Part shown: positions 1 to 64,000 of the stretch, piece after piece
Layout of the letters: every line of letters starts with the position of its first letter
Position numbering within the stretch: position 1 is the stretch's first letter
Assembly (NCBI GenBank): GCA_048939625.1
Contig: JBHLPH010000006.1
Location: 28,476 to 92,475 of the forward strand
Source: Promethearchaeota archaeon
GTDB lineage: Archaea; Asgardarchaeota; Hermodarchaeia; Hermodarchaeales; Hermodarchaeaceae
Length of the DNA: 64,000 nt
Direction: 5' to 3'
The notes under the pieces: model-generated
What the model saw: the letters and a program-made list of their open reading frames with translations, nothing else
The model's database searches: none
Told to the model about the DNA's origin: nothing
Position numbers and translations under genes: made by a program

Positions 1-687
1 TTGCCCGATGCAGGATTAGTTGGAACTATTGCTGGAATGCATATGGTTCAAGCCCTCAACATGCAACTGGTAGGTTATATTGACACTGAAATTATGCCGC
101 CGGTTGCCGTGATTCACAATCGGAAGGCACGACCACCAATCCAGTTATATGCAAACGATGATTTCCTGCTCATCGTTTCAGAGATTCCCCTGCCTAATGA
201 AGCTATGCGACCTGTATCTACCGCTATCTTACAGTATCTACAAGAAATAGAGCCGAAATCCATAACGGCATTGGGAGGAACACCTTTACCTCCTGCCCTT
301 CGATCGCAAATTGAGGTTCCAGAGGTTTATGGAATTGCTACAACAGAGTCAGCATATGACCAAATTATGGATAAGAAAATCAAGTTTTTAGATGAGGGAA
401 TTGTTGCTGGTGCTTACGCAATATTGCTTCTAGAGGCACAACGACAAAAGATCCCAGTAACTTACATCATGGCACAAGCTTTCCTGAATTTCCCTGATCC
501 CGGAGCAGCGGCAGAAACCATAAAGACCCTGTCTACTTTAACGGGCATTCCGATTCCTACAAAGGCACTAATTGAAGGGGCAGAAGAGGTTCGTGTTCGG
601 GTTCGAGATTTAATGAATCAAACGGCCACAACCATGCAGACTAGTGGTAAAGAACAGGAGTTCCAGATACCTGCATTTTACTCGTGA
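1..687 (+). CDS. PAC2-family protein (proteasome assembly chaperone-like, archaeal COG1938 type), 5' end cut by window edge
   Basis: The frame is open from base 1. The pattern GLVGTIAG..MPPVAVI..PPIQLY..LLIVSEIPLP..ITALGG resembles PAC2/DUF75 proteins (recognition only). Confidence 0.6.
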   Translation: MPDAGLVGTIAGMHMVQALNMQLVGYIDTEIMPPVAVIHNRKARPPIQLYANDDFLLIVSEIPLPNEAMRPVSTAILQYLQEIEPKSITALGGTPLPPALRSQIEVPEVYGIATTESAYDQIMDKKIKFLDEGIVAGAYAILLLEAQRQKIPVTYIMAQAFLNFPDPGAAAETIKTLSTLTGIPIPTKALIEGAEEVRVRVRDLMNQTATTMQTSGKEQEFQIPAFYS

Positions 688-702
688 TAGGAGGTTCAAG
701 AC

Positions 703-1173
703 ATGCCTGAAGTGAAACAGCCCAAGAAACGAAAAAATGAACTTGAACGCCTTGATGATTCAGTCAAAGATCTACAAACTCGATTTGATGAAATCTTTGG
801 CACATCGATGGGAGTACGTTCAAAGAGTCGAAATTTATGGGATGGAGATGCCTGTTGTCTTGAAGCTCTGGGTGATGTTCAAGAAACCGAAACCGAATAT
901 GTTGTGACCCTAGATTTGCCCATGGTAAACAAGGAGGATATTAAAATCACCGCATCTGATAGAGAACTCACCGTCCAGGCTAAAATGCGCGAAGAGATCC
1001 ACTATGAGAGATGGGGAACGGTCCAACGTGAAATTCGCTTTCAAAGTCTGTCAAAGAAGGTTCCCCTCCCACGAGATGCCGATGCCGACCATATCAAAGC
1101 CGGATTTAATGAAGGATTCTTAGAAATCCATATTCCCAAAAGAAAGCAGAAAAGACAGGTACAAATTGATTAG
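703..1173 (+). CDS. Hsp20/alpha-crystallin small heat-shock protein
   Basis: Alpha-crystallin domain pattern YVVTLDLPMVNKEDIKI...LTVQA...F.R.I.LP..AD...IKAGFNEGFLEIHIPK. An aggagg motif lies upstream of the ATG. Confidence 0.85.
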   Translation: MPEVKQPKKRKNELERLDDSVKDLQTRFDEIFGTSMGVRSKSRNLWDGDACCLEALGDVQETETEYVVTLDLPMVNKEDIKITASDRELTVQAKMREEIHYERWGTVQREIRFQSLSKKVPLPRDADADHIKAGFNEGFLEIHIPKRKQKRQVQID

Positions 1174-1479
1174 CCTAGCATCTGTGTCTCCGCTATTTGA
1201 TTTAACATGGCATCTGCCACATGAGGGGTTGAAGCCTAATACTGCGTCGTAATGAATTCAATACCAAGTTCACCCCCTTTTCGAGCTAAGACATCAAAGA
1301 AGGAATTCCCTCGGTCAACTATGATAACAAAGACATAGTGTACCTATTCATTGGCAAAACATTGGGCTAGATTTTCCTCGCTTGAAATTATCACGATTTC
1401 ACAGATCCTTTCGTCAAAGGTTCGCCAACTACGGCATGTTTTGTCTTCTTACAGTCTACTGTTTGCGAAACAAGCGATA

Positions 1480-1513
1480 TTTTTATATGTAGTTTTGAAT
1501 ATATATTCAAAAC
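1480..1513 (+). promoter_or_regulatory. TATA-like box (tttttatatg) followed by a 22-bp perfect palindrome gttttgaatatatattcaaaac that abuts the GTG start of the DUF134 gene
   Basis: Read directly: the palindrome occupies 1492-1513 and the TATA-like box 1480-1489, about 29 nt before the start. This would give a leaderless or very short-leader transcript. Confidence 0.45.
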
Positions 1514-1951
1514 GTGCCAAGACCACATAAGCGTAGATTCGTTCACGCCGAACCCAATGTGAGCTACTATAAACCGAGAGGCATACCCATCGGCACAATT
1601 GATGAAGTTGTTCTAACTGTCGATGAGTATGAAGCTCTTCGTGTCAAAGATCACTTGGGACTTTCTCAAAACGAAGCTGCTCAGCAGTTAAAGGTGTCCC
1701 AACCCACTTTGCATCGGATTCTAAAATCCGCTCATGCCAAAGTCGCGGATGCCTTAGTAAACGGAAAAGCCCTTCGAATTGAGGGGGGACCCATCGAGTT
1801 ACCAGATTTACGCTGGTTTAGATGTTTTACCTGTCAACACCAGTGGACGGAACCCTTTGGGACTGGTAGACCAAATAGCTGTCCTAAATGTGAGAGCCAC
1901 TATCTGCGCCGGTTAGCACTATCAGAAGTTAATGAACAAGGAGATGTATGA
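1514..1951 (+). CDS. DUF134 (UPF0251) putative DNA-binding protein with C-terminal zinc ribbon
   Basis: N-terminus MPRPHKRRFV, LTVDEYEALRVKDHLGLSQNEAAQQLKVSQPTLHRIL (sigma-70 region-4-like HTH) and a C-terminal CFTCQH..CPKC motif. GTG start. Confidence 0.8.
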   Translation: MPRPHKRRFVHAEPNVSYYKPRGIPIGTIDEVVLTVDEYEALRVKDHLGLSQNEAAQQLKVSQPTLHRILKSAHAKVADALVNGKALRIEGGPIELPDLRWFRCFTCQHQWTEPFGTGRPNSCPKCESHYLRRLALSEVNEQGDV

Positions 1952-2369
1952 AACGAAAATTTGTATAACCGCTCAAGGTCCAACCCTTGATGCCCCAATT
2001 GATTCTCGATTCGGACGATGCGCAAATTTCATTTTTGTAGACTCAAAGTCCATGAAGTTTGAAACCGTGCCTAATCCCGGAGCAATGGCAGGCGGAGGAG
2101 CTGGGATTCAAGCGGCTCAATTTGTTGTTGATCATCAAGCCCAAGTTGTCTTGACTGGTCACGTCGGACCAAACGCTTACCATGCCCTCAACTCTGGAGG
2201 CATAGAAGTATACACCGGGATTGCGGGAAGTGTACAAGATGCCATTAACCAATTCAAGAATAACCAGCTCACTAAGGCATCTTCATCAACCGCGCCTGCC
2301 CATACGGGAATGGGTCGACGTGGCGGAGGACGTGGTGGAGGACGCGGTGGGGGCCGCGATCGATGGTAA
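1932..2369 (+). CDS. NifX/NifB-C-terminal-type (dinitrogenase FeMo-cofactor biosynthesis domain, PF02579-like) protein with C-terminal RGG tail
   Basis: KICITAQG..DSRFGRCANFIFVD..GGGAGIQAAQFVVDHQAQVVLTGHVGPNAYHALNSGGIEVY. The tail is GRRGGGRGGGRGGGRDRW. Confidence 0.8.
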   Translation: MNKEMYETKICITAQGPTLDAPIDSRFGRCANFIFVDSKSMKFETVPNPGAMAGGGAGIQAAQFVVDHQAQVVLTGHVGPNAYHALNSGGIEVYTGIAGSVQDAINQFKNNQLTKASSSTAPAHTGMGRRGGGRGGGRGGGRDRW

Positions 2370-2402
2370 AAATGCTCAAATGAATTTTAGGAGATGTGCA
2401 AT

Positions 2403-2777
2403 ATGGTTGAACGTGTTGTTGTTCCTGTCTTGGATGAGGCAGGTGAAGCAAGCCAATTATCTCCACATTTTGGTCGAGCTCCACTCTTTGCAATCGTTCA
2501 TTTCTCAGAGAATAGAGAGATTGGGAAAATTGAGTTCGCCCCTAATAGGAGTGAGCATTTCGGAGGACAAGGACGGCCCCCAGATATTCTTCTTAGCTTT
2601 GTACCAAATACAGTTATCACCTTTGGTATGGGTCCTCGAGCCCTTCGACGATTCCAAGCAGAGGGTGTTGCGGTCATGCAAGCAACATCACAGAATTTAG
2701 GCGAAGTCCTTAGAGCGTATCAGAACGACCAATTGATGGAATTAACTGAAGGATGTCGTGAAGCACGGCATAAATAA
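2403..2777 (+). CDS. Second NifX/NifB-C-terminal-type cluster-binding domain protein
   Basis: VVVPVLDEAG..LSPHFGRAPLFAIV...TVITFGMGPRALRRFQAEGVAVMQA. ATG 2403 is preferred because GGAG lies 9 nt upstream; ATG 2394 is also possible. Confidence 0.75.
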   Translation: MVERVVVPVLDEAGEASQLSPHFGRAPLFAIVHFSENREIGKIEFAPNRSEHFGGQGRPPDILLSFVPNTVITFGMGPRALRRFQAEGVAVMQATSQNLGEVLRAYQNDQLMELTEGCREARHK

Positions 2778-2819
2778 TTGGATGCTTTTCATTGCGTTTG
2801 GATTAAGGTGTAAAATAGA

Positions 2820-3665
2820 TTGAAAATTGCCGTTGCTAGCGGAAAAGGAGGAACGGGAAAAACATCGTTTGCTGTGAACCTGGCCCTCTCCTTATCTAGC
2901 CCTGTCCAAATATTAGACTGTGATGCAGATGAACCAAATGTACATACTCTTCTTCCGTTAAACGAGGAAGAAGTTGAACCCGTGTATACATTGGTACCTA
3001 AATTCAATCAGAAAAAATGCACTCAATCAAAAGAGTGTGTTAAATTCTGCCCTAATAATGCCATCTTTGTTGGTAAAAATGGGGTTAGTTTCTTTCCAGA
3101 ACTGTGCATCGGTTGTGGGGGTTGTATTATCGTTTGCCCAAATCAAGCGATTAAAGAAGGCAAACGCAGATTGGGTGCAATCCATCATGGGGTTACAAAA
3201 GAAGGTGTGCAAGTTGTTTATGGAAACCTCGATGTCGGTGAACCCCTTGTCGTCCCAGTAATCAAGGCTGTTAAAGAACACGCTAGTATAAGTAATGAAA
3301 CCACCGTGATTATCGATTGTCCGCCAGGTGTTTCTTGCCCCATGGTTGAATCAGTGCATGGCACAGATTATGCTATTTTAGTAACTGAACCAACTCCTTT
3401 TGGCTTACATGATCTGCAGCTGGCTGTTGACACTATCCGTCAGCTGGAAATCCCAATCGGGGTTGTGGTTAATAGAGCAGGAATTGGAGATCAGCATGTA
3501 TACTCCTATTGTTCCAGCGAAGACCTTCCTATCTTGTTAGAAATTCCCCATAGTCGTCGAATTGCAGAATTATTCGCTGAAGGTATCCCATTTGTCACTA
3601 AAATGATTGAATGGAAACCGAAACTGGAAACTGCTTTCCAAACGATTCAGGAGGCTATCCGCTGA
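2820..3665 (+). CDS. MinD/ParA-superfamily P-loop ATPase with inserted 2x[4Fe-4S] ferredoxin domain (COG1149 type)
   Basis: Deviant Walker A ASGKGGTGKTS. The insert carries C..KECVKFCP and CIGCGGCIIVCP. TTG start. Confidence 0.85.
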   Translation: MKIAVASGKGGTGKTSFAVNLALSLSSPVQILDCDADEPNVHTLLPLNEEEVEPVYTLVPKFNQKKCTQSKECVKFCPNNAIFVGKNGVSFFPELCIGCGGCIIVCPNQAIKEGKRRLGAIHHGVTKEGVQVVYGNLDVGEPLVVPVIKAVKEHASISNETTVIIDCPPGVSCPMVESVHGTDYAILVTEPTPFGLHDLQLAVDTIRQLEIPIGVVVNRAGIGDQHVYSYCSSEDLPILLEIPHSRRIAELFAEGIPFVTKMIEWKPKLETAFQTIQEAIR

Positions 3666-4537
3666 TGAAAGAGCTTGTGATTGTAAGTGGAAAAGGCGGA
3701 ACAGGAAAGACATCCATTGCTGCTTCATTAGCCGCTTTAGCGCCGAATGCAATTTTGGCAGACTGTGATGTTGATGCCCCTAACCTGCATCTACTGCTTG
3801 CTCCTGAAATCAAATCTTCCGAAGAATTCATTGAGGCGAAAGTCGCCATAATTAATCCCGAATTATGTACCAGTTGTGGTGTTTGTGAAGCTGCATGCAA
3901 ATTTGATGCAATAACACCTGATTACCAAGTTGACCCAATTATGTGTGAAGGGTGCGGAGTCTGTTACGTAAGCTGTCCAACCTCAGCAATTGAGATGCAA
4001 GAACGACTTTCAGGTTACATCTATTCTTCCGAAACCAAGTATGGTCCTATGGCTCATGCCCTCTTGCTTGCAGGTGAAAGTAATTCAGGAAAACTAGTAA
4101 CGCGTGTACGAGAACTCGCATCGAAATTAGCAACACAGCATGAGAAGGATCTTATCATAATTGATGGGCCACCAGGTATAGCTTGTGCAGCCATATCAGC
4201 AATTACTGGTGCTTCAGCGGGTCTCATTGTTACTGAACCCACAATGGCTGCTATTCATGATATGGAAAGAATCCTTGAACTTTTCGAACACTTTCGCATC
4301 CCTGTGAGTGTACTCATTAACAAAGCCGATTTGAACCGACAAAAAACTTCTGAAATTCGGAACTATTGTCAGCAGAAAGGTACACCCATTTTAGGTGAAT
4401 TGCTTTATGATACCATTATGTACAAAGCCGTTGTTGCTGGACGTCCTATTGTTGAATTCGCACCAAGGAATCACCTCTCCAAGGCTTTAGAAAATATATG
4501 GAAAAACGTTGAGCAACAGCTCAACGCCCATGATTAA
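3665..4537 (+). CDS. Second MinD/ParA-type ATPase with inserted ferredoxin domain
   Basis: MKELVIVSGKGGTGKTS, CTSCGVCEAACK and CEGCGVCYVSCP. ATG 3665 overlaps the upstream TGA (TGATG) and is preferred over the track start at 3611. Confidence 0.85.
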   Translation: MKELVIVSGKGGTGKTSIAASLAALAPNAILADCDVDAPNLHLLLAPEIKSSEEFIEAKVAIINPELCTSCGVCEAACKFDAITPDYQVDPIMCEGCGVCYVSCPTSAIEMQERLSGYIYSSETKYGPMAHALLLAGESNSGKLVTRVRELASKLATQHEKDLIIIDGPPGIACAAISAITGASAGLIVTEPTMAAIHDMERILELFEHFRIPVSVLINKADLNRQKTSEIRNYCQQKGTPILGELLYDTIMYKAVVAGRPIVEFAPRNHLSKALENIWKNVEQQLNAHD

Positions 4538-4588
4538 AAAAATGGGGAACCGTCTTGATCTGATTCTGATGTAGTAGGGTGCCGAAGA

Positions 4589-4873
4589 CTATTTGCTAAT
4601 TTTTGCTCCACAGCTAGGACAATAATTAGCGTCGATTGGGAGGGGAGCGCTACATTTAGTACAGAAATTTATGTTGGATGCGAATTGGTTTGGGAAGGGA
4701 GGGGTTTGTTCAGAAGCGGATCCTTGATTTTGTTGTTGTGAGTATAGGTACCAGCAACTACCACGCCCATAGAGCCAACCGGGTCGTTGCCATGGAGGCA
4801 GATGTGAGAAAGGTCCATTACCTGGCCATTGGCCTTGATTGCGTCCACGTCCTCGATTTCCACGTTGCCACAT
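4589..4873 (-). CDS. Small zinc-ribbon protein with RG/Q-rich N-terminal low-complexity region
   Basis: C-terminal FCTKCSAPL...YCPSCGAKI and N-terminal MWQRGNRGRGRNQGQW. A GAGGTGAT motif lies 8 nt upstream of the ATG. Confidence 0.55.
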   Translation of the reverse strand: MWQRGNRGRGRNQGQWPGNGPFSHLPPWQRPGWLYGRGSCWYLYSQQQNQGSASEQTPPFPNQFASNINFCTKCSAPLPIDANYCPSCGAKISK

Positions 4874-4890
4874 TTAGGTTATCACCTCTT

Positions 4891-4943
4891 TTTGTGTTTA
4901 TGCACACAAGTATTTTGTGTATATGCACAGAAATATATAAATG
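4891..4943. promoter_or_regulatory. Divergent promoter region with two copies of a 16-nt direct repeat (tttgtgtTtatgcaca / tttgtgtAtatgcaca), followed by a TATA-like aaatatataaatg
   Basis: Read directly: the repeats occupy 4891-4906 and 4914-4929 (23-nt spacing), each with a TGTG-N6-CACA core. The TATA-like box is at 4931-4943, about 35 nt before ATG 4974. Confidence 0.4.
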
Positions 4944-4973
4944 TATCCAACCAGCAATTGTTAATGAACAAAA

Positions 4974-5297
4974 ATGAGATATCGTCGTGGATGGGGCGGC
5001 CGCGGACGTCCGCCAAAACCAGTTAGTTTAGGCCAGGTACCTGCACAGACCTCTTTTATCCCAACCGAGATTAAAAACAGTAACCCCCTACACCTCTACG
5101 CATCAGAACTTGAAGCAATGCGCCTTGTAGACAAGGATAGCCTGGAGCAAAAGGATGCAGGAAAAAAAATGGGAGTGTCTCGAGGAACGGTATGGCGTCT
5201 TCTTCAAAGCGGTCGAAAGAAAGTCATTACTGCACTAACAGAAAGCCGTCCTTTGATAATTGTTGTCAAGGACGATAAGCTTCCAGAAAAATATTGA
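4974..5297 (+). CDS. DUF134 (UPF0251) putative DNA-binding protein, second copy
   Basis: MRYRRGWGGRGRPPKP...LYASELEAMRLVDKDSLEQKDAGKKMGVSRGTVWRLLQSGRKKV, paralogous to the ORF at 1514-1951. Confidence 0.8.
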   Translation: MRYRRGWGGRGRPPKPVSLGQVPAQTSFIPTEIKNSNPLHLYASELEAMRLVDKDSLEQKDAGKKMGVSRGTVWRLLQSGRKKVITALTESRPLIIVVKDDKLPEKY

Positions 5298-5333
5298 AGA
5301 TAGGTCCAAAGGATAAGAGAAGGACTAACGGTC

Positions 5334-6329
5334 ATGGATTTGGTTTATGGCCCAGTAATGTCGTGGCGGTTCGGAAGGTCTTTAGGAATTGATCCTGTTC
5401 CGCCCCCTAAAAGATGTACCTTTAACTGTATTTACTGTCAATTAGGACCCACGCAATTTCCTGTAAAATCTATATCGCGAGCCCAGCATGCATTCCCTCA
5501 CACCGAGATGTTACGGAAGAATCTTGAGAATTATCTCCGTCAATTGTCTGTTGAGAGTTTAGATGTGGTGACGTTTTCGGGTTCTGGTGAGCCCACTCTT
5601 AACTTAGAATTAGGATCAATGGTGAAAATCGTACGTAAACAGGTTCCAGAGCTGCCTGTTGTATTATTAACAAATGGATCGGTATTAGGAAATCGAAGAG
5701 TACTAAGAAACCTTAGGGAATTTGACATTGTCACAATTAAATTCGATGCTGGGAATGATGCAACCCACCGTGTAATTAACAGACCGCTGATTGCATTCCG
5801 TCATGCCCAACTGATTAAAGCCATTCATGAATTTCGAAAAATAAGTGATGTTACGATAGCTCTTGAAGTAATGCTACTGAAAACGGACTCCGGGTTTTCA
5901 TCAATAAGTGGAGCAGCCCGTGAGTCTTTAGTGCAGGAATTAATTAAAGTTGCACCAGTTGTGGATTTGATTCAGCTTTACACGCCTTGGCGACCACCTA
6001 GTAATAAACATGTAAAGCCAATTGAAAAATCCGAATTAGTGGATTTTGCTTCTACACTTGAAGATACATACGAACCGGAACGAATTTGGATTTACGGTAT
6101 TCATGATGCACGAAAAGAGAGTGCCACTTGGAAGGCGCACCAATCCCTACAAACTGATTTGTTAACCATGCTTCAGCGTCGCCCATGTCGACTCAGGGAT
6201 TTATCACAATCACTTGATATTCCAGCTCATTCCTTAATCTCAATGATTTCGCAACTTCGCCGAACACGCCAAATCATCACTAGAGAACAGACCAATGAAG
6301 TCTTTTATTATGCTCCGATTGAAAGTTAA
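5334..6329 (+). CDS. Radical SAM protein with C-terminal winged-helix-like domain
   Basis: CTFNCIYC (CX3CX2C) near the N-terminus after YGPVMSWRFGRSLGI. The C-terminal segment RLRDLSQSLDIPAHSLISMISQLRRTRQII looks like a wHTH. Confidence 0.8.
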   Translation: MDLVYGPVMSWRFGRSLGIDPVPPPKRCTFNCIYCQLGPTQFPVKSISRAQHAFPHTEMLRKNLENYLRQLSVESLDVVTFSGSGEPTLNLELGSMVKIVRKQVPELPVVLLTNGSVLGNRRVLRNLREFDIVTIKFDAGNDATHRVINRPLIAFRHAQLIKAIHEFRKISDVTIALEVMLLKTDSGFSSISGAARESLVQELIKVAPVVDLIQLYTPWRPPSNKHVKPIEKSELVDFASTLEDTYEPERIWIYGIHDARKESATWKAHQSLQTDLLTMLQRRPCRLRDLSQSLDIPAHSLISMISQLRRTRQIITREQTNEVFYYAPIES

Positions 6330-7588
6330 TCGTTAGGAAAGTATTTGTTTGGATCTTCATGGAATACTTTCTCAGCGGTTTTATTCGCACCAGGCGTATC
6401 TAGTTCTAAATCACGCTTTGTACCTTTGGATTCATGAAGAACTTCTTTGAAAACATCACTTTGGATTATCAGCCGCATGATTTCGCTACTTCCTGTCCAA
6501 ATAGTGGCAAGACGGGCATCACGGAATAACCTCTCGATGGGATAGACGTCGGTGTATCCAATTCCTCCTAGAATTTGCATAGACTCTGAAACAGATTGAA
6601 GACATGCCTCTGTGGCGAAGAGCTTGGCTTGAGAGACAGCTTTCCGACTGGGGTTACCTGCATCAGCAAGACGTGCAGCGCGGTAGATAAGACCACGCGC
6701 AGCATCCAAGGCTGTGGCACAATCAGCAATTTTGAAGCTGATTCCTTCAAATCGGCTAATAGTTTTGCCAAAGGCTTCGCGTCGTGCAGCATAGCGGATA
6801 GCAAGTTCTAACGCAGCCTGCCCTAATCCGATCGCTCCTGCAGCGGAGGTAAGTCGTTCAGGCACCATCATGGCATTGAAAATGTCAGTGGCACCATCTA
6901 ATTTTCCAATCAGGTTTGTTTTAGGCACTTTTACATCTTTTAGGACAATTCGGGCAGCTCCCATCCCTCGGCAGCCCATAAGGCTGTAGTGTTCATCGAC
7001 TTCAACGCCCATATCTCGATCCACAAGGAAGGCACTCATTGACTTATGAGGAGGAGCCTTTGTGTTGGTCTTTGCATATATCAAGAAATAGTCCGCGCCA
7101 ATGCCACCTGCTACGAATCGTTTCTCACCATTGATTACAAAATGATTACCTTGGGGGACTGCTGAGGTTATTGTGCCAAAGAAATCAGACCCACCTCGCG
7201 GTTCAGTAAGTCCTTCGGCACAAATTTTTTCACCCCGAAGTGTTGGAGCGAGGTAGGTTTTCTTTTGAGCGGTTGAACCGAAGAGATTGATAGCCTCTCC
7301 CACGATACTTGGAAGAGAATAGGCACAGCCTAAGGCGATTCCTAAAACGCCGATTTCCTCGATAGCCAGCATTTCGGAGACCCAATTGAGATTGCGTCCA
7401 GCGAATTGTTTTGGAAAACGCAAACCGATGAGGTTGGCCTTAGTTGCCGCCTTAATGAAGTCGTATGGGTATTCTTGCTCATTTCCATCCATCCGAATAA
7501 TTAGGCTGGGATCAACTTTATTTCGCACAAACTCCCGAACTTCATCTCGGATTTGTCGTTCACCGTCGGTGAGTAATATATCAAACAT
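6326..7588 (-). CDS. Acyl-CoA dehydrogenase
   Basis: Full-length ACAD pattern (GLTEPRGGSDF, ..QILGGIGYT.., IWTGSSEI). ATG 7588 has GAGGTG upstream and is preferred over TTG 7606. Confidence 0.9.
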   Translation of the reverse strand: MFDILLTDGERQIRDEVREFVRNKVDPSLIIRMDGNEQEYPYDFIKAATKANLIGLRFPKQFAGRNLNWVSEMLAIEEIGVLGIALGCAYSLPSIVGEAINLFGSTAQKKTYLAPTLRGEKICAEGLTEPRGGSDFFGTITSAVPQGNHFVINGEKRFVAGGIGADYFLIYAKTNTKAPPHKSMSAFLVDRDMGVEVDEHYSLMGCRGMGAARIVLKDVKVPKTNLIGKLDGATDIFNAMMVPERLTSAAGAIGLGQAALELAIRYAARREAFGKTISRFEGISFKIADCATALDAARGLIYRAARLADAGNPSRKAVSQAKLFATEACLQSVSESMQILGGIGYTDVYPIERLFRDARLATIWTGSSEIMRLIIQSDVFKEVLHESKGTKRDLELDTPGANKTAEKVFHEDPNKYFPND

Positions 7589-7638
7589 GCTGACACCTCT
7601 TTTCAAGATTGTTCAGAGTATTTGTATACCTTATAATG

Positions 7639-7995
7639 TTAGTCTAATAAAGCGCTTAAGGTGTTGGATTCGGATGCTGTTCGCATAATGATTATGGCAT
7701 CCTCCGGACAGACCATTTCACAAGCAAGACATTCCAGACACGCAGTTTCTTCGACAGGATCAGCTTTGATTTCCCCGGATGCACTTTCGAATGGTTCAAA
7801 AACATCCTCTGGACATACCTTGATGCATTTCAAGCAGCCAGTGCAACTATCAAAATCAACGGCCACTCGAGTTCCATGAATCCCATGATGCGAAGTGCCA
7901 GATTGCCATACCCAATGGTTATGATGGCGGTTCGTTTGTTTCCATTTTGATTGGAAGCTTGGGTCGATTGGCATTGGTATCACGATTTCGCACAC
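7639..7995 (-). CDS. 2x[4Fe-4S] ferredoxin-domain protein
   Basis: CTGCLKCIKVCP and CLECLACEMVCP. The start is uncertain (GTG 7995 or ATG 7974). Confidence 0.7.
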   Translation of the reverse strand: MCEIVIPMPIDPSFQSKWKQTNRHHNHWVWQSGTSHHGIHGTRVAVDFDSCTGCLKCIKVCPEDVFEPFESASGEIKADPVEETACLECLACEMVCPEDAIIIMRTASESNTLSALLD

Positions 7996-8140
7996 ATATT
8001 ATTGACAGGTCGTCGGTTCTCTAACCATCTGATAGTGCCCGTATATCTTAAGTACAGTGATGGTTCGAGATGGTGTCAAATGTGTTTGCAGAATTACTCT
8101 CTACACAGATGGGGTGTTCCAAATCTCACGGATAAAGGGA

Positions 8141-8641
8141 ATGCAAATAACTTCGCTTTCTAAGCACAATCTCGAGATAGCAGCACGAATCTATGCGCAG
8201 GGTCTATTAATGGAAGAACCGCCTGGCTCCTCCGAGTCCTTAGAGGAGTTGGTAGAGTTAATGCGACTCCATTTGCAAACAGCTTTGGATGTCAGAACGA
8301 ATAGGCGTATTTGGCTTGCAATAGTCAAAGAACAAGTGAAAGGCCTCGTTGATTTCTATCATCGTCAAAGTGAACTCTTTATTCGATTTATCTGTGCAAT
8401 TCCTCCTCGTAAGGGCGTTGGGACTTGGCTTCTACAAAAACTAGCCCAGTATGCAATAAATCATAGAATTGATATAGTGAACGCCACGGTAAGTTCTCGT
8501 GATTCCCGCGCTCAGCGTTTTTATTTTCAACACTTGAATTTTCAAAAGACTGGAAGTCGAATAGATGAGCTAGGATTAGAATTGTATCTGGCTGAGATTT
8601 CTTCTCAAACCTTGTTAGAGAACTGTATTCGACGGGAATGA
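8141..8641 (+). CDS. GNAT-family N-acetyltransferase (probable)
   Basis: Motif-A-like PPRKGVGTWLLQKLAQYA and ..RAQRFYFQHLNFQKTG. ATG 8141 is preferred over the longer track ORF. Confidence 0.6.
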   Translation: MQITSLSKHNLEIAARIYAQGLLMEEPPGSSESLEELVELMRLHLQTALDVRTNRRIWLAIVKEQVKGLVDFYHRQSELFIRFICAIPPRKGVGTWLLQKLAQYAINHRIDIVNATVSSRDSRAQRFYFQHLNFQKTGSRIDELGLELYLAEISSQTLLENCIRRE

Positions 8642-8710
8642 AAAAAGAGAAAGAGGAACCTTCACGTCCAGGAGGGGACATGAAGGCTATTATGGATAAA
8701 TCGGGGAGAA

Positions 8711-9211
8711 TTAGTAGCGTCGTCCGCGGTCACCACGGTCACCACGGTCACCACGGTCACCACGGTCACCACGATCGCGTCGATCGCCACGTCGATATCC
8801 ACCTCGACCACCGCCGTAGCTGCGGCGACGGTAACGTTGTTCGTGCTCAGCAGCGGACATATCGTTTTCAGCGTCAATTTCTTCTATACCGTCTTCGGCT
8901 TCGTTAATTTCTCCGTATCGACCTATGTTAAGGCGGAGGTGTCCTTGAAACAGGCTGGTATAGCCTTTTTCCAGACGGTAGGTTTTGTCGACTTCGATTG
9001 CTTCAATATTGTCATCCCATAGACTCAATAAGACAACACCGGTGGAATCGCCAGCTGTAGCGTCAACAACTCGGTGGGTCTCACCATCTTTGCGGGAGGT
9101 GACTTCGCGTTCTTCGCCCTTCTCGACGACTTTGAAGGTGATGTTCAAACTTTTCATATAGGGTCGCAGTTCTGCGACTGTAGCCTCAACGGGCTCTCGG
9201 TCGTAGCTCAT
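8711..9211 (-). CDS. Single OB-fold ssDNA/RNA-binding (SSB-like) protein with C-terminal RGG/(RGD)n tail, copy 1
   Basis: MSYDREPVEATVAELRPYMKSLNITFKVVEKGEEREV...LLSLWDD...LFQGHLRLNIGRYG, with the tail GGGRGGYRRGDRRDRGDRGDRGDRGDRGDRGRRY. ATG 9211 is chosen by alignment with copy 2. Confidence 0.75.
   Translation of the reverse strand: MSYDREPVEATVAELRPYMKSLNITFKVVEKGEEREVTSRKDGETHRVVDATAGDSTGVVLLSLWDDNIEAIEVDKTYRLEKGYTSLFQGHLRLNIGRYGEINEAEDGIEEIDAENDMSAAEHEQRYRRRSYGGGRGGYRRGDRRDRGDRGDRGDRGDRGDRGRRY
8728..8772. repeat. Five perfect tandem copies of the 9-bp unit ggtcaccac, with degenerate copies to about 8795, encoding (RGD)n on the minus strand
   Basis: Read directly from the sequence. Confidence 0.95.
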
Positions 9212-9740
9212 TTTAGGTACCACGTTGCTTCTATACTCAGGCTTCCAACCAAATCCTTCCTCAAGGTCTGCCGCAAAGATGAGGTAGCCACAAGAGAGAA
9301 CGATTAAGAGTTTTAGACCTGCTTCTTTCTCCAAACCAAACCCAATATAAAAAGGCTACGGGCATCCGCCAGAGAGCCATTATCGTATTTTTTGTAACCT
9401 CGGAATAGATAAATAGCCTCTTAATACATCGAAAACAAAAAATGTAACTAACTCAAACAAATTTTCTCCTTTTCGAGGATTACTGGATGGTGAAATGAAT
9501 GGCAAAAATAAATCCGTTAATAGATAATTGTAAACCGCGTAGTGTTCATCTTGAGAAGGAAAAACAGACAGAACTGAATAGCAGTCTTGACGAAATGCTT
9601 GAACCTTCTGCAAGGCATCGTGTGTCAAGTTTTCAGGAAGCTCTAAGAATGATTAAGCAATTTACCTACATTATCAAAGACTGTAACTACCTAATCGAAC
9701 CTGAAAATTGAGTAGTATTCGTGGGTTCTTAGAGGAGCTG

Positions 9741-10451
9741 ATGAAGTTGGATTCTGAATTGGATATTTCGGTTCTCAATCTTCTTAGTTATGGAATGTAT
9801 GTTGTTGCGGCAAGAAAGGATAAGCGGGTGAACGGGCAGATTGTGAATACTGTATTTCAAATAACTGCATCTCCGCTTCAGGTAGCGTTGAGCATCAATA
9901 AGGAAAATTTGACTCATGAGCTCATTGAGAAGAGTAGGATGTTATCGGTGTCGATTTTAGGTGAGGCAACTCCGATGACGTTTATTGGCCGGTTTGGGTT
10001 TCACTCTGGTCGTGAACTGGATAAGTTTCAAAATGTCGAATTTCTGGAAGGCATCGAAGACTGCCCCATCGTTGTCGATAATGCAATTGCCTACCTTGAA
10101 GTTAAGGTGATCGATCAAGTGGATGTTGGAACTCACACGCTCTTCATTGGAGAGGTAAAAGGTGCAAAGAAGCTGAAAGAGGGAAAACCTTTGACATATG
10201 CCTACTATCACGAGGTGAAGGGAGGAAAAACTTCCAAACGTGCAGCCACTTATCTTCCACCAACCTCCAAGTCCGAGGTTTTCTCACCTAATGAAGGAAA
10301 ATACCGATGTGAGGTATGTGGCTGGATCTACGATCCCGAGAAGGGAGACCCCGAACATGGAATTGCACCAGGTACAGCTTTTGCTGATATTCCTGAGGAT
10401 TGGGCCTGTCCAGTGTGTGGAGCATCAAAAAGCCAGTTTAAACCTATTTAG
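9741..10451 (+). CDS. Flavin-reductase-domain / rubredoxin fusion (high-molecular-weight rubredoxin type)
   Basis: An N-terminal flavin reductase-like domain is followed by C-terminal [46 protein letters not shown] 9741 has GAGGAG upstream; TTG 9708 is possible. Confidence 0.8.
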
Positions 10452-10519
10452 ACTGGGTGTTCTAAGAATAGCGTAATGAATAAGAGAAGAAAACAATTCT
10501 CATGCAGTGAGGTGTTTTA

Positions 10520-10975
10520 ATGGATATGCCTGAAGTTGGGCAAGTTGCCCCGAATTTTGTTGGAATTACTGATGATGAAAAGGAACTAGAACTTGCTAGT
10601 TTGAAAGGGAATATATTGATTTTATTCTTTTATCCCCGCGCGTATACGCCTGGTTGTACAAAGGAGGCTTGTTCGTTTCGGGATAATATGATACGGTTGA
10701 CTGGAATAGGTGCAAAAGTGGTTGGAGTAAGCACTGACAATGTGAAGAGGCAGGCGGGATTCAAGGCTAAACATGCACTATCGTATCCTCTGATTGCCGA
10801 TGCAGACAAGAAGATAGTTGACCTCTATGGCGTGAAAACCAGGGGAACCGGCACGGCAAAGCGTGTGACCTTTCTTATTGATCGAGATGGCATCATCCGG
10901 TTTGTCTGGCCCAAGGTAAGTGTCACTGGGCATGTTGATGAAATCCTCGCAAAAATTGAAGAGCTGAACCTATAA
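10520..10975 (+). CDS. bcp: Peroxiredoxin, Bcp type (thiol peroxidase)
   Basis: FFYPRAYTPGCTKEACSFRD is the active-site region. The length and the LSD pattern fit Bcp/PrxQ. Confidence 0.85.
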   Translation: MDMPEVGQVAPNFVGITDDEKELELASLKGNILILFFYPRAYTPGCTKEACSFRDNMIRLTGIGAKVVGVSTDNVKRQAGFKAKHALSYPLIADADKKIVDLYGVKTRGTGTAKRVTFLIDRDGIIRFVWPKVSVTGHVDEILAKIEELNL

Positions 10976-11032
10976 TTGTAACTTACCGAACGAGTTACAG
11001 AGTCAATTATCAGAAGCAGGGTTAGTTAGGGT

Positions 11033-11293
11033 TTATTGGGCTTCAGCTTTTGGAGTGACTCTGAGTGCTCCCGTGGGACAAGCTTCGATGCACGCGTTAC
11101 ACCCGTTGCAAAACATTTGCATTGCCGGTGAAATTACGTATTGCGTAGGGGCAACACCTTCTTGCCGGCTTGGAGCATATAAGGCAAATACTGCTTGAGG
11201 GCAGACTTTAAGGCACCGAGCACAGTCAAAGGCATTTTGACACTTATCGTTACTCCATTCAACTTTGTAATAATTTTGCATCGTTACCACCAA
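11033..11293 (-). CDS. 2x[4Fe-4S] ferredoxin
   Basis: CARCLKVCP and CNGCNACIEACP. It overlaps the upstream gene by 10 nt, so the two are probably co-translated. Confidence 0.75.
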   Translation of the reverse strand: MVVTMQNYYKVEWSNDKCQNAFDCARCLKVCPQAVFALYAPSRQEGVAPTQYVISPAMQMFCNGCNACIEACPTGALRVTPKAEAQ

Positions 11294-12147
11294 TCTTTTA
11301 GGGCAGGGAGGGATTCCCGCGGGATTAATTCAATTGCGTTCTCTGGACACGTTTCTTTACAAAGCCCACAGCCATAACACTTCCACATGTCGATGTTAGC
11401 ACGTTCCGTGGCATTTGAGAAAGTCACAGCCCCAAATTGGCAGCGAGAAAGACATTCCCGACAGCCTACGCATTTATCTACGTCAACTTTTGCAACCCAA
11501 TGACTTTTGATGATATACTTGAAGCCCATATCAACACGGGGTCGGAGTGCGATACAATAGGGAAGTTCGCAGTTACAAACCGCCATAGCCATGGGTAAAG
11601 GCGTTCCAGCAAGGGTATGGACACGTCCCTCTTGGTTAAACCGTCTAGTTAACGCGATAGCTTCCTCGACACTGATGCGTTCTACTTTTTCGTCATTCGA
11701 GGGAAACATCTCCGCGGTTTCGCCATGTAGTCCGAGGGGAATACAGCACCGATCATTAGCGCCATTTATCATTTTCCTACAGAGGCACTCAACAAGATAA
11801 GGTTCCCCAGAAAGTTTGATAACTCCTTCGATTTCTTCGCGTGTTAGGACTTGGGCACCATGCCCTTGAGGGAAAGTGAATGTGACGCCTTTTTCAAGAG
11901 GATGGATTTGAAAAATCATATCATCCATCATTTTTCGAATGGAGTCAGCCATTGCTGGATTGGCCATGGCGTCGCCTGCTTGTGCAGCGAGTTGGGCATA
12001 TTGTTGGTGAACATAATGCCAGTGGTCTTTCTCCCATGGTTCAAAGCCCATTTCCTTGGCATACTTTACTTCAACATGACGTTTAACTTCAAACCATTTT
12101 TTGCCAGCACCATGGGCTGTACAAATCTTACACATAATTGCCACCAA
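11284..12147 (-). CDS. Cys-rich protein of unknown function with C-terminal 2x[4Fe-4S] domain
   Basis: The C-terminus carries CVGCRECLSRCQ and CYGCGLCKETCP. The N-terminal ~200 aa has extra Cys (CKIC, ECLCRK, RCCIP, CNCELPYC) and matches no family I recognise. Confidence 0.65.
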   Translation of the reverse strand: MVAIMCKICTAHGAGKKWFEVKRHVEVKYAKEMGFEPWEKDHWHYVHQQYAQLAAQAGDAMANPAMADSIRKMMDDMIFQIHPLEKGVTFTFPQGHGAQVLTREEIEGVIKLSGEPYLVECLCRKMINGANDRCCIPLGLHGETAEMFPSNDEKVERISVEEAIALTRRFNQEGRVHTLAGTPLPMAMAVCNCELPYCIALRPRVDMGFKYIIKSHWVAKVDVDKCVGCRECLSRCQFGAVTFSNATERANIDMWKCYGCGLCKETCPENAIELIPRESLPALKDWW

Positions 12148-12286
12148 GAATTTAGAATCGAGTTTCCCTGAGCATTATTGGTTTTTCTTTGTTCCGAACA
12201 TTAGAAGAACTAAGGCAAACTCAAAATGTCAGGAAAAGCAGCTTCATCTCAGCGATATTTTAGCAAGCATTAGCCTTCAGAAAAGA

Positions 12287-12724
12287 TTAGCTTACAGTTT
12301 GGATTTTTCTCTGATTTTGTAAATGGTCTTCAGCAAGATGATTGAATGTTTCAGGAACTGCTTCTAAAAAGCCCAGTTTATCACTAGAAGAATGGAAAAA
12401 GTCCGTTATTTGTTGTTCCATGGTTAATGCTAGTTGGATTAATTGTGCGTCGGGGCAACCAGGAGGACATTCTGTATGTGGGCGATAGCGCTCACTGCTG
12501 ATTCCTGTGACTTGAGCTTTCTTTTGCTCTAAAGGTAATTGTCGACGGATTTGCATGAGGGTTTGTATGCGACTTTGTCCTAGCATGATTAATGCTTCAA
12601 AGAGGCTTTTCAAATTTTGATTTTGTGTGATCGTAATTGCGGTTTCATAGAATGCAGCTGCAGAAGCTTCTAATTCAATGGCGAAACTCAGAAGAATATC
12701 GATAGTGTCAAGTGACATAGTCAT
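12287..12724 (-). CDS. Hypothetical helical protein, possibly a ferritin/rubrerythrin-like four-helix bundle
   Basis: A long ORF with FAIELEASAAAFYETA and later E..L..H motifs. The assignment is weak. Confidence 0.45.
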   Translation of the reverse strand: MTMSLDTIDILLSFAIELEASAAAFYETAITITQNQNLKSLFEALIMLGQSRIQTLMQIRRQLPLEQKKAQVTGISSERYRPHTECPPGCPDAQLIQLALTMEQQITDFFHSSSDKLGFLEAVPETFNHLAEDHLQNQRKIQTVS

Positions 12725-12743
12725 CCCTCTAATAACAAGATGT

Positions 12744-13958
12744 TTAATTTTTTTTCACAAATTCGATTGCACCCATCTCACAGACAACGGCACAAAGCCC
12801 GCAACCATCGCATTTCTCAGGATCGACAACAAGACGATTTCCACTCATACGGATCGCTTGATAGCCTGCATCGGCACAAGAAATCCGACACTCTTTTCCT
12901 AGTATACATTTTTCAGGATTTATTTTCGCTATGACAGGGGGGAGTTTTGGTAAATCGGTCCAAGTAGTTATTTTGGGAAGCGCCTTCCCGACGATTGTGT
13001 TAATCGAAGCATATCTTTTCTTCTTCATGAAAGCTGTCAGATTCTTTGTGAGATTTCGGATTATTGAAAAACCATACCACATAACTGCCGTGCAGATTTG
13101 GAGTGTACTCGCACCGACCATTAAGTATTCTACGGCATTTTGCCAATTTTCAATTCCACCTATCCCCGATATCGGTGTTTTGGGTAAAGCTTTAGCAATT
13201 TGTGAGACAAATCGCAAGCCTAACGGTCGGATAGCAGGACCACAAAATCCTCCGTAGGTGCTCATTGGAGCAGAGAGCTCTGAATCATATGCAAAGGGGT
13301 ATGGAGTTGCGGTTTCAATATCAATCCCGATGAGTGATTCGACAGTATTGATTGCTGACACCCCATCGGCACCTCCTTTTACTGCAGCTTTCGCAATTGG
13401 AACAATATCAGTAACATTGGGAGTTAATTTGACCAATAGAGGTAAATCGGTTCCCTTTCTTGCAGCCTTTGTAACCGTCTCCACAAGATGAGGGTTCTGT
13501 CCGATAAAGGCACCCATATGTTTCTCTGGTGATCCGTGTGGACACGAAACATTGAGTTCCAATGCGTTAACACCCGTATCTGACAAAATTTCAGCCATGG
13601 TAGTCCAGCCTTCGGGTTCGGGACTGGACATTATACTAGCGATAATGACGAAATCTTTGGGAGCTTTCGCTTTGATTTCTGGAATCCAGGAACGAGTCCA
13701 TTGGGTGAGTGGATGCCTTGAGAGAAGTTCGATATTATTCATTCCAATGGGCTTTCCCTGTTTCCGTAATACTCCCAACCGCGTGCGTGGATCAACTGTA
13801 GGTTCTTCAGTTACAGTTTTTAATACGGCCCCACCCCAACCGAGTTTGGCGGCCCGAATAACTCGTTTTGCGTCGAGGGTGGGAGGAGCTGATGAGAGCA
13901 GGAAGGGATTTTTGAATTGAATTCCCGCGAATTCAATTGCTAACTTGGGCTCTGACAT
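12744..13958 (-). CDS. preA: Dihydropyrimidine dehydrogenase PreA-like subunit (DHOD-family TIM barrel plus C-terminal 2x[4Fe-4S])
   Basis: AGIQFKNPF, LELNVSCPHG, GISGIGGI, and C-terminal C..GKECRISC and CDGCGLCAVVCE motifs. Confidence 0.8.
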   Translation of the reverse strand: MSEPKLAIEFAGIQFKNPFLLSSAPPTLDAKRVIRAAKLGWGGAVLKTVTEEPTVDPRTRLGVLRKQGKPIGMNNIELLSRHPLTQWTRSWIPEIKAKAPKDFVIIASIMSSPEPEGWTTMAEILSDTGVNALELNVSCPHGSPEKHMGAFIGQNPHLVETVTKAARKGTDLPLLVKLTPNVTDIVPIAKAAVKGGADGVSAINTVESLIGIDIETATPYPFAYDSELSAPMSTYGGFCGPAIRPLGLRFVSQIAKALPKTPISGIGGIENWQNAVEYLMVGASTLQICTAVMWYGFSIIRNLTKNLTAFMKKKRYASINTIVGKALPKITTWTDLPKLPPVIAKINPEKCILGKECRISCADAGYQAIRMSGNRLVVDPEKCDGCGLCAVVCEMGAIEFVKKN

Positions 13959-14060
13959 AGGTTTAATTTCCTCCTACTAGTTCTACATAGAATGTTCCAT
14001 TAGATAAAGTCTTTAATTCTCGGTGAATAGTCATATGTCCGTCTGATGGAGTTGTGAGTT

Positions 14061-15398
14061 ATGGATGAAAATTTAGTTCCTGAAGATTTACGACAAGCAT
14101 ATTCCGCGAAAACAATTCTAGAATTAGAGAAGAAACATGTCGTTCCCGCTATCTCTCACTACTATAAAGAACCGTTACTTCTGGTTCGTGGAAAAGGGGC
14201 CAACCTTGAGGATTCGCAGGGAAAGCAGTACATCGATCTCTTTGCCGGGATTTGCACGACAATAACGGGATATGCACATCCAAAGTATATTACAACATTG
14301 AAATGGCAGCTAGACCGATTGGTCTATACGAGTTCATTGTATGCAACAATTCCTTATGCTGTCTTAGCAAAACGTCTGGCAGATATAGCACCAAAGGGCT
14401 TAACTCAGTCGTTTATTGTCAATAGCGGCTCCGAAGCCAATGAAGCAGCACTTTTCATGGCAAAAAAATTCAAAAATAACCCCTATATTGTGGCTTGCAC
14501 TCATGCCTATCATGGGCGAACAGCACTTACACGGGAAATATCAAGCGCTGGATGGCGTACTGTACCCGAAGCACATCCACCAGGTGTTCGATTCCAACCT
14601 TACGGGTATTGTTTTCGATGTCCTTTTGGGAAAGAGTATCCTGAATGTGATATTCAATGCGCACGATATCTCCGAGAGCTCATCCGCACCCAAACCAACA
14701 AAGCAGTAGCGGCCTTTATTGTCGAACCGATTCAAGGAGTTGGTGGCATCATACAACCTCCACCCGAATTCTTTCAAATTACTTATGAAATCGTCAAGGA
14801 ATTTGGTGGATTATTTATCTCTGATGAAGTGCAAACTGGATTTGGCCGGACAGGCAATAAATGGTGGGGCATCCAGCATACGGGAGCTAATCCGGATATC
14901 ATTACGCTAGCTAAAGGTTTTGGAAGCGGAATTCCGATTGGTGGATTCTTAACCCGACCTGAATATGCCGCTGAATATACTACAACCGACAGCTTTGCCA
15001 CTTTTGGTGGAAATCCTTTATCTTGTGCGGGAGCTATCGCTGTTGTTGACATAATCAAGGAGAGTAATTACCTTGAACGGGCAGCCACAAATGGAGCGTA
15101 TCTGAGAAAACAGCTAGACGCACTTAAACACGATCACAGAATTGTGGGTGAAGTTCGTGGGCAGGGAATGATGCAAGGGATTGAACTAATACGAAATCAA
15201 AAAACCAAGGAACCAGCCCCACAAGAGCTACTCAGCGTAATGGAACATTGTAAAACAGATGGTCTTCTCATTGGCAAAGGAGGCATCGATGGAAACGTAA
15301 TTCGAATCCAACCCCCGCTAGAGCTTACAAAAGAACAAATCGATTTAGCTTATCAGATTTTGGATAAAGCGTTCAGCACGGTCGAGAAAACACTTTAG
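14061..15398 (+). CDS. Class-III (omega) aminotransferase, candidate beta-alanine/GABA transaminase
   Basis: NSGSEANEAA, DEVQTGFGRTG and TLAKGFGSGIPIGG (PLP lysine). Confidence 0.85.
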   Translation: MDENLVPEDLRQAYSAKTILELEKKHVVPAISHYYKEPLLLVRGKGANLEDSQGKQYIDLFAGICTTITGYAHPKYITTLKWQLDRLVYTSSLYATIPYAVLAKRLADIAPKGLTQSFIVNSGSEANEAALFMAKKFKNNPYIVACTHAYHGRTALTREISSAGWRTVPEAHPPGVRFQPYGYCFRCPFGKEYPECDIQCARYLRELIRTQTNKAVAAFIVEPIQGVGGIIQPPPEFFQITYEIVKEFGGLFISDEVQTGFGRTGNKWWGIQHTGANPDIITLAKGFGSGIPIGGFLTRPEYAAEYTTTDSFATFGGNPLSCAGAIAVVDIIKESNYLERAATNGAYLRKQLDALKHDHRIVGEVRGQGMMQGIELIRNQKTKEPAPQELLSVMEHCKTDGLLIGKGGIDGNVIRIQPPLELTKEQIDLAYQILDKAFSTVEKTL

Positions 15399-16270
15399 AT
15401 ATCACATAGATTCTTGTATAGATCAGGGCGGCGATCCCGGAAGAATTGCCAAGTGGAGCGAACTTCCTTAATCATATCCAAATTAATATCCACAATGAGG
15501 AGCTCGTCTTTATCAGGCGAGGCTTGTTTGACAATCTCACCACGTGGATTTGCTACATATGAGCTTCCATAGAAGGTGCCCATTTTCCAGGGACTCTCTC
15601 CAACTCGATTTATGGCAGCAATGAAATAGCCATTGGCTACGGCGTGTGCTGGTTGTTCAAGTGCCCATAGATGATCTGAAAGTCCTTGGACCGTTGCGGA
15701 GGGATTGAATACAATTTCTGCCCCATTCAGTCCTAAGGCACGTGCGCCTTCGGGAAAATGTCTATCATAGCAGATATAGATCCCAATTTTCCCATACTGA
15801 GTTTCAAATACTGGGTATCCTATATTTCCCGGTTTAAAATAGAACTTTTCCCAAAACCCAGGACCCAGATGGGGAATGTGGGTTTTTCGATATTTACCAA
15901 GTAATTGTCCTTGATTGTCGAGAATAATCGCCGTGTTATAATAAACGCCTGGCATATCTTCTTCGTACATAGGAGCAATTAGTATGAGGTTGTTACTTTT
16001 CGCTAATCGGCTCATTCGGTCACTTAGTGGACCGGGAATCGGTTCGGCGAATTTGTACCAAAGTGGTTTTTGTTCTGCACAGAAATATGGTCCAAAGAAT
16101 AGCTCCTGGAAACAAAGAACCTGCACACCTTTTTTTGCTGCGGTTTCAGCAAAGGTTTCGTGTTTCTGAATCATTTTTTCCATGTTTTTACGAATGGTTT
16201 TTTCATCTGAAATGGCGCCTTCCCAATGAGCTTGAACCAAGCCAATACGAACGTTTCGCATTTTTTGCAC
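15395..16270 (-). CDS. Beta-ureidopropionase / N-carbamoyl-amino-acid amidohydrolase (nitrilase superfamily)
   Basis: E-K-C triad context: CFQELFFGPYF, YRKTHIP and IYICYDRHFPE. Confidence 0.85.
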   Translation of the reverse strand: MQKMRNVRIGLVQAHWEGAISDEKTIRKNMEKMIQKHETFAETAAKKGVQVLCFQELFFGPYFCAEQKPLWYKFAEPIPGPLSDRMSRLAKSNNLILIAPMYEEDMPGVYYNTAIILDNQGQLLGKYRKTHIPHLGPGFWEKFYFKPGNIGYPVFETQYGKIGIYICYDRHFPEGARALGLNGAEIVFNPSATVQGLSDHLWALEQPAHAVANGYFIAAINRVGESPWKMGTFYGSSYVANPRGEIVKQASPDKDELLIVDINLDMIKEVRSTWQFFRDRRPDLYKNLCDI

Positions 16271-16374
16271 CTTTAAAGAAAGAGTAAGCTAGTCTTTGGT
16301 TCTTTCCAGATTTAGAGATTTCCCAAAACCATAAAGGGTAACAATGCGATGAAAAAAGCGGAGTTGTGCGATTT

Positions 16375-17769
16375 ATGCAGTTGGATATGGTTGTTCAGAA
16401 CGGTACAATTGTAACAGCCACTGAAATGCTTCAGGCGGATGTTGGAATAAAAGATGGCAAAATTGTGGCTGTGAATAATGAGCTGAAAACCAACGCAGAT
16501 ACCCACATTGTAGACGCTAAAGGTAAGTACGTTTTCCCAGGAGCCATTGACGTACACGTACATTTACAGTTGCCTTTTGGCGGGACTATTTCAGCAGATG
16601 ATTTTGAGAATGGAACCAAAGCGGCCGCAATGGGTGGTGTTACAACGGTCATTGATTTTGCAATTCAACAGAAAGGACATTCCATCATGGAAGCGGTGAA
16701 GGCTCGTAGGAAAGAAGCAGACGGGAGAGTGTGTATCGATTATGGGTTACATGCTGCAATTACTGATTGGAACCCACAGACCCAAGCAGAAATCAAAGAA
16801 ATTATCGAATACGGAATTCCTACCTTCAAGATGTTCATGATCTACAAAGAGGAAGGTTGGATGGCTGATGATGGTATGCTCTTTCAAGCCCTTGAAGAGA
16901 CGAAGAAGTATGGGGGGATGATTGGAGTTCATGCAGAAAGTGTTGACGTTCTCGATATGCTCATTGAACGATATGCTCAAGAGAAGGACAAATGGGGAGC
17001 ATACGCACATACACTGTCCCGGCCATATTTTACGGAATCAGAGGCAGTGCAGCGCGCCATCAAATGGGCCGAAGTGACTGGTGGACGCTTGTATATTGTG
17101 CACATGTCTGCAGGAGAAAGTGCCCAGTATGTGCGTGAGGCTCGAGAAAGGGGGGTCCATGTATACGCTGAAACTTGTCCACAATACCTTCTTCTTGATG
17201 ATTCTGTCTTCAAAGGAGAAAATGGCCACCTATATGCGACCTGTCCACAAATTAAGAAAAAAGAGGATGGCACTCGACTCTGGCAGGGCCTAATTAATGG
17301 TGAAATTCAAGTGGTCGCTACGGATACCTGTACTTTCGATACGAAACAAAAAGCCATGTGGGAAGGAGATTTCCGTAAGATTCCCTTTGGACTTCCTGGT
17401 GTAGAGACGATGTTTCCACTCCTGTATACTGAAGGAGTCGGTAAAGAGCACTTTTCTTTAAACCACCTAGTAAAACTGGTGAGCACTAACCCGGCGAAAA
17501 TCTTTGGAATGTTTCCAGAGAAAGGAACAATTAATCCAGGGAGTGATGCCGACCTTGTTGTGTTTGATCCGAACAAGAAAGTGACCCTGCATGCAACAGA
17601 TCTACAAACAAATTGCGATTGGAGCCCCTTCGAAGGTTGGAAATTGACAGGCTATCCGCAAACTACAATCTCTCGTGGAAAAATCGTTGTTTCTAATGGG
17701 AAATTTGTCGGTGACTGTGATCATGGACGGTTCCTGCACCGTCAAGCGGTTAAAAAACTGGACATCTAG
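16375..17769 (+). CDS. Dihydropyrimidinase / D-hydantoinase
   Basis: GAIDVHVHLQLPFGGT, GVTTVIDF, TFKMFMIYK (carbamylated Lys context), VHAE and ATDTC. The start could be ATG 16375, GTG 16366 or ATG 16387. Confidence 0.9.
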   Translation: MQLDMVVQNGTIVTATEMLQADVGIKDGKIVAVNNELKTNADTHIVDAKGKYVFPGAIDVHVHLQLPFGGTISADDFENGTKAAAMGGVTTVIDFAIQQKGHSIMEAVKARRKEADGRVCIDYGLHAAITDWNPQTQAEIKEIIEYGIPTFKMFMIYKEEGWMADDGMLFQALEETKKYGGMIGVHAESVDVLDMLIERYAQEKDKWGAYAHTLSRPYFTESEAVQRAIKWAEVTGGRLYIVHMSAGESAQYVREARERGVHVYAETCPQYLLLDDSVFKGENGHLYATCPQIKKKEDGTRLWQGLINGEIQVVATDTCTFDTKQKAMWEGDFRKIPFGLPGVETMFPLLYTEGVGKEHFSLNHLVKLVSTNPAKIFGMFPEKGTINPGSDADLVVFDPNKKVTLHATDLQTNCDWSPFEGWKLTGYPQTTISRGKIVVSNGKFVGDCDHGRFLHRQAVKKLDI

Positions 17770-17770
17770 G

Positions 17771-18241
17771 TTAGTTTCTTAACCCAGATTTTTTTTGAGG
17801 TTCGGATTGCAGTATGACTTCTTCTTGTCCTGTGTTTCTTTCAATTGATCCTTTTCGCAGGAACCGGATTTGTGATATCGCAGATGTAGGTGGCACTCCC
17901 TGCCGAAGTACTAGATAAAGCGCGAGGATCATGCCGGTTCGACCCAAGCCTCCTTGGCAATGGACAAGTGTTGGCATATCGTTGGCTTGAAATTCGTCAA
18001 TGATTCGTAGAGCGGCGGTTCGTTCTTCCAACGAGCCTGCTGTATAATCAGGAATGGGATTTGTTTTCACTTGGAAGCCTAATTGTTGAGCCTTATGTAG
18101 GTCTTGTGAGCTTAAAGGCTGGAGGGAAAGAATCGCCCGAATTCCCTTTGAGTGATATAGCCACTCGAGACAAGGTCCAGGATAGCAGGACCCAGCAAGT
18201 TTCCCATTCATTAGCCAATAAAATCCACAAGTATCTACCAT
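17771..18241 (-). CDS. Dual-specificity / tyrosine protein phosphatase
   Basis: The CX5R loop VHCQGGLGRTG. ATG 18241 is preferred over 18289. Confidence 0.8.
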   Translation of the reverse strand: MVDTCGFYWLMNGKLAGSCYPGPCLEWLYHSKGIRAILSLQPLSSQDLHKAQQLGFQVKTNPIPDYTAGSLEERTAALRIIDEFQANDMPTLVHCQGGLGRTGMILALYLVLRQGVPPTSAISQIRFLRKGSIERNTGQEEVILQSEPQKKSGLRN

Positions 18242-18340
18242 GTCAGTCACTTTAGTACATGTTAGGTTCCAGTAAATAGATTTATACATATATCCGAGAT
18301 TCTTGTCGTTCTGGGTGAAGATTCTGAGATGTGGTAGACG

Positions 18341-19162
18341 ATGGTGAAAGTGGTATTAATGGAAATTGGAGAAGATGCAACGACATCTTTTCGAGAAGCC
18401 CTTCAACTTTTAGGAGGTATCCCCGATTTCAACACGTCCCAACGTGAGGTGTTGTACAAACTGGGAGTATTTGACCCGAGACAAGAAGCGTATACAACGA
18501 TACCCATTGCTCGTGCCGTCGTAGAGAATTTTTCCCAGGCACCAAAGATTTGGTTAATTGAATCCGATAACTATCGGGGTACGGGCACAGAGCGCCTTCA
18601 AATATGGAAGTCTCTCTTTTCAGAACGAGTTGTGCCCTTCAATCTCTCTGAAGATACTGAAATGAAGCATGTTGATATCGCAGGAGAGGAGATGCCCCTT
18701 TCACATCTACTCTTTGAAGATCGTGTCCTCATTAGCTCACACATCTTAAGGCGCTATTCTAAAGGGTCTGTGATAAAGAACCTTTTTGGATTAGCTCCAA
18801 TGCGCAAGAAAGCTGTGTACCATAAAAAGCTAGAATCAGTAGTTCTTGGTTTATTCAAGGCGGTTGGGGGAATCGATTTGGCGGTCATCGATGGAACAAC
18901 GGTATTGCCAAGCCCTGCAGCTAAAAAAGAGAAGCGGATTCCAGTGAATATGTTTCTTGTTGGTCGGGATGCGGTTGCTGTTGATGCTGTTGGTTTCGCA
19001 CTCTTGAATAAAGATCCGATGAAAAGTAAAATGTTGAAAATGGCTAACGAGCAAGGGTTAGGTGAAGCCCATCTCGAAAAGATAGATATCGTTGGGAAAG
19101 ATTTGGAAGAAGTTCGCGATCAAATTCAAGAAAAGATGAAAACAAGACTCAAGACAAAGTAA
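18341..19162 (+). CDS. DUF362-domain protein
   Basis: VIDGTTV...FLVGRDAVAVDAVGFALLNKDP is typical of DUF362 as I recall it. Confidence 0.6.
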   Translation: MVKVVLMEIGEDATTSFREALQLLGGIPDFNTSQREVLYKLGVFDPRQEAYTTIPIARAVVENFSQAPKIWLIESDNYRGTGTERLQIWKSLFSERVVPFNLSEDTEMKHVDIAGEEMPLSHLLFEDRVLISSHILRRYSKGSVIKNLFGLAPMRKKAVYHKKLESVVLGLFKAVGGIDLAVIDGTTVLPSPAAKKEKRIPVNMFLVGRDAVAVDAVGFALLNKDPMKSKMLKMANEQGLGEAHLEKIDIVGKDLEEVRDQIQEKMKTRLKTK

Positions 19163-19178
19163 AAGTAATGATAATAGA

Positions 19179-20318
19179 TTACAGAGATTTTTGGAGAATC
19201 TTGAATGTTTCTGTGATGCGTGGATGCCACTCATGATATAGTTCAAGGCGACGTTGATCAGCCTTTAAGAACTTGGCAATTGCTGGGGATTGCAGTATCT
19301 GATTGAGAATTAGGGCCTTATTGAGATAGGGAATTGAGGCATTAATCGTTGATTCCCAGATTGCCAAAGCCTCCTCTGCTTGTTGAAAAGCTAACGGCAG
19401 AGTGTCGACAGGAAACGGATTCGGGATTAACCCCTCGACTGTTTGTGCGGGATTAAGCCCTATCGTAACAAGAATTTGCTCAACGGGGGTGTCCTTTGGC
19501 AGAACAGCATTCCAAAGATCGGATTGTTCGTTAATCAATATGGAATAGACTTGTGAGCGGAGTTGAACGAATTGCCGAAGATGTTCTATCCCATCAATGA
19601 GTTGAGCGATGAACCGTTGATTCATCTTAAGGACTTCTGGTGAATAGGTTGAGACACCATCGGATTCTGTGACAAACATCGGCATAACAGATACGACTTG
19701 AGCAATTGTATCCAAGTATCGAGCAAACTGTTGCAGAGTAATGGAAGGATCCCCTTGAGTGTCAATTTCTTGAAGAATCGTAGAAAGGGGCACAAAGAAG
19801 TCGCGACGGGCATTCGCTTCCCACGCACTAGCAATTTGTTCGATATTTGATAAAAATGGGCCGCCAAATCGTTCGATTAGATTGGAGAAAAAGGAGTAAT
19901 CGTTAATGAGTTGATGAGCAGTAACAATCAGTCGGTCCACTTCTTGTGCTGCATCTTCTAAAACCCAACGAAGGTAATTTTGGTCAAATTGCTTCTTTTG
20001 TAAGATTTGAGATGCGGTGATTTGGCGATTCTCGTATGCGTGGAGTTCTCGTTGATTTGCGCCTAGATTTTTTAAGAGCCCCAGGGTGTGATTCACCCAT
20101 TTTTGCACATGGGTTGTATATTGTTGGACATAGAGGAGAACTTTGAGGAGAGACTGTAACCATTCGGTTTCAAGACGGACCGTTGTATCCGGCTCTTGTA
20201 GAATAGTCTTCAGCTGGTCAACATTGTATATTCCAGAATCTACTTGAAATAAAGCAACTATGTAATCACGGACCGTTTCAGTATGACGAGTGAACGCCTG
20301 AAGAACAGAAATCATCAT
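19179..20318 (-). CDS. Hypothetical protein, 379 aa, predicted all-helical, Q/L-rich, with no recognisable domain
   Basis: A long uninterrupted ORF with coding-like composition and no motif that I recognise. Confidence 0.55.
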   Translation of the reverse strand: MMISVLQAFTRHTETVRDYIVALFQVDSGIYNVDQLKTILQEPDTTVRLETEWLQSLLKVLLYVQQYTTHVQKWVNHTLGLLKNLGANQRELHAYENRQITASQILQKKQFDQNYLRWVLEDAAQEVDRLIVTAHQLINDYSFFSNLIERFGGPFLSNIEQIASAWEANARRDFFVPLSTILQEIDTQGDPSITLQQFARYLDTIAQVVSVMPMFVTESDGVSTYSPEVLKMNQRFIAQLIDGIEHLRQFVQLRSQVYSILINEQSDLWNAVLPKDTPVEQILVTIGLNPAQTVEGLIPNPFPVDTLPLAFQQAEEALAIWESTINASIPYLNKALILNQILQSPAIAKFLKADQRRLELYHEWHPRITETFKILQKSL

Positions 20319-20450
20319 TTTTCTCTCTCAATTAGTATGTAAAGGCGTTTCGGAGGTCATGCTAGAGGTTGCATATTAGTTAAGAACAGATTATCCACTT
20401 TTTTGCTATAAGCTTAGGGGGTTTTTGTGCCTAATTGACACTCATTTAGT

Positions 20451-21788
20451 GTGAAAACCATACCCAGCCAAGCACCAAACCTACTCTCAAGAAAAGAAAA
20501 AACACCCTTCCCACGACCAAGTCCGGATGATATTTTTCACCACATCGAAACTAAACGAGCCCGTTTAATCGCAGTATTGGGAGACCTAATTCGCATACCG
20601 ACGGTTGTTCCACCCGGAAGCAATTACGAAGAAATCGTTACTTACCTTGAAACCCAACTCCAGAAACTAAAATTCCAAACCAAACGCGTTATTGTGCCAA
20701 CAGAAGAAATCGCAAAAATCCCACTTCCGTTAGAAGGTCCACGAATTAATCTAGTTGCCCGACAAACCCATCAGCGCCAAGAAGTCGTAACGATTTATGC
20801 GCACATGGATGTCGTTCCAACCGAAGAGCCTTGGACAAAAGACCCATTCAATCCCGTGGTTGAAGACGGCAAGCTCTTTGGACGTGGCGCTATTGATATG
20901 AAAGGCAGCATCGCAGTCATTCTGTTAGCTATGGAAGTCATTCACGAGCTTAAGCTTCGACCCCATTTTAATTTGGTGTGCACCTTCTGTACAGACGAAG
21001 AAATTGGCATGTATCCCGGTATCTTCCATCTTGCAAAGGAGGGGTATGTTCAAGGTCATGTTATCAACACTGAACTTGGTGGTCAGGTCCCAGTTATTGT
21101 CGCTGGTGTTGCTGGAAATGTGGATGTGACACTAACAGTAAAGGGTCGAAGCTGTCATTCGGGGATGAACTTCATGGGCATCAATGCTATTGAAGCAACG
21201 ATTCCGATTCTCACCGAGCTCCTGAAACTGAAAAACGAAGTTGAAAAACGCGAATCAGCTATACCACTTATTCCGCTTTTACGATCACTCGGAGCACCTT
21301 CCGATAAGGTCACGCCCATGTTTAATATCGACATTATCCAAGGAGGAACGAAGAGCAACATCGTTCCAGCGGAATGTCAGGTTGTCATCAATCGTCGCTA
21401 CATTCCGGAAGAAACCTATGAACAAGTCGTTGAAGAAATCAAACAAGCCATTACCCGCGGAAAAACGAACAGTAAAGCCGTCAGTGTTGAGACAGCTATT
21501 ATTCACACCTATCGTCCATTCAAAGCCGATACAACCAGCCAGCACGCATTGAAGATGCGAGAGGCGCTCAAAGCCGTTCACAATTATCAAGACAGCGACT
21601 TCATCTTCGGGGGTGGAGCTGCTTCAACGGATATGGGCTTCATCACCCAAGGGTGTGGCATTGACAAAATCATTGGCATCGGTGCAGCATCGCTTGATAA
21701 TCTTTCAGCCCACAAGCCGGATGAATGGGTGCGCATTGATGATCTCATCAATATGGCTAAGCAGCTAGTCCACTACCTTTGCCTTTAG
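20451..21788 (+). CDS. M20-family metallopeptidase (ArgE/DapE/carboxypeptidase type)
   Basis: YAHMDVVP, GRGAIDMKG and CTDEE. GTG start. Confidence 0.85.
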   Translation: MKTIPSQAPNLLSRKEKTPFPRPSPDDIFHHIETKRARLIAVLGDLIRIPTVVPPGSNYEEIVTYLETQLQKLKFQTKRVIVPTEEIAKIPLPLEGPRINLVARQTHQRQEVVTIYAHMDVVPTEEPWTKDPFNPVVEDGKLFGRGAIDMKGSIAVILLAMEVIHELKLRPHFNLVCTFCTDEEIGMYPGIFHLAKEGYVQGHVINTELGGQVPVIVAGVAGNVDVTLTVKGRSCHSGMNFMGINAIEATIPILTELLKLKNEVEKRESAIPLIPLLRSLGAPSDKVTPMFNIDIIQGGTKSNIVPAECQVVINRRYIPEETYEQVVEEIKQAITRGKTNSKAVSVETAIIHTYRPFKADTTSQHALKMREALKAVHNYQDSDFIFGGGAASTDMGFITQGCGIDKIIGIGAASLDNLSAHKPDEWVRIDDLINMAKQLVHYLCL

Positions 21789-21916
21789 TTCTGGCTTTAC
21801 CGCGTGTCTATGCCACAACTATTTTAGACCTTCAAAAATGCGCAAAAAACTTAGTTCAGTGATGCCTTATCCAACAACTTAATTGATGAAATCCGTTAAG
21901 CTTGGAGCGAGATTCA

Positions 21917-22810
21917 ATGGCAAAAGAATTCTTGGAACCCATTACTGACCAGATATTCCTCGTTCAAGGCGAGAATGAAGGCCGATTTCCTCGAGCTCAC
22001 TCAGTCCTTATTTTAGCAGAAGAAACAGTATTAATCGATACTGGCTGTGGGATTGCCCGGTTAGAAGCACTCAACCGTGAATTTGAGATTGATTGCGTTA
22101 TCAATTCACATACACATGTCGATCACTCCGCAGGAAACTGGGTATTCCAAGATCTTCGTATTTTTGTCCCCCAAGAAGCCTTTAGCACAAGTGGTGATCT
22201 CATCGGACTTTCCAAACGATTTGTCGGTGATGTCCTTGCACCAATTTGGCGACGATTTGCCCAAACCCAGATGGGATTCCAAAACTGTCGGCCCACGCAT
22301 AGCTATAATGAAAATACACCCTTCCAATTTGGGCAGATAGTTCTCACACCGCTATATACACCAGGACATACGATTGACCATTACTGCCTTTACTATGAAC
22401 CGAAGCGCATTCTGTTTTCCTTTGATTATGACCTCACCTCGTTTCCTTGGTATGGCCACGAAGAATCTAGCTTGAAAAAGTTTCGCCAATCGATCGCTCG
22501 TCTGAAGCAGATACCCACCAAAATGGTGGTCTCCTCTCACCGAGGAATCATAACTTCAAAAATTTCTTCCGAATGGAAGACATATTCCGGTCGACTCGAT
22601 GAGCGGAATGTTAGAATCCTCGATTTACTCGATTCGCCTAAAACATTAGACCAGCTAGTTGAATCTAAACCAATCTATGGACGATTTCCATATCAAGAAC
22701 CCCTTTTGCGATACTGGGAGCGAATTATGATTCGGCTTCACCTAGAAGAACTCCAAGAAGTTGGTAAAATTCAACTCCAAAATGATAGATTCAGTCTTCA
22801 AAAAAAGTGA
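21917..22810 (+). CDS. MBL-fold metallo-hydrolase
   Basis: INSHTHVDHSAGN (HxHxDH) and later TPGHT. Confidence 0.85.
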   Translation: MAKEFLEPITDQIFLVQGENEGRFPRAHSVLILAEETVLIDTGCGIARLEALNREFEIDCVINSHTHVDHSAGNWVFQDLRIFVPQEAFSTSGDLIGLSKRFVGDVLAPIWRRFAQTQMGFQNCRPTHSYNENTPFQFGQIVLTPLYTPGHTIDHYCLYYEPKRILFSFDYDLTSFPWYGHEESSLKKFRQSIARLKQIPTKMVVSSHRGIITSKISSEWKTYSGRLDERNVRILDLLDSPKTLDQLVESKPIYGRFPYQEPLLRYWERIMIRLHLEELQEVGKIQLQNDRFSLQKK

Positions 22811-22882
22811 GCGAGGGGAGATGAGCTCTCCCCTCCAATTGTGTCGGATAGGCGGAACATTCCCTTTGCCATTCTAACGATG

Positions 22883-23125
22883 TCACTTTGGTAATATTGT
22901 ATACTCAGCATTGCTTGCATAAGTGCCATCCCAACCAAGGAAGCCCCAGTCAAATCCGTTAAAAGGTTCACTTTCAACAATTCCAGGGATTCCCGGTCCT
23001 GGCCCAATGCGGGGTAGAAGCGTTGGTCGAATTGCGATCGCTACACCCATAGGAACGATAACCATGGCAAAAAGGAAGATAAACCCGATTCCGAGCAAGA
23101 GGATTTTCTTTGTTTTCAGTTTCAT
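22883..23125 (-). CDS. Small exported or membrane-anchored protein (80 aa)
   Basis: The N-terminus MKLKTKKILLLGIGFIFLFAMVIVPMGVAIA is a signal/anchor, followed by a G/P/W-rich ~45-aa tail. GGAGGG lies 8 nt upstream of the ATG. Confidence 0.5.
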   Translation of the reverse strand: MKLKTKKILLLGIGFIFLFAMVIVPMGVAIAIRPTLLPRIGPGPGIPGIVESEPFNGFDWGFLGWDGTYASNAEYTILPK

Positions 23126-23318
23126 TTACAAATCCCTCCTGAGGATTGCCACCTTAATGAGGAAGCAACCCAGTTGGTTGGTGACTAATCTTACCTCAGA
23201 ATCGCATATCAATCGACGGGAGCTAATTTGTGCAAAAAAACGCAGAAATCAGTTTCAGAGAGACGATTTTTGCACCGGTCGGTATAAATCCTGGTTTTTG
23301 ACCAAAAAGGAGCAGGAG

Positions 23319-24260
23319 CTAAGTCTCAAGTAGAGAGTTAAGCTGATTTTGACCCAGTCCCGGAAATTTTCGATGAGGGAACATAACCATGGTGTGAACT
23401 ACGGTACTATATGGAGACTCCTTGAGTTCCAGATCAATTGCTTCCACATGATGTAAGGTATCGACGGCAAAATCAAGGAGCAGAGTGGGTTCATCACTTA
23501 GAAGATATGAGGTCCAATATTCTAGCGGGTATCGCTGCTCAAGCCAAGCAACCAACTTTCTGGGACTAGTATTCTCTGCATTATAACGGATACGACTTCG
23601 AAACTCGATTTGATTACCAGCGCTGCGAAGCCATTCAAGTGTAAAACGTAAAGTGCCCGAATTTTGTAATTGGCGAAGCACCATGCGAACACGCTTGGCG
23701 CTCATCTCTGTTCTTCGAGCCATATCTACGACTGGCATCCGTGGATTTTCTCGCAGACACCTTAATACATTCAATTTAATTTTCGTGAAATCAAAGTTTA
23801 AGGCCTGAGGTTTTGAATGCACTTCTTTTGTGATATGGGGATGCATTTCGATGACATCATGAATTTCGACATCAGACACACGATCAAGACCACGGAGAAA
23901 TTGTCCAAAGTTCACGGTTCCCATGTTACCTCGAACTTCCGCTTCCACATCATAGGTGCCATCCGCCAAACGTGAGACTAACCGAACGACCGGACTTTGC
24001 CCAATTTGGTGAATGAATTCATGTGCATCTTCGGATCCGAGGGTTGATACCTCAGCTATGACCAAGTGGGCCCCAAGAGCCTCTGAGTTGAGTTCAACGA
24101 GAAACCGCTGAATTACTCCTAACTCAATCAGCTTTTCAATGCGGCTTCGAATCGTTTTACTCGACACTTCTAATTTTCGTGCTAGTGCTCGAAAGGACTG
24201 CCGACAATTGCCTTCTAATTCGGCTATAATACCTTTATCAACCAGGTCCACGGGGGTCAC
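23319..24260 (-). CDS. Fused double Lrp/AsnC-type transcriptional regulator, paralogue 1
   Basis: The first HTH is DLVDKGIIAELEGNCRQSFRALARKLEVSSKTIRSRIEKL and the second is LNVLRCLRENPRMPVVDMARRTEMSAKRVRMVLRQL. It aligns with 28318-29301 and 31583-32545. GTG 24260 follows GGAGGG. Confidence 0.8.
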   Translation of the reverse strand: MTPVDLVDKGIIAELEGNCRQSFRALARKLEVSSKTIRSRIEKLIELGVIQRFLVELNSEALGAHLVIAEVSTLGSEDAHEFIHQIGQSPVVRLVSRLADGTYDVEAEVRGNMGTVNFGQFLRGLDRVSDVEIHDVIEMHPHITKEVHSKPQALNFDFTKIKLNVLRCLRENPRMPVVDMARRTEMSAKRVRMVLRQLQNSGTLRFTLEWLRSAGNQIEFRSRIRYNAENTSPRKLVAWLEQRYPLEYWTSYLLSDEPTLLLDFAVDTLHHVEAIDLELKESPYSTVVHTMVMFPHRKFPGLGQNQLNSLLET

Positions 24261-24495
24261 CGAACCCTCCAACTAACTGTACATTCAGGTTAAAGAGGTA
24301 TATATCCATTCATGTTCACGGTTTCTAGCCATGTAAGCCCCGAAAACAGGATTTTACACCGGATTGTTCAAAAATGGGTAAAAAATTGGTTAGCAAAGTT
24401 CATTCTTGAACCTCTAAGCTCCCCTTGATTGATATGTGATGCCGCCTTTGGGTTACATGTTCTCAAGAACCTCATAATTGGATGGTGATGGAAAA

Positions 24496-24759
24496 ATGGC
24501 AACCAAAGATTTGGGACATGAACCGCAGCAACTTACTCAAATTCCTCAGGACGAGAAAGAGCAAATCGTTTACAATTGGGTGTACGTAACAGAGAAAGGC
24601 TATGATATTGATGTGCAAGTGACTGTAGTAGGTCAAGAATTGTTCACGATTGATACGCCCTGGTATCGCGCACAAGTAAGAACCTACGATTTAGTTGACA
24701 CTGTTGTTCGCTTCTGTCAATCCATGTATGGATTAGGTGTTCTGACTGTAATTATCTAA
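24496..24759 (+). CDS. Hypothetical small protein
   Basis: An ORF with GGTGATGG upstream of ATG 24496 and no recognisable domain. Confidence 0.35.
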   Translation: MATKDLGHEPQQLTQIPQDEKEQIVYNWVYVTEKGYDIDVQVTVVGQELFTIDTPWYRAQVRTYDLVDTVVRFCQSMYGLGVLTVII

Positions 24760-24842
24760 TAACGGCAACAGACATAAGTTTCTGAGAACTCTAAAAAAAG
24801 AAACAGGAGGAGGCAAGGCCTCCCATGAATTGTTAGTTTGTT

Positions 24843-25298
24843 TTAATTAGCTCTAAAGAATGATGATTTTGTTCGCATCGGGTGGTGCAAAGTCCCAGAC
24901 ATCATTTGTATTTCCGCAGTGAACAACAAAATTATCACTGGAGTATGGACCAAGTCAGATTCCTGCAACTGTTTCAGGATCAATGAAGAAAGGCCAATCA
25001 TAATAGTAAGGCACCACTTCAAGAGTTTGTTCATTGACATCGTTGAAGAAGATCTTATTGCCACTGCCACCATCAGTAAGTGTTCCCCAAAATGGAGTCC
25101 AAGCTTCACCCCAGAGTCCGAAATAAATGCCCATAAAGCCATGACCAGAAATTGTATTACCAGCTATCCGGAATCATAGAGCCAGGCATCAAAGATCCCG
25201 CCACCTGTTGCGTCATCCAGATAAATATCGTTGCAGAGAATGTAGGACCTAAGGGAATGGATTCCTGTAAAACCATAAGTCCAATCGACTAATACAAA
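24843..25298 (-). pseudogene. Decayed gene remnant with one frameshift (near 25165) and one in-frame TGA (24955-24957); the reconstructed peptide is G/W/Y/D-rich and looks extracellular or beta-rich
   Basis: My manual translation gives MFVLVDWTYGFTGIHSLRSYILCNDIYLDDATGGGIFDAWLYDSG*, then after a frameshift AGNTISGHGFMGIYFGLWGEAWTPFWGTLTDGGSGNKIFFNDVNEQTLEVVPYYYDWPFFIDPETVAGI*LGPYSSDNFVVHCGNTNDVWDFAPPDANKIIIL*. The track ORF 24843-25142 lies in a third frame and looks non-protein-like. Confidence 0.35.
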
Positions 25299-25315
25299 CA
25301 TGTCAGATTCGAAAG

Positions 25316-25750
25316 CTAATTCGCCTTCAATTTTGGTGGTTTACATTGAGTGAATAAGGTCTTGCTAGGTTCTTTGTCAAAATAATATGAAGCAACCCAG
25401 ACACCCTCATCGCTAAAGAGATCTAGATTAAACCCGATTGTTTGGAGATTTAGAAGATATTGAAACAGCAGAATTGTTTCTTCAAGGGTTAGACGAAGTT
25501 CAGGTTGATTGAGTGTGGTCATCTCATTGGATGATAAGTTGGCATCTAGCCCCCACATCTTTTCAGGAAGAATCACCTCGATATCCATCCGGATTCGCTC
25601 TGGTTCATCTGATTGTCGGACGAGGAGGATTCGGATTCGATTGGTTTCTTGTACAGTGACAGCCATTTCAGAGATTTGATTAAACACGAGTTCATCTTCA
25701 TGAATGGAACGCAGTCGCCTGTATTCTTTAATCAAATCCGAAAACCTCAT
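25316..25750 (-). CDS. Hypothetical protein (144 aa)
   Basis: An ORF with an ATG start and coding-like composition, but no recognisable domain. Confidence 0.45.
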   Translation of the reverse strand: MRFSDLIKEYRRLRSIHEDELVFNQISEMAVTVQETNRIRILLVRQSDEPERIRMDIEVILPEKMWGLDANLSSNEMTTLNQPELRLTLEETILLFQYLLNLQTIGFNLDLFSDEGVWVASYYFDKEPSKTLFTQCKPPKLKAN

Positions 25751-26096
25751 GTCATCCTAGCTCCTTGTGGGGTCGCCCCTCCAATTGCGTGGATAATAAG
25801 CGTAAAGAATGACTGGTGAGGGTGGGTTTTCTATTGACCGGTACTAGGGAGGGTCAAAAAAGTCTGCAAACAGAAGAAACATGGCTGTTCTGGAACGTGA
25901 ACCCGTGCTAAATGGAACCCCACTGATTCTGGTAAAGAAATCGCTCAGAGGCAAGGCTTTTTATAGGGGTGAACGTTTGGCAGGTGTATCAGCACCCAAT
26001 GGCGAATTGTGTTTGGGAAAAAATCCAGGTATGGTAGAGTCCCGAGTTACGTTCTCTTTTTGGATCCTGATTTGATATAGACACGTGGTACCGAAA

Positions 26097-26594
26097 ATGA
26101 GCTACGATAGAGAGCCTGTTGAGGCAACAGTCGCAGACCTGCGACCCAGTATGAAAAGTTTGAACATCACCTTCAAAGTCGTCGAAAAAGGCGAAGAACG
26201 CGAAGTCACCTCCCGCAAAGACGGGGAAACCCATCGTGTTCTTGATGCTGTCGCCGGTGACTCCACTGGCACCGTTATTCTTAGTTTGTGGGACGATATG
26301 ATCGACACCGTCGAACAAGACAAAAGTTACCGCTTAGAAAACGGTTACACCAGCTTGTTCCAAGGCCACCTCCGATTGAACATCGGACGCTATGGTGAAC
26401 TAAAAGACACAGACAGTGAAATCGAAGAAATCGACATGGACAACGATCTCTCCGCTGCCGAACACGAACGCCCCCCACGCCGCTATGGCGGCTATAGTCG
26501 GGGTTATAGTGGCGGTGGTGGTGGTTATCGTCGTGGTGGCGGCGGTTCACGCCGTGGCGGACGAGACCGAGATCGCGGTCGTGGTCGATACTAA
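26097..26594 (+). CDS. Single OB-fold SSB-like protein with RGG tail, copy 2, inverted relative to copy 1
   Basis: MSYDREPVEATVADLRPSMKSLNITFKVVEKGEEREVTSRKDGETHRV..., with the tail YGGYSRGYSGGGGGYRRGGGGSRRGGRDRDRGRGRY. The upstream acgtggtaccNaaaATG is shared with copy 1. Confidence 0.8.
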   Translation: MSYDREPVEATVADLRPSMKSLNITFKVVEKGEEREVTSRKDGETHRVLDAVAGDSTGTVILSLWDDMIDTVEQDKSYRLENGYTSLFQGHLRLNIGRYGELKDTDSEIEEIDMDNDLSAAEHERPPRRYGGYSRGYSGGGGGYRRGGGGSRRGGRDRDRGRGRY

Positions 26595-26692
26595 TCTACG
26601 AACACACACGGAGGCACAGCCACAAAATATTCTGGCATGACCTCCCGTTTTCTTTTTTTAAAAAAGCCTGCAAAAATCCTAGGAAAAAGGTG

Positions 26693-27232
26693 TTAGTTCG
26701 ATTCACGATCAATTCGTGACCATTTGAAGCCACGAGACCGGCGAACAGGTGGATTGCGACGGTTTGGGATTCGTTTGTTTCCCTTTGAATCTTGTGATGA
26801 TGAGCGAGACTTTGAGGATAAATTCCGTTCGGTATTTACTTCAGAGATTGGGTTGACTGCTGGTTCGAGTTTTCCGTTTCGTCCCAGACTGACTTGTAAT
26901 CGTCCTTGAAATAGACCTGATTGCCCCCCAATGATCCGAAACGCCTTCCCATCTTCAATTTGGGTAATCTCTTCATCCCATAATGTTAAGAGCATAACAC
27001 CGGTTTCATCGCCGATAAGCACATCGGCAACTTGATGGTTGGAGCCATCACTGCGGCTTTTGACCTTCCGGATGGCTTGGGTTTTTAGAACTTGAAATTT
27101 AATCGTGATTCCTCGTTGATAGGGCTGGAGATGGACGAGTTTCTGTGCTTGCTTACTTGACACAACAATGACCTTTCGTGAGGTTGCTGATCTGCGAGTC
27201 CAAAAAGCCGCCGTGACCCACAGATACACCAC
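26693..27232 (-). CDS. Divergent OB-fold paralogue (copy 3) with a basic Ser/Arg-rich tail and no RGG
   Basis: KLVHLQPYQRGITIKFQVLK...MLLTLWDEEITQIEDGKAFRIIGGQSGLFQGRLQVSLGRNG aligns with copies 1 and 2. The start is uncertain (GTG 27232 or, by alignment, GTG 27163). Confidence 0.65.
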   Translation of the reverse strand: MVYLWVTAAFWTRRSATSRKVIVVSSKQAQKLVHLQPYQRGITIKFQVLKTQAIRKVKSRSDGSNHQVADVLIGDETGVMLLTLWDEEITQIEDGKAFRIIGGQSGLFQGRLQVSLGRNGKLEPAVNPISEVNTERNLSSKSRSSSQDSKGNKRIPNRRNPPVRRSRGFKWSRIDRESN

Positions 27233-27343
27233 ACGCGAGTAAGTAGCTAAGAGCCGCGAAACTTTCGAATAACAGACCGAAAGACTGATTCTCGAAGCCC
27301 CTTAAATATCTACCCCGTTATTCAGATGCTGAATCCTTGCTGT

Positions 27344-28180
27344 TCATTCTGAGTCCTTTATTTCCTCACCCGGTGTGATGATCACCTTTTTCTGACGCCG
27401 TCGCCAGACAAGGAAACCGCCAACCACCAAACATAACCCGATAGCCCACGGGGTGACTAACAAGACCATCGGCAGCTCATCATCATATGGTGGTGGGGGT
27501 GGTCCATTATCGGGATTATTGTCAACGCGAATGTTGTCAATCCATTGGTGAGAGGTCGTGTAATTGTGCCAGAATGAGATAAAGAAAAATGCGGAGGCAC
27601 TGAAAGTGTTTTCGTGAACGGGCCAATTATCGATAAAGATCTCGTTGGTCGTCCGATTCAGCCAGACATAGAGGTACCCGTCGTAGCGGCGGACGATTTC
27701 AACGTGCATCATCTCATAAATCGATCGTGAATCATCTCCCAGTGTTGTGTTTTTGTAGCCATCCATGATTCGACGAACATTGTTCTCCATGAGCACGAGT
27801 TGATATTCACCCCTTTCTGTTCGCAAGTAATATCCATTGCTGGGATAATCGAGATTGGCCACATCGAGTGCGATGAAGAAGACCTCCCAACCACCGTGCA
27901 AGTACGTGTCCCACGAATAGATGTCAAAACTCCAGAAACCATAGGCATTGGTACTGGCACGAGATGCGTAATTTTGATAATCACCTGTGGCGTAGAGCCG
28001 ATCTTGTGGATACCCCTCCGGCACCATTGTGAACCCTCCAATGTATACAGTCCAGTCCTCGAGAGTTCCATCGAACTCCTCAATCCATTGGAGAATCGCG
28101 ATGCGGGAATCAGGGATTGTAAATCTCACAAAAAGCAATGTAGCTAGAAACAAAACCGGGAAAAGCAGCCTTTTCTTCAC
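27344..28180 (-). CDS. P1: signal peptide, probable ConA/LamG-like jelly-roll ectodomain, Pro-rich linker, and conserved VTPW-TM-RRRQKK-ITPGEE C-terminus
   Basis: It is paralogous to P2 and P3 (GFWSFDIY, HVEIVRRYDGYLYVW, WIDNIRVDNNPDNGPPPPP, LLVTPWAIGLCLVVGGFLVWRRRQKKVIITPGEE). GTG 28180 lies 7 nt after GGAGGG, the same spacing as in P2. Confidence 0.8.
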   Translation of the reverse strand: MKKRLLFPVLFLATLLFVRFTIPDSRIAILQWIEEFDGTLEDWTVYIGGFTMVPEGYPQDRLYATGDYQNYASRASTNAYGFWSFDIYSWDTYLHGGWEVFFIALDVANLDYPSNGYYLRTERGEYQLVLMENNVRRIMDGYKNTTLGDDSRSIYEMMHVEIVRRYDGYLYVWLNRTTNEIFIDNWPVHENTFSASAFFFISFWHNYTTSHQWIDNIRVDNNPDNGPPPPPYDDELPMVLLVTPWAIGLCLVVGGFLVWRRRQKKVIITPGEEIKDSE

Positions 28181-28317
28181 GTACAAGCCCTCCAACCTGA
28201 CAGGAAATATGTTATCGTCTCTTTTGTGTTGGTTTGATTTAAGTGGCTGTGAGTTATTGGGGTCATAAAAGTGCCGAAAAAAAGTAAAAATCGTCTTATT
28301 TGTAACCCTGCCCCGTA

Positions 28318-29301
28318 TTATTCAGGTAGTTGGAGGGTGTCCCAGAACGCTTCGTTAAGTCCGGGATAGAATCGATGCTGATAATGGATGATTTGTTTGA
28401 CGGAAACAACCCCGGGAGCCGCTCTGACGGCTCTGATGAGTTCAGGGGTCTGGCTCATGTATTCAAGCAGAAACAAGGTAAAAATCACCGGCTCTGAGGC
28501 ACTAGCAAAAGTGTACCAGATTTCCAAGGGATATCGCTGTTGCAACCACTCCACAAGCGCCCATCTCGCATCCGAGCCCCCCTGATACCCTATACGGACT
28601 AAAAACCGAGTATACCCCGTTGCCGCCACATCTGAATCAATGCGCGCATGAAAACACGCCAGGTTGGACAGCCGATCGCCTACGCCTTTGGCTTTCACCC
28701 AAAACTCAGAAGTGGATCCCTCACGAAGAAGTAACTTATCGAGAATCCGCCGTACCCGTCGAGGGCTAAATCCCGAACGTTGACTGATTTCCTTGATTTG
28801 CATCCGCAAATCATGCCTGAGGCACGCCAAGACATGCACATCTTCAGGTTTGAGTTCGCATTTTTGGCCCCGTTGAACGACGAGCGTATGAAACTCAACT
28901 TCCGATATTTCTGGTTGTTCATGAAGAAAGTTGGTGAGTTCATCCAAGCCCTTAGACCCCTTATACATTCCCCAACAGAGAAGATCCCCATCAGCAAGAA
29001 TGGTTATTATGTCAATCATAGGACACGCGCCAAGCCGGTTCAGAAGGGCTTCGTTAGTCGTTGAGTCTGTGGTGGTGAGAAACGCCCAGAAGTATTCAGC
29101 ATCCAGCATGGCCAGCGACGGATAAATCGTGAACCGAAGAATCACCTTGTTTTCAAGGAGGCGATCATAGCGTTTTTTCACCGAGGTAACCGACAGATTC
29201 AGCCTCCGAGCCAAAGCATGGAACGAAATCCGACCGTTTTCTATCAATGCCATGACAATATCCTTATCGATTTGGTCCACACATACCACCAAGAAACCCA
29301 A
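28318..29301 (-). CDS. Fused double Lrp/AsnC-type transcriptional regulator, paralogue 2
   Basis: The HTHs are DKDIVMALIENGRISFHALARRLNLSVTSVKKRYDRLLE and VHVLACLRHDLRMQIKEISQRSGFSPRRVRRILDKLL. The TTG start follows AGGAG. Confidence 0.8.
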   Translation of the reverse strand: MGFLVVCVDQIDKDIVMALIENGRISFHALARRLNLSVTSVKKRYDRLLENKVILRFTIYPSLAMLDAEYFWAFLTTTDSTTNEALLNRLGACPMIDIITILADGDLLCWGMYKGSKGLDELTNFLHEQPEISEVEFHTLVVQRGQKCELKPEDVHVLACLRHDLRMQIKEISQRSGFSPRRVRRILDKLLLREGSTSEFWVKAKGVGDRLSNLACFHARIDSDVAATGYTRFLVRIGYQGGSDARWALVEWLQQRYPLEIWYTFASASEPVIFTLFLLEYMSQTPELIRAVRAAPGVVSVKQIIHYQHRFYPGLNEAFWDTLQLPE

Positions 29302-29392
29302 GCATCACTCCTACACGCTAATAGGGTAAATAGTCAGCGGTGTAATTCTCTTTGAAAGATCAAATAAGACCAAAAAATAGTTCTATAGTCGA

Positions 29393-30262
29393 CTACGCTG
29401 ACTCCTCGAGTTCCTCTCCAGGCGTAATCTCCACCTTCTTTTGGCGGCGCCGCCACACCACCAAAGCACCCACGACCACACATAAGCCAATCGCCCAAGG
29501 GGTTACCAACAGGACAATTTCAAGACCGGACCCACCAATAAGAGGGGGTGGAGGAGGAGGTGGTCCATTTTCGGGATTATTGTCCACTTGAATGTTGTCA
29601 ATCCATTGAGTATAATTGTGGCGCATTCTGATACCAAAATAAGAACAAGTCGTAGGGCAAGGGCCCGGATGAAGGGTTTCGTTGGTTTGGAAGGAAATTC
29701 CCGTTTCGGGCTCATCTCCTGTATAGTTGAGCCACACATACAAATGTCCCTGAGGTGTTCGGACGATGTCTACATGAACCATCTCAATAATGTGAGGCCC
29801 ATATAAGGGCTCTACAAACCCACCATGGTAGGAGATGATACCATTCATGACTTTTTGGAGTTCGTACTTGTGCGGTTTTGCTACATCACCCCCATACCAA
29901 GTCTCCTTGTATTCTATTTGGTAGGAATTGAGTGGATCTCCTGAAGATGCGAAGCCGTCAGCGAGGAAAAAAATAGTATAACGCCTATGGTTATCATTTT
30001 TAACATAATATATGTCGAACCGCCACCAGCCATAGGCGACGTCACTTTCATGGAAGATGAAACTTTCAAAGCGGTTTGTTGCAGTGAGCCGACCGTTATC
30101 AATGGCAAAACCTCCACGTAAGGTTGTCCAGTTATCGAGAGCATCGTCACCAGTGAAGGTTTCACCCCATCTAGGTGTCGCAGTGCTTGAATCGGGAACT
30201 GTAAATGTGACGCAAAGCAATGCCATGAACAGCATTGCTGCGAAGCACAGCCTTCTTCTCAT
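29393..30262 (-). CDS. P2: paralogue of P1 and P3 with the same architecture
   Basis: MRRRLCFAAMLFMALL signal, YGWWRFDIYY, HVDIVRTPQGHLYVW, WIDNIQVDNNPENGPPPPPPP and LLVTPWAIGLCVVVGALVVWRRRQKKVEITPGEE. Confidence 0.85.
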   Translation of the reverse strand: MRRRLCFAAMLFMALLCVTFTVPDSSTATPRWGETFTGDDALDNWTTLRGGFAIDNGRLTATNRFESFIFHESDVAYGWWRFDIYYVKNDNHRRYTIFFLADGFASSGDPLNSYQIEYKETWYGGDVAKPHKYELQKVMNGIISYHGGFVEPLYGPHIIEMVHVDIVRTPQGHLYVWLNYTGDEPETGISFQTNETLHPGPCPTTCSYFGIRMRHNYTQWIDNIQVDNNPENGPPPPPPPLIGGSGLEIVLLVTPWAIGLCVVVGALVVWRRRQKKVEITPGEELEESA

Positions 30263-30490
30263 TCAGAGACCCTCCAACCTGAGCCATATTGACTAGTATT
30301 GTATATATCTGTTCGGATTTCATCGGCAGCTATGGTAGCTTGTGACCTGAGATATTCGGTACTTCCTGGCATTTAAGCCACGTTCACCGGTTCAGGGCAG
30401 AAACAGGACAAACTGCATGGAATTTAGAATATTTTGTTTCCTAAGGAGGAACCAAAAGAGCCAGGATTGACTTGCACTTGAAGAAAATGG

Positions 30491-30524
30491 GAATACCAGG
30501 GACGTGGATGCCGCCCTGGTATTC
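30491..30524 (-). terminator. Hairpin with an 11-bp perfect stem (gaataccaggg / ccctggtattc) and a 12-nt loop, about 110 nt downstream of the P3 stop; on the minus strand it is followed by cattttcttc
   Basis: Read directly from the sequence. The function (terminator or RNA element) is an inference. Confidence 0.3.
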
Positions 30525-30631
30525 GTGTCCTATGCGGATGGAGTGTGTATTTTTGAAAACATTCGACTCGGGTAACTATTCTTCGTGAAGGCTCAGTGTG
30601 AGAATCTGGATCGATAATCAACCTGATGACA

Positions 30632-31444
30632 TTATTCTTTGAGTTCTTCTCCTGGTGTTATGTCCACTTTCTTTTGGCGGTGTCGCCAAACTACTAATCC
30701 TCCTACTACTAAGCATAAACCAATAGCCCAGGGCGTTACGAGCAGAACTTCCGGCGGAATTTTATTAATTGTTTCAGTGTTTAAAGCGGGGTCAATGGGA
30801 TCTGGTCCGTTCTCTGGATTGTTATCAACGCAAATGTTGTCAATCCATACCTGCTGATGGTGGTCAAGAACGATGTCAAAATAGGCAGAGGTGGTATGAC
30901 TGACATCATAAGTGTCAAAGAAGATATGGTTCGTTGAGTAATTCGCCCAGACATACATGTACCCATCATATCTTCGAACGATGTCAAAATGCATCATGAT
31001 ATGAATTTGATCGTACAAAGTGCCATTACGAAACCCATCCAAGTAATGTGGTTCATAATCCATCGTTTTCATTATTTGATAGAAAAAGGCCCAGCCCTCA
31101 AGACAATATCCATTTTGTGGGCGATCCCAGAGTATATCCTCAGAAGCAATAAAGAATACGTGCCAGCTCAGATGGTAGTCAGTTCTGATGAAATACACAT
31201 CGAAGCTCCAATACCCATAGGAGTTCGTACTCTCATGGCGCATGACGTTTATTTCACGGTTTGTTCCCGAGACTCGGCCGTCCTCAATAACAAATCCGCC
31301 TTCAACTATCGTCCAGCCATCTAAGACGCCATCATCAAAGTCGTCCGTCCATTGGATGCTCGCGGAGCTTGATAGTGAGAATTTACCGATGCTCAAAAGC
31401 AGAAGCAGCATCAGGACTGGAATTATTACGAAGCGTTTTCGCAT
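30632..31444 (-). CDS. P3: paralogue of P1 and P2 with the same architecture
   Basis: MRKRFVIIPVLMLLLLL signal, IQWTDDFDDGVLDGWTIVEGGFVIEDGRVSG, YGYWSFDVYF, HFDIVRRYDGYMYVW, WIDNICVDNNPENGP and LLVTPWAIGLCLVVGGLVVWRHRQKKVDITPGEE. ATG 31444 is preferred. Confidence 0.85.
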   Translation of the reverse strand: MRKRFVIIPVLMLLLLLSIGKFSLSSSASIQWTDDFDDGVLDGWTIVEGGFVIEDGRVSGTNREINVMRHESTNSYGYWSFDVYFIRTDYHLSWHVFFIASEDILWDRPQNGYCLEGWAFFYQIMKTMDYEPHYLDGFRNGTLYDQIHIMMHFDIVRRYDGYMYVWANYSTNHIFFDTYDVSHTTSAYFDIVLDHHQQVWIDNICVDNNPENGPDPIDPALNTETINKIPPEVLLVTPWAIGLCLVVGGLVVWRHRQKKVDITPGEELKE

Positions 31445-31582
31445 GACATACACACTCCAGAAGTGGCTTCCAAAAACTGAGGTCACTCCACTAAGGAGAA
31501 GTGTGTCTTCGTGGCATATTAACCCGTGTTTGGTGATCGGTTTACAAAGTGAACGCTACTTATAAGGCGCTTGGACGGTTTG

Positions 31583-32545
31583 TCAACCGAGGAGGTGTTG
31601 CCAGAACCGTTCGTTTAATCCTGGGTAGTAATGGTGGGCAAAATAGACGATGGGTCGAACGGATACCACATCTTCGAGTTCTTTGATTCGTTTGATGATT
31701 TCAGGTGAATAATTGGCGATGTCGACAAGGAACATCGAAAAGAGGACTGGCGCCGAAGCACTGGCGTGGGTAAACCAGTATTCCATGGGATATGTTCGTT
31801 TTAGAAGGGCGACGATGGATCGGCGTGTTTCATCGCCACCCTGAAACTCGGTGCGGGCATAGAATCGGGTTGCCCCACCTTCGGCGACGTCACCATCGGT
31901 GCGGGTATGAAAACATTGTTGGGCGGTCCGATAGTCGCCAACGCCGTTTTCGTGGAACATTTGTTCGTCAGCAGAACCTTCGGTGCCAATTAATTCGGTG
32001 AGCAGTTTTCGGACCCGTCGTTGGGTCATCCCAGTGTTTTGGGCAATGTCTTTGATGGGCATGCGCACGTTTTCGCGCAGGCAGCGAAGGACTTGGAGTT
32101 GCATGGATGTGAGGGGGCAGCGCTTTCCTCTTTCGATTAAAATCGTATGAAATTCAACCTCACGGATATCGTCGAGCTCATGGAGGAACAAGGTGAGTTC
32201 GTCGAGTTCTTTGGGTCCGACGTATTTTCCCCAGACCATCACGTTGCCATCTGCTAGCAGATTGACATTGTTGATCATGGGGTAGGCACCCAGGAAATCG
32301 CGGAAGGTTTCGCTGGGTGGATGATGTTTCAATGTTAGGATAGCTGTGAAGAAGGAGGCGTCAAGCATGGCGTAGCTGGGGATGATGAAATAGCGGCGAA
32401 TGACCTTCGCTTTTTCCATCTTGAGAATCCGGTTACGCACAGCTGTAACAGAGAGCCCCAGTTTTCGCCCGATAGCCCGGTAAGAAATCCGTGCGTCCTC
32501 TAATAATGTGTAAAGAATCTGTTTGTCAATTAGGTCCACGGGCAT
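31583..32545 (-). CDS. Fused double Lrp/AsnC-type transcriptional regulator, paralogue 3
   Basis: The HTHs are DKQILYTLLEDARISYRAIGRKLGLSVTAVRNRILKM and LQVLRCLRENVRMPIKDIAQNTGMTQRRVRKLLTEL. ATG 32545 follows GGGAGG. Confidence 0.85.
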   Translation of the reverse strand: MPVDLIDKQILYTLLEDARISYRAIGRKLGLSVTAVRNRILKMEKAKVIRRYFIIPSYAMLDASFFTAILTLKHHPPSETFRDFLGAYPMINNVNLLADGNVMVWGKYVGPKELDELTLFLHELDDIREVEFHTILIERGKRCPLTSMQLQVLRCLRENVRMPIKDIAQNTGMTQRRVRKLLTELIGTEGSADEQMFHENGVGDYRTAQQCFHTRTDGDVAEGGATRFYARTEFQGGDETRRSIVALLKRTYPMEYWFTHASASAPVLFSMFLVDIANYSPEIIKRIKELEDVVSVRPIVYFAHHYYPGLNERFWQHLLG

Positions 32546-32680
32546 CCTTTGACCTCCCAAGCGCTACACTCTTTCACCTTATAGCGTAAATATGCAACCC
32601 TTCTCACCATTCAATAGGCTTTAGTGAATGACCCAGGCAAACGGAGAGAAAAACGTGTTGATGAGCCTCAAAGGTCTTAG

Positions 32681-33475
32681 TTATTTGGTGCCAATGGCAA
32701 AGACAATGGAGGCGTTAGCTATACCGGTTTCTTTTACTCGAACCTTCAACGCCTCTGCCTCTGTTAGGAGTTCAGGGGTTCGTTTGTGGGGCTCTAGGGA
32801 CTGCAAGGTTTTGTCAACTCCCTTAATGAAAGACGCAATCATTGATGCGGATTTGGGGTTTTCACAGCCAAACCGGTCTTCACAGAACAAGCACTTCACA
32901 TACCGTGAGGAATCTAGCAAAACAAGATCAGTGAAATGGAGGGCTTCCAGCTCAGCGACTATGGATCGTCGAAATAGGGTCTCGTGATGAGTAAGTCCTT
33001 TTAGCCGATCGATTTTGGCGGTCCAATGGTGCTCCAGAATATCAGTGTGTTGGGCTTCGCTCTGCGCGCCATCCTGATACATTTCCGAGACAATGAAATG
33101 TCCACCAGGCGTTAAGACCCGCTTAATCTCCGCCAATACAGCGGGGACATTTTCCAGATGGTGTAACGAATTCGCAATCGACACCGTGTCAAAGAATTCA
33201 TCTTCAAAGTCCAGTTGTGTGGCATTCATTTCCAAAAAGCTAATTGTTTGATTTTGGAACCTTTTTCTGGCGTGAGCTAAGTCGTCTTGGTCTATATCAA
33301 CGCCGACAAAGCTGTCGTAAGTCTTCAATGTCTTCATGAGTGTCTCAATGAAATTGCCTTTTCCAGTAGCCACATCCAAGACGGTTCCTCCCGTAATTGT
33401 CTTTAGATGGTCGGCAATTTCTCTAGCGCCCGAGGTTTCCAAGCCAGGTAATTCCGCCATGGTTAATTTCTGCAC
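32681..33475 (-). CDS. Class I SAM-dependent methyltransferase with an extra C-terminal domain
   Basis: Motif I VLDVATGKGNF, then VGVDID and LTPGGHFIV. Confidence 0.8.
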   Translation of the reverse strand: MQKLTMAELPGLETSGAREIADHLKTITGGTVLDVATGKGNFIETLMKTLKTYDSFVGVDIDQDDLAHARKRFQNQTISFLEMNATQLDFEDEFFDTVSIANSLHHLENVPAVLAEIKRVLTPGGHFIVSEMYQDGAQSEAQHTDILEHHWTAKIDRLKGLTHHETLFRRSIVAELEALHFTDLVLLDSSRYVKCLFCEDRFGCENPKSASMIASFIKGVDKTLQSLEPHKRTPELLTEAEALKVRVKETGIANASIVFAIGTK

Positions 33476-33493
33476 CTACTTAGCTTTGAATGT

Positions 33494-34336
33494 TCAGGAT
33501 TTGAACTGAATGTGGACAAAGGATACCACCTTTAACCAGTCACTGAATCGCATCAGCATTCGAGTTTTAAATTTCCACTTCGGATTCTTGGAGATTTGAC
33601 TAAACATGGGAAACCAGTCAATTACTTGAAGACGCGAGGACCACCTAGGGATTTCTTTCCAGGCATTCCCAAGCCCGAAATGCAGTTCAACCCCTTCGAT
33701 GCCAAATGACCGAAACCGCCGTTTCAAGAGTCGAAGCCCGAACCGTGATGGCATGTCGAAGAGGAGTTCCCCTTCCGGTAGTTGTGTAGCCATGGTATCA
33801 AGAAGTGTGGCTACTTCTGATTCGGGGAAATAGTGAAAGAATCCACCTGCGAAGCAGAAAACCCCCTTTTCAGGAGACACTAAAATTTCTTTCAGCCAAG
33901 AGGGGGTGAAGGCGGATGTTCCTAAGTACCGATTGCGATCAGTTTGGGGGACTAACTTTTGACGATAAGCGATGGCGTCAGGTAAATCCAAATCATACCA
34001 AAGAAGCCGCCCATTATCTACTCGTGAAAAGGTCGTGTCCAACCCACACCCAATGTTTACGATTGTAGCGTCAGGATGTGAGCTGAGAAACGCTCTTATG
34101 GCATCATCAAAGATGCGAGCACGGATCAAAAAATTTAGCCCGTAAAATTCATCGATGAACGCTTCCATGGCTGCAAACTCAGCTTCTGACTCCGGATGCA
34201 TGGCTCGTACTTGCTCTATTAATTGGACTGATTGCTCATCTATCAAAAGCTCTGGATAAAGGCGACTATACATGGCTCTCGCCCACAACGGGCCCACCAT
34301 CGTCGATTCGAGGGTTACAGCAATGGAATCAGACAT
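33494..34336 (-). CDS. Class I SAM-dependent O-methyltransferase (TcmP / leucine carboxyl methyltransferase-like, COG3315 type)
   Basis: ESTMVGPLWARA..., VNIGCGLDT and the overall length are typical of the family as I recall it. Confidence 0.7.
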   Translation of the reverse strand: MSDSIAVTLESTMVGPLWARAMYSRLYPELLIDEQSVQLIEQVRAMHPESEAEFAAMEAFIDEFYGLNFLIRARIFDDAIRAFLSSHPDATIVNIGCGLDTTFSRVDNGRLLWYDLDLPDAIAYRQKLVPQTDRNRYLGTSAFTPSWLKEILVSPEKGVFCFAGGFFHYFPESEVATLLDTMATQLPEGELLFDMPSRFGLRLLKRRFRSFGIEGVELHFGLGNAWKEIPRWSSRLQVIDWFPMFSQISKNPKWKFKTRMLMRFSDWLKVVSFVHIQFKS

Positions 34337-34487
34337 AGCGAAGCCAACTCTACACCTACGAACCTAGCCGCGATACAAATACCTATACCATAACGCTGCA
34401 ATTTATCCAAAATGCGATCTTTAAACTTGAAATGCGTCATCTCGAAGCAGTGGCATTTGAGTGTAATTCGAGTTCAGCGTTAGATGT

Positions 34488-34688
34488 TTATGTTGAAGGC
34501 TTTGATTCGAGTATAAAGGACAGCCCGATGCCCGCAAAGAAAAACGCTAAAAATCCCAGTAGCGCTCCATAGGTGAACCCGGCGCTGATATATCCGTCCA
34601 GCGTCAGATCGCCTATGGCAAGGGCAAGTCCAACCACCAACAATGCTCCACCAACACCTAACAACAAACTACCGATATATTGGCGCAA
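34488..34688 (-). CDS. Small two-TM membrane protein (66 aa)
   Basis: Two hydrophobic G/A/L-rich segments and an ATG start. Confidence 0.4.
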   Translation of the reverse strand: MRQYIGSLLLGVGGALLVVGLALAIGDLTLDGYISAGFTYGALLGFLAFFFAGIGLSFILESKPST

Positions 34689-34883
34689 AGTACTCCCTCA
34701 CCTGCGAATTCACCAAACCCGTATATAAAATTCCTTTTTTTAGCGACCAAGGGAAAACTCCCAAAAAAACAGCCACCCTAGACGCAGCGATGGACAACTC
34801 TAGCACTCTACGCCATGCTCTCAATACTCTTCATCACCAATATACACGTGAGTCAGAGTTAAAGAGGAAAGTTGCAATATTAG

Positions 34884-35867
34884 ATGCTTATGTTGGTATT
34901 ATTAACTGGAGCCTTTGGAAATATCGGAGAAAGTACATTGTTAGCTCTGTTCGAACAGAACCATACGATACGATGCTTTGATTTGCCCACAAAAAGAAAC
35001 GAGCAAACCGCAAAGAGATTGCAAAAGTATGGCGAATTTGAAACTGTTTGGGGTGATATTCGAGATACTGAAACAACACAGAACATTGTCAAGGACATCG
35101 AGTGCATCATTCATTTAGCCGCCATCATTCCCCCTCAAAGCGAAAGGAACCCCGAGTTCACCACTGCCGTAAATGTAGGCGGAACAGTGAGTCTAATAGA
35201 AGCTGCCGAAGCCTTACCGGTCAAACCGAAATTCATCTTAGCCAGTTCAATCTCTGTATTTGGACCTACCATGCATCTCCCTCCACCACGAAACGCCGAC
35301 GATTCCCTGAACCCCACTGACACCTATACCACCACAAAAGTCAAATGCGAAACGGCTCTCCGAGCCAGTGCACTTCCCTGGACAATCCTCCGTCTAGTAG
35401 CTGTCCCCCCCTTACATATCGGTGGTGAAATGGATCCGATGTTATTCGAAATACCACTCGACCAACGCATCGAATTCGTCCATACCCGCGATGTTGGCAC
35501 TGCCTTTGCCAACGCGGTAACCACTGAGACCCTGAACAAAGTCTTACTCATCGGTGGCGGAAAATCCAGCCAAATGCTCCAACGCGATTTCATTACTAAA
35601 ATGCTCACTGCCATGGGAGTCGGCATGCTCCCCGAATCTGCCTTTCGTGTCGCCACAAAACCTGAAGACTGGTTCTACACCGACTGGGTAGATACTACTG
35701 AATCCCAACACCTCCTCCACTACCAAAACCACACCTACGAAGAATACATCGACGACCTCAAACACATGATCGGCTTCAAACGCCACCTCGCACGCCTTCT
35801 CCGAGGCCAAGCCCAAAAACGCCTCCTCGCCCAATCCCCCTACTACAAAGAACCGAAGAATCCCTAA
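34884..35867 (+). CDS. NAD-dependent epimerase/dehydratase (extended SDR)
   Basis: VLLTGAFGNIGES (GxxGxxG), YTTTK (YxxxK) and the length. Confidence 0.8.
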   Translation: MLMLVLLTGAFGNIGESTLLALFEQNHTIRCFDLPTKRNEQTAKRLQKYGEFETVWGDIRDTETTQNIVKDIECIIHLAAIIPPQSERNPEFTTAVNVGGTVSLIEAAEALPVKPKFILASSISVFGPTMHLPPPRNADDSLNPTDTYTTTKVKCETALRASALPWTILRLVAVPPLHIGGEMDPMLFEIPLDQRIEFVHTRDVGTAFANAVTTETLNKVLLIGGGKSSQMLQRDFITKMLTAMGVGMLPESAFRVATKPEDWFYTDWVDTTESQHLLHYQNHTYEEYIDDLKHMIGFKRHLARLLRGQAQKRLLAQSPYYKEPKNP

Positions 35868-36164
35868 GCTCTACTGACCTAATTAAAAAAATAAGAGAAG
35901 AAAGGAAGACGATGCCTCCCATGACAAAAATGTTAAGCAATGCTGCTGTTAGGTCCCTGTTCTTCTTCGGCGTAGAATGAAAACAACGACGACAAGGATG
36001 ACGATAACCGCTTTTACGCCTCCTGCAATCGCTATCACTTCAAGGAGGAGAGGTGGTGGTGTCACTCTACCCTTTTCACCAAGGTGAAAGCTGCTTGGTT
36101 ATCACGAGTCACTAAGCCTTAAGTATATAAAGTCCAAACTCAGATAGGCTCCTCGGTGCTTACA

Positions 36165-37187
36165 ATGAAAGCAGCAGTTTTTTATGGAGCTGGAAAACCC
36201 CTTAAAATTGAAGAGGTGCCAACACCAGAAGTTAGACCCAATGATGTTCTAATTAAAGTAGCAGCTTGTGGTGTATGCAGGACCGACTTACATTATCTGC
36301 ACGGAACTCCGACATTCAAAAAGCCCCCGTTAATCCTTGGACATGAGGCCTCAGGGACCATAATTGAAATGGGTTCAGCTGTTGAAAAGTGGACTAAAGG
36401 AGATCGCGTTCTAATTCCGGCTGTTCTAAGCTGTGGATTTTGCGATAATTGTCGTTTAGGGCGTGAAAATATATGTCAACGACAGGAAATGGTGGGAAAT
36501 AACATTGATGGCGCCTACGCTGAATACATCCGTGTTCCTGCCAAGGATGTGTTTCGTGTTCCCCAGTCTTTATCTTTGGAAGAAACGAGCATTGTTGCCG
36601 ATGCGATTTCTACCCCATATCATGCTGTAAAGAACCGTGGAGAAGTTCGACCAGGTGATTTAGTAGCTGTGTTTGGGTGTGGTGGTGTTGGCATCAATGT
36701 GGTCCAAATCGCTGCTGCAGCAGGGGGCATCGTTTATGCTGTCGATATTGATGATAAGAAATTAAAACTGGCTGAAAAACTCGGTGCGTCTGTGACTATT
36801 AACTCGAAGGAAGAAAATCCTGTCAAACAGATTCGGTCGATAACAAAGAAGCGTGGTGTCGATGTCTCCTTTGAGGCAATTGGTATTCCTGATGTGATGA
36901 GCCAGGCACTAGCGGTTGTGAGATGGGGTGGTCGAATGGTTGTTGTTGGATACGCTGAATCCGACTGGACTGTTTCAGCTTCGCGGATTATGTTCCGAGA
37001 AGTTGAAATCCGCGGTTCTCTTGGTTGTCGTCCTGTTGATTATCCTCCCCTTCTGCAGATGGTTGAAAATGGCACCATTCAGCTTAAACCAATAATTGAT
37101 AGCAAACGGCCACTTGAAGAAATCAATGAGGCATTCAAACTTCTTGAAGAAGGAAAGGTTTTGGGTCGGATTATCGTGATTCCCTAA
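36165..37187 (+). CDS. Zn-dependent alcohol dehydrogenase (MDR family)
   Basis: CGVCRTDLHYLHG, GHEASGTI, the structural-Zn cluster CGFCDNCRLGRENIC, and GCGGVG. Confidence 0.9.
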   Translation: MKAAVFYGAGKPLKIEEVPTPEVRPNDVLIKVAACGVCRTDLHYLHGTPTFKKPPLILGHEASGTIIEMGSAVEKWTKGDRVLIPAVLSCGFCDNCRLGRENICQRQEMVGNNIDGAYAEYIRVPAKDVFRVPQSLSLEETSIVADAISTPYHAVKNRGEVRPGDLVAVFGCGGVGINVVQIAAAAGGIVYAVDIDDKKLKLAEKLGASVTINSKEENPVKQIRSITKKRGVDVSFEAIGIPDVMSQALAVVRWGGRMVVVGYAESDWTVSASRIMFREVEIRGSLGCRPVDYPPLLQMVENGTIQLKPIIDSKRPLEEINEAFKLLEEGKVLGRIIVIP

Positions 37188-37202
37188 GACACTCTCGCGA
37201 GT

Positions 37203-37979
37203 CTATTTTCCTTTCCATTTAGGTTTCCGCTTCTCTAAGAACGCTTTGAGCCCCTCTGAAGCATCTTCTGTATTCTTTAATGAATCTAGGTAGATCTCAG
37301 TGGATTTTTCAACAGCTTGCATGAAGGTAAGAGGTAAGCTCTCGTAAATTGCCCGACGAACGTAGCGGAGCATAACTGGGCTATGCGCTTTGAGTTTAGT
37401 AATAAATTCATTGACTGTGGTCTCTAACTGGTCAGCAGGTACAGCGTAGTTGATGAGACCAATCTGCATAGCTTTTTCAGCTGAAATACTATCTCCAGAA
37501 TAAAGCAGTTCAAAGGTTCGTTTTTGACCAACCAAATGATGCATCGCCGCTGCGGCAATCGTGGGCACTGCACCAACTTGGATTTCCGGTTGACCAAACT
37601 TAGCTGAATCCGCTGCAAATACCACATCACAAGCGAAGGCTAGTTCACACCCTCCACCCAATGCGGATCCTTGAACTACAGTGATAACAGGTTTACCGAC
37701 ATCGATTAGGGCTTCAAAGACCTTGTTGAATGCTGCCAACGTTTTCGGTGCATGGTTCGGGAGGTGCTGTTCCACATCCACTCCGACTGAATAGAACCGA
37801 TCACCAGCTGTTTTCAACAGAATGAAATTGACATCTTCGTTGTTCTTCATCTCCTGAAGAGCCTTTTGAAGTTCTACAAGTGTTTTCTTATCAAGAATAT
37901 TCAGGGGCGGTCGATTCACCAAAATGGTCCCCACCCCATCAGACACTTCAATCCTGATATTAGAATAGCTAGAATTCAT
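37203..37979 (-). CDS. Enoyl-CoA hydratase/isomerase (crotonase)
   Basis: VNRPPLNILD, GSALGGGCELAFACD and FGQPEIQVG. ATG 37979 follows AAAGGAG. Confidence 0.9.
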   Translation of the reverse strand: MNSSYSNIRIEVSDGVGTILVNRPPLNILDKKTLVELQKALQEMKNNEDVNFILLKTAGDRFYSVGVDVEQHLPNHAPKTLAAFNKVFEALIDVGKPVITVVQGSALGGGCELAFACDVVFAADSAKFGQPEIQVGAVPTIAAAAMHHLVGQKRTFELLYSGDSISAEKAMQIGLINYAVPADQLETTVNEFITKLKAHSPVMLRYVRRAIYESLPLTFMQAVEKSTEIYLDSLKNTEDASEGLKAFLEKRKPKWKGK

Positions 37980-38083
37980 GGTGTTTCTCCTTTCACGCCT
38001 GAGTTCATCAGTGTCTGCAATATGACAAGAAAGAGACTTAAGTCTATTCAATCCCTATTAGTTAATCAGGTTGGCTGAGAACA

Positions 38084-39376
38084 ATGTTGCTTGACGAATT
38101 AGAGAAAGATGGCTTAATTATAAACTTTAACAAGGTTCCTCAAACAAAACCCAAGCATCTGCCCAAAAAAGTTCTTATCTGGGATGAAACTCTCCGAGAT
38201 GGTGAACAAACACCGGGAACAAGCCTTTTGATTGATGAAAAAATCGAAATTGCCAAGCTAATGGATGAAATGGGAATCCCTATTATCGCCGCCGGTTTTC
38301 CAGCAGTTTCAAAAGATGAGCAAGAGGTCGTTCGAAAACTTGCTGCAGAGGGCTTCAAACAAGCCAAACTTTGTGCTCCAGCTCGTGCAATCAAATCAGA
38401 TATCGATATTGCCATTCAATCTGGAGCAGAAGAAGTTCCTATCTTCATTGCATTCAGTAATCTCCACTTGAAATACAAATTAAAAAAAACCCCAGAAGAG
38501 GTTCTCAACATCGTAACAGAATCTATTGAATATGCAAAAAAACATGGAGTCATTGTCGACTTTGTTAGCGAAGACACTTCGCGTACTAGCATTGATAACA
38601 CAGTAAAGATTTTTAAAACTGCAGTAGAGGCTGGTGCTGACCGCGTTGTAATTACCGATACTGTGGGCTTCCTTAGACCTGAATCGATGAGATATTTGAT
38701 CTCCCAAATCAGGGACCGCCTCTATGAAGAGGTTAAACGGAACATTCCCCTCTCAATTCATAACCACAATGACTTTGGATTGGCTACCGCCAACACACTA
38801 GCTGCAATCGAAGAAGGCGTCACTATTCCCCACGTCTGTGTAGCAGGGTTTGGAGAACGTGCAGGCAACGCTCCTCTCGAGGAAGTCGTCATGGCATTAG
38901 AATTCCTCTATGGCGTGCAAACAGGCATCAAAACCGAAAAAATTCAAGAACTTGCTGATTTAGTTGCGCAATCGTTTGCTATCCTTCTTCCTGTTCATAA
39001 AGCAATCACTGGCGAAAACGCTTTTTCACATGAAGCTGGCATCCATGTTCATGGCATCCTCGCTCACCGGCTCACATATGAGCCTATCCCCGCTGAAACG
39101 GTTGGACGCAAAACTGATTTTTACATGGGCAAACATACTGGGAGCCAGATTGTGAAAAAGAAACTCAAAGAGAAACATATCAAAGCAACCGATGAGCAGA
39201 TTAATCAAATTGTTTCCCGAGTTAAAGAAACACACAAACTTCGAGACAAAGTCGAAATGCTTCGACAAGTACATAAAGCTGCAGAACTTCTCCGGGAAAC
39301 CCGTCTGGGTTTGAAAGAAGACGAATTCTGGGATATCGTAAAAACGATTACTGGGAAAAATCCAAGAAGCAATTAA
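38084..39376 (+). CDS. 2-isopropylmalate / homocitrate / citramalate synthase family protein, short form without a LeuA-type regulatory domain
   Basis: IWDETLRDGEQTPG and HNHNDFGLATANTLAAIEEG. Confidence 0.85.
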   Translation: MLLDELEKDGLIINFNKVPQTKPKHLPKKVLIWDETLRDGEQTPGTSLLIDEKIEIAKLMDEMGIPIIAAGFPAVSKDEQEVVRKLAAEGFKQAKLCAPARAIKSDIDIAIQSGAEEVPIFIAFSNLHLKYKLKKTPEEVLNIVTESIEYAKKHGVIVDFVSEDTSRTSIDNTVKIFKTAVEAGADRVVITDTVGFLRPESMRYLISQIRDRLYEEVKRNIPLSIHNHNDFGLATANTLAAIEEGVTIPHVCVAGFGERAGNAPLEEVVMALEFLYGVQTGIKTEKIQELADLVAQSFAILLPVHKAITGENAFSHEAGIHVHGILAHRLTYEPIPAETVGRKTDFYMGKHTGSQIVKKKLKEKHIKATDEQINQIVSRVKETHKLRDKVEMLRQVHKAAELLRETRLGLKEDEFWDIVKTITGKNPRSN

Positions 39377-39417
39377 TCACAAATATCGTAGGTAAAGTAA
39401 AGAAACTCTCGAAAAAG

Positions 39418-40062
39418 GTGAATGAAATCCCATCAAAAAGAGAGAAACTCACCGGTGAGGCAGTCAAAAGCGTTGCGAATTTAATGGCAGCTGCTGCAAC
39501 AACGGCACCCAAATCAAAAGGGTTCGATGATCTTACCATTGAAATTGTATCTGGAGTAACAATCGAACAAATAGCAAAAGAAATCCAAAAAATGCGACAA
39601 GAAGATCTCACAAGCCAAACATTTTGGTTTCTGGAACCTGACGCTGAAGCCGTTTTAGAAAGTGCTGCTATCTTCCTAATTGGTATTCGGGCTAGGCGTC
39701 CTCCACTAACCCTGGATTGCCAAGCCTGTGGCTTCGAAACCTGCGCTGATTATGAAGAAGCCATTCGTCAAAACAAAACCACTGCTCTCTGTGCCTTTAA
39801 AATCCTAGATTTAGGCATCGCTCTCTCTTCTGCAATAACAGTAGCAGCCCAACACTTCATAGATAACCGGATGATGTGGTCCGTTGGGATGGCTGCACAA
39901 CGATTAGATCTAATAAAAGGCGACTTAGTCCTTGGAATTCCCTTAGCTGCAAAGGGTAGTAATCCCTTCTTTGATCGTTACCTGCGATTTTTCCTTCAAC
40001 GCGCCCGAGACCAAGGAAAAAATCTCACTCAAGTGCTTCGTGATCAAGGATTCAATGTTTAG
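39418..40062 (+). CDS. DUF2148 (ferredoxin-domain-containing) protein
   Basis: MAAAATTAPKSKGFDDL and LDCQACGFETCADY are typical of DUF2148 as I recall it. GTG start. Confidence 0.7.
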   Translation: MNEIPSKREKLTGEAVKSVANLMAAAATTAPKSKGFDDLTIEIVSGVTIEQIAKEIQKMRQEDLTSQTFWFLEPDAEAVLESAAIFLIGIRARRPPLTLDCQACGFETCADYEEAIRQNKTTALCAFKILDLGIALSSAITVAAQHFIDNRMMWSVGMAAQRLDLIKGDLVLGIPLAAKGSNPFFDRYLRFFLQRARDQGKNLTQVLRDQGFNV

Positions 40063-40394
40063 AGCGAGCGGTCCCAAGATTCATCAAAGTTAGAATTTGT
40101 AACCAGCTGCTTAAGCATTCGAGAAATTCGACGACCTAGGACCGTTGCTGTAATAACACGTGCATCATCTTCTGAATGTTTGACTAGCTCGTTCTTCTCA
40201 AGCAACGAGACATGATGGGTTATCACAGCTGGTGAATCACCACCTGCCTGAGGCTGTAAAGATTTCAAATATTGTCGTAGCGCTTTATTCGTACCAAAAT
40301 CACGATCAGATAAGAATTCTAATATTGCCACACGTGAAGGGTGAGTAATCGCTGAAAGTAAACCTCGAACCCTTTCAGAATACCAATTTGTCAT
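40059..40394 (-). CDS. ArsR-like winged-helix transcriptional regulator
   Basis: SAITHPSRVAILEFLSD...ITHHVSLLEKNELV. Confidence 0.7.
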   Translation of the reverse strand: MTNWYSERVRGLLSAITHPSRVAILEFLSDRDFGTNKALRQYLKSLQPQAGGDSPAVITHHVSLLEKNELVKHSEDDARVITATVLGRRISRMLKQLVTNSNFDESWDRSL

Positions 40395-40561
40395 TAGATG
40401 AACTCCCTAATTATTTTGTGCATACATATAGCAGTTCTTTCCATTGAAGTTAAATGATATACCATCATTATAAAACATTTTTGCAAAAACTCTTAAGGAA
40501 ATTATTCCCAGTACCGACCGAAGAAAAAACTCCTATCCAGTGCTTTGGCAGGAAGATCCCT

Positions 40562-41686
40562 ATGTTTGATAAATTCAAAGAGTGGTACGAAAACCGTCAC
40601 GACTATGCAAAGGCATGGAAAAAACAAACGGGCGGAAAAGTACTCGGTTATTTTTGCACTTATGTTCCAGAAGAGCTCATTATTGCAGCCGATATCCTTC
40701 CCGTTCGCATTTTAGGTAGCCACGAGGCACAAGATGTAACCGAGCCCCATATCTTTGGAATGTTTTGTCCCTTTTGCCGTGACTGTTTAGCTCAAGGTTT
40801 GAAAGGTCGATTTGATTACCTCAATGGCATCATGATTGCTCAATCGTGTCTTCATATACGCCAAACGTACAATAGCTGGGTCAAACACGTTCCACAAGAG
40901 TTCAGCTATTACATGTATATGCCCCATGGAATCCAAACCCCCCATGCCTATCCTTATTTGCGGGGTGAATTGGAAGAAGTCAAGAAAGCTTTGGAAAAAT
41001 GGATAGGACGCTCCATTTCAGACAAAGACATAGATCGGGGCATTGAGGTGATGAACAAAAATCGACAATTAATGAAACAAATCTATGAGTTTCGGAAACA
41101 GGACAATCCACCGCTGACCGGGCTCGAAGCGATGTACATGGTTGTTTCCAGTCAAATGGTCGATAAAGAGGAGCACAATCAAGCACTAGAAGCCGTGCTC
41201 AAAGAACTACCCAATCGAAAACTTGACAGAAACACAGGAACCCGCCTTATGATTATCGGTAGTGAAGACGACGATACAGAATTCGTGAAAATGGTTGAGT
41301 CGTTAGATTCTACACTGGTCGTTGATGAACACTGTACAGGCACCCGATACTTCTGGAACAAGGTTGAACCCCAAGAAGATCGATTAGCTGCCTTAGCTAT
41401 ACGATACATTGATCGACCTCCTTGTCCCAGTAAGGATTGGCCTGATCGAAGACGATTCCCACACATTTTGCAAATGGCTAAAGATTACAACGTTCAGGGA
41501 GCTCTTGTTATTCAACAGAAATTCTGTGATCCCCATGAATTAGACATGCCATCATTGAGAGCAATGCTCGAAGAAAATGGTATTCCAACCTATTTCTTAG
41601 AATTTGATGTAACCGTGCCAATTGGACAGTTTAAGACACGCGTTGAAGCGTTTCTGGAAACGTTTGCACTCCCCGATCTGTTTTAG
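40562..41686 (+). CDS. Benzoyl-CoA reductase / 2-hydroxyacyl-CoA dehydratase family subunit (BcrC/BadD/BzdN-like)
   Basis: WKKQTGGKVLGYFCTYVPEELIIAADILPVRILGS and CDPH near the C-terminus. ATG 40562 is preferred over 40454. Confidence 0.8.
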   Translation: MFDKFKEWYENRHDYAKAWKKQTGGKVLGYFCTYVPEELIIAADILPVRILGSHEAQDVTEPHIFGMFCPFCRDCLAQGLKGRFDYLNGIMIAQSCLHIRQTYNSWVKHVPQEFSYYMYMPHGIQTPHAYPYLRGELEEVKKALEKWIGRSISDKDIDRGIEVMNKNRQLMKQIYEFRKQDNPPLTGLEAMYMVVSSQMVDKEEHNQALEAVLKELPNRKLDRNTGTRLMIIGSEDDDTEFVKMVESLDSTLVVDEHCTGTRYFWNKVEPQEDRLAALAIRYIDRPPCPSKDWPDRRRFPHILQMAKDYNVQGALVIQQKFCDPHELDMPSLRAMLEENGIPTYFLEFDVTVPIGQFKTRVEAFLETFALPDLF

Positions 41687-42994
41687 GTGATGAAAATGAC
41701 TGAGAATAAATATCAAACGAAACCTTTGGATATCTGGAATGAAGGGAAAGCTCTACGACAGCAATACTATGAGAATTATGCAAAAGCTCATGAAAAAAGG
41801 GGAATCCGGTGGGCAGGTGGGGCCTGGGCTTATAGTGCGGTTCCCGCTGGTCTAGGTGACGATGTGTGGAGCCTCACTGGTGAACCATATGGGGCATCAG
41901 TTGCGTTCAACAAAGAATTCGCAGCTAAATGCCAAGAAGCGATAGAAGCGAAAGGATTTGCTCGAGATTTATGTGCGTATTTGAGAAATTATCTTGGTTC
42001 AGTTGTATTAGATAAATACGTTTTCGGTGGCAAATTTCCCAAACCAGATTTCATGTGGACAACTCATATTTGTTGTAGTCACGCGAAATGGTACCAAATC
42101 GCTAGCGACCTAGAAGGCGGTATACCCTTCTTCTGCATTGATGTAAGCACAGGATTATTTCAGGATTTCAACGAACGGCGTCGAGAGTACGTGGTTAATC
42201 AATTGCTGGATGGCATCGATTGGCTCGAAAAGACCACTGGTCGAGACTATGATGATGAAAAACTAATCCAAGCAGTCTACAACGAATGTGAGGCAACCGC
42301 TCTTTGGGCAGAGATTTGCGTATTGAACAAAACCATTCCAGCACCTCTCGATGAGAAGACAATGTATTCACTCTATGTGTTTGGAACCATTATGAAACAT
42401 CGCCCCGAAGTTGTTGCATTCTATAAAAAGCTTCGTGACGAAGTTCAAGATCGAGTCGATAACAAAATCGCAGCAGTAGGTAATGAACAACGCCGGGTCA
42501 TTACGGACACCCAACCCCCTTGGGGCTTCCTCGAGGTTTTTCGATACCTTGAATCATATGGTGTGGTGTCAGTAGGATCGCTTTACACTTTTGCATTGAT
42601 TGGGGCATGGGAAGTGAAAGACGATGGAACTTGGGGCCCCAGAACAACCCCTCAGGAGCAAGGAATTGACATTACAACCAGAAAGCAAGCACTTGAGGTT
42701 TTAGCTGATTGGACCCATTCTCGACCTGAATGGCAGCATTTCTATTCCGCCCATGAAAAAAGCGACATGATGCTCCGCATTGTACGAGAATGGAACGTTG
42801 ATGGCGTTATGTTGCATTACAATCGTGGATGTGAAGGTTTATCATTGAATATCGCAGAGAACCGCCTCGCTTTCAAAGAAGCAGGCATCCCTGTTCTTCC
42901 CTTCGAAGGTAACATGGGTGATGAACGAGAGTTCGACTTAGAACGCACCAAGAAGGCCGTGGATTCCTTCTTGGAATTATTAGGAGTCAAATAG
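41687..42994 (+). CDS. Benzoyl-CoA reductase / 2-hydroxyacyl-CoA dehydratase family subunit (BcrB/BadE/BzdO-like)
   Basis: The 435 aa is paralogous in architecture to the preceding subunit. The stop of the upstream gene abuts its start. Confidence 0.8.
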
Positions 42995-43007
42995 GAGGTA
43001 GACAAAA

Positions 43008-43784
43008 ATGATTACTGCAGGAATTGACTTTGGCGCAAAGAACGTGAAAGTCGTCATCCTCAATGATGGTAAGATAGTTGGAAAGGGAACTGCACTAACA
43101 GGCTTTGATTTGAAAATTGCAGCTAAAGATGCCTCAGAGATGGCTCTCAAGGCAGCAGGATTAAAACTCGAAGACATTGCACACATCACAGAAACCGGAA
43201 TTGGTCAAGGATCAGTTGAGTTTGCTAAGGATAGTATCAGCGAAGTCGGAGCAAATGCAAAAGCAGGCATCAAATTGTTATCATCAGCCCGGACCATTAT
43301 TGATGTAGGAGCAGAGGAAGCTCGGGCAGTCAAATGTAATGAATCCGGTGCTATGGAAGACTTTGTCGTGAATGAACGATGTGCTGCGGGAGCAGGTGCA
43401 TTCGTTGAAGCTATGTCACGTGCACTCGAAGTTGAACTAGAGAAAATAGGTCCAATGTCTTTAGAAGCCACTGAAGCAGTTCCTATGAATGCTCAATGTA
43501 CTGTTTTCGCTGAATCAGAGGTGGTATCATTAATTCATGCTAAGACACCAAAGGCGAACATCGCCCGTGCAATACACGATGCGATTGCTGAACGCGTAGT
43601 CTCGATGGTGCGAAGGTTGGGGATAACAGAAGACGTCCTCTTGGTTGGAGGATTAGCCTATGATGTTGGCTTCGTCGATTCAATGAAACGAGGATTAGGC
43701 ACGGAGGTTCACGTACCCGAGTCTCCCGAATATGTGAGTGCCTATGGCGCTGCCCTAGTGGCCCAAGAAAGAGCAAAGAAGTGA
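43008..43784 (+). CDS. BadF/BadG/BcrA/BcrD-type ATPase (electron-activating subunit 1)
   Basis: ITAGIDFGAKNVKVVI is an acetate/sugar-kinase fold phosphate-1 motif. The cluster-bridging Cys contexts are NERCAAGAGAF and NAQCTVFAESEV. Confidence 0.85.
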   Translation: MITAGIDFGAKNVKVVILNDGKIVGKGTALTGFDLKIAAKDASEMALKAAGLKLEDIAHITETGIGQGSVEFAKDSISEVGANAKAGIKLLSSARTIIDVGAEEARAVKCNESGAMEDFVVNERCAAGAGAFVEAMSRALEVELEKIGPMSLEATEAVPMNAQCTVFAESEVVSLIHAKTPKANIARAIHDAIAERVVSMVRRLGITEDVLLVGGLAYDVGFVDSMKRGLGTEVHVPESPEYVSAYGAALVAQERAKK

Positions 43785-44680
43785 TGAAAATGACAAAAAA
43801 GGAATTTTGGAGATGGCCTGAATATCGTCATACCGTTGAGGGCATCGACCCTAAGAAAGGGAAGGTGATTAGTGGAGGAGTTGATATTGGGTCTGTTAGT
43901 TCAAAGACGGTGATCATGGTTGATGGAGAAGTCTTTGCACAAAGCGTCATGCGAACCGGGTCCAGTAGTCCTGATAGTGCTGAACGGACGATGAACTGGG
44001 CTCTGGAGGATACCGGACTTACCCTCAAAGACGTTCAATATGTTGTGGGAACGGGTTATGGTCGGGTCAATATTCCCTTTGCACAAAAAGCCATAACAGA
44101 AATCGCATGCCATGGACGAGGAGCAACCTTCATGTGGGGACCCACGGTCCGAACTGTTCTGGATATGGGAGGTCAGGATTGCAAAGCCATTCGCGTTGAT
44201 GAAAAAGGAAAGGTTCAAAACTTTCTCATGAATGATAAATGCGCAGCAGGAACTGGTCGCGGCATGGAAGTATTTGCTGATTTATTATCGGTTCCCATTC
44301 AAGAAGTCGGAGATCGGTCCTTTGCGGTAAAAGAAGAACCCCAATCCGTGAGTAGCACTTGTGTAGTATTTGCCAAGTCAGAAGCTGTTGGACTGCTTCG
44401 CAGTGGATGGTCTAAAGACGAGGTTCTCGCCGCTTATTGCCAAGCCATGGCTCATCGAGTTGTTGACCTGCTAAATCGAGTAGGCGTTGAGAAAGAATTT
44501 GTCATTACTGGTGGGATTGCCAAAAATATCGGAATAGTTAAACGCGTTGAAAAAGAGCTAGGAATTCAAGCTCTCAAACCAGACCAATGGCGCGATGACC
44601 CACGATTTGACCCTATGCTAGCAGGGGCTGCAGGAGCAGCGCTATTTGCCAGAGTACTCTATGAACGCTCCCAAGGGTAA
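43781..44680 (+). CDS. BadF/BadG/BcrA/BcrD-type ATPase (electron-activating subunit 2)
   Basis: GGVDIGSVSSKTVIM, NDKCAAGTGRGME and SSTCVVFAKSEA. It overlaps the upstream stop by 4 nt. Confidence 0.85.
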   Translation: MMKMTKKEFWRWPEYRHTVEGIDPKKGKVISGGVDIGSVSSKTVIMVDGEVFAQSVMRTGSSSPDSAERTMNWALEDTGLTLKDVQYVVGTGYGRVNIPFAQKAITEIACHGRGATFMWGPTVRTVLDMGGQDCKAIRVDEKGKVQNFLMNDKCAAGTGRGMEVFADLLSVPIQEVGDRSFAVKEEPQSVSSTCVVFAKSEAVGLLRSGWSKDEVLAAYCQAMAHRVVDLLNRVGVEKEFVITGGIAKNIGIVKRVEKELGIQALKPDQWRDDPRFDPMLAGAAGAALFARVLYERSQG

Positions 44681-44695
44681 AGCTAGATCATCTAG

Positions 44696-45013
44696 GTGAA
44701 AGTGTTGATTGCAAATTACGGGTATAAGGATGGTTCCGGGGAATATTTCATAACGCTGGATACGGACAAATGTGATGGGTGCGGGAAATGCGTGGATATT
44801 TGTCCCGAATTTGTACTAGAAGTAATTCCAAACGAGTTTGATATCGAAGATGGCAACATTATGGGTGTCCGAGAGGAACATCGACACAAACTCAAATACA
44901 GTTGTGCCCCATGTAAATCAACAAGCGCAGACGTCCAACCACCTTGTGCTAATGTTTGCCCAACCCAAGCAATCACTCATTTCCTTAGTAACGCAAAAGG
45001 ACAGGTCCTCTAG
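44696..45013 (+). CDS. Ferredoxin-like 2x[4Fe-4S] protein, candidate electron donor of the reductase
   Basis: CDGCGKCVDICP plus CAPC....CANVCP. GTG start. Confidence 0.65.
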   Translation: MKVLIANYGYKDGSGEYFITLDTDKCDGCGKCVDICPEFVLEVIPNEFDIEDGNIMGVREEHRHKLKYSCAPCKSTSADVQPPCANVCPTQAITHFLSNAKGQVL

Positions 45014-45079
45014 TCACGATACAATCGTTATTAATTCCATATTTCCTGTTCCCGAGAACCACCAAGAAGGTAGAACCCG

Positions 45080-47590
45080 ATGGTTAAACTGACAATAAAT
45101 GGAATTGAAGCGGAGGTTGATGAAGGGTCAAATATCCTTACTGCCGCGGAATCTGTGGATGTGTACATTCCTCGCTTGTGTTATCACCCGGATTTAGCAT
45201 CAGGTGTAGGAACGAAGACCACAGATAGCATCTTCCGAGGTAGTCAAGAAATCAAGCACATTGGAGGGGAGATAGAATATGAGGGGTGTGGTCTATGTGC
45301 AGTTGAAATCGAAGGACGAGATGGGATTTACCAAGCTTGTGATACCCAAGTTGAGGAAGGAATGGTTGTACTCATTGATACGCCAGAAATAATAGCTCAC
45401 CGTCAAGAGAAGTTGTCATCAATACTAGCCTCTCACCCACATGCCTGTTTAACCTGTGCACAACGAGAAGGTTGTGCTCGTGAACCATGCCCACCTAATG
45501 TGCCAGTTGATGAAAGGTGTTGTGAGAAGTTTGGACGATGTGAGCTTCAGAAAGTTGCAGAATTCGTTGGGATCAAAGGAGATACGCCTCGTTACATTCC
45601 CCAGAAACTTCCTAAACTCGAAAATGAACCTTTGATCATCCGAGATTACAATTTGTGTATAGGTTGCACTCGCTGTATCAGAGCTTGTAGTGACCTTCGT
45701 GGTGTTGATGCATTAGGGATGGTTTTTGATGGTGAGAAGTTAATCGTTGGATCGATTGCTCAAAGCCTAGGCGAATCTGGCTGCAAATTCTGTGGGGCCT
45801 GTATTGAAGTTTGTCCCACTGGTGCTCTATTAGATCAGGAAGTTATCTGGGCTAATCGAGAATTAGCCTTGTTACCCTGCGTCAATAACTGCCCATTAGA
45901 GATTGATATTCCGCGGTACCTCAGATTGGTAGTTGCAGGCGATTACACGCAAGCTACAGCTGTAATTAGAGAAAAGGCAGCTCTTCCATCCGTGTTAGCC
46001 CATGTTTGCCATCATCCTTGTGAAGAGAAATGCCGTCGAACTGACCTTAATGGTGCTTTGTGTATTTTGAGTCTCAAACGTACAGCCGTTGAGAATGATA
46101 CAGGCCAGTGGCAATCTAATTTATCGAATCTATCTTCAACAGGAAAACAGGTTGCAATTGTTGGCTCGGGACCCACTGGATTAAGCGCTGCTTTCTACCT
46201 CGCGCGATTGGGGTATGATGTCACCATCTTTGAAGAACATCCGGAGCCAGGAGGAATGCTTCGTTTTGGAATACCAACCTATCGACTCCCTCGCACGGTG
46301 TTGGATGCTGACATTCAAGTTCTAACCAAGATGGGTGTGAAAATTAAAACTAAAACTCCTATCGGTGATGACATTTCAGTTACTCAACTAAAAAACAACT
46401 TTGATGCTGTTTTACTTGCCATCGGAATGCAAGCTGGTAAAAGCTTAATGATCGATGGTCATGATCTTCTCGGAGTACATGGGGGATTGGAATTCCTGAA
46501 AAAAGTGAATTCAGGAGAAAAGCCAGATCTTGGTAAAGAAGTTATTGTAGTGGGTGGTGGAAGCGTGGCAGTTGATGTTGCGCGGACATCCATTCGATTG
46601 GGTGCTGAGAAAGTTATGCTTACCTGTCTAGAGACAGATGAGGAAATGCCTGCGCATGAATGGGAAATCTCTGAGGCCGCGGAAGAAGGTGTAGTGTTTC
46701 ATACTGCGTGGGGACCTCAGAGAATTCTTGGTGAAAAGGGCAGGGTCGTTGGTGTGGAATTGGTCAGGTGTACTTGTGTATTCGATGAGGAAGGTTGTTT
46801 CAATCCCAGTTTTGATGAAGAAACTACGCAGACTATCACAGCGGATACCGTGTTCTTTGCAATTGGTCAGTCAGTTGATTTATCGAAAATCAGTCTAGGG
46901 AGTGATTTGAAACAAACAGAAGTTGGAACCTTATGGACTAAGGAAAACAGTTGGGAAACACAAGTGAGCGGGATATTTGCTGCTGGAGATGTAGCAACAG
47001 GACCAAGCTCCGTAGTTGAAGCGATGGCAACCGGTCGTCAAGCCGCTTCACAGATTGATACATTCTTGGGCGGAAGTGGCATGCTTCATGAGGAATTAGC
47101 AGGCGATTTGAAAATCACCCACCATTTAGGACGTGATGAGGATTTCTACAAATGGAATCGAGCTGAATTACCATTACTGGCTTTAGAAAACCGAAAGTCG
47201 TCCTTTGAGGAGGTTGAGCTAGCCGTTCCGCTAGAAACTGCACAAAAAGAAGCTCTGCGCTGTCTTCAATGTGACCTACGCCTGTTATTGACTCCACCAT
47301 CTTTGCCTCCTGAAGCATGGCTTATCTTTGACGAGGCACACATTGAACAAGTGCCATCAGGGCCCGGCGTATTTATGTTAGCCGACTCAGAAAAGACGGT
47401 CCTAATTATCAAGGGTACTGAGGAACTTCAAACGGCATTGAAAGAAAAGTTAACCCACCAACCTGCTGCTAAATTCTTCCAATTTGAAGAAGACCCCATG
47501 TACACAAAGCGAGAAACCGAACTGCTCCAACAGTATGTTCAAGATCATGGTAAAATGCCAGGAGAAGATGAGCTTGATGACTTATTTTAA
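45080..47590 (+). CDS. Multidomain ferredoxin:NAD(P)H oxidoreductase fusion: [2Fe-2S] domain, NuoG/HydA-like Fe-S domains, GltD/PreT-like FAD/NAD(P) module, and an unknown ~170-aa C-terminal extension
   Basis: KLTINGIEAEVDEGSNIL, HPHACLTCAQREGC, CIGCTRCIRAC, CKFCGACIEVCPTGAL, CHHPCEEKCRR, VAIVGSGPTGLSAAFYLA and GDVATGPSSVVEAMATGRQAA. Confidence 0.8.
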   Translation: MVKLTINGIEAEVDEGSNILTAAESVDVYIPRLCYHPDLASGVGTKTTDSIFRGSQEIKHIGGEIEYEGCGLCAVEIEGRDGIYQACDTQVEEGMVVLIDTPEIIAHRQEKLSSILASHPHACLTCAQREGCAREPCPPNVPVDERCCEKFGRCELQKVAEFVGIKGDTPRYIPQKLPKLENEPLIIRDYNLCIGCTRCIRACSDLRGVDALGMVFDGEKLIVGSIAQSLGESGCKFCGACIEVCPTGALLDQEVIWANRELALLPCVNNCPLEIDIPRYLRLVVAGDYTQATAVIREKAALPSVLAHVCHHPCEEKCRRTDLNGALCILSLKRTAVENDTGQWQSNLSNLSSTGKQVAIVGSGPTGLSAAFYLARLGYDVTIFEEHPEPGGMLRFGIPTYRLPRTVLDADIQVLTKMGVKIKTKTPIGDDISVTQLKNNFDAVLLAIGMQAGKSLMIDGHDLLGVHGGLEFLKKVNSGEKPDLGKEVIVVGGGSVAVDVARTSIRLGAEKVMLTCLETDEEMPAHEWEISEAAEEGVVFHTAWGPQRILGEKGRVVGVELVRCTCVFDEEGCFNPSFDEETTQTITADTVFFAIGQSVDLSKISLGSDLKQTEVGTLWTKENSWETQVSGIFAAGDVATGPSSVVEAMATGRQAASQIDTFLGGSGMLHEELAGDLKITHHLGRDEDFYKWNRAELPLLALENRKSSFEEVELAVPLETAQKEALRCLQCDLRLLLTPPSLPPEAWLIFDEAHIEQVPSGPGVFMLADSEKTVLIIKGTEELQTALKEKLTHQPAAKFFQFEEDPMYTKRETELLQQYVQDHGKMPGEDELDDLF

Positions 47591-47610
47591 TTGCTCTGAA
47601 AATAACTGGG

Positions 47611-47838
47611 GTGCTTTCAATGATGAATCTATCAGATAAAGAGCTAGAACAACAAGGGTGGGAGAAACGGTTCAGTGTCGAAGAACATCGTGCTGAAGAA
47701 TACAAAGCGCATTATGAAGAATTAGGCTTCGAAGTTCTGATCTTACCAACTGCGGAGGTTGAGACAGACAGAATCTGTAATGAGTGTATTCAGTCTGAAA
47801 CATGTTCCCTTGTAACAATCTTCACAAGACCCAAATGA
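47611..47838 (+). CDS. Small hypothetical protein (75 aa) with a C..C...C motif
   Basis: The ORF lies 20 nt after the oxidoreductase stop and has a GTG start. No family is recognised. Confidence 0.4.
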   Translation: MLSMMNLSDKELEQQGWEKRFSVEEHRAEEYKAHYEELGFEVLILPTAEVETDRICNECIQSETCSLVTIFTRPK

Positions 47839-47857
47839 ATGGCGTATCTTGTTACTT

Positions 47858-48730
47858 CTAAGAGTTTAGTTTAAGTAATTTGATAGCGTTCTTGCCAAGA
47901 ATTTGTGTCTTTGCTCTTTCACCAATATCCAGGTTTCTAATTGCTTCGATATTTTCAGCAATACTAAGAATTCCAGGCCAGTCGCTACCAAAAAGCACCT
48001 TGTCAGCAATTATTTCAAGTTGTGGAAAGTATCGTAGTAAATTCTTTGGTGGCAAACCAGAAATTTCAAGATAAACATTAGGATGGAGTCGTGTAACAAA
48101 AAACGCCATATCAAACCAAGGACCTCTCCCACCGTGTACAACAATCACAGGCAGTTTAGGAAAGTCTGAAGCTATATCATCTAAGAACAGTGGATTTCCA
48201 TACTTCAACCGAGCACCAGGGAAAACACTGGTCCCAGTGTGAAACATAACAGGAATGCCGAGAGTCTCCGCTGTTTCATATAACATTCTCAATTTCTCCC
48301 ATCCTTGGGAGGTTGCATATGCGTTTGGATAGAAATGCTGGTATGTTGGATAAAGCTTCAATCCGCGCATCCCTAGAGTTCCAACAGCGTTTTCAAGGGT
48401 TTTAGTAGGGTTGGGATCTTCGGTGGGATCAACAGAACAGAAAGGGATGAGACGGTCCAAATGATTTTCACAAAACTCAGCAACGAATTCATTGGTTACC
48501 ACGCCAGTAACTTCGGGTGAAAGTTCTGCTAATACTACTGCCCAATCTATTCCGCATTCATCGAGCATACTTATGATATTCTCTGGTGTCATGATTTCAT
48601 CTTGAATTTCATAAAGCCCCGGATTTAATTCCTTGAAAAGCGCATGAATTGCCGGATTCCAGTGATCCCGTTTTCCAACGTGTAAATGAAAATCAACCAC
48701 TTTCATCTTTTTGACGGAGTTGGAGGTCAT
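47858..48730 (-). CDS. Amidohydrolase-2 family TIM-barrel metal hydrolase/decarboxylase (COG2159 type)
   Basis: VVDFHLHVG at the N-terminus, then VMFHTG, IVVHGG and FGSDWP. Confidence 0.8.
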   Translation of the reverse strand: MTSNSVKKMKVVDFHLHVGKRDHWNPAIHALFKELNPGLYEIQDEIMTPENIISMLDECGIDWAVVLAELSPEVTGVVTNEFVAEFCENHLDRLIPFCSVDPTEDPNPTKTLENAVGTLGMRGLKLYPTYQHFYPNAYATSQGWEKLRMLYETAETLGIPVMFHTGTSVFPGARLKYGNPLFLDDIASDFPKLPVIVVHGGRGPWFDMAFFVTRLHPNVYLEISGLPPKNLLRYFPQLEIIADKVLFGSDWPGILSIAENIEAIRNLDIGERAKTQILGKNAIKLLKLNS

Positions 48731-48880
48731 CTATCATCATCCATCTTAAATTCGAAGTGATATAACTGTTGATATGAGTTCTACTTAGAATAGTGGTTGT
48801 GGCTAAAAGGTTTTATTTTGGTAAACTCTCTCATAGTCACTTCCATTATACTTTTGCCCATTATGATGGTGTAATTAGCA

Positions 48881-50788
48881 ATGAGTAATTCTCCCATGAC
48901 CGGTAAACCTGGTGAAACGGTTATTGGATTAGGCAATGACGCTATTGCTCGCGGAGCCCTCGAAGCAGGTGTCCAATTTGCCACAGCGTATCCTGGTACA
49001 CCCTCTTCAGAGATACTAGGAAATTTAGCCACGATTTCCAAAGAATCTGGTATCTATGTAGAATGGAGTGTCAATGAGAAAGTCGCTTTTGAAGCCGCAA
49101 CCGCAGCAGCTTGGACTGGTCTCCGTGCCATGGCATCTATGAAAGTCAATGGGCTTTTTGTTATCCTCGACTCACTTGTTAATATCGCCTATACTGGTCA
49201 TGGACCGGGTGGACTGATTCTGGTAGTAGCTGATGATCCCTTTGCTCACAGCTCCACAACTGAGGGAGATGCGCGACCTCTAGGCTTCTATTCAGATATC
49301 GTTGTACTCGAACCCTCCACGCATCAAGAAGCCAAAGATATCATTCCTTACGCCTTTGAATTATCCGAAAAACAAGGCGTCATTGTCATGGTTCGAGAAA
49401 CAACAAGACTAGCCCATAGTCGTGCTCCTTTCAAACTAGGAAAAATCAATCGGACTCCAAGAATTGCCAAATTTGATTATAATCTTCCATTACATAATCT
49501 CCCTCGCCCCCATTTACGACATAAAGAGCTACATACACAATTAGAAAAAATTCGTGACGAATTCGAGCAGTCAACCTGGAATCAGTATGATGGACCAAGT
49601 AAACCCTCCTTATTGATAATTACCTCCGGTGTTGCTTGGAAATACGTGCGAGAAGCTGTAGAAATTCTTCAATTACAGGACGTTGGCATTCTTCGAATTG
49701 CCACAATTTCTCCATTACCGAGAAGAATGATTCTTGAAAAATTAAAAACATCCACTAATGTGCTCTTTTTCGAAGAAGTTAATCCATATTTAGAACTACA
49801 AATAACCGGTCTCGCCTCAGAACTGCCTTCGAAGCGCATTCCTAACTTTTTCGGTAAGTTTTCTGGTCATATTCCAAGTTATGGTGAAGTTGATATCAAT
49901 CTAGCAATCAAATCAATAGCCGCCATTAAGAAACTCAAGTATACTCCTGTTCAGGAAGAGTACATCAACATCGCAACAGATGCGGCTAGTATCCTTCCGA
50001 GACGGATACTCACCTTCTGCCCTGGCTGTCCACATCGACCTGCCTACTATAGTATTTACAGAGCTATCAAACGCAACAAAGGAAAAGGTATTGTCACAGG
50101 AGATATCGGGTGCTATTCATTAGGCGTGTTTTACCATAACATAATGCGTAATCAGCATTCAATGGGTGCCGGTGTAGGAATTGCTAGCGGTCTTGGTAAG
50201 TTAGAACAATTTGGATTAAAGGACCCGGTCATTACAGTGATAGGTGATTCAACTTTCTACCACGCCTGTCTCCCTGCGTTAGTCAACATCATCTATAATC
50301 AATCAAAGGCCATCGTATGTGTGTTAGATAATAATGCTACGGCAATGACGGGATTTCAACCACATCCTGGTACAGGCTTGACCGCAACAGGTGATATGAC
50401 TTCAACGGTTCCTATAGAGGAAGTGCTTCAGGGCATTGGGTTTCAATCGATTTCCATAGTTGATCCCTTCAACATCAAGGAATCAATTGATACGGTTTAC
50501 AATGCATTAATATCAACAGAAAGTCAAGCTCTTGTTTTTCGGAGAGAGTGTGCATTAATTACCAATCGACGAAGGCGACAAAAACAAGAGCCTACGCCGC
50601 AGTTTGTAGTTGATACAGATAAGTGCTTAGGAGAAAAATGTAAGACCTGTTCAGTGGAATTTAATTGTCCTGCTTGCGTCTGGGACAACGACTCTAACAA
50701 AGCCCAAATCGAGATTACCCTCTGTAATGGGTGTGGTGTGTGTGTCGACATATGTCCACACAATGCCATCCATGAATATAGGGAGTGA
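48881..50788 (+). CDS. iorA: Indolepyruvate:ferredoxin oxidoreductase alpha subunit
   Basis: GNDAIARGALEAGVQFATAYPGTPSSEI, the TPP motif GDIGCY...GDSTFYH, and a C-terminal CNGCGVCVDICP. Confidence 0.9.
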   Translation: MSNSPMTGKPGETVIGLGNDAIARGALEAGVQFATAYPGTPSSEILGNLATISKESGIYVEWSVNEKVAFEAATAAAWTGLRAMASMKVNGLFVILDSLVNIAYTGHGPGGLILVVADDPFAHSSTTEGDARPLGFYSDIVVLEPSTHQEAKDIIPYAFELSEKQGVIVMVRETTRLAHSRAPFKLGKINRTPRIAKFDYNLPLHNLPRPHLRHKELHTQLEKIRDEFEQSTWNQYDGPSKPSLLIITSGVAWKYVREAVEILQLQDVGILRIATISPLPRRMILEKLKTSTNVLFFEEVNPYLELQITGLASELPSKRIPNFFGKFSGHIPSYGEVDINLAIKSIAAIKKLKYTPVQEEYINIATDAASILPRRILTFCPGCPHRPAYYSIYRAIKRNKGKGIVTGDIGCYSLGVFYHNIMRNQHSMGAGVGIASGLGKLEQFGLKDPVITVIGDSTFYHACLPALVNIIYNQSKAIVCVLDNNATAMTGFQPHPGTGLTATGDMTSTVPIEEVLQGIGFQSISIVDPFNIKESIDTVYNALISTESQALVFRRECALITNRRRRQKQEPTPQFVVDTDKCLGEKCKTCSVEFNCPACVWDNDSNKAQIEITLCNGCGVCVDICPHNAIHEYRE

Positions 50789-51399
50789 ATGGTTTGAATT
50801 TTGATGATCCGTTCAACATTGTGATTGCAGGTGTGGGAGGTCAAGGAAACGTTCTCTCATCCCGTCTTATTGCAGATGCTGCAATTACTAAAGGATATTT
50901 TGCCACAATTGGCGAGACCTATGGAGCGGCTCAGCGAGGTGGGTCAGTGATGTCTCATATTCGGATAAGTAAAGAGGATATTGGACCCCTTATTCCACAT
51001 CATTCTGCTCACCTGCTCCTTGGCTTTGAACCCATCGAAGCACTACGCGTTGGTGCCCGCTACCTTAATCCATCAAGCACCGCTATCGTGAATATGCACC
51101 CTGTATATCCCGTTGAAGTACTGACAGGTCAACTTGAGTATCCCCCTATTAATGAAGTTAAAAAGCGGCTCAATCAGCTTTGTTCACAACTATTTACCCT
51201 CGATGCAGTAGATTTAGCTCGAAAGGCTGGAGATCCATTAGTAATGAATACTGTGATGGTCGGGGCATTTGCAGGAGCTAACCTTGCACCTGTTAATGCG
51301 TCTCCACTCGAGAAAGAAATCGCGAAGCTTCGACGACTGAAAGAGGTTAATTTGAAGGCTTTCAAGCTTGGCGTTGATGCTATTAAGAAAAAGGCGTAA
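50785..51399 (+). CDS. iorB: Indolepyruvate:ferredoxin oxidoreductase beta subunit
   Basis: FNIVIAGVGGQGNVLSSRLIA. The GTG start overlaps the iorA stop. Confidence 0.85.
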   Translation: MNGLNFDDPFNIVIAGVGGQGNVLSSRLIADAAITKGYFATIGETYGAAQRGGSVMSHIRISKEDIGPLIPHHSAHLLLGFEPIEALRVGARYLNPSSTAIVNMHPVYPVEVLTGQLEYPPINEVKKRLNQLCSQLFTLDAVDLARKAGDPLVMNTVMVGAFAGANLAPVNASPLEKEIAKLRRLKEVNLKAFKLGVDAIKKKA

Positions 51400-51522
51400 C
51401 AATTTGTACAAATTTGATACTGGGCGGCTCTTCCGTTGGGTCTAACTAAAATCCTAATTACAACAAACTGTATAAGGGACATCAAAGTCTTATGAGATGA
51501 CTCTCTAGAAGCTAATAGGACC

Positions 51523-52296
51523 ATGAAAAGGATGCCATTGGTAGAACTTGAGAAGAAGAATCAGATTGCGTTAGTGACCATCAATAATCCGCCTGCAAAT
51601 GCTCTGAATCCTGAGATCATCACACTTTTACGTAAACTGCTAACCGAATTAGATCAGGATGATACTAAAGCAATAATCCTCACCGGAGCAGGTGACAAGT
51701 TCTTCGTTGGTGGCGCTGATATCAAACAATTCAAAGAACAAAATGCTGAAGTCATAAAGAAATTTACTCGATTAGGCCAACAATTCACCCTATTTTTGGA
51801 AAAACATAACAAGCCAATCATTGTAGCAGTAAACGGATTCTGTCTTGGTGGTGGCATGGAAATCACCATGGCTTGTGATTTCGTCATCGCCTCCGAAAAT
51901 GCCCGATTCGGGCAGCCTGAAATTAAATTAGGAGTCATTCCTGGCTGGGGAGGCACCCAACGCCTCCAACGCTGGATGGACCCTCAACGCGCCCGAGAAC
52001 TCATCCTCACCGGAGATATTGTCCCTGCCTCTGAAATGGGACAATTCGTCTATAAATTGGTTCCACCAAATCAACTTCTCCCAACTGCTAAAGAATTAGC
52101 ACAACGCATCGCTCGACATGGCCTTAATGCAGTAAAACTAGCTAAGCGTGCACTCAAGGAAGCAATCTCCCGCCCCATTGGAGAAGGACTTAAACTCGAA
52201 GCGCAATACTTCGGGCAAGCCTTCGAAACCGAAGATGCTAAAGAGGGCATCAAAGCCTTCTTCGAAAAACGCGAGCCGAAAGTGGTAGATAAATAG
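51523..52296 (+). CDS. Enoyl-CoA hydratase (crotonase)
   Basis: INNPPANALN, NGFCLGGGMEITMACD and FGQPEIKLGVIPGWGGTQRL. Confidence 0.9.
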   Translation: MKRMPLVELEKKNQIALVTINNPPANALNPEIITLLRKLLTELDQDDTKAIILTGAGDKFFVGGADIKQFKEQNAEVIKKFTRLGQQFTLFLEKHNKPIIVAVNGFCLGGGMEITMACDFVIASENARFGQPEIKLGVIPGWGGTQRLQRWMDPQRARELILTGDIVPASEMGQFVYKLVPPNQLLPTAKELAQRIARHGLNAVKLAKRALKEAISRPIGEGLKLEAQYFGQAFETEDAKEGIKAFFEKREPKVVDK

Positions 52297-52308
52297 GAGA
52301 CAGATAAA

Positions 52309-53358
52309 TTGACAGACACATTAAAATTTGGAGTTGTCAGCACCCCCTCGGCATGGGACCGGATTCTTGACACAGCAACATATATTGAAAAAATGGGTTT
52401 CGACTCATTTTGGATGCCTGATCACACAGTTGGGTTTGGTATTCGTCGCTGGGATGCCTTAGAAGCCTGGTCAGCACTCTCTGCCGTTGCCACTCAAACA
52501 AAGAAAGTGAAATTAGGCACCTGTGTGGGTGATACTTATCGTCACCACCCTTCAGCGTTGGCACAAATGGTTACTACCTGTGATCATATCTCGAATGGAC
52601 GAGCAATTGTTGGCGTCGGACTTGGCGAGGCAATGAATCTCTTTCCTTTTGGGATAGACCTTAAGAAACCTCTTGGACGAACAGAAGAAGCGGTAAAGGT
52701 CATGAGACTGTTATGGACTCAAGAGCTTTCTAATTTTGATGGTAAATACTACAAATTAGATAACGCGTTTCTCCAACCACGACCAATTCAAGAACCGAAC
52801 CCACCAGTTTGGATAGCAGCTAATTCACCTAAAACCATGAAGATGGCAGGAGAATTAGGTGATGGTTGGGTTCCCGCAAGCATGTTTCCTGACGAATATG
52901 CGAAAAAATTGAAAATCGTACGAGATCATGCAAAACAGTCGGGGCGAGACCCTAATGCTATTGAGCCAGCGGCATTTGTCTTCACTGTTGTAGCAGAAGA
53001 ATATGAAACAGCTCGAAAAAATGTGGGACTTGGAGCTAAAATCTATTTCTTAACACGTCCCCGTATTCTTCGTCGATTAGGGTATGACGATGTTACAGAC
53101 GAGTTTGATATGACTTGGCATCTAGTAATGAACTCAGAGGTTACCGAAAAATTACTCGCGATGGCAAAAGAGATTCCAGACGATGTTCTTGACAAGGCCC
53201 CAGTGTTCTTTGGTACCCCCGATGATGTCATAAAAGGTATCAAAGAGTATCAGAAAGCTGGTGTCCGGCATATGGTTGTCAACTTCTTTGTTCCTCCAAA
53301 GATGCTAAAAGACACCCTGAAGCTCTTTGCCACTGAGGTTATACCAGAATTCCGATAA
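52309..53358 (+). CDS. LLM-class (luciferase-like) flavin/F420-dependent oxidoreductase
   Basis: GFDSFWMPDH and ..GRAIVGVGLGE.. fit the LLM family, as does the length. TTG start. Confidence 0.8.
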   Translation: MTDTLKFGVVSTPSAWDRILDTATYIEKMGFDSFWMPDHTVGFGIRRWDALEAWSALSAVATQTKKVKLGTCVGDTYRHHPSALAQMVTTCDHISNGRAIVGVGLGEAMNLFPFGIDLKKPLGRTEEAVKVMRLLWTQELSNFDGKYYKLDNAFLQPRPIQEPNPPVWIAANSPKTMKMAGELGDGWVPASMFPDEYAKKLKIVRDHAKQSGRDPNAIEPAAFVFTVVAEEYETARKNVGLGAKIYFLTRPRILRRLGYDDVTDEFDMTWHLVMNSEVTEKLLAMAKEIPDDVLDKAPVFFGTPDDVIKGIKEYQKAGVRHMVVNFFVPPKMLKDTLKLFATEVIPEFR

Positions 53359-53364
53359 ACGCCT

Positions 53365-53787
53365 TTAGGGTACTTGGAACTCGTACGTCACTCGGTTCTC
53401 ATCGAGTTTTCTAGGCACTAGTTGTACAGCCATTCCAATTTGTAACTGTTCTAATGATACATCCTTAGAAAATCGTGCAAACACCTGTTGACCACTGTTT
53501 AACAACCCAAGTGCTAGAATATAAGGAACATCTTCTTGGAATCCTGTGGGTGCAAAATTGACCTCGGTGTAAGTAACAAGTTTGCCATCACCTTTAATTT
53601 CAACCCATTCAACTTCGTCTCCCACGCATGATATGCAGTCACCACGGGGCGGGAAATAGATTTTTCCACATTTTTTACATTGCGTTCCCATTAATTGATT
53701 ATTTTTTAGAAATTCTGTGAATTCACCGATTTTTGCCTGTGAAACATAACTGATTAAACCAAACTGTTCAAATCCCATTATTCTCAC
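53365..53787 (-). CDS. DUF35 zinc-ribbon/OB-fold protein (thiolase partner)
   Basis: CKKCGKIYFPPRGDCISCVG followed by an OB-fold segment, immediately downstream of a thiolase gene. Confidence 0.85.
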   Translation of the reverse strand: MRIMGFEQFGLISYVSQAKIGEFTEFLKNNQLMGTQCKKCGKIYFPPRGDCISCVGDEVEWVEIKGDGKLVTYTEVNFAPTGFQEDVPYILALGLLNSGQQVFARFSKDVSLEQLQIGMAVQLVPRKLDENRVTYEFQVP

Positions 53788-53801
53788 CTCAAACCTCTAA
53801 A

Positions 53802-54962
53802 CTACGCCTCAAGAATAGTCACACTCGTGTACATTCCAATACCACCAACATTATGGCCTAGCGCGATTTTTGCACCATCAACCTGCACTTTTCCAGATTC
53901 ACCACGAAGTTGATAGACTAAGGTTCGTATTTGTGAACCGCCTGTCGCTCCGACTGGGTGACCCTTTGATAAAAGTCCCCCATCCACATTAACAGGTATT
54001 CGTCCACCAAGATGTGTTTCTTCATCACGGATCATTTTCGGGCTATGTTCACGTTTACAGAATCCAAGGTCTCCATAAGCAATGAGTTCTGCGATGGTGA
54101 AGCAGTCGTGGACTTCTGCAACATCGATATCTTTGGGCTTGACCCTAGCCATAGCGTATGCTTGGCGTGCTGCTTCTAGTGCACTTTCAAAACCTGTGAA
54201 TGGAGGTTTACGGCTTGCAAGAGACATAGGTGTCGAACCAAGACCCAGCCCTTTGATCCAGACAGGTCGTTCTGCAAACTTTTTCGCTTTGGTTTCATTT
54301 GCAACAATCAGGCAAGACGCACCATCCGCGTTTGCACAACAGTCAAGACTCTTCAATGGGCTGGCAATTACACGGGTTGACAATACTTTCTCTAAAGTAA
54401 ATTCTTTCTGAAACATAGCTTTTGGATTAAATTGACTGTAATAATGATTCTTGACGGAAACCTTCGCGAGATCTTCCTCAGTTGTACCATACGCATCCAT
54501 GTGAGCTCGGGCAAACATGGCATAGTATGCAGGCATGCTAGTCCCAAATGGCGACTCAAACATAACATCACCAGCACGACCCATGACTTCTTGAATTGCC
54601 TCTGATGTCATATCTGTCATTTTCTGATAACCGATCACAGCGACAATATCATGAAGACCAGATTTAATAAAAGACCAAGCAGTCCGTAAAGCAACAGTAC
54701 TTGACGCACAAGCGGCCTCAGTTAAAAAAGTCGGTTGAGGAGTCAATTCTAAGTGCTCTGCAATCACCGCTGCTGGTGACCTCTGTTTATCATAACCAGC
54801 TGCAGTAGCAACCAACGAAGCGTCAATATCGGCACCACTCAAATTCTTGGTATCCTCAATGGCTTCATGAAATGCTTCAAACGCCAAATCACGAATTGAC
54901 GAGTCCGGACGTTTTCCAAAACTACTTTGACCTACGCCAATAATAGCAACACGATTTGTCAC
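53802..54962 (-). CDS. Thiolase-domain protein (SCP-x / archaeal acetyl-CoA C-acyltransferase type)
   Basis: EAACASSTVALRTA (active Cys), HDCFTIAELI and GHPVGATGG. Confidence 0.9.
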   Translation of the reverse strand: MTNRVAIIGVGQSSFGKRPDSSIRDLAFEAFHEAIEDTKNLSGADIDASLVATAAGYDKQRSPAAVIAEHLELTPQPTFLTEAACASSTVALRTAWSFIKSGLHDIVAVIGYQKMTDMTSEAIQEVMGRAGDVMFESPFGTSMPAYYAMFARAHMDAYGTTEEDLAKVSVKNHYYSQFNPKAMFQKEFTLEKVLSTRVIASPLKSLDCCANADGASCLIVANETKAKKFAERPVWIKGLGLGSTPMSLASRKPPFTGFESALEAARQAYAMARVKPKDIDVAEVHDCFTIAELIAYGDLGFCKREHSPKMIRDEETHLGGRIPVNVDGGLLSKGHPVGATGGSQIRTLVYQLRGESGKVQVDGAKIALGHNVGGIGMYTSVTILEA

Positions 54963-55108
54963 AATTAACCACCTTTTCTTCGAATACAGATGTCTCTTGT
55001 AAAAAGTGTTTCAGTGTTTCACACTCAAGCTTTCAAATGAAGTAGCCTGTTGAATGCACTTAAAAGAGTGCACGGTTCATTGGTGATGAGTTGCTATAAT
55101 TAATGTGA

Positions 55109-56293
55109 ATGGCGGAGATTAGATTGAGACCTGTAGCTATTGTTGGGGTCGGACTCACACAATGGGGTAAACGTAATGATGTTTCATTAGGTGAACTCAT
55201 TGTTGAATCAGCAGAACATGCCTTTGAAGATACGAAGGATTTAACGCCAAAAGATATTGACGCTTTGTATGTGGCGAATGCTCAATCAGAACGATTCACT
55301 GAACAAGCGCATCCAGCAAATCTTGCTGCTGAATTTCTGGGTATGTCCCCTAAGGTGACTTCAAGAGTTGAAATGGCTTGTGCAAGTGGAAGTGCTGCTA
55401 TTCGTAATGCCTTTTTCGCTATTACATCTGGACAAGCAGAATCAGCCCTTGTGTCTGGCGTTGAAAAAATGTGTAATGTACCTTCTCCTGAAGCCATGCG
55501 TAATCTCTGCTTAGTAGAGGACCTGACCTTTGAAAGTTTTCATGGCATGATTCCTCCCTCAGGATTTGCCCTTATCGCATCGCGATACATGCATGAGTAT
55601 GGTGTGACCCAAGAACAACTCGCAAAGATTGCTGTGAAAAATCATAAGAATGGCTCAAAAAATCCAATCGCTCAATTTCGAAAAGAAATCACAATTGAAA
55701 CCGTTCTTGAATCACCCATGATTGCACACCCACTGAATCTTTATGACTGCAGTCCGATTTCCGATGGATCCGCAGCAGTGATCCTCGTCTCTGCTAAAGA
55801 AGCCCGAAAGTACAATGATACACCTGTTGATATCATCGGGTCAGGACAATTCATGGAACCTTCCTTCAACTGCTCGAATATGCAAAGCCTAACAACATGG
55901 AGAGCACTCGTAAATGCAGCAAAAAACGCCTATTCCATGGCAAAACTCAAGCCCAAAGATATGGATCTAGCAGAAACCCACGACTGCTTCACCATCGCAG
56001 AACTCATTGAATGTGAAGATCTTGGGTTATGTAAGAAAGGAGAAGGACCACAGCTAATTGATAGTGGTGATACTGAAATCGGAGGAAGAATTCCTGTTAA
56101 TCCCTCTGGAGGACTCAAATCGAAAGGGCATCCTGTGGGTGCGACAGGTGTCGCACAAATCGCTGAAGTAACAGAGCAGTTACGGGGTGAATGTGGTCCG
56201 CGGCAAGTCGATGGTGCAACCACAGGGATTACGCAAAACCTGAGTGGGTTCGCGACACATCATGTCGTTCATATTCTTCGGAGGCAGAACTAA
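55109..56293 (+). CDS. Thiolase-domain protein, second copy
   Basis: EMACASGSAAIRNA, HDCFTIAELI and GHPVGATGV. Confidence 0.9.
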   Translation: MAEIRLRPVAIVGVGLTQWGKRNDVSLGELIVESAEHAFEDTKDLTPKDIDALYVANAQSERFTEQAHPANLAAEFLGMSPKVTSRVEMACASGSAAIRNAFFAITSGQAESALVSGVEKMCNVPSPEAMRNLCLVEDLTFESFHGMIPPSGFALIASRYMHEYGVTQEQLAKIAVKNHKNGSKNPIAQFRKEITIETVLESPMIAHPLNLYDCSPISDGSAAVILVSAKEARKYNDTPVDIIGSGQFMEPSFNCSNMQSLTTWRALVNAAKNAYSMAKLKPKDMDLAETHDCFTIAELIECEDLGLCKKGEGPQLIDSGDTEIGGRIPVNPSGGLKSKGHPVGATGVAQIAEVTEQLRGECGPRQVDGATTGITQNLSGFATHHVVHILRRQN

Positions 56294-56309
56294 GTTGACT
56301 GAACAACCG

Positions 56310-56705
56310 ATGGACCTTCCCTATTGTCTTGTTTATCCTGGATCTCAAATCAAACCTTTCTGGGATAACCTCGCGCAAAATAAATTCACGACTACAAAAT
56401 GCCCTAATTGCGGGGTTTTGTGGCCTCCCAAATCTACTTGCCCCCAATGTGGAGACAAGATCGCAGAATGGATTGAGCTAAAGGGAACCGGAGAGATCTA
56501 CGCGAAAACCTATGTTGGAGCTTCACCTCCTGCATTCAAGGAGATGTTACCTTACATCATCGCCATCGGGAAACTCGATGAGGGAATTCTCGTTGTTGCC
56601 CGAGTAGAAAATGCAAAATTTGAAGATCTCAAAATTGGTACACCAATAAAAATTGAGATAAAGAAGGCATTTGGATTAGATTCCTACGTATTCATTCCTG
56701 CCTAA
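56310..56705 (+). CDS. DUF35 zinc-ribbon/OB-fold protein, second copy
   Basis: CPNCGVLWPPKSTCPQCG followed by an OB-fold segment. The start is ATG 56310 or TTG 56295; the track start 56244 would overlap the thiolase. Confidence 0.8.
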   Translation: MDLPYCLVYPGSQIKPFWDNLAQNKFTTTKCPNCGVLWPPKSTCPQCGDKIAEWIELKGTGEIYAKTYVGASPPAFKEMLPYIIAIGKLDEGILVVARVENAKFEDLKIGTPIKIEIKKAFGLDSYVFIPA

Positions 56706-56862
56706 TTCACTTTGAAGAATAGATAAGATAGATTCTTCGAAGTGTCATTCCTTTCCCTCCATTTTTGTAATAGAATATTCTATGTTCATCGAAAATTGTA
56801 GTATCAAGTAGAAACTTCAAATAAGAGAAACTGATACTTACTCACCAACTTTGGTGGTTAAG

Positions 56863-57798
56863 ATGGCTAAACCCAAATACAAAGAAATTCTTTATGAGAA
56901 GAAAGATTGGGTCGCTACTATCACAATCAACCGTGCGGACAAATACAATGCGTATACACTTCTGACACTCAACGAAATGTGTGATGCCCTTCATACAGCC
57001 TCATGGGATGACGAAGTTGGTGTAATTGTCGTTACTGGTGCAGGCAAGAAAGCTTTCTGCACCGGAGGGGACGTTAAAGAATATGCAACCAAGTACACTA
57101 AGAAACCTCGTGACTTTTGGAAATGGTGTGAAATTTTCGAACGTGCCTTACATCTGTTACGACATTGTGGAAAACCAGTGATAGCTCGATTAAACGGTAT
57201 CGTTGCTGGTGGTGGAAATGAAATCCAAATGGCATGCGACCTAGCAATTGCTGCAGACCATGTCGAAATATTTCAAGTCGGAACGAGGGTCGGAAGCGTA
57301 GCTTCCGGAGGCGCTACTCAGTGGCTGCCAATCATTATCGGCGACCGACGGGCCCGGGAAATGCTATTCACCTGTGATCGAATTAGTGCTGAAAAAGCTA
57401 AAGATTGGGGGCTCGTCAACGAAGTTGTTCCCTATGATAAACTCGATGACACCATTGCAGAATGGTCAAAGAAAATCCTTGAAAAATTCCCCGAATGTCT
57501 ACGCTTTACCAAAGCGCAAGTGAACTTCTGGAAAGACTTAGTCTGGTCACTCACATGGCCAAGTGTACGAGACTGGCTCAGCGTCCACTTCAGTTCCCAA
57601 GAACCCCATGAAGGAATGTGGGCTTTCGTCGAGAAACGACCTCCAGCATACATGAAATTACGACAGGAAGCCGCAGATGGGAAATCACCTGAATTCAAAT
57701 GGGGACCATGGGAGAAGACCTGTCCAAGCTGCAACACAACATACTTACCTAGTGAGTTTACTCACTGCGGAAAATGTGGCGCAAAGCTAGACAAGTAA
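56863..57798 (+). CDS. Crotonase-superfamily protein of MenB/BadI-like type with a C-terminal zinc-ribbon extension
   Basis: ITINRADKYNAYT..VIVVTGAGKKAFCTGGDVKEY..GGGNEIQMACDLAIA, and a C-terminal CPSCNTTY...CGKCGAKL. Confidence 0.8.
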   Translation: MAKPKYKEILYEKKDWVATITINRADKYNAYTLLTLNEMCDALHTASWDDEVGVIVVTGAGKKAFCTGGDVKEYATKYTKKPRDFWKWCEIFERALHLLRHCGKPVIARLNGIVAGGGNEIQMACDLAIAADHVEIFQVGTRVGSVASGGATQWLPIIIGDRRAREMLFTCDRISAEKAKDWGLVNEVVPYDKLDDTIAEWSKKILEKFPECLRFTKAQVNFWKDLVWSLTWPSVRDWLSVHFSSQEPHEGMWAFVEKRPPAYMKLRQEAADGKSPEFKWGPWEKTCPSCNTTYLPSEFTHCGKCGAKLDK

Positions 57799-57882
57799 CC
57801 CTGAATCCGAGTCTCAAATAACCCTCAATTGTCCTCAATTCGAGGTCTTGAGCTTATGACAGGTTCAAGATAAGGTCAGGGT

Positions 57883-58746
57883 TTATTTGTTCCAATCATA
57901 GAATCCTTGCTTAGTCTTTCTACCTAACTTGCCTTCTTTAACCATCTTTCCCAGTAGAGGAGCTGCAGCGTACTTGTGTTTATCCATCTCTTTTTGGAAC
58001 ACATGGGTGATGGAAAGGGTAGTATCAAGCCCTACATAATCTAAGAGGGTGATTGGGCCCATTGGCCAGTTTAACCCTAACTTAATTGCCTTATCGATAT
58101 CTTCTGGTTCTGCAACATCCTCTTGGAGTAGCCAGATAGCTTCGTTGAGCGCAGGAACTAGTATCCGGTTAACAATAAAGCCTGGTGAGTCTTTCTTACA
58201 CAGTACGGTTTCCTTGCCCATTTTCTGTGATACTTGTTCAACAACTGAAACGGTGTTATCAGAAGTCTTATCTCCTCGGATAATTTCAACGAGTTTCATT
58301 ATTTGCACGGGGTTAAAGAAGTGCATACCCACGACTTTATCGGGACGTTTAGTAGCTGCGGCAATACGACTAATACTGATTGAGGAAGTGTTCGATGAAA
58401 GTATTGCATGCAGTGGTGCAAGTTCATCCATTTCAGCAAAGATTTTTTTCTTGAGATCTAGGTTTTCAGGAACCGCCTCAATAACGAAATCAGTGTTACT
58501 CATTGCTTCCTTCATATCAAGAGTAGGGTGAATGCGTTTGAGCGTTGCATCAGCATCAGATTGGGTTAGTTTCTCTTTTTCAACAAGTTTGCCAAGGCTC
58601 CATTCAATTCGACCCATACCCGTGTCGATGAATTCTTGTTTAATATCTTTCAAATAGACCTCATACCCAGCGATTTGGGCTAGAACTTGTGTTACGCCAT
58701 GACCCATGAGTCCAGCGCCAATAACTGCGACTTTTTTGATTTCCAA
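57883..58746 (-). CDS. 3-hydroxyacyl-CoA dehydrogenase
   Basis: KKVAVIGAGLMGHG, SNTSS and HFFNP. TTG 58746 follows GAGGTG and is preferred over the longer track ORF. Confidence 0.85.
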   Translation of the reverse strand: MEIKKVAVIGAGLMGHGVTQVLAQIAGYEVYLKDIKQEFIDTGMGRIEWSLGKLVEKEKLTQSDADATLKRIHPTLDMKEAMSNTDFVIEAVPENLDLKKKIFAEMDELAPLHAILSSNTSSISISRIAAATKRPDKVVGMHFFNPVQIMKLVEIIRGDKTSDNTVSVVEQVSQKMGKETVLCKKDSPGFIVNRILVPALNEAIWLLQEDVAEPEDIDKAIKLGLNWPMGPITLLDYVGLDTTLSITHVFQKEMDKHKYAAAPLLGKMVKEGKLGRKTKQGFYDWNK

Positions 58747-58832
58747 AAGCGTCACCTCGCAGAGGCTATGCAAGATGTTATTAAAAAACCTGTTATTCGT
58801 AAAAAATACAGAACACAACCAAGCGGATTTTT

Positions 58833-60107
58833 ATGCGAAATATGCCCTCTTTGGGTATTGAGTGGATTCGTGTGCGCCTGGTAATTATTGGAAGCGGAGC
58901 TGCTGGGCTGAGTGCAGTGCAAACACTAATCGAACATCAGCATACCGCTGATGTCGTATTAATCACAAAGGAGACTCGATTCTATGCGCTGTTCTCACTT
59001 CCTTCATTTGTCGCCGGAGAAATCGATGAAAAATCTCTCGATCGGTTTGATCGTCAGTATTTCGAAGACGCTGGAATCAAAATGAAACTGGATACAAATG
59101 TCACAGCTGTGAATGTTGATTCAAACTCAGTCCTCCTCGAAACCGGGGATGAGCTTCCTTATGATCGGCTTCTCATTGCTACAGGTGCTTCTGCAATTAA
59201 ACCTCCAATAGAAGGACTTGACAAAGATGGTGTAGTAACTCTGGTTAATTTACGAGATAGTGAAGCTATCTTAGCAAGAGCGGAACGCAAGATCAAACAT
59301 GCAGTTATAATTGGTGGAGGGTTTGTTGGGCTTGAAAGTGCTACTGCACTCCATCGGCTAGGTGCTAAAGTCACAATCATTGAAAGAGAAAAGCATCTTC
59401 TCCCACGAATGCTAGATGAAGATACTGCAGAAATTGTGACTCAACTCCTACAAAAGCAGAACGTAGAAGTTCAGACTTCAACAAGCGTTAGCAAGATTCT
59501 AGGTGATAAGACGGTCACTGGAGCCCAAGTTGGTCGAAAACAGCTTCATTGTGATCTGGTTGTCGTTGCGGTGGGTGTTCGTCCAAATCTTGACATCATC
59601 AAGGGAACCCGAATTAAAACAAATGAAGGAATTCTTGTTAACGAATACATGCAAACCAACGTGGAGCACATATACGCGGCAGGAGACGTTGCGGAGGCAT
59701 TAGATCGCGCGACGAACGAATTAAAAATCAATGCAATATGGCCAAACGCCATTTCTCAAGGCCGAATTGCTGCACAAAATATGCTCGGTCAGCAGATTTC
59801 ATATCAGGGATCTGATGCCATCAACCTAATCAACATCTTTGAGACACCCGTGCTTAGCATTGGTCGGACTTTAAGCGAGATAGGGACTTGTGAAGTTATC
59901 CGTATATATCGAAATGAAGTATACAGGAAGCTCTTTCTTTGTGATGGCAAAGTCATGGGGTACCAATCAGTAGGTGATCTTCGAAATGCAGGATTTCTCC
60001 TGCATGCCCATCGAACTGGAGCCGATATATCAGATGTCGTTGAGTCTCTAAAGAAAGATCTGCTTATAGGTCAGTATTATTGGCGTTCTCAAGAAAAACA
60101 AACCTAG
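58833..60107 (+). CDS. FAD/NAD(P)-dependent pyridine-nucleotide-disulfide-family oxidoreductase
   Basis: Two Rossmann motifs (VIIGSGAAGLSA and VIIGGGFVGLESA) plus AAGDVA. The start is uncertain (ATG 58833 or GTG 58872). Confidence 0.8.
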   Translation: MRNMPSLGIEWIRVRLVIIGSGAAGLSAVQTLIEHQHTADVVLITKETRFYALFSLPSFVAGEIDEKSLDRFDRQYFEDAGIKMKLDTNVTAVNVDSNSVLLETGDELPYDRLLIATGASAIKPPIEGLDKDGVVTLVNLRDSEAILARAERKIKHAVIIGGGFVGLESATALHRLGAKVTIIEREKHLLPRMLDEDTAEIVTQLLQKQNVEVQTSTSVSKILGDKTVTGAQVGRKQLHCDLVVVAVGVRPNLDIIKGTRIKTNEGILVNEYMQTNVEHIYAAGDVAEALDRATNELKINAIWPNAISQGRIAAQNMLGQQISYQGSDAINLINIFETPVLSIGRTLSEIGTCEVIRIYRNEVYRKLFLCDGKVMGYQSVGDLRNAGFLLHAHRTGADISDVVESLKKDLLIGQYYWRSQEKQT

Positions 60108-60126
60108 CCAATAAGAATCTCAGGAA

Positions 60127-60582
60127 TTATTTCTCTGTAATGAGAACACGGGCTAATTGCTCTTTTCGTCGTTGCATGGCTTCCTGAGTTTCTTCCGCAT
60201 ATTCGATGGCATTTGTGGAACAATATTTCACGCATTGTGGATCACCGCCACAAAGATCGCATTGAATTAGTTCCTTACCATGGGTTGTTATTGCAGAGAA
60301 AGGGCACACAACTGCACATAGTCGACAGCCAATGCACCGGTCATCGTCGCGTGTTACATGTCCTTCGTCTTTTGTGATAGCGTTTTGTGGGCAGGCTGTG
60401 ATGCAAGGCGCGTCCTGGCATTGAAAGCATACAACTGGAAACTCAAATCGTTCAAACTCATCTCGGACAACGCTGATTGCGGCTTTTCTTGGGTTGCATT
60501 CTCCGAATTTGGTTAATGAACACGCTAGTGAACATAATCGGCAACCAGTACACCGTTCTGGATAAACGAAAATATACTTCAT
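60127..60582 (-). CDS. Polyferredoxin with four [4Fe-4S] motifs (CooF/HycB-like), AOR partner
   Basis: CTGCRLCSLAC, CFQCQDAPCITACP, CIGCRLCAVVCP and CDLCGG..CVKYC. It overlaps the AOR stop by 4 nt. Confidence 0.85.
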   Translation of the reverse strand: MKYIFVYPERCTGCRLCSLACSLTKFGECNPRKAAISVVRDEFERFEFPVVCFQCQDAPCITACPQNAITKDEGHVTRDDDRCIGCRLCAVVCPFSAITTHGKELIQCDLCGGDPQCVKYCSTNAIEYAEETQEAMQRRKEQLARVLITEK

Positions 60583-62411
60583 TCAATCGCCTCCAATTCG
60601 TTCACACGTTCTTCTGATAACATTCCTTCATTGTTCCACCCACGAAGAGCATAGTATCGGTCTAACATGGTCTGAAACTGTTTTCGGTCAATATGATGCC
60701 CCTTCGCGGTCTTTAGAGGAGCGGGGTCATCGAAGTAGCGTTTAGGTAGCGAATCATCTGCGCGGGTGAGTCCAAATCGAAGATTGAGGATTCGTTCAGT
60801 GTCGATTATTCGTTGCCCTATCTTCTTCAATTCGTGATTTTCAAATTTGAGGTCAACAGCCGCATGTAGGAATTTCTTTACCTGTTCATATCCAATGAGA
60901 TGTGGGCTGTTAAAGCCATGACAGATGAATTTGCAGATTCCCACAGCATCGATTACTGCATACATGTTATCCGACCAAAAGACGGTTTTTTCCTTTCCCT
61001 CATATGATGTGGGATCAGGTGAGATGCCGGTCCCATAGATGTTTTCCTTTACTTCCGAGGGCAATCTGAGAAAGATTTCGAGGGTGGGTCGACTACGCAA
61101 GTGGTCCGCACCTCTTGAAGCGGTTGCGATGCCTAGCGCGAACGCTTTGATATACCGAACATCATGTGGATCGCTTTGAGGGAGGTTCTTTACAGCGATG
61201 AGATATTCTGCTGATTTTGGTCCAAAATGCTGTACAGCTTGACTACTTTCCGCCAAGACATCTCCCAGCCCTTCACGGCGGGAAGTTTTTTCTAGAAGTG
61301 ATTTGACGAGTTCAAAGTTTTCGAATTCCAGCTTCTCGCCAAGGAATTTTGATTTATCAACCAACCCTTTTTCATACAGCTCAAAAACCCAAGCCAGAAT
61401 TCCCCCTGCTGACGCAGTATCTAACCCAAGTCGGTTGCATAGGTTATTCAACTCTATAACCTGTTTGGGATCAGAGAGTCCAACATTTGCTCCCAGCAAT
61501 CCGATTGTTGTATATTCAGGACCTTCCCCATTCAAGGTGTTTCGATGCCGACAATGTACTATGCATGAGGCGCAGGATACCATTTTTTCGGCATATTCTT
61601 CGAAAAATTCAGCGTTCAATGAATCGGACCAAGCGTTCAGCTGACTATTCTTGGTGCGAATCGCTCCCAGTGCATTACTAACATCATACAAATATGGGGA
61701 GCCCAATTTACCCATGACTGAGATAACCTTTGAATTCAGGATATACTCGTTTGTATTCTTGGTGAGCTCCAGAAGCTGCTCTGGATGAGCGACCTTAAGA
61801 CCTTGGGTGCCATAAGCAACTAAAGCTTTCAAGTTTTTTGATCCCATGACGGCACCAAGGCCACCCCGCCCTCCAGCGTTCTTCACACCATTGCGTATGT
61901 TTGCAAATCGGACGAGTTTTTCACCAGCTTCTCCAGTGACAGCAGCCTGTACATCACCTAGATCTTTCCGTAACTCGATTTGAACATCATAGGTATCAAG
62001 ACCCCAATAATCAGAGGCGTCGCGAATTTCAACGGAACCATCCTGAAGGAAAATATAACTTGGCTTCTTCGCTTTTCCAAATATGATAATCTGGTCAAAG
62101 CCAGCATAGCGCATCTCCGGACCAAAATAACCTCCACAGTTAGTGTCACCCAAGAACCCTGATTCTGGGGATTTTGCTGTTACATTGAAGCGTGACGCGT
62201 TTGGAATAAGATACCCAGTAAGTAAACCAGCACCAAATATCAACACGTTTTCCGGAGAAAGAGGATCCACATTCTTCCTTAACAATTTGTTAAGATGATA
62301 GACGTTCGTACCTCGACCGCCTAAATAGCTTCTTAGTACATTTGCGGGCATTTCACTGATTTTCACTGAGCCTGTACTAAGATTGACAATAACATAGTGG
62401 TTTGTTGTCAT
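60579..62411 (-). CDS. aor: Aldehyde:ferredoxin oxidoreductase family (tungstopterin) enzyme
   Basis: The 610-aa protein has an AOR N-terminal domain (LGGRG...) and the motifs GLDT.S.G and CKF. Confidence 0.9.
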   Translation of the reverse strand: MTTNHYVIVNLSTGSVKISEMPANVLRSYLGGRGTNVYHLNKLLRKNVDPLSPENVLIFGAGLLTGYLIPNASRFNVTAKSPESGFLGDTNCGGYFGPEMRYAGFDQIIIFGKAKKPSYIFLQDGSVEIRDASDYWGLDTYDVQIELRKDLGDVQAAVTGEAGEKLVRFANIRNGVKNAGGRGGLGAVMGSKNLKALVAYGTQGLKVAHPEQLLELTKNTNEYILNSKVISVMGKLGSPYLYDVSNALGAIRTKNSQLNAWSDSLNAEFFEEYAEKMVSCASCIVHCRHRNTLNGEGPEYTTIGLLGANVGLSDPKQVIELNNLCNRLGLDTASAGGILAWVFELYEKGLVDKSKFLGEKLEFENFELVKSLLEKTSRREGLGDVLAESSQAVQHFGPKSAEYLIAVKNLPQSDPHDVRYIKAFALGIATASRGADHLRSRPTLEIFLRLPSEVKENIYGTGISPDPTSYEGKEKTVFWSDNMYAVIDAVGICKFICHGFNSPHLIGYEQVKKFLHAAVDLKFENHELKKIGQRIIDTERILNLRFGLTRADDSLPKRYFDDPAPLKTAKGHHIDRKQFQTMLDRYYALRGWNNEGMLSEERVNELEAIE

Positions 62412-62434
62412 TTTGGGTTATTCCAGAGTGTTTG

Positions 62435-62731
62435 TTATCCGCCACCAACTGCCATTACTAGTGTTAATGTTGCAGACTTCTGAATCGAGATATCATTAAG
62501 ATTTTTCTCAAGAACAGGTTTGTTGTCAAGAAAAATATTAAGATACTTGTGGATTTCGCCAGTCTTGGTATACAATTCTGGGCGGAGAGTAGGGTACATT
62601 TCTACTAGCCTGCCAAGTATGGTTTCAATGGTGTCATTTTCTTCTGAATCTAGCTTTATCTCTTCAATTCCGGTTGTAATCTTCAATACGCCTACCAACC
62701 GAATTGTGACACCCATATCTACACTTTCCAT
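62435..62731 (-). CDS. MoaD/ThiS-family ubiquitin-like protein ending in GGG
   Basis: A beta-grasp-sized ORF ending in ...TLVMAVGGG. ATG 62731 follows GGGGAG; ATG 62716 is also possible. Confidence 0.65.
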   Translation of the reverse strand: MESVDMGVTIRLVGVLKITTGIEEIKLDSEENDTIETILGRLVEMYPTLRPELYTKTGEIHKYLNIFLDNKPVLEKNLNDISIQKSATLTLVMAVGGG

Positions 62732-62964
62732 CGATTCTCTCCCCAACCTCCAGCTACAGAAATCAAAAATCTTTACTTTTCTCCAGTTCACCAACCCTCG
62801 TACCCACAAACGTGTCTATGACGTGGATATTTTACTCTTCAATTTTCACCGCCTTGAGAAATGCTCAACTCACTACCAAAGCAGTATTTAGACATCTCAT
62901 CAAGGGAGGTACGAAGTCCTTTTTCTCTGTAGTTACTAGGTTATACTTTCAACCCATTGAGTGG

Positions 62965-64000
62965 CTATTTGTATATGCCATATTCCTTGGTGAAGTCTGC
63001 CATGGCCTTCAGATTCTCTGGCTTGATTTGATCAAAGAAAGCCCCATTGGACATGATATAACCACCGCCTTTACCAGCGGTATCAATGAGTTCTTTTGCA
63101 CAGTCTTTCACTTGTTGAGGTGTGCCTACAGCCAACAAATCGGTGGGGATATTACCGCCTATGCAGGCAACGGTACCAATCGTTTTCTTGGCTTTTGTCA
63201 TGTCAGTCGTGTCGAACACCCATAGTGTCTTACCTTTAGGTAGGTCTTTGATAACTTCCAGACGGGAAGTAAAGCCCCCTTCAGCCACAGGAAATGGGAT
63301 GCATCCCTCTTCAATCAAGCCCATCATGACTTTTCTAAAGGTAGGCCAGTAGAATTTTTTGAATTGTTCATCGGAGAGGAACCCATCAGCACCTTTGTGG
63401 AGGGGCATAAAGACCAATGGCTTTTGGTTCACCATTGCTGCTCCTACGCCCATTCGAATCATGAGTGGTGTTAGAGTCTCCATGGCTTCAAGTAGCTTCT
63501 CCGGTCGACGGTACATGTCCACCATTATCCCTTTGGTTCCTCTAAGTGTGTCACCAAGCACATCAAAAGGAGCCTTTGTAAATCCGGCGAGGAGCGGTGG
63601 ATATCCTAAAGTGGCCATCTCACCGTCGAACCCTCCTACCATTTCTACCCATTTCAGGGTTTCAGCCCCAGCATCAAAAAGTGCCTTATAAGTTTCTTGG
63701 ACTGGAGGTAGACCAAACGGTATGAAGTTAAAAGCAACGCCATACATTTCGAGTATACCAGTCAGAGCGGGGAGCATCTTGAATCCCTCCAGCTTGCCAA
63801 ATACACGTGGTAAATAGTTATTACTGAAGAAATTCGACGGGTCCTGAATCAAGTTGTCATACTCTGCGGCTTCCATGTATACTCCTTCGTTAGCTTGGTA
63901 GGAATGTTCAGGTGCGACCCCATGTCCAGGCCAAGAATATAATTGGTAGTCGAGGATTTCGAAGAACTTACCTGGACCGGGTCCAGCACAGCCCATATGG
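62965..64000 (-). CDS. Uroporphyrinogen-decarboxylase (URO-D) family protein (MtaA/CmuA-like methyltransferase or decarboxylase), probably 5'-truncated by window edge
   Basis: The frame stays open to the window end, and the URO-D-like C-terminal half includes ..IGGNIPTDLL..G..GGYIMSNG. The ATG at 63996 may be internal. Confidence 0.7.
   Translation of the reverse strand, partial: HMGCAGPGPGKFFEILDYQLYSWPGHGVAPEHSYQANEGVYMEAAEYDNLIQDPSNFFSNNYLPRVFGKLEGFKMLPALTGILEMYGVAFNFIPFGLPPVQETYKALFDAGAETLKWVEMVGGFDGEMATLGYPPLLAGFTKAPFDVLGDTLRGTKGIMVDMYRRPEKLLEAMETLTPLMIRMGVGAAMVNQKPLVFMPLHKGADGFLSDEQFKKFYWPTFRKVMMGLIEEGCIPFPVAEGGFTSRLEVIKDLPKGKTLWVFDTTDMTKAKKTIGTVACIGGNIPTDLLAVGTPQQVKDCAKELIDTAGKGGGYIMSNGAFFDQIKPENLKAMADFTKEYGIYK

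Follow-up and report, generated by a model that had tools for sequence, protein, structure and literature searches.

A candidate lineage-specific cluster of variable ConA-like surface proteins and double-Lrp regulators in a Hermodarchaeota-like Asgard archaeon

On balance, we read the locus described here as a lineage-specific cluster of variable surface-protein genes of a Hermodarchaeota-like Asgard archaeon, in which the paralogous membrane proteins P1-P3 would bind glycans and the double-Lrp proteins R1 and R2 would act as their local regulators. The relevant features of the window (the whole 64,000-nucleotide stretch of DNA that was analysed) are, from higher to lower coordinates:

32556..32592, minus strand: R2 promoter and 5' region, read from sequence (putative promoter function)
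31583..32545, minus strand: R2, fused double Lrp/AsnC (FFRP) protein, 320 aa
31445..31582, minus strand: R2-to-P3 intergenic region, 138 nt, putative P3 promoter and 5' UTR, unusually conserved
30632..31444, minus strand: P3, type-I membrane protein, 270 aa, with signal peptide, ConA-like (CBM66/DUF1080-type) ectodomain, Pro-rich stalk and transmembrane (TM) plus tail module
approx. 30635-30745, minus strand: TM plus tail module of P3
30481..30523, minus strand: hairpin (gaataccaggg...ccctggtattc) followed by a T-run, 3' of P3, read from sequence
30263..30631, minus strand: P3-P2 intergenic region with the putative P2 promoter (GCTTAAATGCCAGGAAG, ATATATAC and CAGGTTGGAGGG before ATG 30262)
29393..30262, minus strand: P2, paralogous type-I ConA-like surface protein, 289 aa, with the conserved TM plus tail module
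28318..29301, minus strand: R1, second fused double Lrp/AsnC protein
27344..28180, minus strand: P1, paralogous type-I ConA-like surface protein, 278 aa, GTG start, with the conserved TM plus tail module
23319..24272, minus strand: R3, third and more distant double Lrp/AsnC paralogue

The three P genes and the two regulator genes beside them lie exactly where the preliminary description placed them. The start it took for P1, GTG 28180, is most likely the right one and is preceded by CAGGTTGGAGGG; R1 may begin at GTG 29280 instead of TTG 29301. P1-P3 are paralogues, as had been claimed, with 46-51% pairwise identity and the common motifs LD.W....GGF, G[YFW]W[SR]FD[IV]Y, H[VF][DE]IVR...G[YH][LM]YVW.N and WIDNI.VDNNP[ED]NGP. 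Each begins with a signal peptide, continues as a beta-sandwich ectodomain on a Pro-rich stalk, and ends in a near-invariant TM helix with tail, in agreement with the proposed architecture: there are exactly two hydrophobic segments per chain, the N-terminal signal and the C-terminal TM helix. Two to four N-x-S/T sequons were found in each protein, one of them at a conserved position (W[LA]N[YR][ST]).

The ConA/LamG-type jelly roll that had been guessed from sequence motifs is borne out by an AF2 model (pLDDT 76.7), by Foldseek and by profile searching. The best structural match of the model is CBM66 (4b1m, E=5e-8), followed by YesU, Emp47p/VIP36 and GH16; the P family profile also matches the CBM66 sequence over the whole ectodomain (profile positions 42-207, E=4e-5). 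P1-P3 fall below every threshold in Pfam, and the wider P family matches PF06439 weakly, one member passing the gathering score. CBM66, of the PF06439/DUF1080 superfamily, is the closest solved relative of the P ectodomain. With such modules, exemplified by the C-terminal one of the Bacillus subtilis levanase SacC (4b1m, 4azz), P1-P3 share the beta-sandwich, an N-terminal 'DGW...G.W/F' strand and a C-terminal 'DN' strand. However, they are stand-alone type-I membrane proteins and not modules appended to an enzyme, and their TM/tail module has no counterpart there. The fold suggests lectin activity. In overall design (signal peptide, ConA-like ectodomain, single TM helix, short conserved cytoplasmic tail) the P proteins resemble the eukaryotic L-type lectin cargo receptors ERGIC-53, VIP36 and Emp46p/Emp47p, and Foldseek places Emp47p and VIP36 high in its list (E about 3e-6 to 1e-5, TM-score about 0.48). 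This is a likeness of design that does not imply homology: CBM66 is the nearer relative, the legume-lectin-like Pfam family gives no match in sequence, and the P tails lack the C-terminal KKxx/FF motifs of these receptors.

The C-terminal module LLVTPWAIGLCLVVGGLVVWRRRQKKVxITPGEE, described beforehand as nearly invariant, is indeed so in every family member from four genomes. Its 33 codons carry 11-23 synonymous differences against 1-9 amino-acid changes, and dN is 0.01-0.18 in the module compared with 0.39-0.77 in the ectodomain. Strong purifying selection acts on this part of the protein. The ectodomains, in contrast, diverge fast. The P3 orthologues P0001, P0002 and P0003 are 97%, 69% and 55% identical to P3, and P0008, the P2 orthologue in the related locus L001, is 57% identical to P2; P ectodomains are at 55-57% where the adjoining regulator is at 86%, the orthologues of P3 and R2 standing at 55% and 86% in one and the same genome pair. 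The near constancy of the TM helix and of the cytoplasmic tail, about 17 residues long, implies contact with some conserved partner within the membrane or beneath it. None of the best 150 matches listed in a profile search of 1.84 billion representatives is to the module only, and in 579 kb of related loci it occurs on no other ectodomain.

Two other functions can be put forward for parts of the P proteins. That they are surface-anchored enzymes of the glycoside hydrolase or 3-keto-disaccharide hydrolase type, and not binding proteins, would accord with the name of PF06439 (3-keto-disaccharide hydrolase), the family weakly matched by the wider P family, and with the GH16 laminarinases and lichenases in the Foldseek list. 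We consider it very unlikely, as the non-catalytic CBM66 module matches best by both structure and sequence, the GH16 ExDxxE motif is found in none of nine members and conserved acidic residues form no conspicuous pair (charged residues are conserved at D34, D38, H70, D82, H152, R157 and D202 in P3 numbering). The second proposal touches the C-terminal module only and is compatible with our main reading of all else in the locus: the module would be a sorting and processing signal of the archaeosortase/PGF-CTERM type, recognised by a dedicated enzyme that would cut it off and put a lipid anchor in its place. Its tripartite layout, in which the short motif TPW precedes a hydrophobic helix and the basic cluster RRRQKK, is that of PGF-CTERM proteins; true PGF-type anchors end several homologues of the wider family (P0012, P0013, P0019 and P0024), and there are weak, sub-threshold NCBIfam matches to PVV-CTERM and LPXTG anchors. 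But these scores lie far under the cut-offs, TPW stands in place of PGF, the TM helix itself is invariant, and 10-13 further conserved residues follow the basic cluster, unlike in known sorting signals. The confinement of the module to a single ectodomain family, among the listed matches and in the related loci, also sets it apart from PGF-CTERM anchors, and no sortase gene was identified. Altogether, a sorting signal appears improbable, and an intact membrane anchor with a conserved tail is preferred.

R1 and R2 were correctly recognised as fused double Lrp/AsnC proteins: the AsnC-type HTH is present twice in either chain (PF13404, E=4e-20 and 2e-15). In R2, the unit of a winged HTH and a RAM-type beta-alpha-beta-beta-alpha-beta domain occurs twice; Pfam detects the AsnC-type HTH in two stretches (E=4e-20), the AF2 model (pLDDT 83) has a duplicated secondary-structure pattern and the alignment of the N-terminal half with PH1519/FL11 runs from end to end. 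The same pair of domains makes up archaeal Lrp/AsnC regulators such as Pyrococcus FL11/PH1519, LrpA and Sulfolobus LysM, and like many of these R1 and R2 adjoin a likely target gene and have their own conserved promoter. They differ from classical Lrp proteins in carrying two complete units in one chain of about 320 aa, in an insert of about 25 residues ahead of the second RAM domain, in RAM domains too diverged for Pfam PF01037, and in neighbours that are surface proteins instead of amino-acid metabolism genes. R1 and R2 are 47% identical; R3 is 29% identical to R1, has an orthologue in L002/L003 (87%) and no adjacent P gene, indicating that the regulator family has expanded. The R2 orthologue in L001 is 86% identical, and at the end of the same locus the first 31 residues of an R1 orthologue (81%) follow P0008.

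The paralogous promoters reported for the two regulator genes are both in place: TATTTACGCTAT at 32592-32581 and GCTTGGG at 32562-32556 for R2, TATTTACCCTAT at 29332-29321 and GCTTGGG at 29303-29297 for R1. In R2, the TATA-like TATTTACGCTAT is followed by GCTTGGGAGG from 32562, which contains a Shine-Dalgarno-like GGAGG 6 nt 5' of ATG 32545; the layout TATTTAC...CTTGGGTGG...ATG is kept 5' of R1, and R paralogues in L001 and L013 have it as well. The spacer between R2 and P3 is 85.5% identical to L001 and 79.9% to L006, compared with 81.3% for the R2 coding sequence, 61.6% for the P3 ectodomain and 51.8% for the region 5' of R2. It has TTAA(T)ATGCCA[CG]GAAG in common with the P2 promoter, whose blocks are kept 5' of P0009 (L003), P0008 (L001) and P0004 (L004). 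A search for shared operator motifs gave nothing convincing. Downstream of P3, the hairpin with its T-run looks like a terminator that would separate P3 from P2; with 96% identity to L003, the stretch 30741-30481 exceeds the neighbouring genes there, which are at about 82%.

The proposed history of the locus was not supported. P2 was taken for an extra copy, yet it has its own orthologue (P0008, 57%) and its place in the order R2-P3-(bla)-P2-R1 is common with L001; a beta-lactamase-family gene occupies the P3-P2 intergenic position in L001 and in L006 together with L004. That the whole regulator-plus-surface-protein unit was duplicated cannot be demonstrated: the spacers of the two R-P pairs do not align, and the 5' region of P1 is like that of P2, unlike that of P3. 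L002/L003 lack the stretch that runs from the P2 end to the P1 ectodomain and takes in R1; its junction falls within the conserved module, and DNA homology restarts at window position 27465.

The narrow P family is small: 5.8 billion proteins contain no more than 10 clusters of it, and every one belongs to a Hermodarchaeota-like Asgard clade. There is also a wider family, with about 426 representatives, that is without the conserved module. The pairing of R and P extends beyond this genome, with R followed by P in L001, L006, L011, L013, L020, L050 and L072, although adjacency within the narrow clade is of shallow evolutionary depth, general synteny being conserved there. Among the genes around wider-family P genes, taken from 79 metagenomic loci centred on them, the double-Lrp family recurs most often: five of the eight non-redundant R genes lie directly upstream of P and co-directional with it, compared with 25 of 336 other genes (Fisher p=1.7e-4, odds ratio 21). 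The pairs are spread over at least four R clades, and partners have been exchanged: between L011 and L013 the P genes are 70% identical, the R genes only 30%. The pairing is facultative, not an obligate two-component system. Roughly 85% of the P genes in the wider family are without an adjacent R, a divergent RHH regulator taking its place in some, and L004 has three tandem P genes and no R. We view it as a local regulator that recurrently pairs with a gene which it probably controls, and limited literature searches turned up no described system of this kind, in line with the earlier statement.

It is unlikely that this adjacency means nothing, the double-Lrp family having simply expanded, with R1 and R2 regulating other genes or acting globally and the P genes as ordinary neighbours. 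R paralogues also stand 5' of an abhydrolase gene (L001) and of genes for 141-142-aa (L086, L087, L088) and 420-aa (L089) proteins; close relatives of R2, about 67% identical, precede unrelated genes; only one of the four R genes in 13 kb of L013 adjoins P; and both the solitary R3 and the majority of P genes without R fit such a view. Against it stand the rank of R as top neighbour in an unbiased census, the enrichment directly upstream, the recurrence of the pair across several R clades with swapped partners, and a spacer between R2 and P3 conserved above the flanking coding DNA. It is hardly credible that R1 and R2 are not transcription factors at all but enzymes or scaffolds that arose from the Lrp fold, like NirDL, the fused siroheme decarboxylase of the AhbA/AhbB family (4ch7), whose fused double Lrp-like architecture they share. 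At full length, Foldseek does rank NirDL first for the R2 model (E=2e-10, TM-score 0.55), and there are weak matches to AhbA/AhbB in NCBIfam and to NirdL-like_HTH in Pfam. However, each half on its own matches Lrp regulators, with 19-24% identity compared with 12% to NirDL; AhbA/B models score 13-17 bits (cut-offs 125-140) and LysM/Lrp-type models 37-54 bits; no haem or nir gene or other tetrapyrrole-pathway context occurs in the flanks; and several R paralogues share one locus.

We now propose how the locus may work as a set of surface proteins with local regulators. P1-P3 would be exported through Sec, probably N-glycosylated and anchored in the membrane by the single C-terminal helix, presenting a non-catalytic CBM66/DUF1080-type ConA-like beta-sandwich on a short Pro-rich stalk, while the TM helix and the cytoplasmic tail would touch their conserved partner. 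R1 and R2, as covalently fused Lrp pseudo-dimers, would be ligand-responsive, DNA-binding local transcription factors that autoregulate from their conserved promoter and control the adjacent P promoters, which the strong conservation of the R2-P3 spacer fits. The most likely role of the P proteins would be that of glycan-binding receptors or adhesins for polysaccharides, partner cells or other surfaces; the likeliest reading of P1-P3 is as a locally regulated, variable set of such proteins on the surface of this archaeon.

All five ORFs of the preliminary description lie on the minus strand, exactly where it had placed them: three paralogous type-I surface proteins, P1, P2 and P3, and two fused double Lrp/AsnC proteins, R1 and R2, encoded upstream of P1 and P3. 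The window also holds a third, more distant paralogue of the regulators.

23319-24272, minus strand: R3, a further fused double-Lrp protein, sharing 29% identity with R1
27344-28180, minus strand: P1, surface protein, GTG start
28318-29301, minus strand: R1, fused double-Lrp protein
29393-30262, minus strand: P2, surface protein
30632-31444, minus strand: P3, surface protein
31583-32545, minus strand: R2, fused double-Lrp protein

P1-P3 are 46-51% identical to one another and contain the motifs previously quoted for them. Each has exactly two hydrophobic segments, one N-terminal and signal-like, the other a C-terminal transmembrane helix. The N-x-S/T sequons claimed earlier number 2-4 per protein; one of them, W[LA]N[YR][ST], is positionally conserved. 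None of the proteins belongs to a Pfam or NCBIfam family. An AlphaFold2 model of P3, obtained from an 11-sequence alignment (mean pLDDT 76.7, pTM 0.67), is an all-β sandwich of about 15 strands, flanked by N-terminal and C-terminal helices. Its top PDB match in Foldseek is CBM66, the Bacillus subtilis levanase module (4b1m, E=5e-8), followed by YesU, the L-type lectins Emp47p and VIP36, a legume lectin and GH16 glucanases. Independently of Foldseek, a 40-member family profile matches the CBM66 sequence across nearly the whole ectodomain (E=4e-5). PF06439 (DUF1080) is matched weakly by more distant homologues, among which P0011 alone exceeds the gathering score (29.9 against 26.8 bits), the others being sub-threshold; P1-P3 do not reach it, and their Pfam search gave no match at E<=1. 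Because the family profile matches CBM66 while the Pfam threshold is not attained, P1-P3 are remote relatives in the CBM66/PF06439 superfamily, outside the Pfam family as defined. Taken together, the Foldseek, family-profile and PF06439 matches bear out the earlier prediction of a ConA/LamG fold: the P ectodomain is predicted to be a concanavalin-A-like β-sandwich, closest to the CBM66/DUF1080 group.

This CBM66-type fold, and the absence of the GH16 catalytic motif ExDxxE from nine of nine P family members (regular-expression search), suggest that the P proteins are more likely to bind than to catalyse. Their likeness to the L-type lectin cargo receptors ERGIC-53, VIP36 and Emp47 is one of fold only. 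No Lectin_leg-like Pfam domain was matched at E<=1 in 3 narrow-family and 10 wider-family proteins, and the KKxx or di-aromatic sorting motif of these receptors is missing from the P tails, which end in ELKE, KDSE, EESA and similar, none in KKxx or KxKxx. Defence-system and prophage readings were also rejected: the PADLOC and PHROGs libraries give no match for P proteins and only generic HTH matches for R, and a BFVD fold search returns only generic ConA-like tail-protein domains.

The narrow P family, defined by a conserved C-terminal module of transmembrane helix and cytoplasmic tail, forms only 10 clusters among 5.8 billion proteins. Beyond the window, its members come from GCA_016840185.1 (locus L001), GCA_016550405.1 (L002), the MAG of a Promethearchaeota archaeon (L003) and a small number of metagenome contigs. 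Searching 1.84 billion representatives with a profile (E<=1e-3) yielded 426 more distant relatives lacking this module, the wider family, mostly about 250 aa long and with the same full-length layout; one of them, P0017, carries the annotation of a Candidatus Hodarchaeota MAG. Here the transmembrane helix is not conserved, and the chain stops two or three basic residues past it. PGF-type C-terminal anchors (PGF, helix, RRR) are seen in the wider-family homologues P0012, P0013, P0019, P0024, P0040, P0049, P0054 and P0059; such PGF-anchored homologues were retrieved from sediment metagenomes, together with Asgard-annotated ones (e.g. P0017).

The module had been described as nearly invariant, and it is: narrow-family paralogues share 70-97% identity there, against 35-57% in the ectodomain. 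Its segment reads LLVTPWAIGLCLVVGGLVVWRRRQKKVxITPGEE, and the cytoplasmic tail of the invariant helix is WRRRQKKVxITPGEELKE (tail peptide RRRQKKVDITPGEELKE). The 33 module codons show 11-23 synonymous differences and 1-9 amino-acid changes, and dN is 0.01-0.18 in the module against 0.39-0.77 in the ectodomain. Gene conversion is ruled out as the cause of this invariance, since synonymous sites in the module are saturated.

A general sorting signal is the reading of the module that we disfavour. A PGF-type motif does often precede the helix in wider-family P proteins. PGF-CTERM/archaeosortase signals, however, would be expected on many unrelated proteins of a genome, whereas the P module was found, among the searched sets, on the P ectodomain family only. 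No module-only match is present among the 150 best rows listed from the profile search of 1.84 billion representatives, and no other protein bears the module elsewhere in the 64-kb window or in 579 kb of related loci; the 40-aa module alone, a short hydrophobic query unsuitable for the purpose, matched nothing in the 5.8-billion-protein database, known members included. Two curated C-terminal sorting-domain models stay below their cut-offs (PVV_CTERM, 12.1 bits for 27; LPXTG_anchor, 11.7 for 15.9). The invariance of the helix, the extension of the tail past the basic cluster and the restriction to a single ectodomain family argue against a general sorting signal and for a conserved partner, which the module probably touches.

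That the module goes further and serves as a signalling or trafficking handle, coupling glycan recognition outside by a diversifying lectin to a conserved intracellular partner, is a long shot. In one version, the tail could hold the adjacent double-Lrp regulator at the membrane or free it; in another, it could engage Asgard membrane-remodelling or trafficking proteins. If the latter were true, P would be the prokaryotic counterpart, by analogy, of the type-I lectin receptors of eukaryotes, ERGIC-53 and VIP36 among them.

R1 and R2 are 47% identical. The double HTH attributed to them corresponds to two AsnC-type domains in each (PF13404, E=1.9e-15 in R1 and 4e-20 in R2), at about residues 9-49 and 150-191. 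With phmmer, residues 1-138 of R2, its N-terminal half, align over the entire length of Pyrococcus FL11/PH1519. In the AF2 model of R2 (pLDDT 83, pTM 0.76), a three-helix wHTH is followed by a β-α-β-β-α-β domain; the unit occurs twice, and some 25 residues, poorly predicted, are inserted before the second RAM domain. The RAM domain expected of an Lrp/AsnC protein is thus provided by the predicted structure and not by the Pfam model PF01037, which has no match in R1 or R2.

Over its full length, the fold of R2 is best matched by the fused Lrp-like enzyme NirDL (E=2e-10), and R could on that ground be taken for a siroheme decarboxylase of the NirDL/AhbAB kind. Identity to NirDL is nevertheless 12%, against 19-24% between each half of R2 and Lrp regulator structures (Foldseek, target-normalised TM 0.62-0.70). 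R2 scores 13.5-16.8 bits with the AhbA/AhbB models NF040707 and NF040708, far under the cut-offs of 125 and 140. No haem, haem-d1 or tetrapyrrole biosynthesis genes flank R; its neighbours are methyltransferases, an epimerase, OB-fold proteins and peptidases. These low scores and gene surroundings, with the Lrp matches of each half, make the enzyme unlikely.

The nearest R2 relatives are annotated as from Candidatus Hermodarchaeota and Promethearchaeota MAGs, which places the organism in this group of Asgard archaea. R3 is 87% conserved in L002/L003 and has no adjoining P gene. On one metagenomic contig (L013, 2432-10410), four double-Lrp paralogues lie inside 13 kb, a single one adjoining a P gene; another lies ahead of the gene for a 203-aa protein whose N-terminus is signal-like.

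Adjacency of R and P inside the narrow clade could be plain synteny. We therefore took an unbiased census of neighbour families over 79 metagenomic loci whose wider-family P proteins share 25-30% identity with P1-P3, the metagenome scan being queried with a tight 13-sequence subset of the 40-sequence alignment. Neighbours were scored by distance; greedy ORF calling mis-scored pairs via small spurious ORFs. No neighbour recurs more often than the double-Lrp family. Five of 8 non-redundant R genes lie co-directionally within 400 bp upstream of P, whereas 25 of the 336 genes of other kinds do (Fisher p=1.7e-4, odds ratio 21). The co-occurrence check proposed earlier thus has a favourable outcome: the two families do occur together beyond this genome. 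The upstream co-directional pairs are in L011, L013, L020, L050 and L072; in a sixth locus, L007, an R gene represented by its N-terminal part is oriented divergently. The P-paired R genes spread over at least four clades of the R tree, among R genes with other neighbours, and between L011 and L013 the P genes are 70% identical, the adjoining R genes only 30%. This distribution and this contrast mean that the association holds at the family level despite partner exchange.

An R neighbour is missing from roughly 85% of P genes in the wider family, and three P genes follow one another in L004 with no R between. Relatives sharing about 67% identity with R2 lie upstream of a protein of some 141 aa or one of 420 aa, and in L001 an abhydrolase comes after an R gene. 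R-P is a recurrent but facultative pairing of a local regulator with its likely target, not an obligate system. The earlier remark that no described system is known to be built on this pairing agrees with our limited literature search, which also found nothing relevant on fused Lrp proteins, DUF1080 or archaeosortase in Asgard archaea.

An ORF of the window, 25316-25750 (minus strand, 144 aa, no Pfam match), resembles by eye the 141-142-aa proteins directly downstream of R2-like genes in L086, L087/L088 and L089. Such a protein would be a second recurrent partner of the double-Lrp family.

In a subset of wider-family P genes, a divergent ribbon-helix-helix gene stands in place of R. Its product, of about 110 aa, is CopG-like (...SRSEAVAA...) and may represent a second type of dedicated local regulator for the P family.

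L050, 12517-12891: ribbon-helix-helix gene
L066, 2707-3081: ribbon-helix-helix gene
L082, 3114-3440: ribbon-helix-helix gene
L055, 55-393: ribbon-helix-helix gene
L067, 7523-7837: ribbon-helix-helix gene
L051, 2156-2497: ribbon-helix-helix gene

P2 had been regarded as an extra copy, which the related loci contradict. The order R2-P3-(bla)-P2-R1, where bla is a beta-lactamase-family gene, is common to the window and L001; it thus predates their split, and P2 is not an addition. Between the two, R2 is 86% identical, the adjacent P3 55% and P2 57%; the L001 contig ends, after the P homologue P0008, with the beginning of an R1 orthologue. L006 and L004, from one sample and with overlapping bla fragments, together read R, P, bla (minus strand), P, P, P. 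The bla gene encodes a membrane-anchored protein of the serine beta-lactamase/PBP family. Two related genomes have it between their orthologues of P3 and P2; the window and L003 lack it and have only a spacer of 369-510 bp there.

L001, 9860-11017, minus strand: bla gene
L004, 2-1012, minus strand, with L006, 1397-1699, minus strand: bla gene

In L002/L003, neighbouring genes are 73-96% identical to those of the window. Immediately after a P3-like gene comes a P gene whose promoter and signal peptide are P2-like, and DNA homology to the window restarts inside the P1 module and runs on downstream. The segment from the P2 tail through R1 to the P1 ectodomain is therefore missing, with its junction in the module, and we infer recombination through this conserved sequence. 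Copy number and content of the locus thus differ between close relatives.

The promoters of R2 and R1 are paralogous, as first noted; their elements, read from the sequence, are each accompanied by GCTTGGG.

32592-32581: R2 promoter element TATTTACGCTAT, with GCTTGGG at 32562-32556
29332-29321: R1 promoter element TATTTACCCTAT, with GCTTGGG at 29303-29297

R paralogues of other genomes keep the upstream layout TATTTAC, about 20 nt, CTTGGGTGG, ATG, which is most likely a TATA box, a transcription start and a Shine-Dalgarno region. In a comparison of the window with L001, identity in the 138-nt R2-P3 spacer is 85.5%, more than in the R2 coding sequence (81.3%), the P3 ectodomain (61.6%) or the region upstream of R2 (51.8%), which points to dense regulatory content. 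Across five intergenic regions we found no convincing shared operator motif, 10-mer matches being about as numerous as by chance. The exceptions above chance, an extended TATTTAC.CTAT, CAGGTTGGAGGG and TTAA(T)ATGCCA.GAAG blocks, resemble elements of a core promoter or Shine-Dalgarno sequence more than an operator. An Rfam search gave no matches; a sigma-70 promoter scan is inapplicable to an archaeon, and a terminator scan was uninformative. Downstream of P3, a hairpin (gaataccaggg...ccctggtattc) with a T-run lies at 30481-30523 (minus strand). The 260 nt around it are 96% identical to L003, against about 82% for the flanking genes, which suggests a constrained element or a recent exchange of the 3' region of P3.

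Beside the cluster lies a convergent pair of Ssb-like OB-fold genes (PF21473), at 26085-26594 (plus strand) and 26693-27232 (minus strand). The plus-strand protein, 96% conserved in L002/L003, has a long RGG/RG-rich C-terminal tail, GGYSRGYSGGGGGYRRGGGGSRRGGRDRDRGRGRY; an archaeal single-strand-binding protein here carries an RGG box in the eukaryotic style.

We favour, as most likely, a lineage-specific cluster of variable, putatively glycan-binding type-I surface proteins, with fused-Lrp proteins as their presumed dedicated local regulators. The ConA-like CBM-type domain, the Lrp regulator and the local regulator-target pair are of already known kinds. New are the uncharacterised Asgard P family, the fused regulator that recurs beside it and, most of all, the combination of a fast-evolving ectodomain with an invariant transmembrane and tail module underneath.

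The Asgard cell surface is little known, and contacts with partners are central to Asgard biology and to models of eukaryote origin. The locus defines an Asgard-restricted family of lectin-type membrane proteins with an unusual pattern of evolution, fast-changing outside and almost frozen in their membrane and tail segment, and identifies a class of fused double-Lrp regulators that recurrently accompany them. If the tail binds no partner, the locus would amount to a cluster of lineage-specific adhesins and their local regulators, of value for annotation and unsurprising. If it does bind a cytoplasmic partner, the archaea most closely related to eukaryotes would have, in the P proteins, a transmembrane receptor system of a simple kind.

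Follow-up and report, generated by a model that had tools for sequence, protein, structure and literature searches.

The 64-kb window (the whole stretch of DNA that was analysed) comes from an Asgard archaeon and contains, on the plus strand between 40562 and 45013, five co-directional and tightly packed ORFs: bzdN, bzdO, bzdP, bzdQ, and the gene for a 2x[4Fe-4S] ferredoxin. Neighbouring genes in this series are separated by 0-15 nt or overlap by 4 nt, and 66 nt separate the ferredoxin gene from a BzdV-like gene. The first gene, bzdN (40562..41686, + strand), encodes a 374 aa protein (PF06050 HGD-D, E = 4e-87) that is predicted to be the electron-transfer subunit in the catalytic dimer and to carry an [8Fe-9S] double-cubane cluster. 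The second, bzdO (41687..42994, + strand), encodes a 435 aa protein (PF06050, E = 5e-48), the putative active-site subunit, for which an aqua-[4Fe-4S] cluster and a channel for benzoyl-CoA are predicted. These are followed by bzdP (43008..43784, + strand; 258 aa; PF01869 BcrAD_BadFG, E = 1e-42), encoding the predicted first, ASKHA-fold ATPase of an electron-activating heterodimer, and by bzdQ (43781..44680, + strand; 299 aa; PF01869, E = 1e-56), encoding the predicted second ATPase. The last gene, in the position of bzdM (44696..45013, + strand), encodes a 105 aa protein matching Fer4 Pfam families that is predicted to be the 2x[4Fe-4S] donor to BzdPQ. The longest ORF for bzdN opens at 40454 and homology to BzdN begins at the ATG at 40562, the start taken in the initial annotation; the true start of bzdO is probably the ATG at 41696, because its homologues are 432 aa long, and the start of bzdQ is ambiguous (43781, 43784 or 43790).

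The five ORFs are real genes and not chance ORFs. Crude dN/dS values against two related MAGs are 0.01-0.06 per gene, indicating purifying selection, and the region is reproduced by independent metagenome contigs at 100% identity and even depth. Fragments 90-95% similar to bzdN, bzdO, bzdP, bzdQ and the ferredoxin gene are found in a wetland metatranscriptome, which is weak evidence of transcription; they come from a relative and not from the source genome, and DNA carry-over is possible.

The two catalytic subunits belong to the Bzd type. BzdN scores 516.8 bits with TIGR03190 (benz_CoA_bzdN, equivalog cutoff 453.8) and BzdO scores 616.7 bits with TIGR03191 (benz_CoA_bzdO, cutoff 448.6). Crystal structures of BzdNO from Aromatoleum sp. 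CIB were reported by Fuchs et al. in 2025 (PDB 8S02/8S1T/8S2R; PMC11971306), and BzdN and BzdO were the subunits covered by our direct sequence comparison with Aromatoleum. BzdN is 55.1% identical to 8S02 chain B (499 bits) and BzdO is 59.8% identical to chain A (597 bits), both over the full length. In the alignment with 8S02, BzdN keeps all six cysteines of the [8Fe-9S] cluster (Cys36/73/100/263/293/327, which are C32/69/96/258/288/322 in the window) as well as Arg53/267/290, His330, Ser239, and Gln324. The same six-Cys site occurs in double-cubane-cluster proteins (DCCP), ATP-dependent reductases of small molecules rather than CoA esters, and BzdN matches the corresponding model NF040772 with 194 bits; that score lies below the cutoff of 350, the identity to DCCP is 26.5%, and a separate O subunit with a complete set of benzoyl-CoA-contacting residues is present. 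In a neighbour-joining tree of the N subunit (200 bootstraps; outgroups HadC, MbdN, and DCCP), the window protein falls inside the Bzd clade in 200/200 bootstraps, with the Hermodarchaeota-type clade also recovered in 200/200. The sub-cutoff score, the outgroup position, and the contact residues of the O subunit effectively refute a DCCP-type function, which we consider extremely improbable.

The active site of BzdO was compared with 8S02 residue by residue. All three cysteines of the [4Fe-4S] cluster (Cys95/128/380) and the catalytic Glu65/His131 are kept, as are Glu381 and Gly382, and the residues that contact the benzoyl ring and the thioester (Trp46, Tyr97, Leu302, Leu383, Gln274, and Tyr298) are all identical. 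The only first-shell difference is Ser44 to Gly, and Gly is the family norm (120/122 homologues); Gln124 is replaced by Thr, as in 20/122 homologues. The initial annotation held that the substrate could not be read from the sequence. Since the 2025 BzdNO crystal structure (PMC11971306) it is in part readable, and the contact residues listed for that structure are all conserved.

BzdP and BzdQ are encoded by clearly distinct genes, with 29% identity over 241 aa, and each contains both bridging-cluster cysteines. The cysteine contexts quoted previously all occur letter for letter in the translated proteins: BzdP (258 aa) has NERCAAGAG and NAQCTVF, and BzdQ (299 aa) has NDKCAAGTG and SSTCVVF. In alignments, these cysteines match the cluster-binding ones of HadI, HgdC, and MbdQ. 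BzdQ scores 403 bits with TIGR03192 (benz_CoA_bzdQ, equivalog cutoff 380.2), its top PDB match is MbdQ (9gai_D, 209.6 bits), and its nucleotide-binding motifs are canonical (DIGSVSSK and DMGGQDCK). BzdP exceeds the cutoff of TIGR00241 (194.7 bits against 125.4), scores just 144 bits with the bzdQ model against a cutoff of 380, and has HadI as its top PDB match (165 bits). In 70 loci, an orthologue of bzdP (50-95% identity) is flanked by bzdO and bzdQ. The nucleotide-binding motifs of BzdP are divergent (DFGAKNVK and DVGAEEAR), whereas MbdP of Thauera chlorobenzoica has the near-canonical GSTYIK and GGQTMK where the window protein has GAKNVK and GAEEAR. Thauera-type benzoyl-CoA reductases (BCRs) use 2 ATP per 2 electrons, and this stoichiometry cannot simply be assumed here because the phosphate-binding signature of BzdP is divergent. 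A separate observation is that the divergent signature GAKxxK / GAEE is universal in Bzd-type P subunits.

Two different ATPases also bear on whether the cluster could encode a 2-hydroxyacyl-CoA dehydratase (HAD; HgdAB/HadBC/FldBC-type) with its activator ATPases, acting in amino-acid fermentation. In favour of this, HadBC/HadI (PDB 3O3M, 4EHT) have the same PF06050 and PF01869 folds and, in the alpha subunit, the three-Cys [4Fe-4S] site of the O subunit; HadB and HadC rank second among the PDB matches; and the amino-acid-related IorAB genes are nearby. HAD, however, is served by one activator, a homodimer, and a single electron is recycled in catalysis, and HadBC/HadI are only 24-29% identical to the window proteins, which score far below the equivalog cutoffs (HadB 135 bits against 750, HadC 188 bits against 700). 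The N subunit is 29% identical to HadC compared with 55% to BzdN, its six double-cubane cysteines are not reported for the HAD structure, His131 of BzdO is an Ala in HadB, and the tree excludes a dehydratase position in 200/200 bootstraps. The equivalog scores, the residue comparison with 8S02, and the tree effectively refute this assignment, and there is hardly any chance that it is correct.

The ferredoxin (44696-45013) contains eight cysteines in the pattern CxxCxxCxxxCP ... CxxCx11CxxxCP, all kept in at least 90% of 40 aligned orthologues, and conservation extends to its N-terminal NYGYKDGSGEYFI and HRxKxKYSC segments. In 60/80 loci from many phyla, bzdQ is followed immediately by an orthologue of the ferredoxin gene. 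The next gene (45080..47590, + strand) encodes an 836-aa BzdV-like Fe-S flavoprotein with a 2Fe-2S Fer2_4 domain, a NuoG/HoxU-like 4Fe-4S region, a GltD/NfnB-like FAD/NAD(P)H module (365-397 bits to NfnB-like modules in the PDB), and DUF7508; it is a candidate NAD(P)H-linked ferredoxin-regenerating enzyme. This gene follows the ferredoxin gene in Hermodarchaeota-type, Bathyarchaeia, Thermoplasmata, and other Asgard loci (46-83% identity). [quoted passage not shown] The initial proposal of a class I reductase of the Bzd type, with four subunits and a ferredoxin behind them, is supported in all its elements: N, O, and Q score above the Bzd equivalog cutoffs, and the suggested phylogeny groups the N subunit with the Bzd type and not with HadC, MbdN, or DCCP. 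Counting against the benzoyl-CoA reductase is the energetic awkwardness of an ATP-consuming reductase in an archaeon that presumably ferments or lives strictly anaerobically, a problem that has been discussed in the literature for Chloroflexi.

By homology to the Aromatoleum enzyme, electrons for the ferredoxin would come from the BzdV-like NAD(P)H-linked Fe-S flavoprotein encoded next to it, from 2-oxoacid:ferredoxin oxidoreductases (for example IorAB, encoded nearby), or from both. The ferredoxin would pass electrons on singly, first to the [4Fe-4S] cluster that bridges BzdP and BzdQ in the ATPase heterodimer; ATP hydrolysis would lower the potential of this cluster. Each electron would then reach the double cubane ([8Fe-9S]) in BzdN and after it the water-ligated [4Fe-4S] cluster in BzdO, where the cluster-bound water would donate a hydrogen atom to C4 of benzoyl-CoA. 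A second electron and a proton, the latter via Glu65 of the Aromatoleum numbering (Glu66 in the window protein), would then yield cyclohexa-1,5-diene-1-carbonyl-CoA. A modified beta-oxidation may follow, with neighbouring genes supplying a Dch-like hydratase, a Had-like dehydrogenase, a BadI/Oah-like hydrolase, thiolases, and a 3-hydroxyacyl-CoA dehydrogenase.

Candidates for these later steps lie on both sides of the operon. The Had-like gene (36156..37187, + strand) matches TIGR03201 (dearomat_had) best, with 274.4 bits against a cutoff of 338.65; it is syntenic in loci L002-L006 (88-92% identity) and is found near bzd genes in L010, L067, and L071. It adjoins a gene for a crotonase-fold enoyl-CoA hydratase (37203..38051, - strand; PF00378, E = 1e-51), a candidate dienoyl-CoA hydratase in the Dch/BzdW position that is syntenic in Hermodarchaeota-type loci and scores 152.9 bits with TIGR03189 (dienoyl_CoA_hyt) against 292.5, with generic enoyl-CoA hydratase models scoring higher. 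A BadI/MenB/Oah-family crotonase (56851..57798, + strand) is a candidate ring-opening hydrolase. It scores 201.9 bits with TIGR03210 (badI) against 467.6, 207 bits with MenB against 380, and 174.4 bits with TIGR03200 (Oah) against 464, covering the N-terminal half of the Oah model only, and orthologues (44-63% identity) occur near bzd operons in L012, L015, L067, and L069. For the downstream genes that the initial annotation named as a check there are candidates: Had- and Dch-like genes stand beside the operon and a BadI/MenB/Oah-like gene about 12 kb away, but none reaches an equivalog cutoff, and the assignment of the post-reductase pathway is therefore positional, not proven. The 64-kb window contains no gene for a benzoate-CoA ligase or for any other ligase of the AMP-forming type. 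A small ArsR/SmtB-like winged-helix protein (40059..40394, - strand), divergent from bzdN, is a candidate regulator from its position; it has weak NCBIfam matches only (NF033788, E = 3.5e-4, below cutoff) and occupies the same position in L001-L008 (73-81% identity).

These sub-cutoff scores leave some room for an enzyme of the same type acting on another aryl-CoA, such as 3-hydroxy-, methyl-, or halo-benzoyl-CoA, or one derived from aromatic amino acids via IorAB, AOR, and Amidohydro_2. IorAB and an Amidohydro_2-family protein are encoded within the Hermodarchaeota-type synteny block and the window also carries AOR, Gly in place of Ser44 and Thr in place of Gln124 could be read as second-shell differences, and class I BCRs of altered specificity are known, for example the 3-methylbenzoyl-CoA reductase MbdONQP of T. 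chlorobenzoica (PDB 9g87/9gai). Yet every benzoyl-ring and thioester contact of 8S02 is identical, Gly44 is the family-wide state and not a lineage-specific change, and the methyl-specific subunits are only remotely similar (MbdO 40.7 bits; MbdN 116.5 bits, 26% identity). We regard another aryl-CoA as an unlikely substrate, though a less remote prospect than the dehydratase, and favour benzoyl-CoA.

One of the closest known systems is the benzoyl-CoA reductase of Aromatoleum (Azoarcus) sp. CIB, which has the same four subunit types in the order N-O-P-Q-ferredoxin; the likeness to bzdNOPQM noted earlier matches the literature operon, bzdNOPQMSTUVWXYZA. The BzdV-like gene is directly 3' of the ferredoxin gene in the window but after bzdSTU in Aromatoleum, the candidate regulator is ArsR-like instead of BzdR, and the hosts are an Asgard archaeon and a denitrifying betaproteobacterium, respectively. 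MbdONQP and Thauera-type BcrABCD are members of the BCR/HAD radical enzyme family too and share the two-module architecture. With TIGR02260 and TIGR02263 the catalytic subunits reach just 43 and 141 bits (cutoffs 487 and 421), and the BCR and MBR types stay assembled as permanent heterotetramers, whereas association of the BZD-type modules is predicted to be transient.

Closer relatives are archaeal. Ferroglobus, cited as an archaeal precedent, is not the closest, as the same cluster in Hermodarchaeota is nearer: Zhang et al. (ISME J 2021, PMC8163825) described a single contig with BcrABCD subunits, BzdV (their name for the equivalent of the BzdV-like gene), ferredoxin, Dch, and Had, using BcrABCD names in their annotation. 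The bcr/bzd cluster of this lineage has thus been known since 2021, and related Asgard BCRs were interpreted in the same way by Farag et al. (bioRxiv 10.1101/763623). The nearest relatives, at 90-96% amino acid identity, are Hermodarchaeota MAGs; the bzd subunits are 88-98% identical in amino acids to those of the Hermodarchaeota cluster; the block Had-ECH-HMGL-DUF2148-ArsR-bzdNOPQ-fdx-BzdV-like-orf75-Amidohydro_2-IorAB is identical in the Hermodarchaeota-type loci L002-L006; and the GC content of the window (~44%) is that of the published bins (PMC8163825). Nucleotide identity is just 79-86% over 15 kb, and the species therefore differs from the representative MAGs that were fetched. The NOPQ-ferredoxin(-BzdV-like) module is conserved in Asgard archaea, Bathyarchaeia, Thermoplasmata, Methanomassiliicoccales, Anaerolineae, and many other bacterial phyla. 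Since the published annotation predates the BzdNO structure, the comparison of cluster ligands and active-site residues is what is new here for the Hermodarchaeota-type cluster.

The family membership of the catalytic subunits was determined with the curated equivalog models of NCBIfam, each of which carries its own bit cutoff. BzdN (40562-41686) scored 516.8 bits against TIGR03190 (cutoff 453.8), with residues 1-374 on model positions 3-377, which is full length. BzdO (41687-42994) passed TIGR03191 with 616.7 bits (cutoff 448.6) and the 299-aa ATPase (43781-44680) is identified as BzdQ by its score of 403 bits against TIGR03192 (cutoff 380.2). Among solved structures, the best matches are in the Aromatoleum sp. 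CIB enzyme (PDB 8S02), with 597 bits and 59.8% full-length identity for BzdO and 499 bits and 55.1% for BzdN.

These scores bear on three other readings. A 2-hydroxyacyl-CoA dehydratase (HadBC/HgdAB) would be served by a single homodimeric activator, and the window holds two different ATPase genes; the scores also fall far below the models for HadB (NF052455, 135 bits versus 750) and HadC (NF052456, 188 versus 700). The same is true of the Thauera-type benzoyl-CoA reductase (BcrABCD/BadDEFG, TIGR02259-02263), where BcrB scored 43 bits versus 487, BcrC 141 versus 421, BcrA 156 versus 578 and BcrD 127 versus 313. The Thauera-type enzyme has a long A subunit of about 430 aa, whereas the ATPases in the window are 258 and 299 aa. 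A double-cubane-cluster protein (DCCP) was rejected at 194 bits against NF040772 (cutoff 350) and 26.5% identity, and was used as an outgroup in a tree of the N subunit; a phylogeny of the catalytic subunits had been proposed as a check in the initial annotation. This distance-based neighbor-joining tree (Kimura distance, 374 columns) included BzdN orthologues from 29 labelled loci as well as near-full-length HadC, DCCP and MbdN, the N subunit of the MBR enzyme MbdONQP of Thauera chlorobenzoica (PDB 9g87/9gai), all three taken from PDB alignments. The window BzdN shares 26-29% identity with these three outgroups. It groups apart from them, together with every Bzd-type sequence in the tree (Aromatoleum BzdN among them), in a clade recovered in 200/200 bootstraps.

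The residues that define the catalytic subunits were taken from the BzdNO structure reported by Fuchs et al. (2025, PMC11971306) and mapped onto the window proteins by alignment. All six cysteines of the [8Fe-9S] double-cubane cluster of BzdN (Cys36, Cys73, Cys100, Cys263, Cys293 and Cys327) are kept relative to 8S02 chain B, as are Arg53, Arg267, Arg290 and His330 around the distal sub-cluster. In BzdO, the cysteines of the aqua-[4Fe-4S] cluster (Cys95, Cys128 and Cys380) and the catalytic residues Glu65 and His131 are retained and are invariant in 122/122 homologues. The contacts to the ring (Trp46, Tyr97, Leu302 and Leu383) and to the thioester (Tyr298 and Gln274) are identical, and the pocket is conserved along with the ligands. 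Two positions in BzdO differ, with Ser44 replaced by Gly and Gln124 by Thr, the latter a minority residue (20/122). The Ser44 to Gly change is not a lineage-specific substrate determinant because Gly is found in 120 of the 122 homologues and Ser is the exception.

By homology to the Aromatoleum enzyme, BzdNOPQ of the window would catalyze the ATP-dependent two-electron reduction of benzoyl-CoA to cyclohexa-1,5-diene-1-carbonyl-CoA. Reduced ferredoxin would donate single electrons to the [4Fe-4S] cluster that bridges BzdP and BzdQ, and ATP hydrolysis would push the electron to the double cubane of BzdN, from which it would pass to BzdO and its water-ligated [4Fe-4S] cluster. The BzdO cluster would then transfer a hydrogen atom to the ring at C4, and the 1,5-dienoyl-CoA would form after the addition of a second electron and of a proton delivered through Glu. 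Short contigs from one metatranscriptome are just 90-95% similar to the window, which is too weak a match for a claim that its genome expresses these genes.

The five ORFs named in the initial annotation were confirmed by translation and Pfam, and are set close together on the plus strand. BzdN and BzdO contain the HGD-D domain (PF06050), BzdP (43008-43784, starting 13 nt past bzdO) and BzdQ (overlapping bzdP by 4 nt) contain the BcrAD_BadFG domain (PF01869), and the ferredoxin (44696-45013, starting 15 nt past bzdQ) matches Fer4 families. The gene order had been likened to bzdNOPQM, and this comparison holds against the published order (PMC5658619), with N-O-P-Q followed by the ferredoxin in the bzdM position. 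The longest ORF for the first gene begins at 40454 and homology begins only at 40562. Given that BzdO homologues have 432 aa, bzdO most likely starts with the ATG at 41696, and the start of bzdQ is ambiguous within 9 nt. Separate contigs from sediment metagenomes are 100% identical to the window over 36-48 kb and evenly covered and, therefore, the arrangement of the bzd genes is not an assembly artefact. In one metagenome run (X2), a single low-depth contig joins 42744 to 43480 and skips 735 bases of the bzdO/bzdP junction; the shorter side of this join is 21 nt, every other contig is colinear, and the contig is probably assembly noise. A crude dN/dS relative to two related MAGs was 0.01-0.06 for each of bzdN, bzdO, bzdP, bzdQ, the ferredoxin gene and the BzdV-like gene. 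A tRNA scan and an Rfam scan of the whole window returned zero matches.

The two ATPases are only 29% identical to each other. The cysteine contexts quoted for them in the initial annotation (NERCAAGAG/NAQCTVF and NDKCAAGTG/SSTCVVF) were found in both translations and align with the cluster-bridging cysteines of the activators HadI and HgdC and of MbdQ; in BzdP both contexts are invariant in 120/120 homologues. No BzdP-specific model was returned by the NCBIfam scan and, among the relevant families, BzdP (258 aa) matches only the generic activase model TIGR00241 (194.7 bits, cutoff 125.4). BzdP orthologues with 50-95% identity are encoded between bzdO and bzdQ in 70 of the fetched loci. These proteins carry the signature GA(K/R)xxK and D[VI]GAEE[GA]R, where BzdQ, HadI, HgdC and MbdQ have GSxxxK and DxGGQDxK at the same positions. 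The corresponding MbdP motifs in the solved MBR, GSTYIK and GGQTMK, are near-canonical. In BzdP, GAEE occurs in 120/120 database homologues and in 65/70 loci, deepest branches included, and in BzdQ, GGQD occurs in 63/63 loci.

The sequence asymmetry between BzdP and BzdQ is conserved. That the Bzd-type ATPase heterodimer is also functionally asymmetric is a doubtful extension of these motifs, and we regard it as improbable. The Thauera-type enzyme consumes two ATP per two electrons. If BzdP were to bind ATP without hydrolyzing it, or to bind none, the ATP cost per benzoyl-CoA of the Bzd-type enzyme would be lower than that of the Thauera-type enzyme. Cheaper ATP use, if true, could explain the spread of an 'expensive' class I enzyme among energy-limited strict anaerobes such as the Asgard archaea, Bathyarchaeia, Anaerolineae and Aminicenantes.

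The ferredoxin is a member of a well-conserved family, has eight invariant cysteines (CxxCxxCxxxC ... CxxCx9-17CxxxC) and keeps the N-terminal NYGYKDGSGEYFI segment. It lies directly 3' of bzdQ in 60 of the 80 fetched bzd-containing loci, which supports its earlier description as a dedicated ferredoxin. The gene that follows (45080-47590) encodes an 836-aa protein with a 2Fe-2S domain, a NuoG/HoxU-like Fe-S region, an NfnB/GltD-like FAD-NAD(P)H module and DUF7508, and is syntenic in many archaeal loci. This protein corresponds to BzdV, a putative NADPH:ferredoxin oxidoreductase (PMC8163825; PMC5658619). A 75-aa ORF (47611-47838) after the BzdV-like gene has a CxxC...C motif, is without a Pfam match, and is kept in the Hermod-type loci (76-79%) and in one Hodarchaeota locus (42%).

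Several neighboring genes may belong to the lower pathway. A Had-like gene (36156-37187, plus strand) has TIGR03201 as its best match (274 bits, cutoff 339), a Dch-like gene (37203-38051, minus strand) scored 153 bits against TIGR03189 (cutoff 292), and a crotonase of the BadI/MenB/Oah family (56851-57798, plus strand) scored 202 bits versus 468 for BadI and 174 versus 464 for Oah (TIGR03200, a partial match). All three are below the equivalog cutoffs, yet they are recurrently linked to bzd operons, and their assignments as Dch, Had and Oah, the BzdW/X/Y enzymes, are putative. The window also holds thiolases, a 3-hydroxyacyl-CoA dehydrogenase and an acyl-CoA dehydrogenase, and no AMP-forming CoA ligase was found within its 64 kb. 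Between the Dch-like hydratase and an ArsR-like gene are an HMGL-like gene of the isopropylmalate/homocitrate-synthase family (38084-39376, under all equivalog cutoffs) and a DUF2148 Fe-S protein gene (39418-40062), which are found at this position only in the Hermod-type loci (L001-L008).

Other genes of the window were also noted. An Amidohydro_2-family protein and an indolepyruvate:ferredoxin oxidoreductase (IorAB) are encoded after the BzdV-like gene (47858-51399) and are syntenic in L003-L006; IorA scored 593 bits (cutoff 651). From aromatic amino acids, these proteins may produce aryl-acyl-CoA as well as reduced ferredoxin. A gene of the AOR family (60579-62411, minus strand) was considered as a BamBC-like class II benzoyl-CoA reductase. 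Its match to BamB (4Z3W) covers just the N-terminal two thirds, with 220 bits, and that to P. furiosus AOR (1AOR) covers the full length, with 395 bits; by score the protein is a tungsten-type aldehyde:ferredoxin oxidoreductase. Its small 2x[4Fe-4S] partner is encoded at 60127-60582 on the same strand, and beside the pair lies the gene for a divergent PadH-like FAD/NAD oxidoreductase (58833-60107). A group at 12744-17769 that includes a dihydroorotate/dihydropyrimidine-dehydrogenase-like protein with Fer4, a class III aminotransferase, a carbon-nitrogen hydrolase and an amidohydrolase looks like a reductive catabolic cluster for pyrimidines or related N-heterocycles. The region from about 23300 to 34400 contains three paralogues of roughly 320 aa with an N-terminal Lrp/AsnC HTH (23319-24272, 28318-29301 and 31583-32560) and three ORFs of 283-289 aa without a family match (27344-28195, 29393-30262 and 30632-31486).

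The window is archaeal. It encodes Lrp/LysM-type regulators, an RPA-type single-strand-binding protein, DUF35-thiolase pairs and an F420-type LLM oxidoreductase. The nearest BzdO sequences (92-96% identical) are from MAGs labelled Hermodarchaeota, Promethearchaeota and, in one case, Odinarchaeota, and the nearest lineages beyond this Hermod-type clade are Bathyarchaeia (72-75%) and Anaerolineae (69-70%). The operon and its synteny are conserved; 36.0-51.4 kb is colinear with five Hermod-type MAGs in a block of Had-like, enoyl-CoA hydratase, HMGL-like, DUF2148, ArsR-like, bzdNOPQ, ferredoxin, BzdV-like, the 75-aa ORF, Amidohydro_2 and IorAB genes. At the nucleotide level, however, the Hermod-type loci L001-L008 share only 79-86% identity with the window, a value that suggests a different species for the window than for those genomes. 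One of these loci (L001, JBHLQC010000053.1) is labelled Candidatus Odinarchaeota, yet it carries the Hermod-type block with BzdN/O/P/Q 93-96% identical to those of the window, and its taxonomic label or binning looks inconsistent. The bzd operons of a second Promethearchaeota MAG and of Hodarchaeota (L067, L071 and L080) are 65-69% identical to the window, no closer than those of many bacteria. The identity pattern of the Asgard bzd operons fits repeated horizontal transfer, as already proposed in the literature. The GC content is 0.46-0.48 between 26 and 36 kb versus 0.42-0.45 elsewhere in the window.

Bzd-type benzoyl-CoA reductases have been reported in Lokiarchaeota, Thorarchaeota and Heimdallarchaeota by Farag et al. 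(bioRxiv 10.1101/763623). The study by Zhang et al. (2021, PMC8163825), whose title itself covers the Hermodarchaeota enzyme, described the four subunits, BzdV, the ferredoxin, Dch, Had and regulators on one contig and remarked on the affinity to Anaerolineales sequences. The bins in that study have a GC content of 43-45%, with one at 48.7%, and the window is alike. The initial annotation had read the cluster as benzoyl-CoA-reductase-like with a Bzd-type gene order; BzdN, BzdO and BzdQ pass their cutoffs and the ligands, gene order and N-subunit tree agree. The reading is correct and the annotation is of high confidence, but the system is known, since the same cluster has been published for Hermodarchaeota.

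Benzoyl-CoA reductase carries out the key dearomatizing step in anaerobic aromatic degradation, and its presence in Asgard archaea bears on sediment carbon cycling as well as on how energy-limited anaerobes can afford an ATP-consuming enzyme. Genomic evidence of this kind had already led to the same point being made for Lokiarchaeota and Hermodarchaeota between 2019 and 2021 (bioRxiv 10.1101/763623; PMC8163825). The window adds one more species-level representative in which the cluster is intact and syntenic. Two small points are new. The divergent nucleotide-binding signature of the Bzd-type P subunits merits biochemical attention. Additionally, none of the cluster ligands and active-site residues of the 2025 BzdNO structure is lost in the archaeal subunits, which strengthens the published prediction and makes these proteins reasonable targets for expression.
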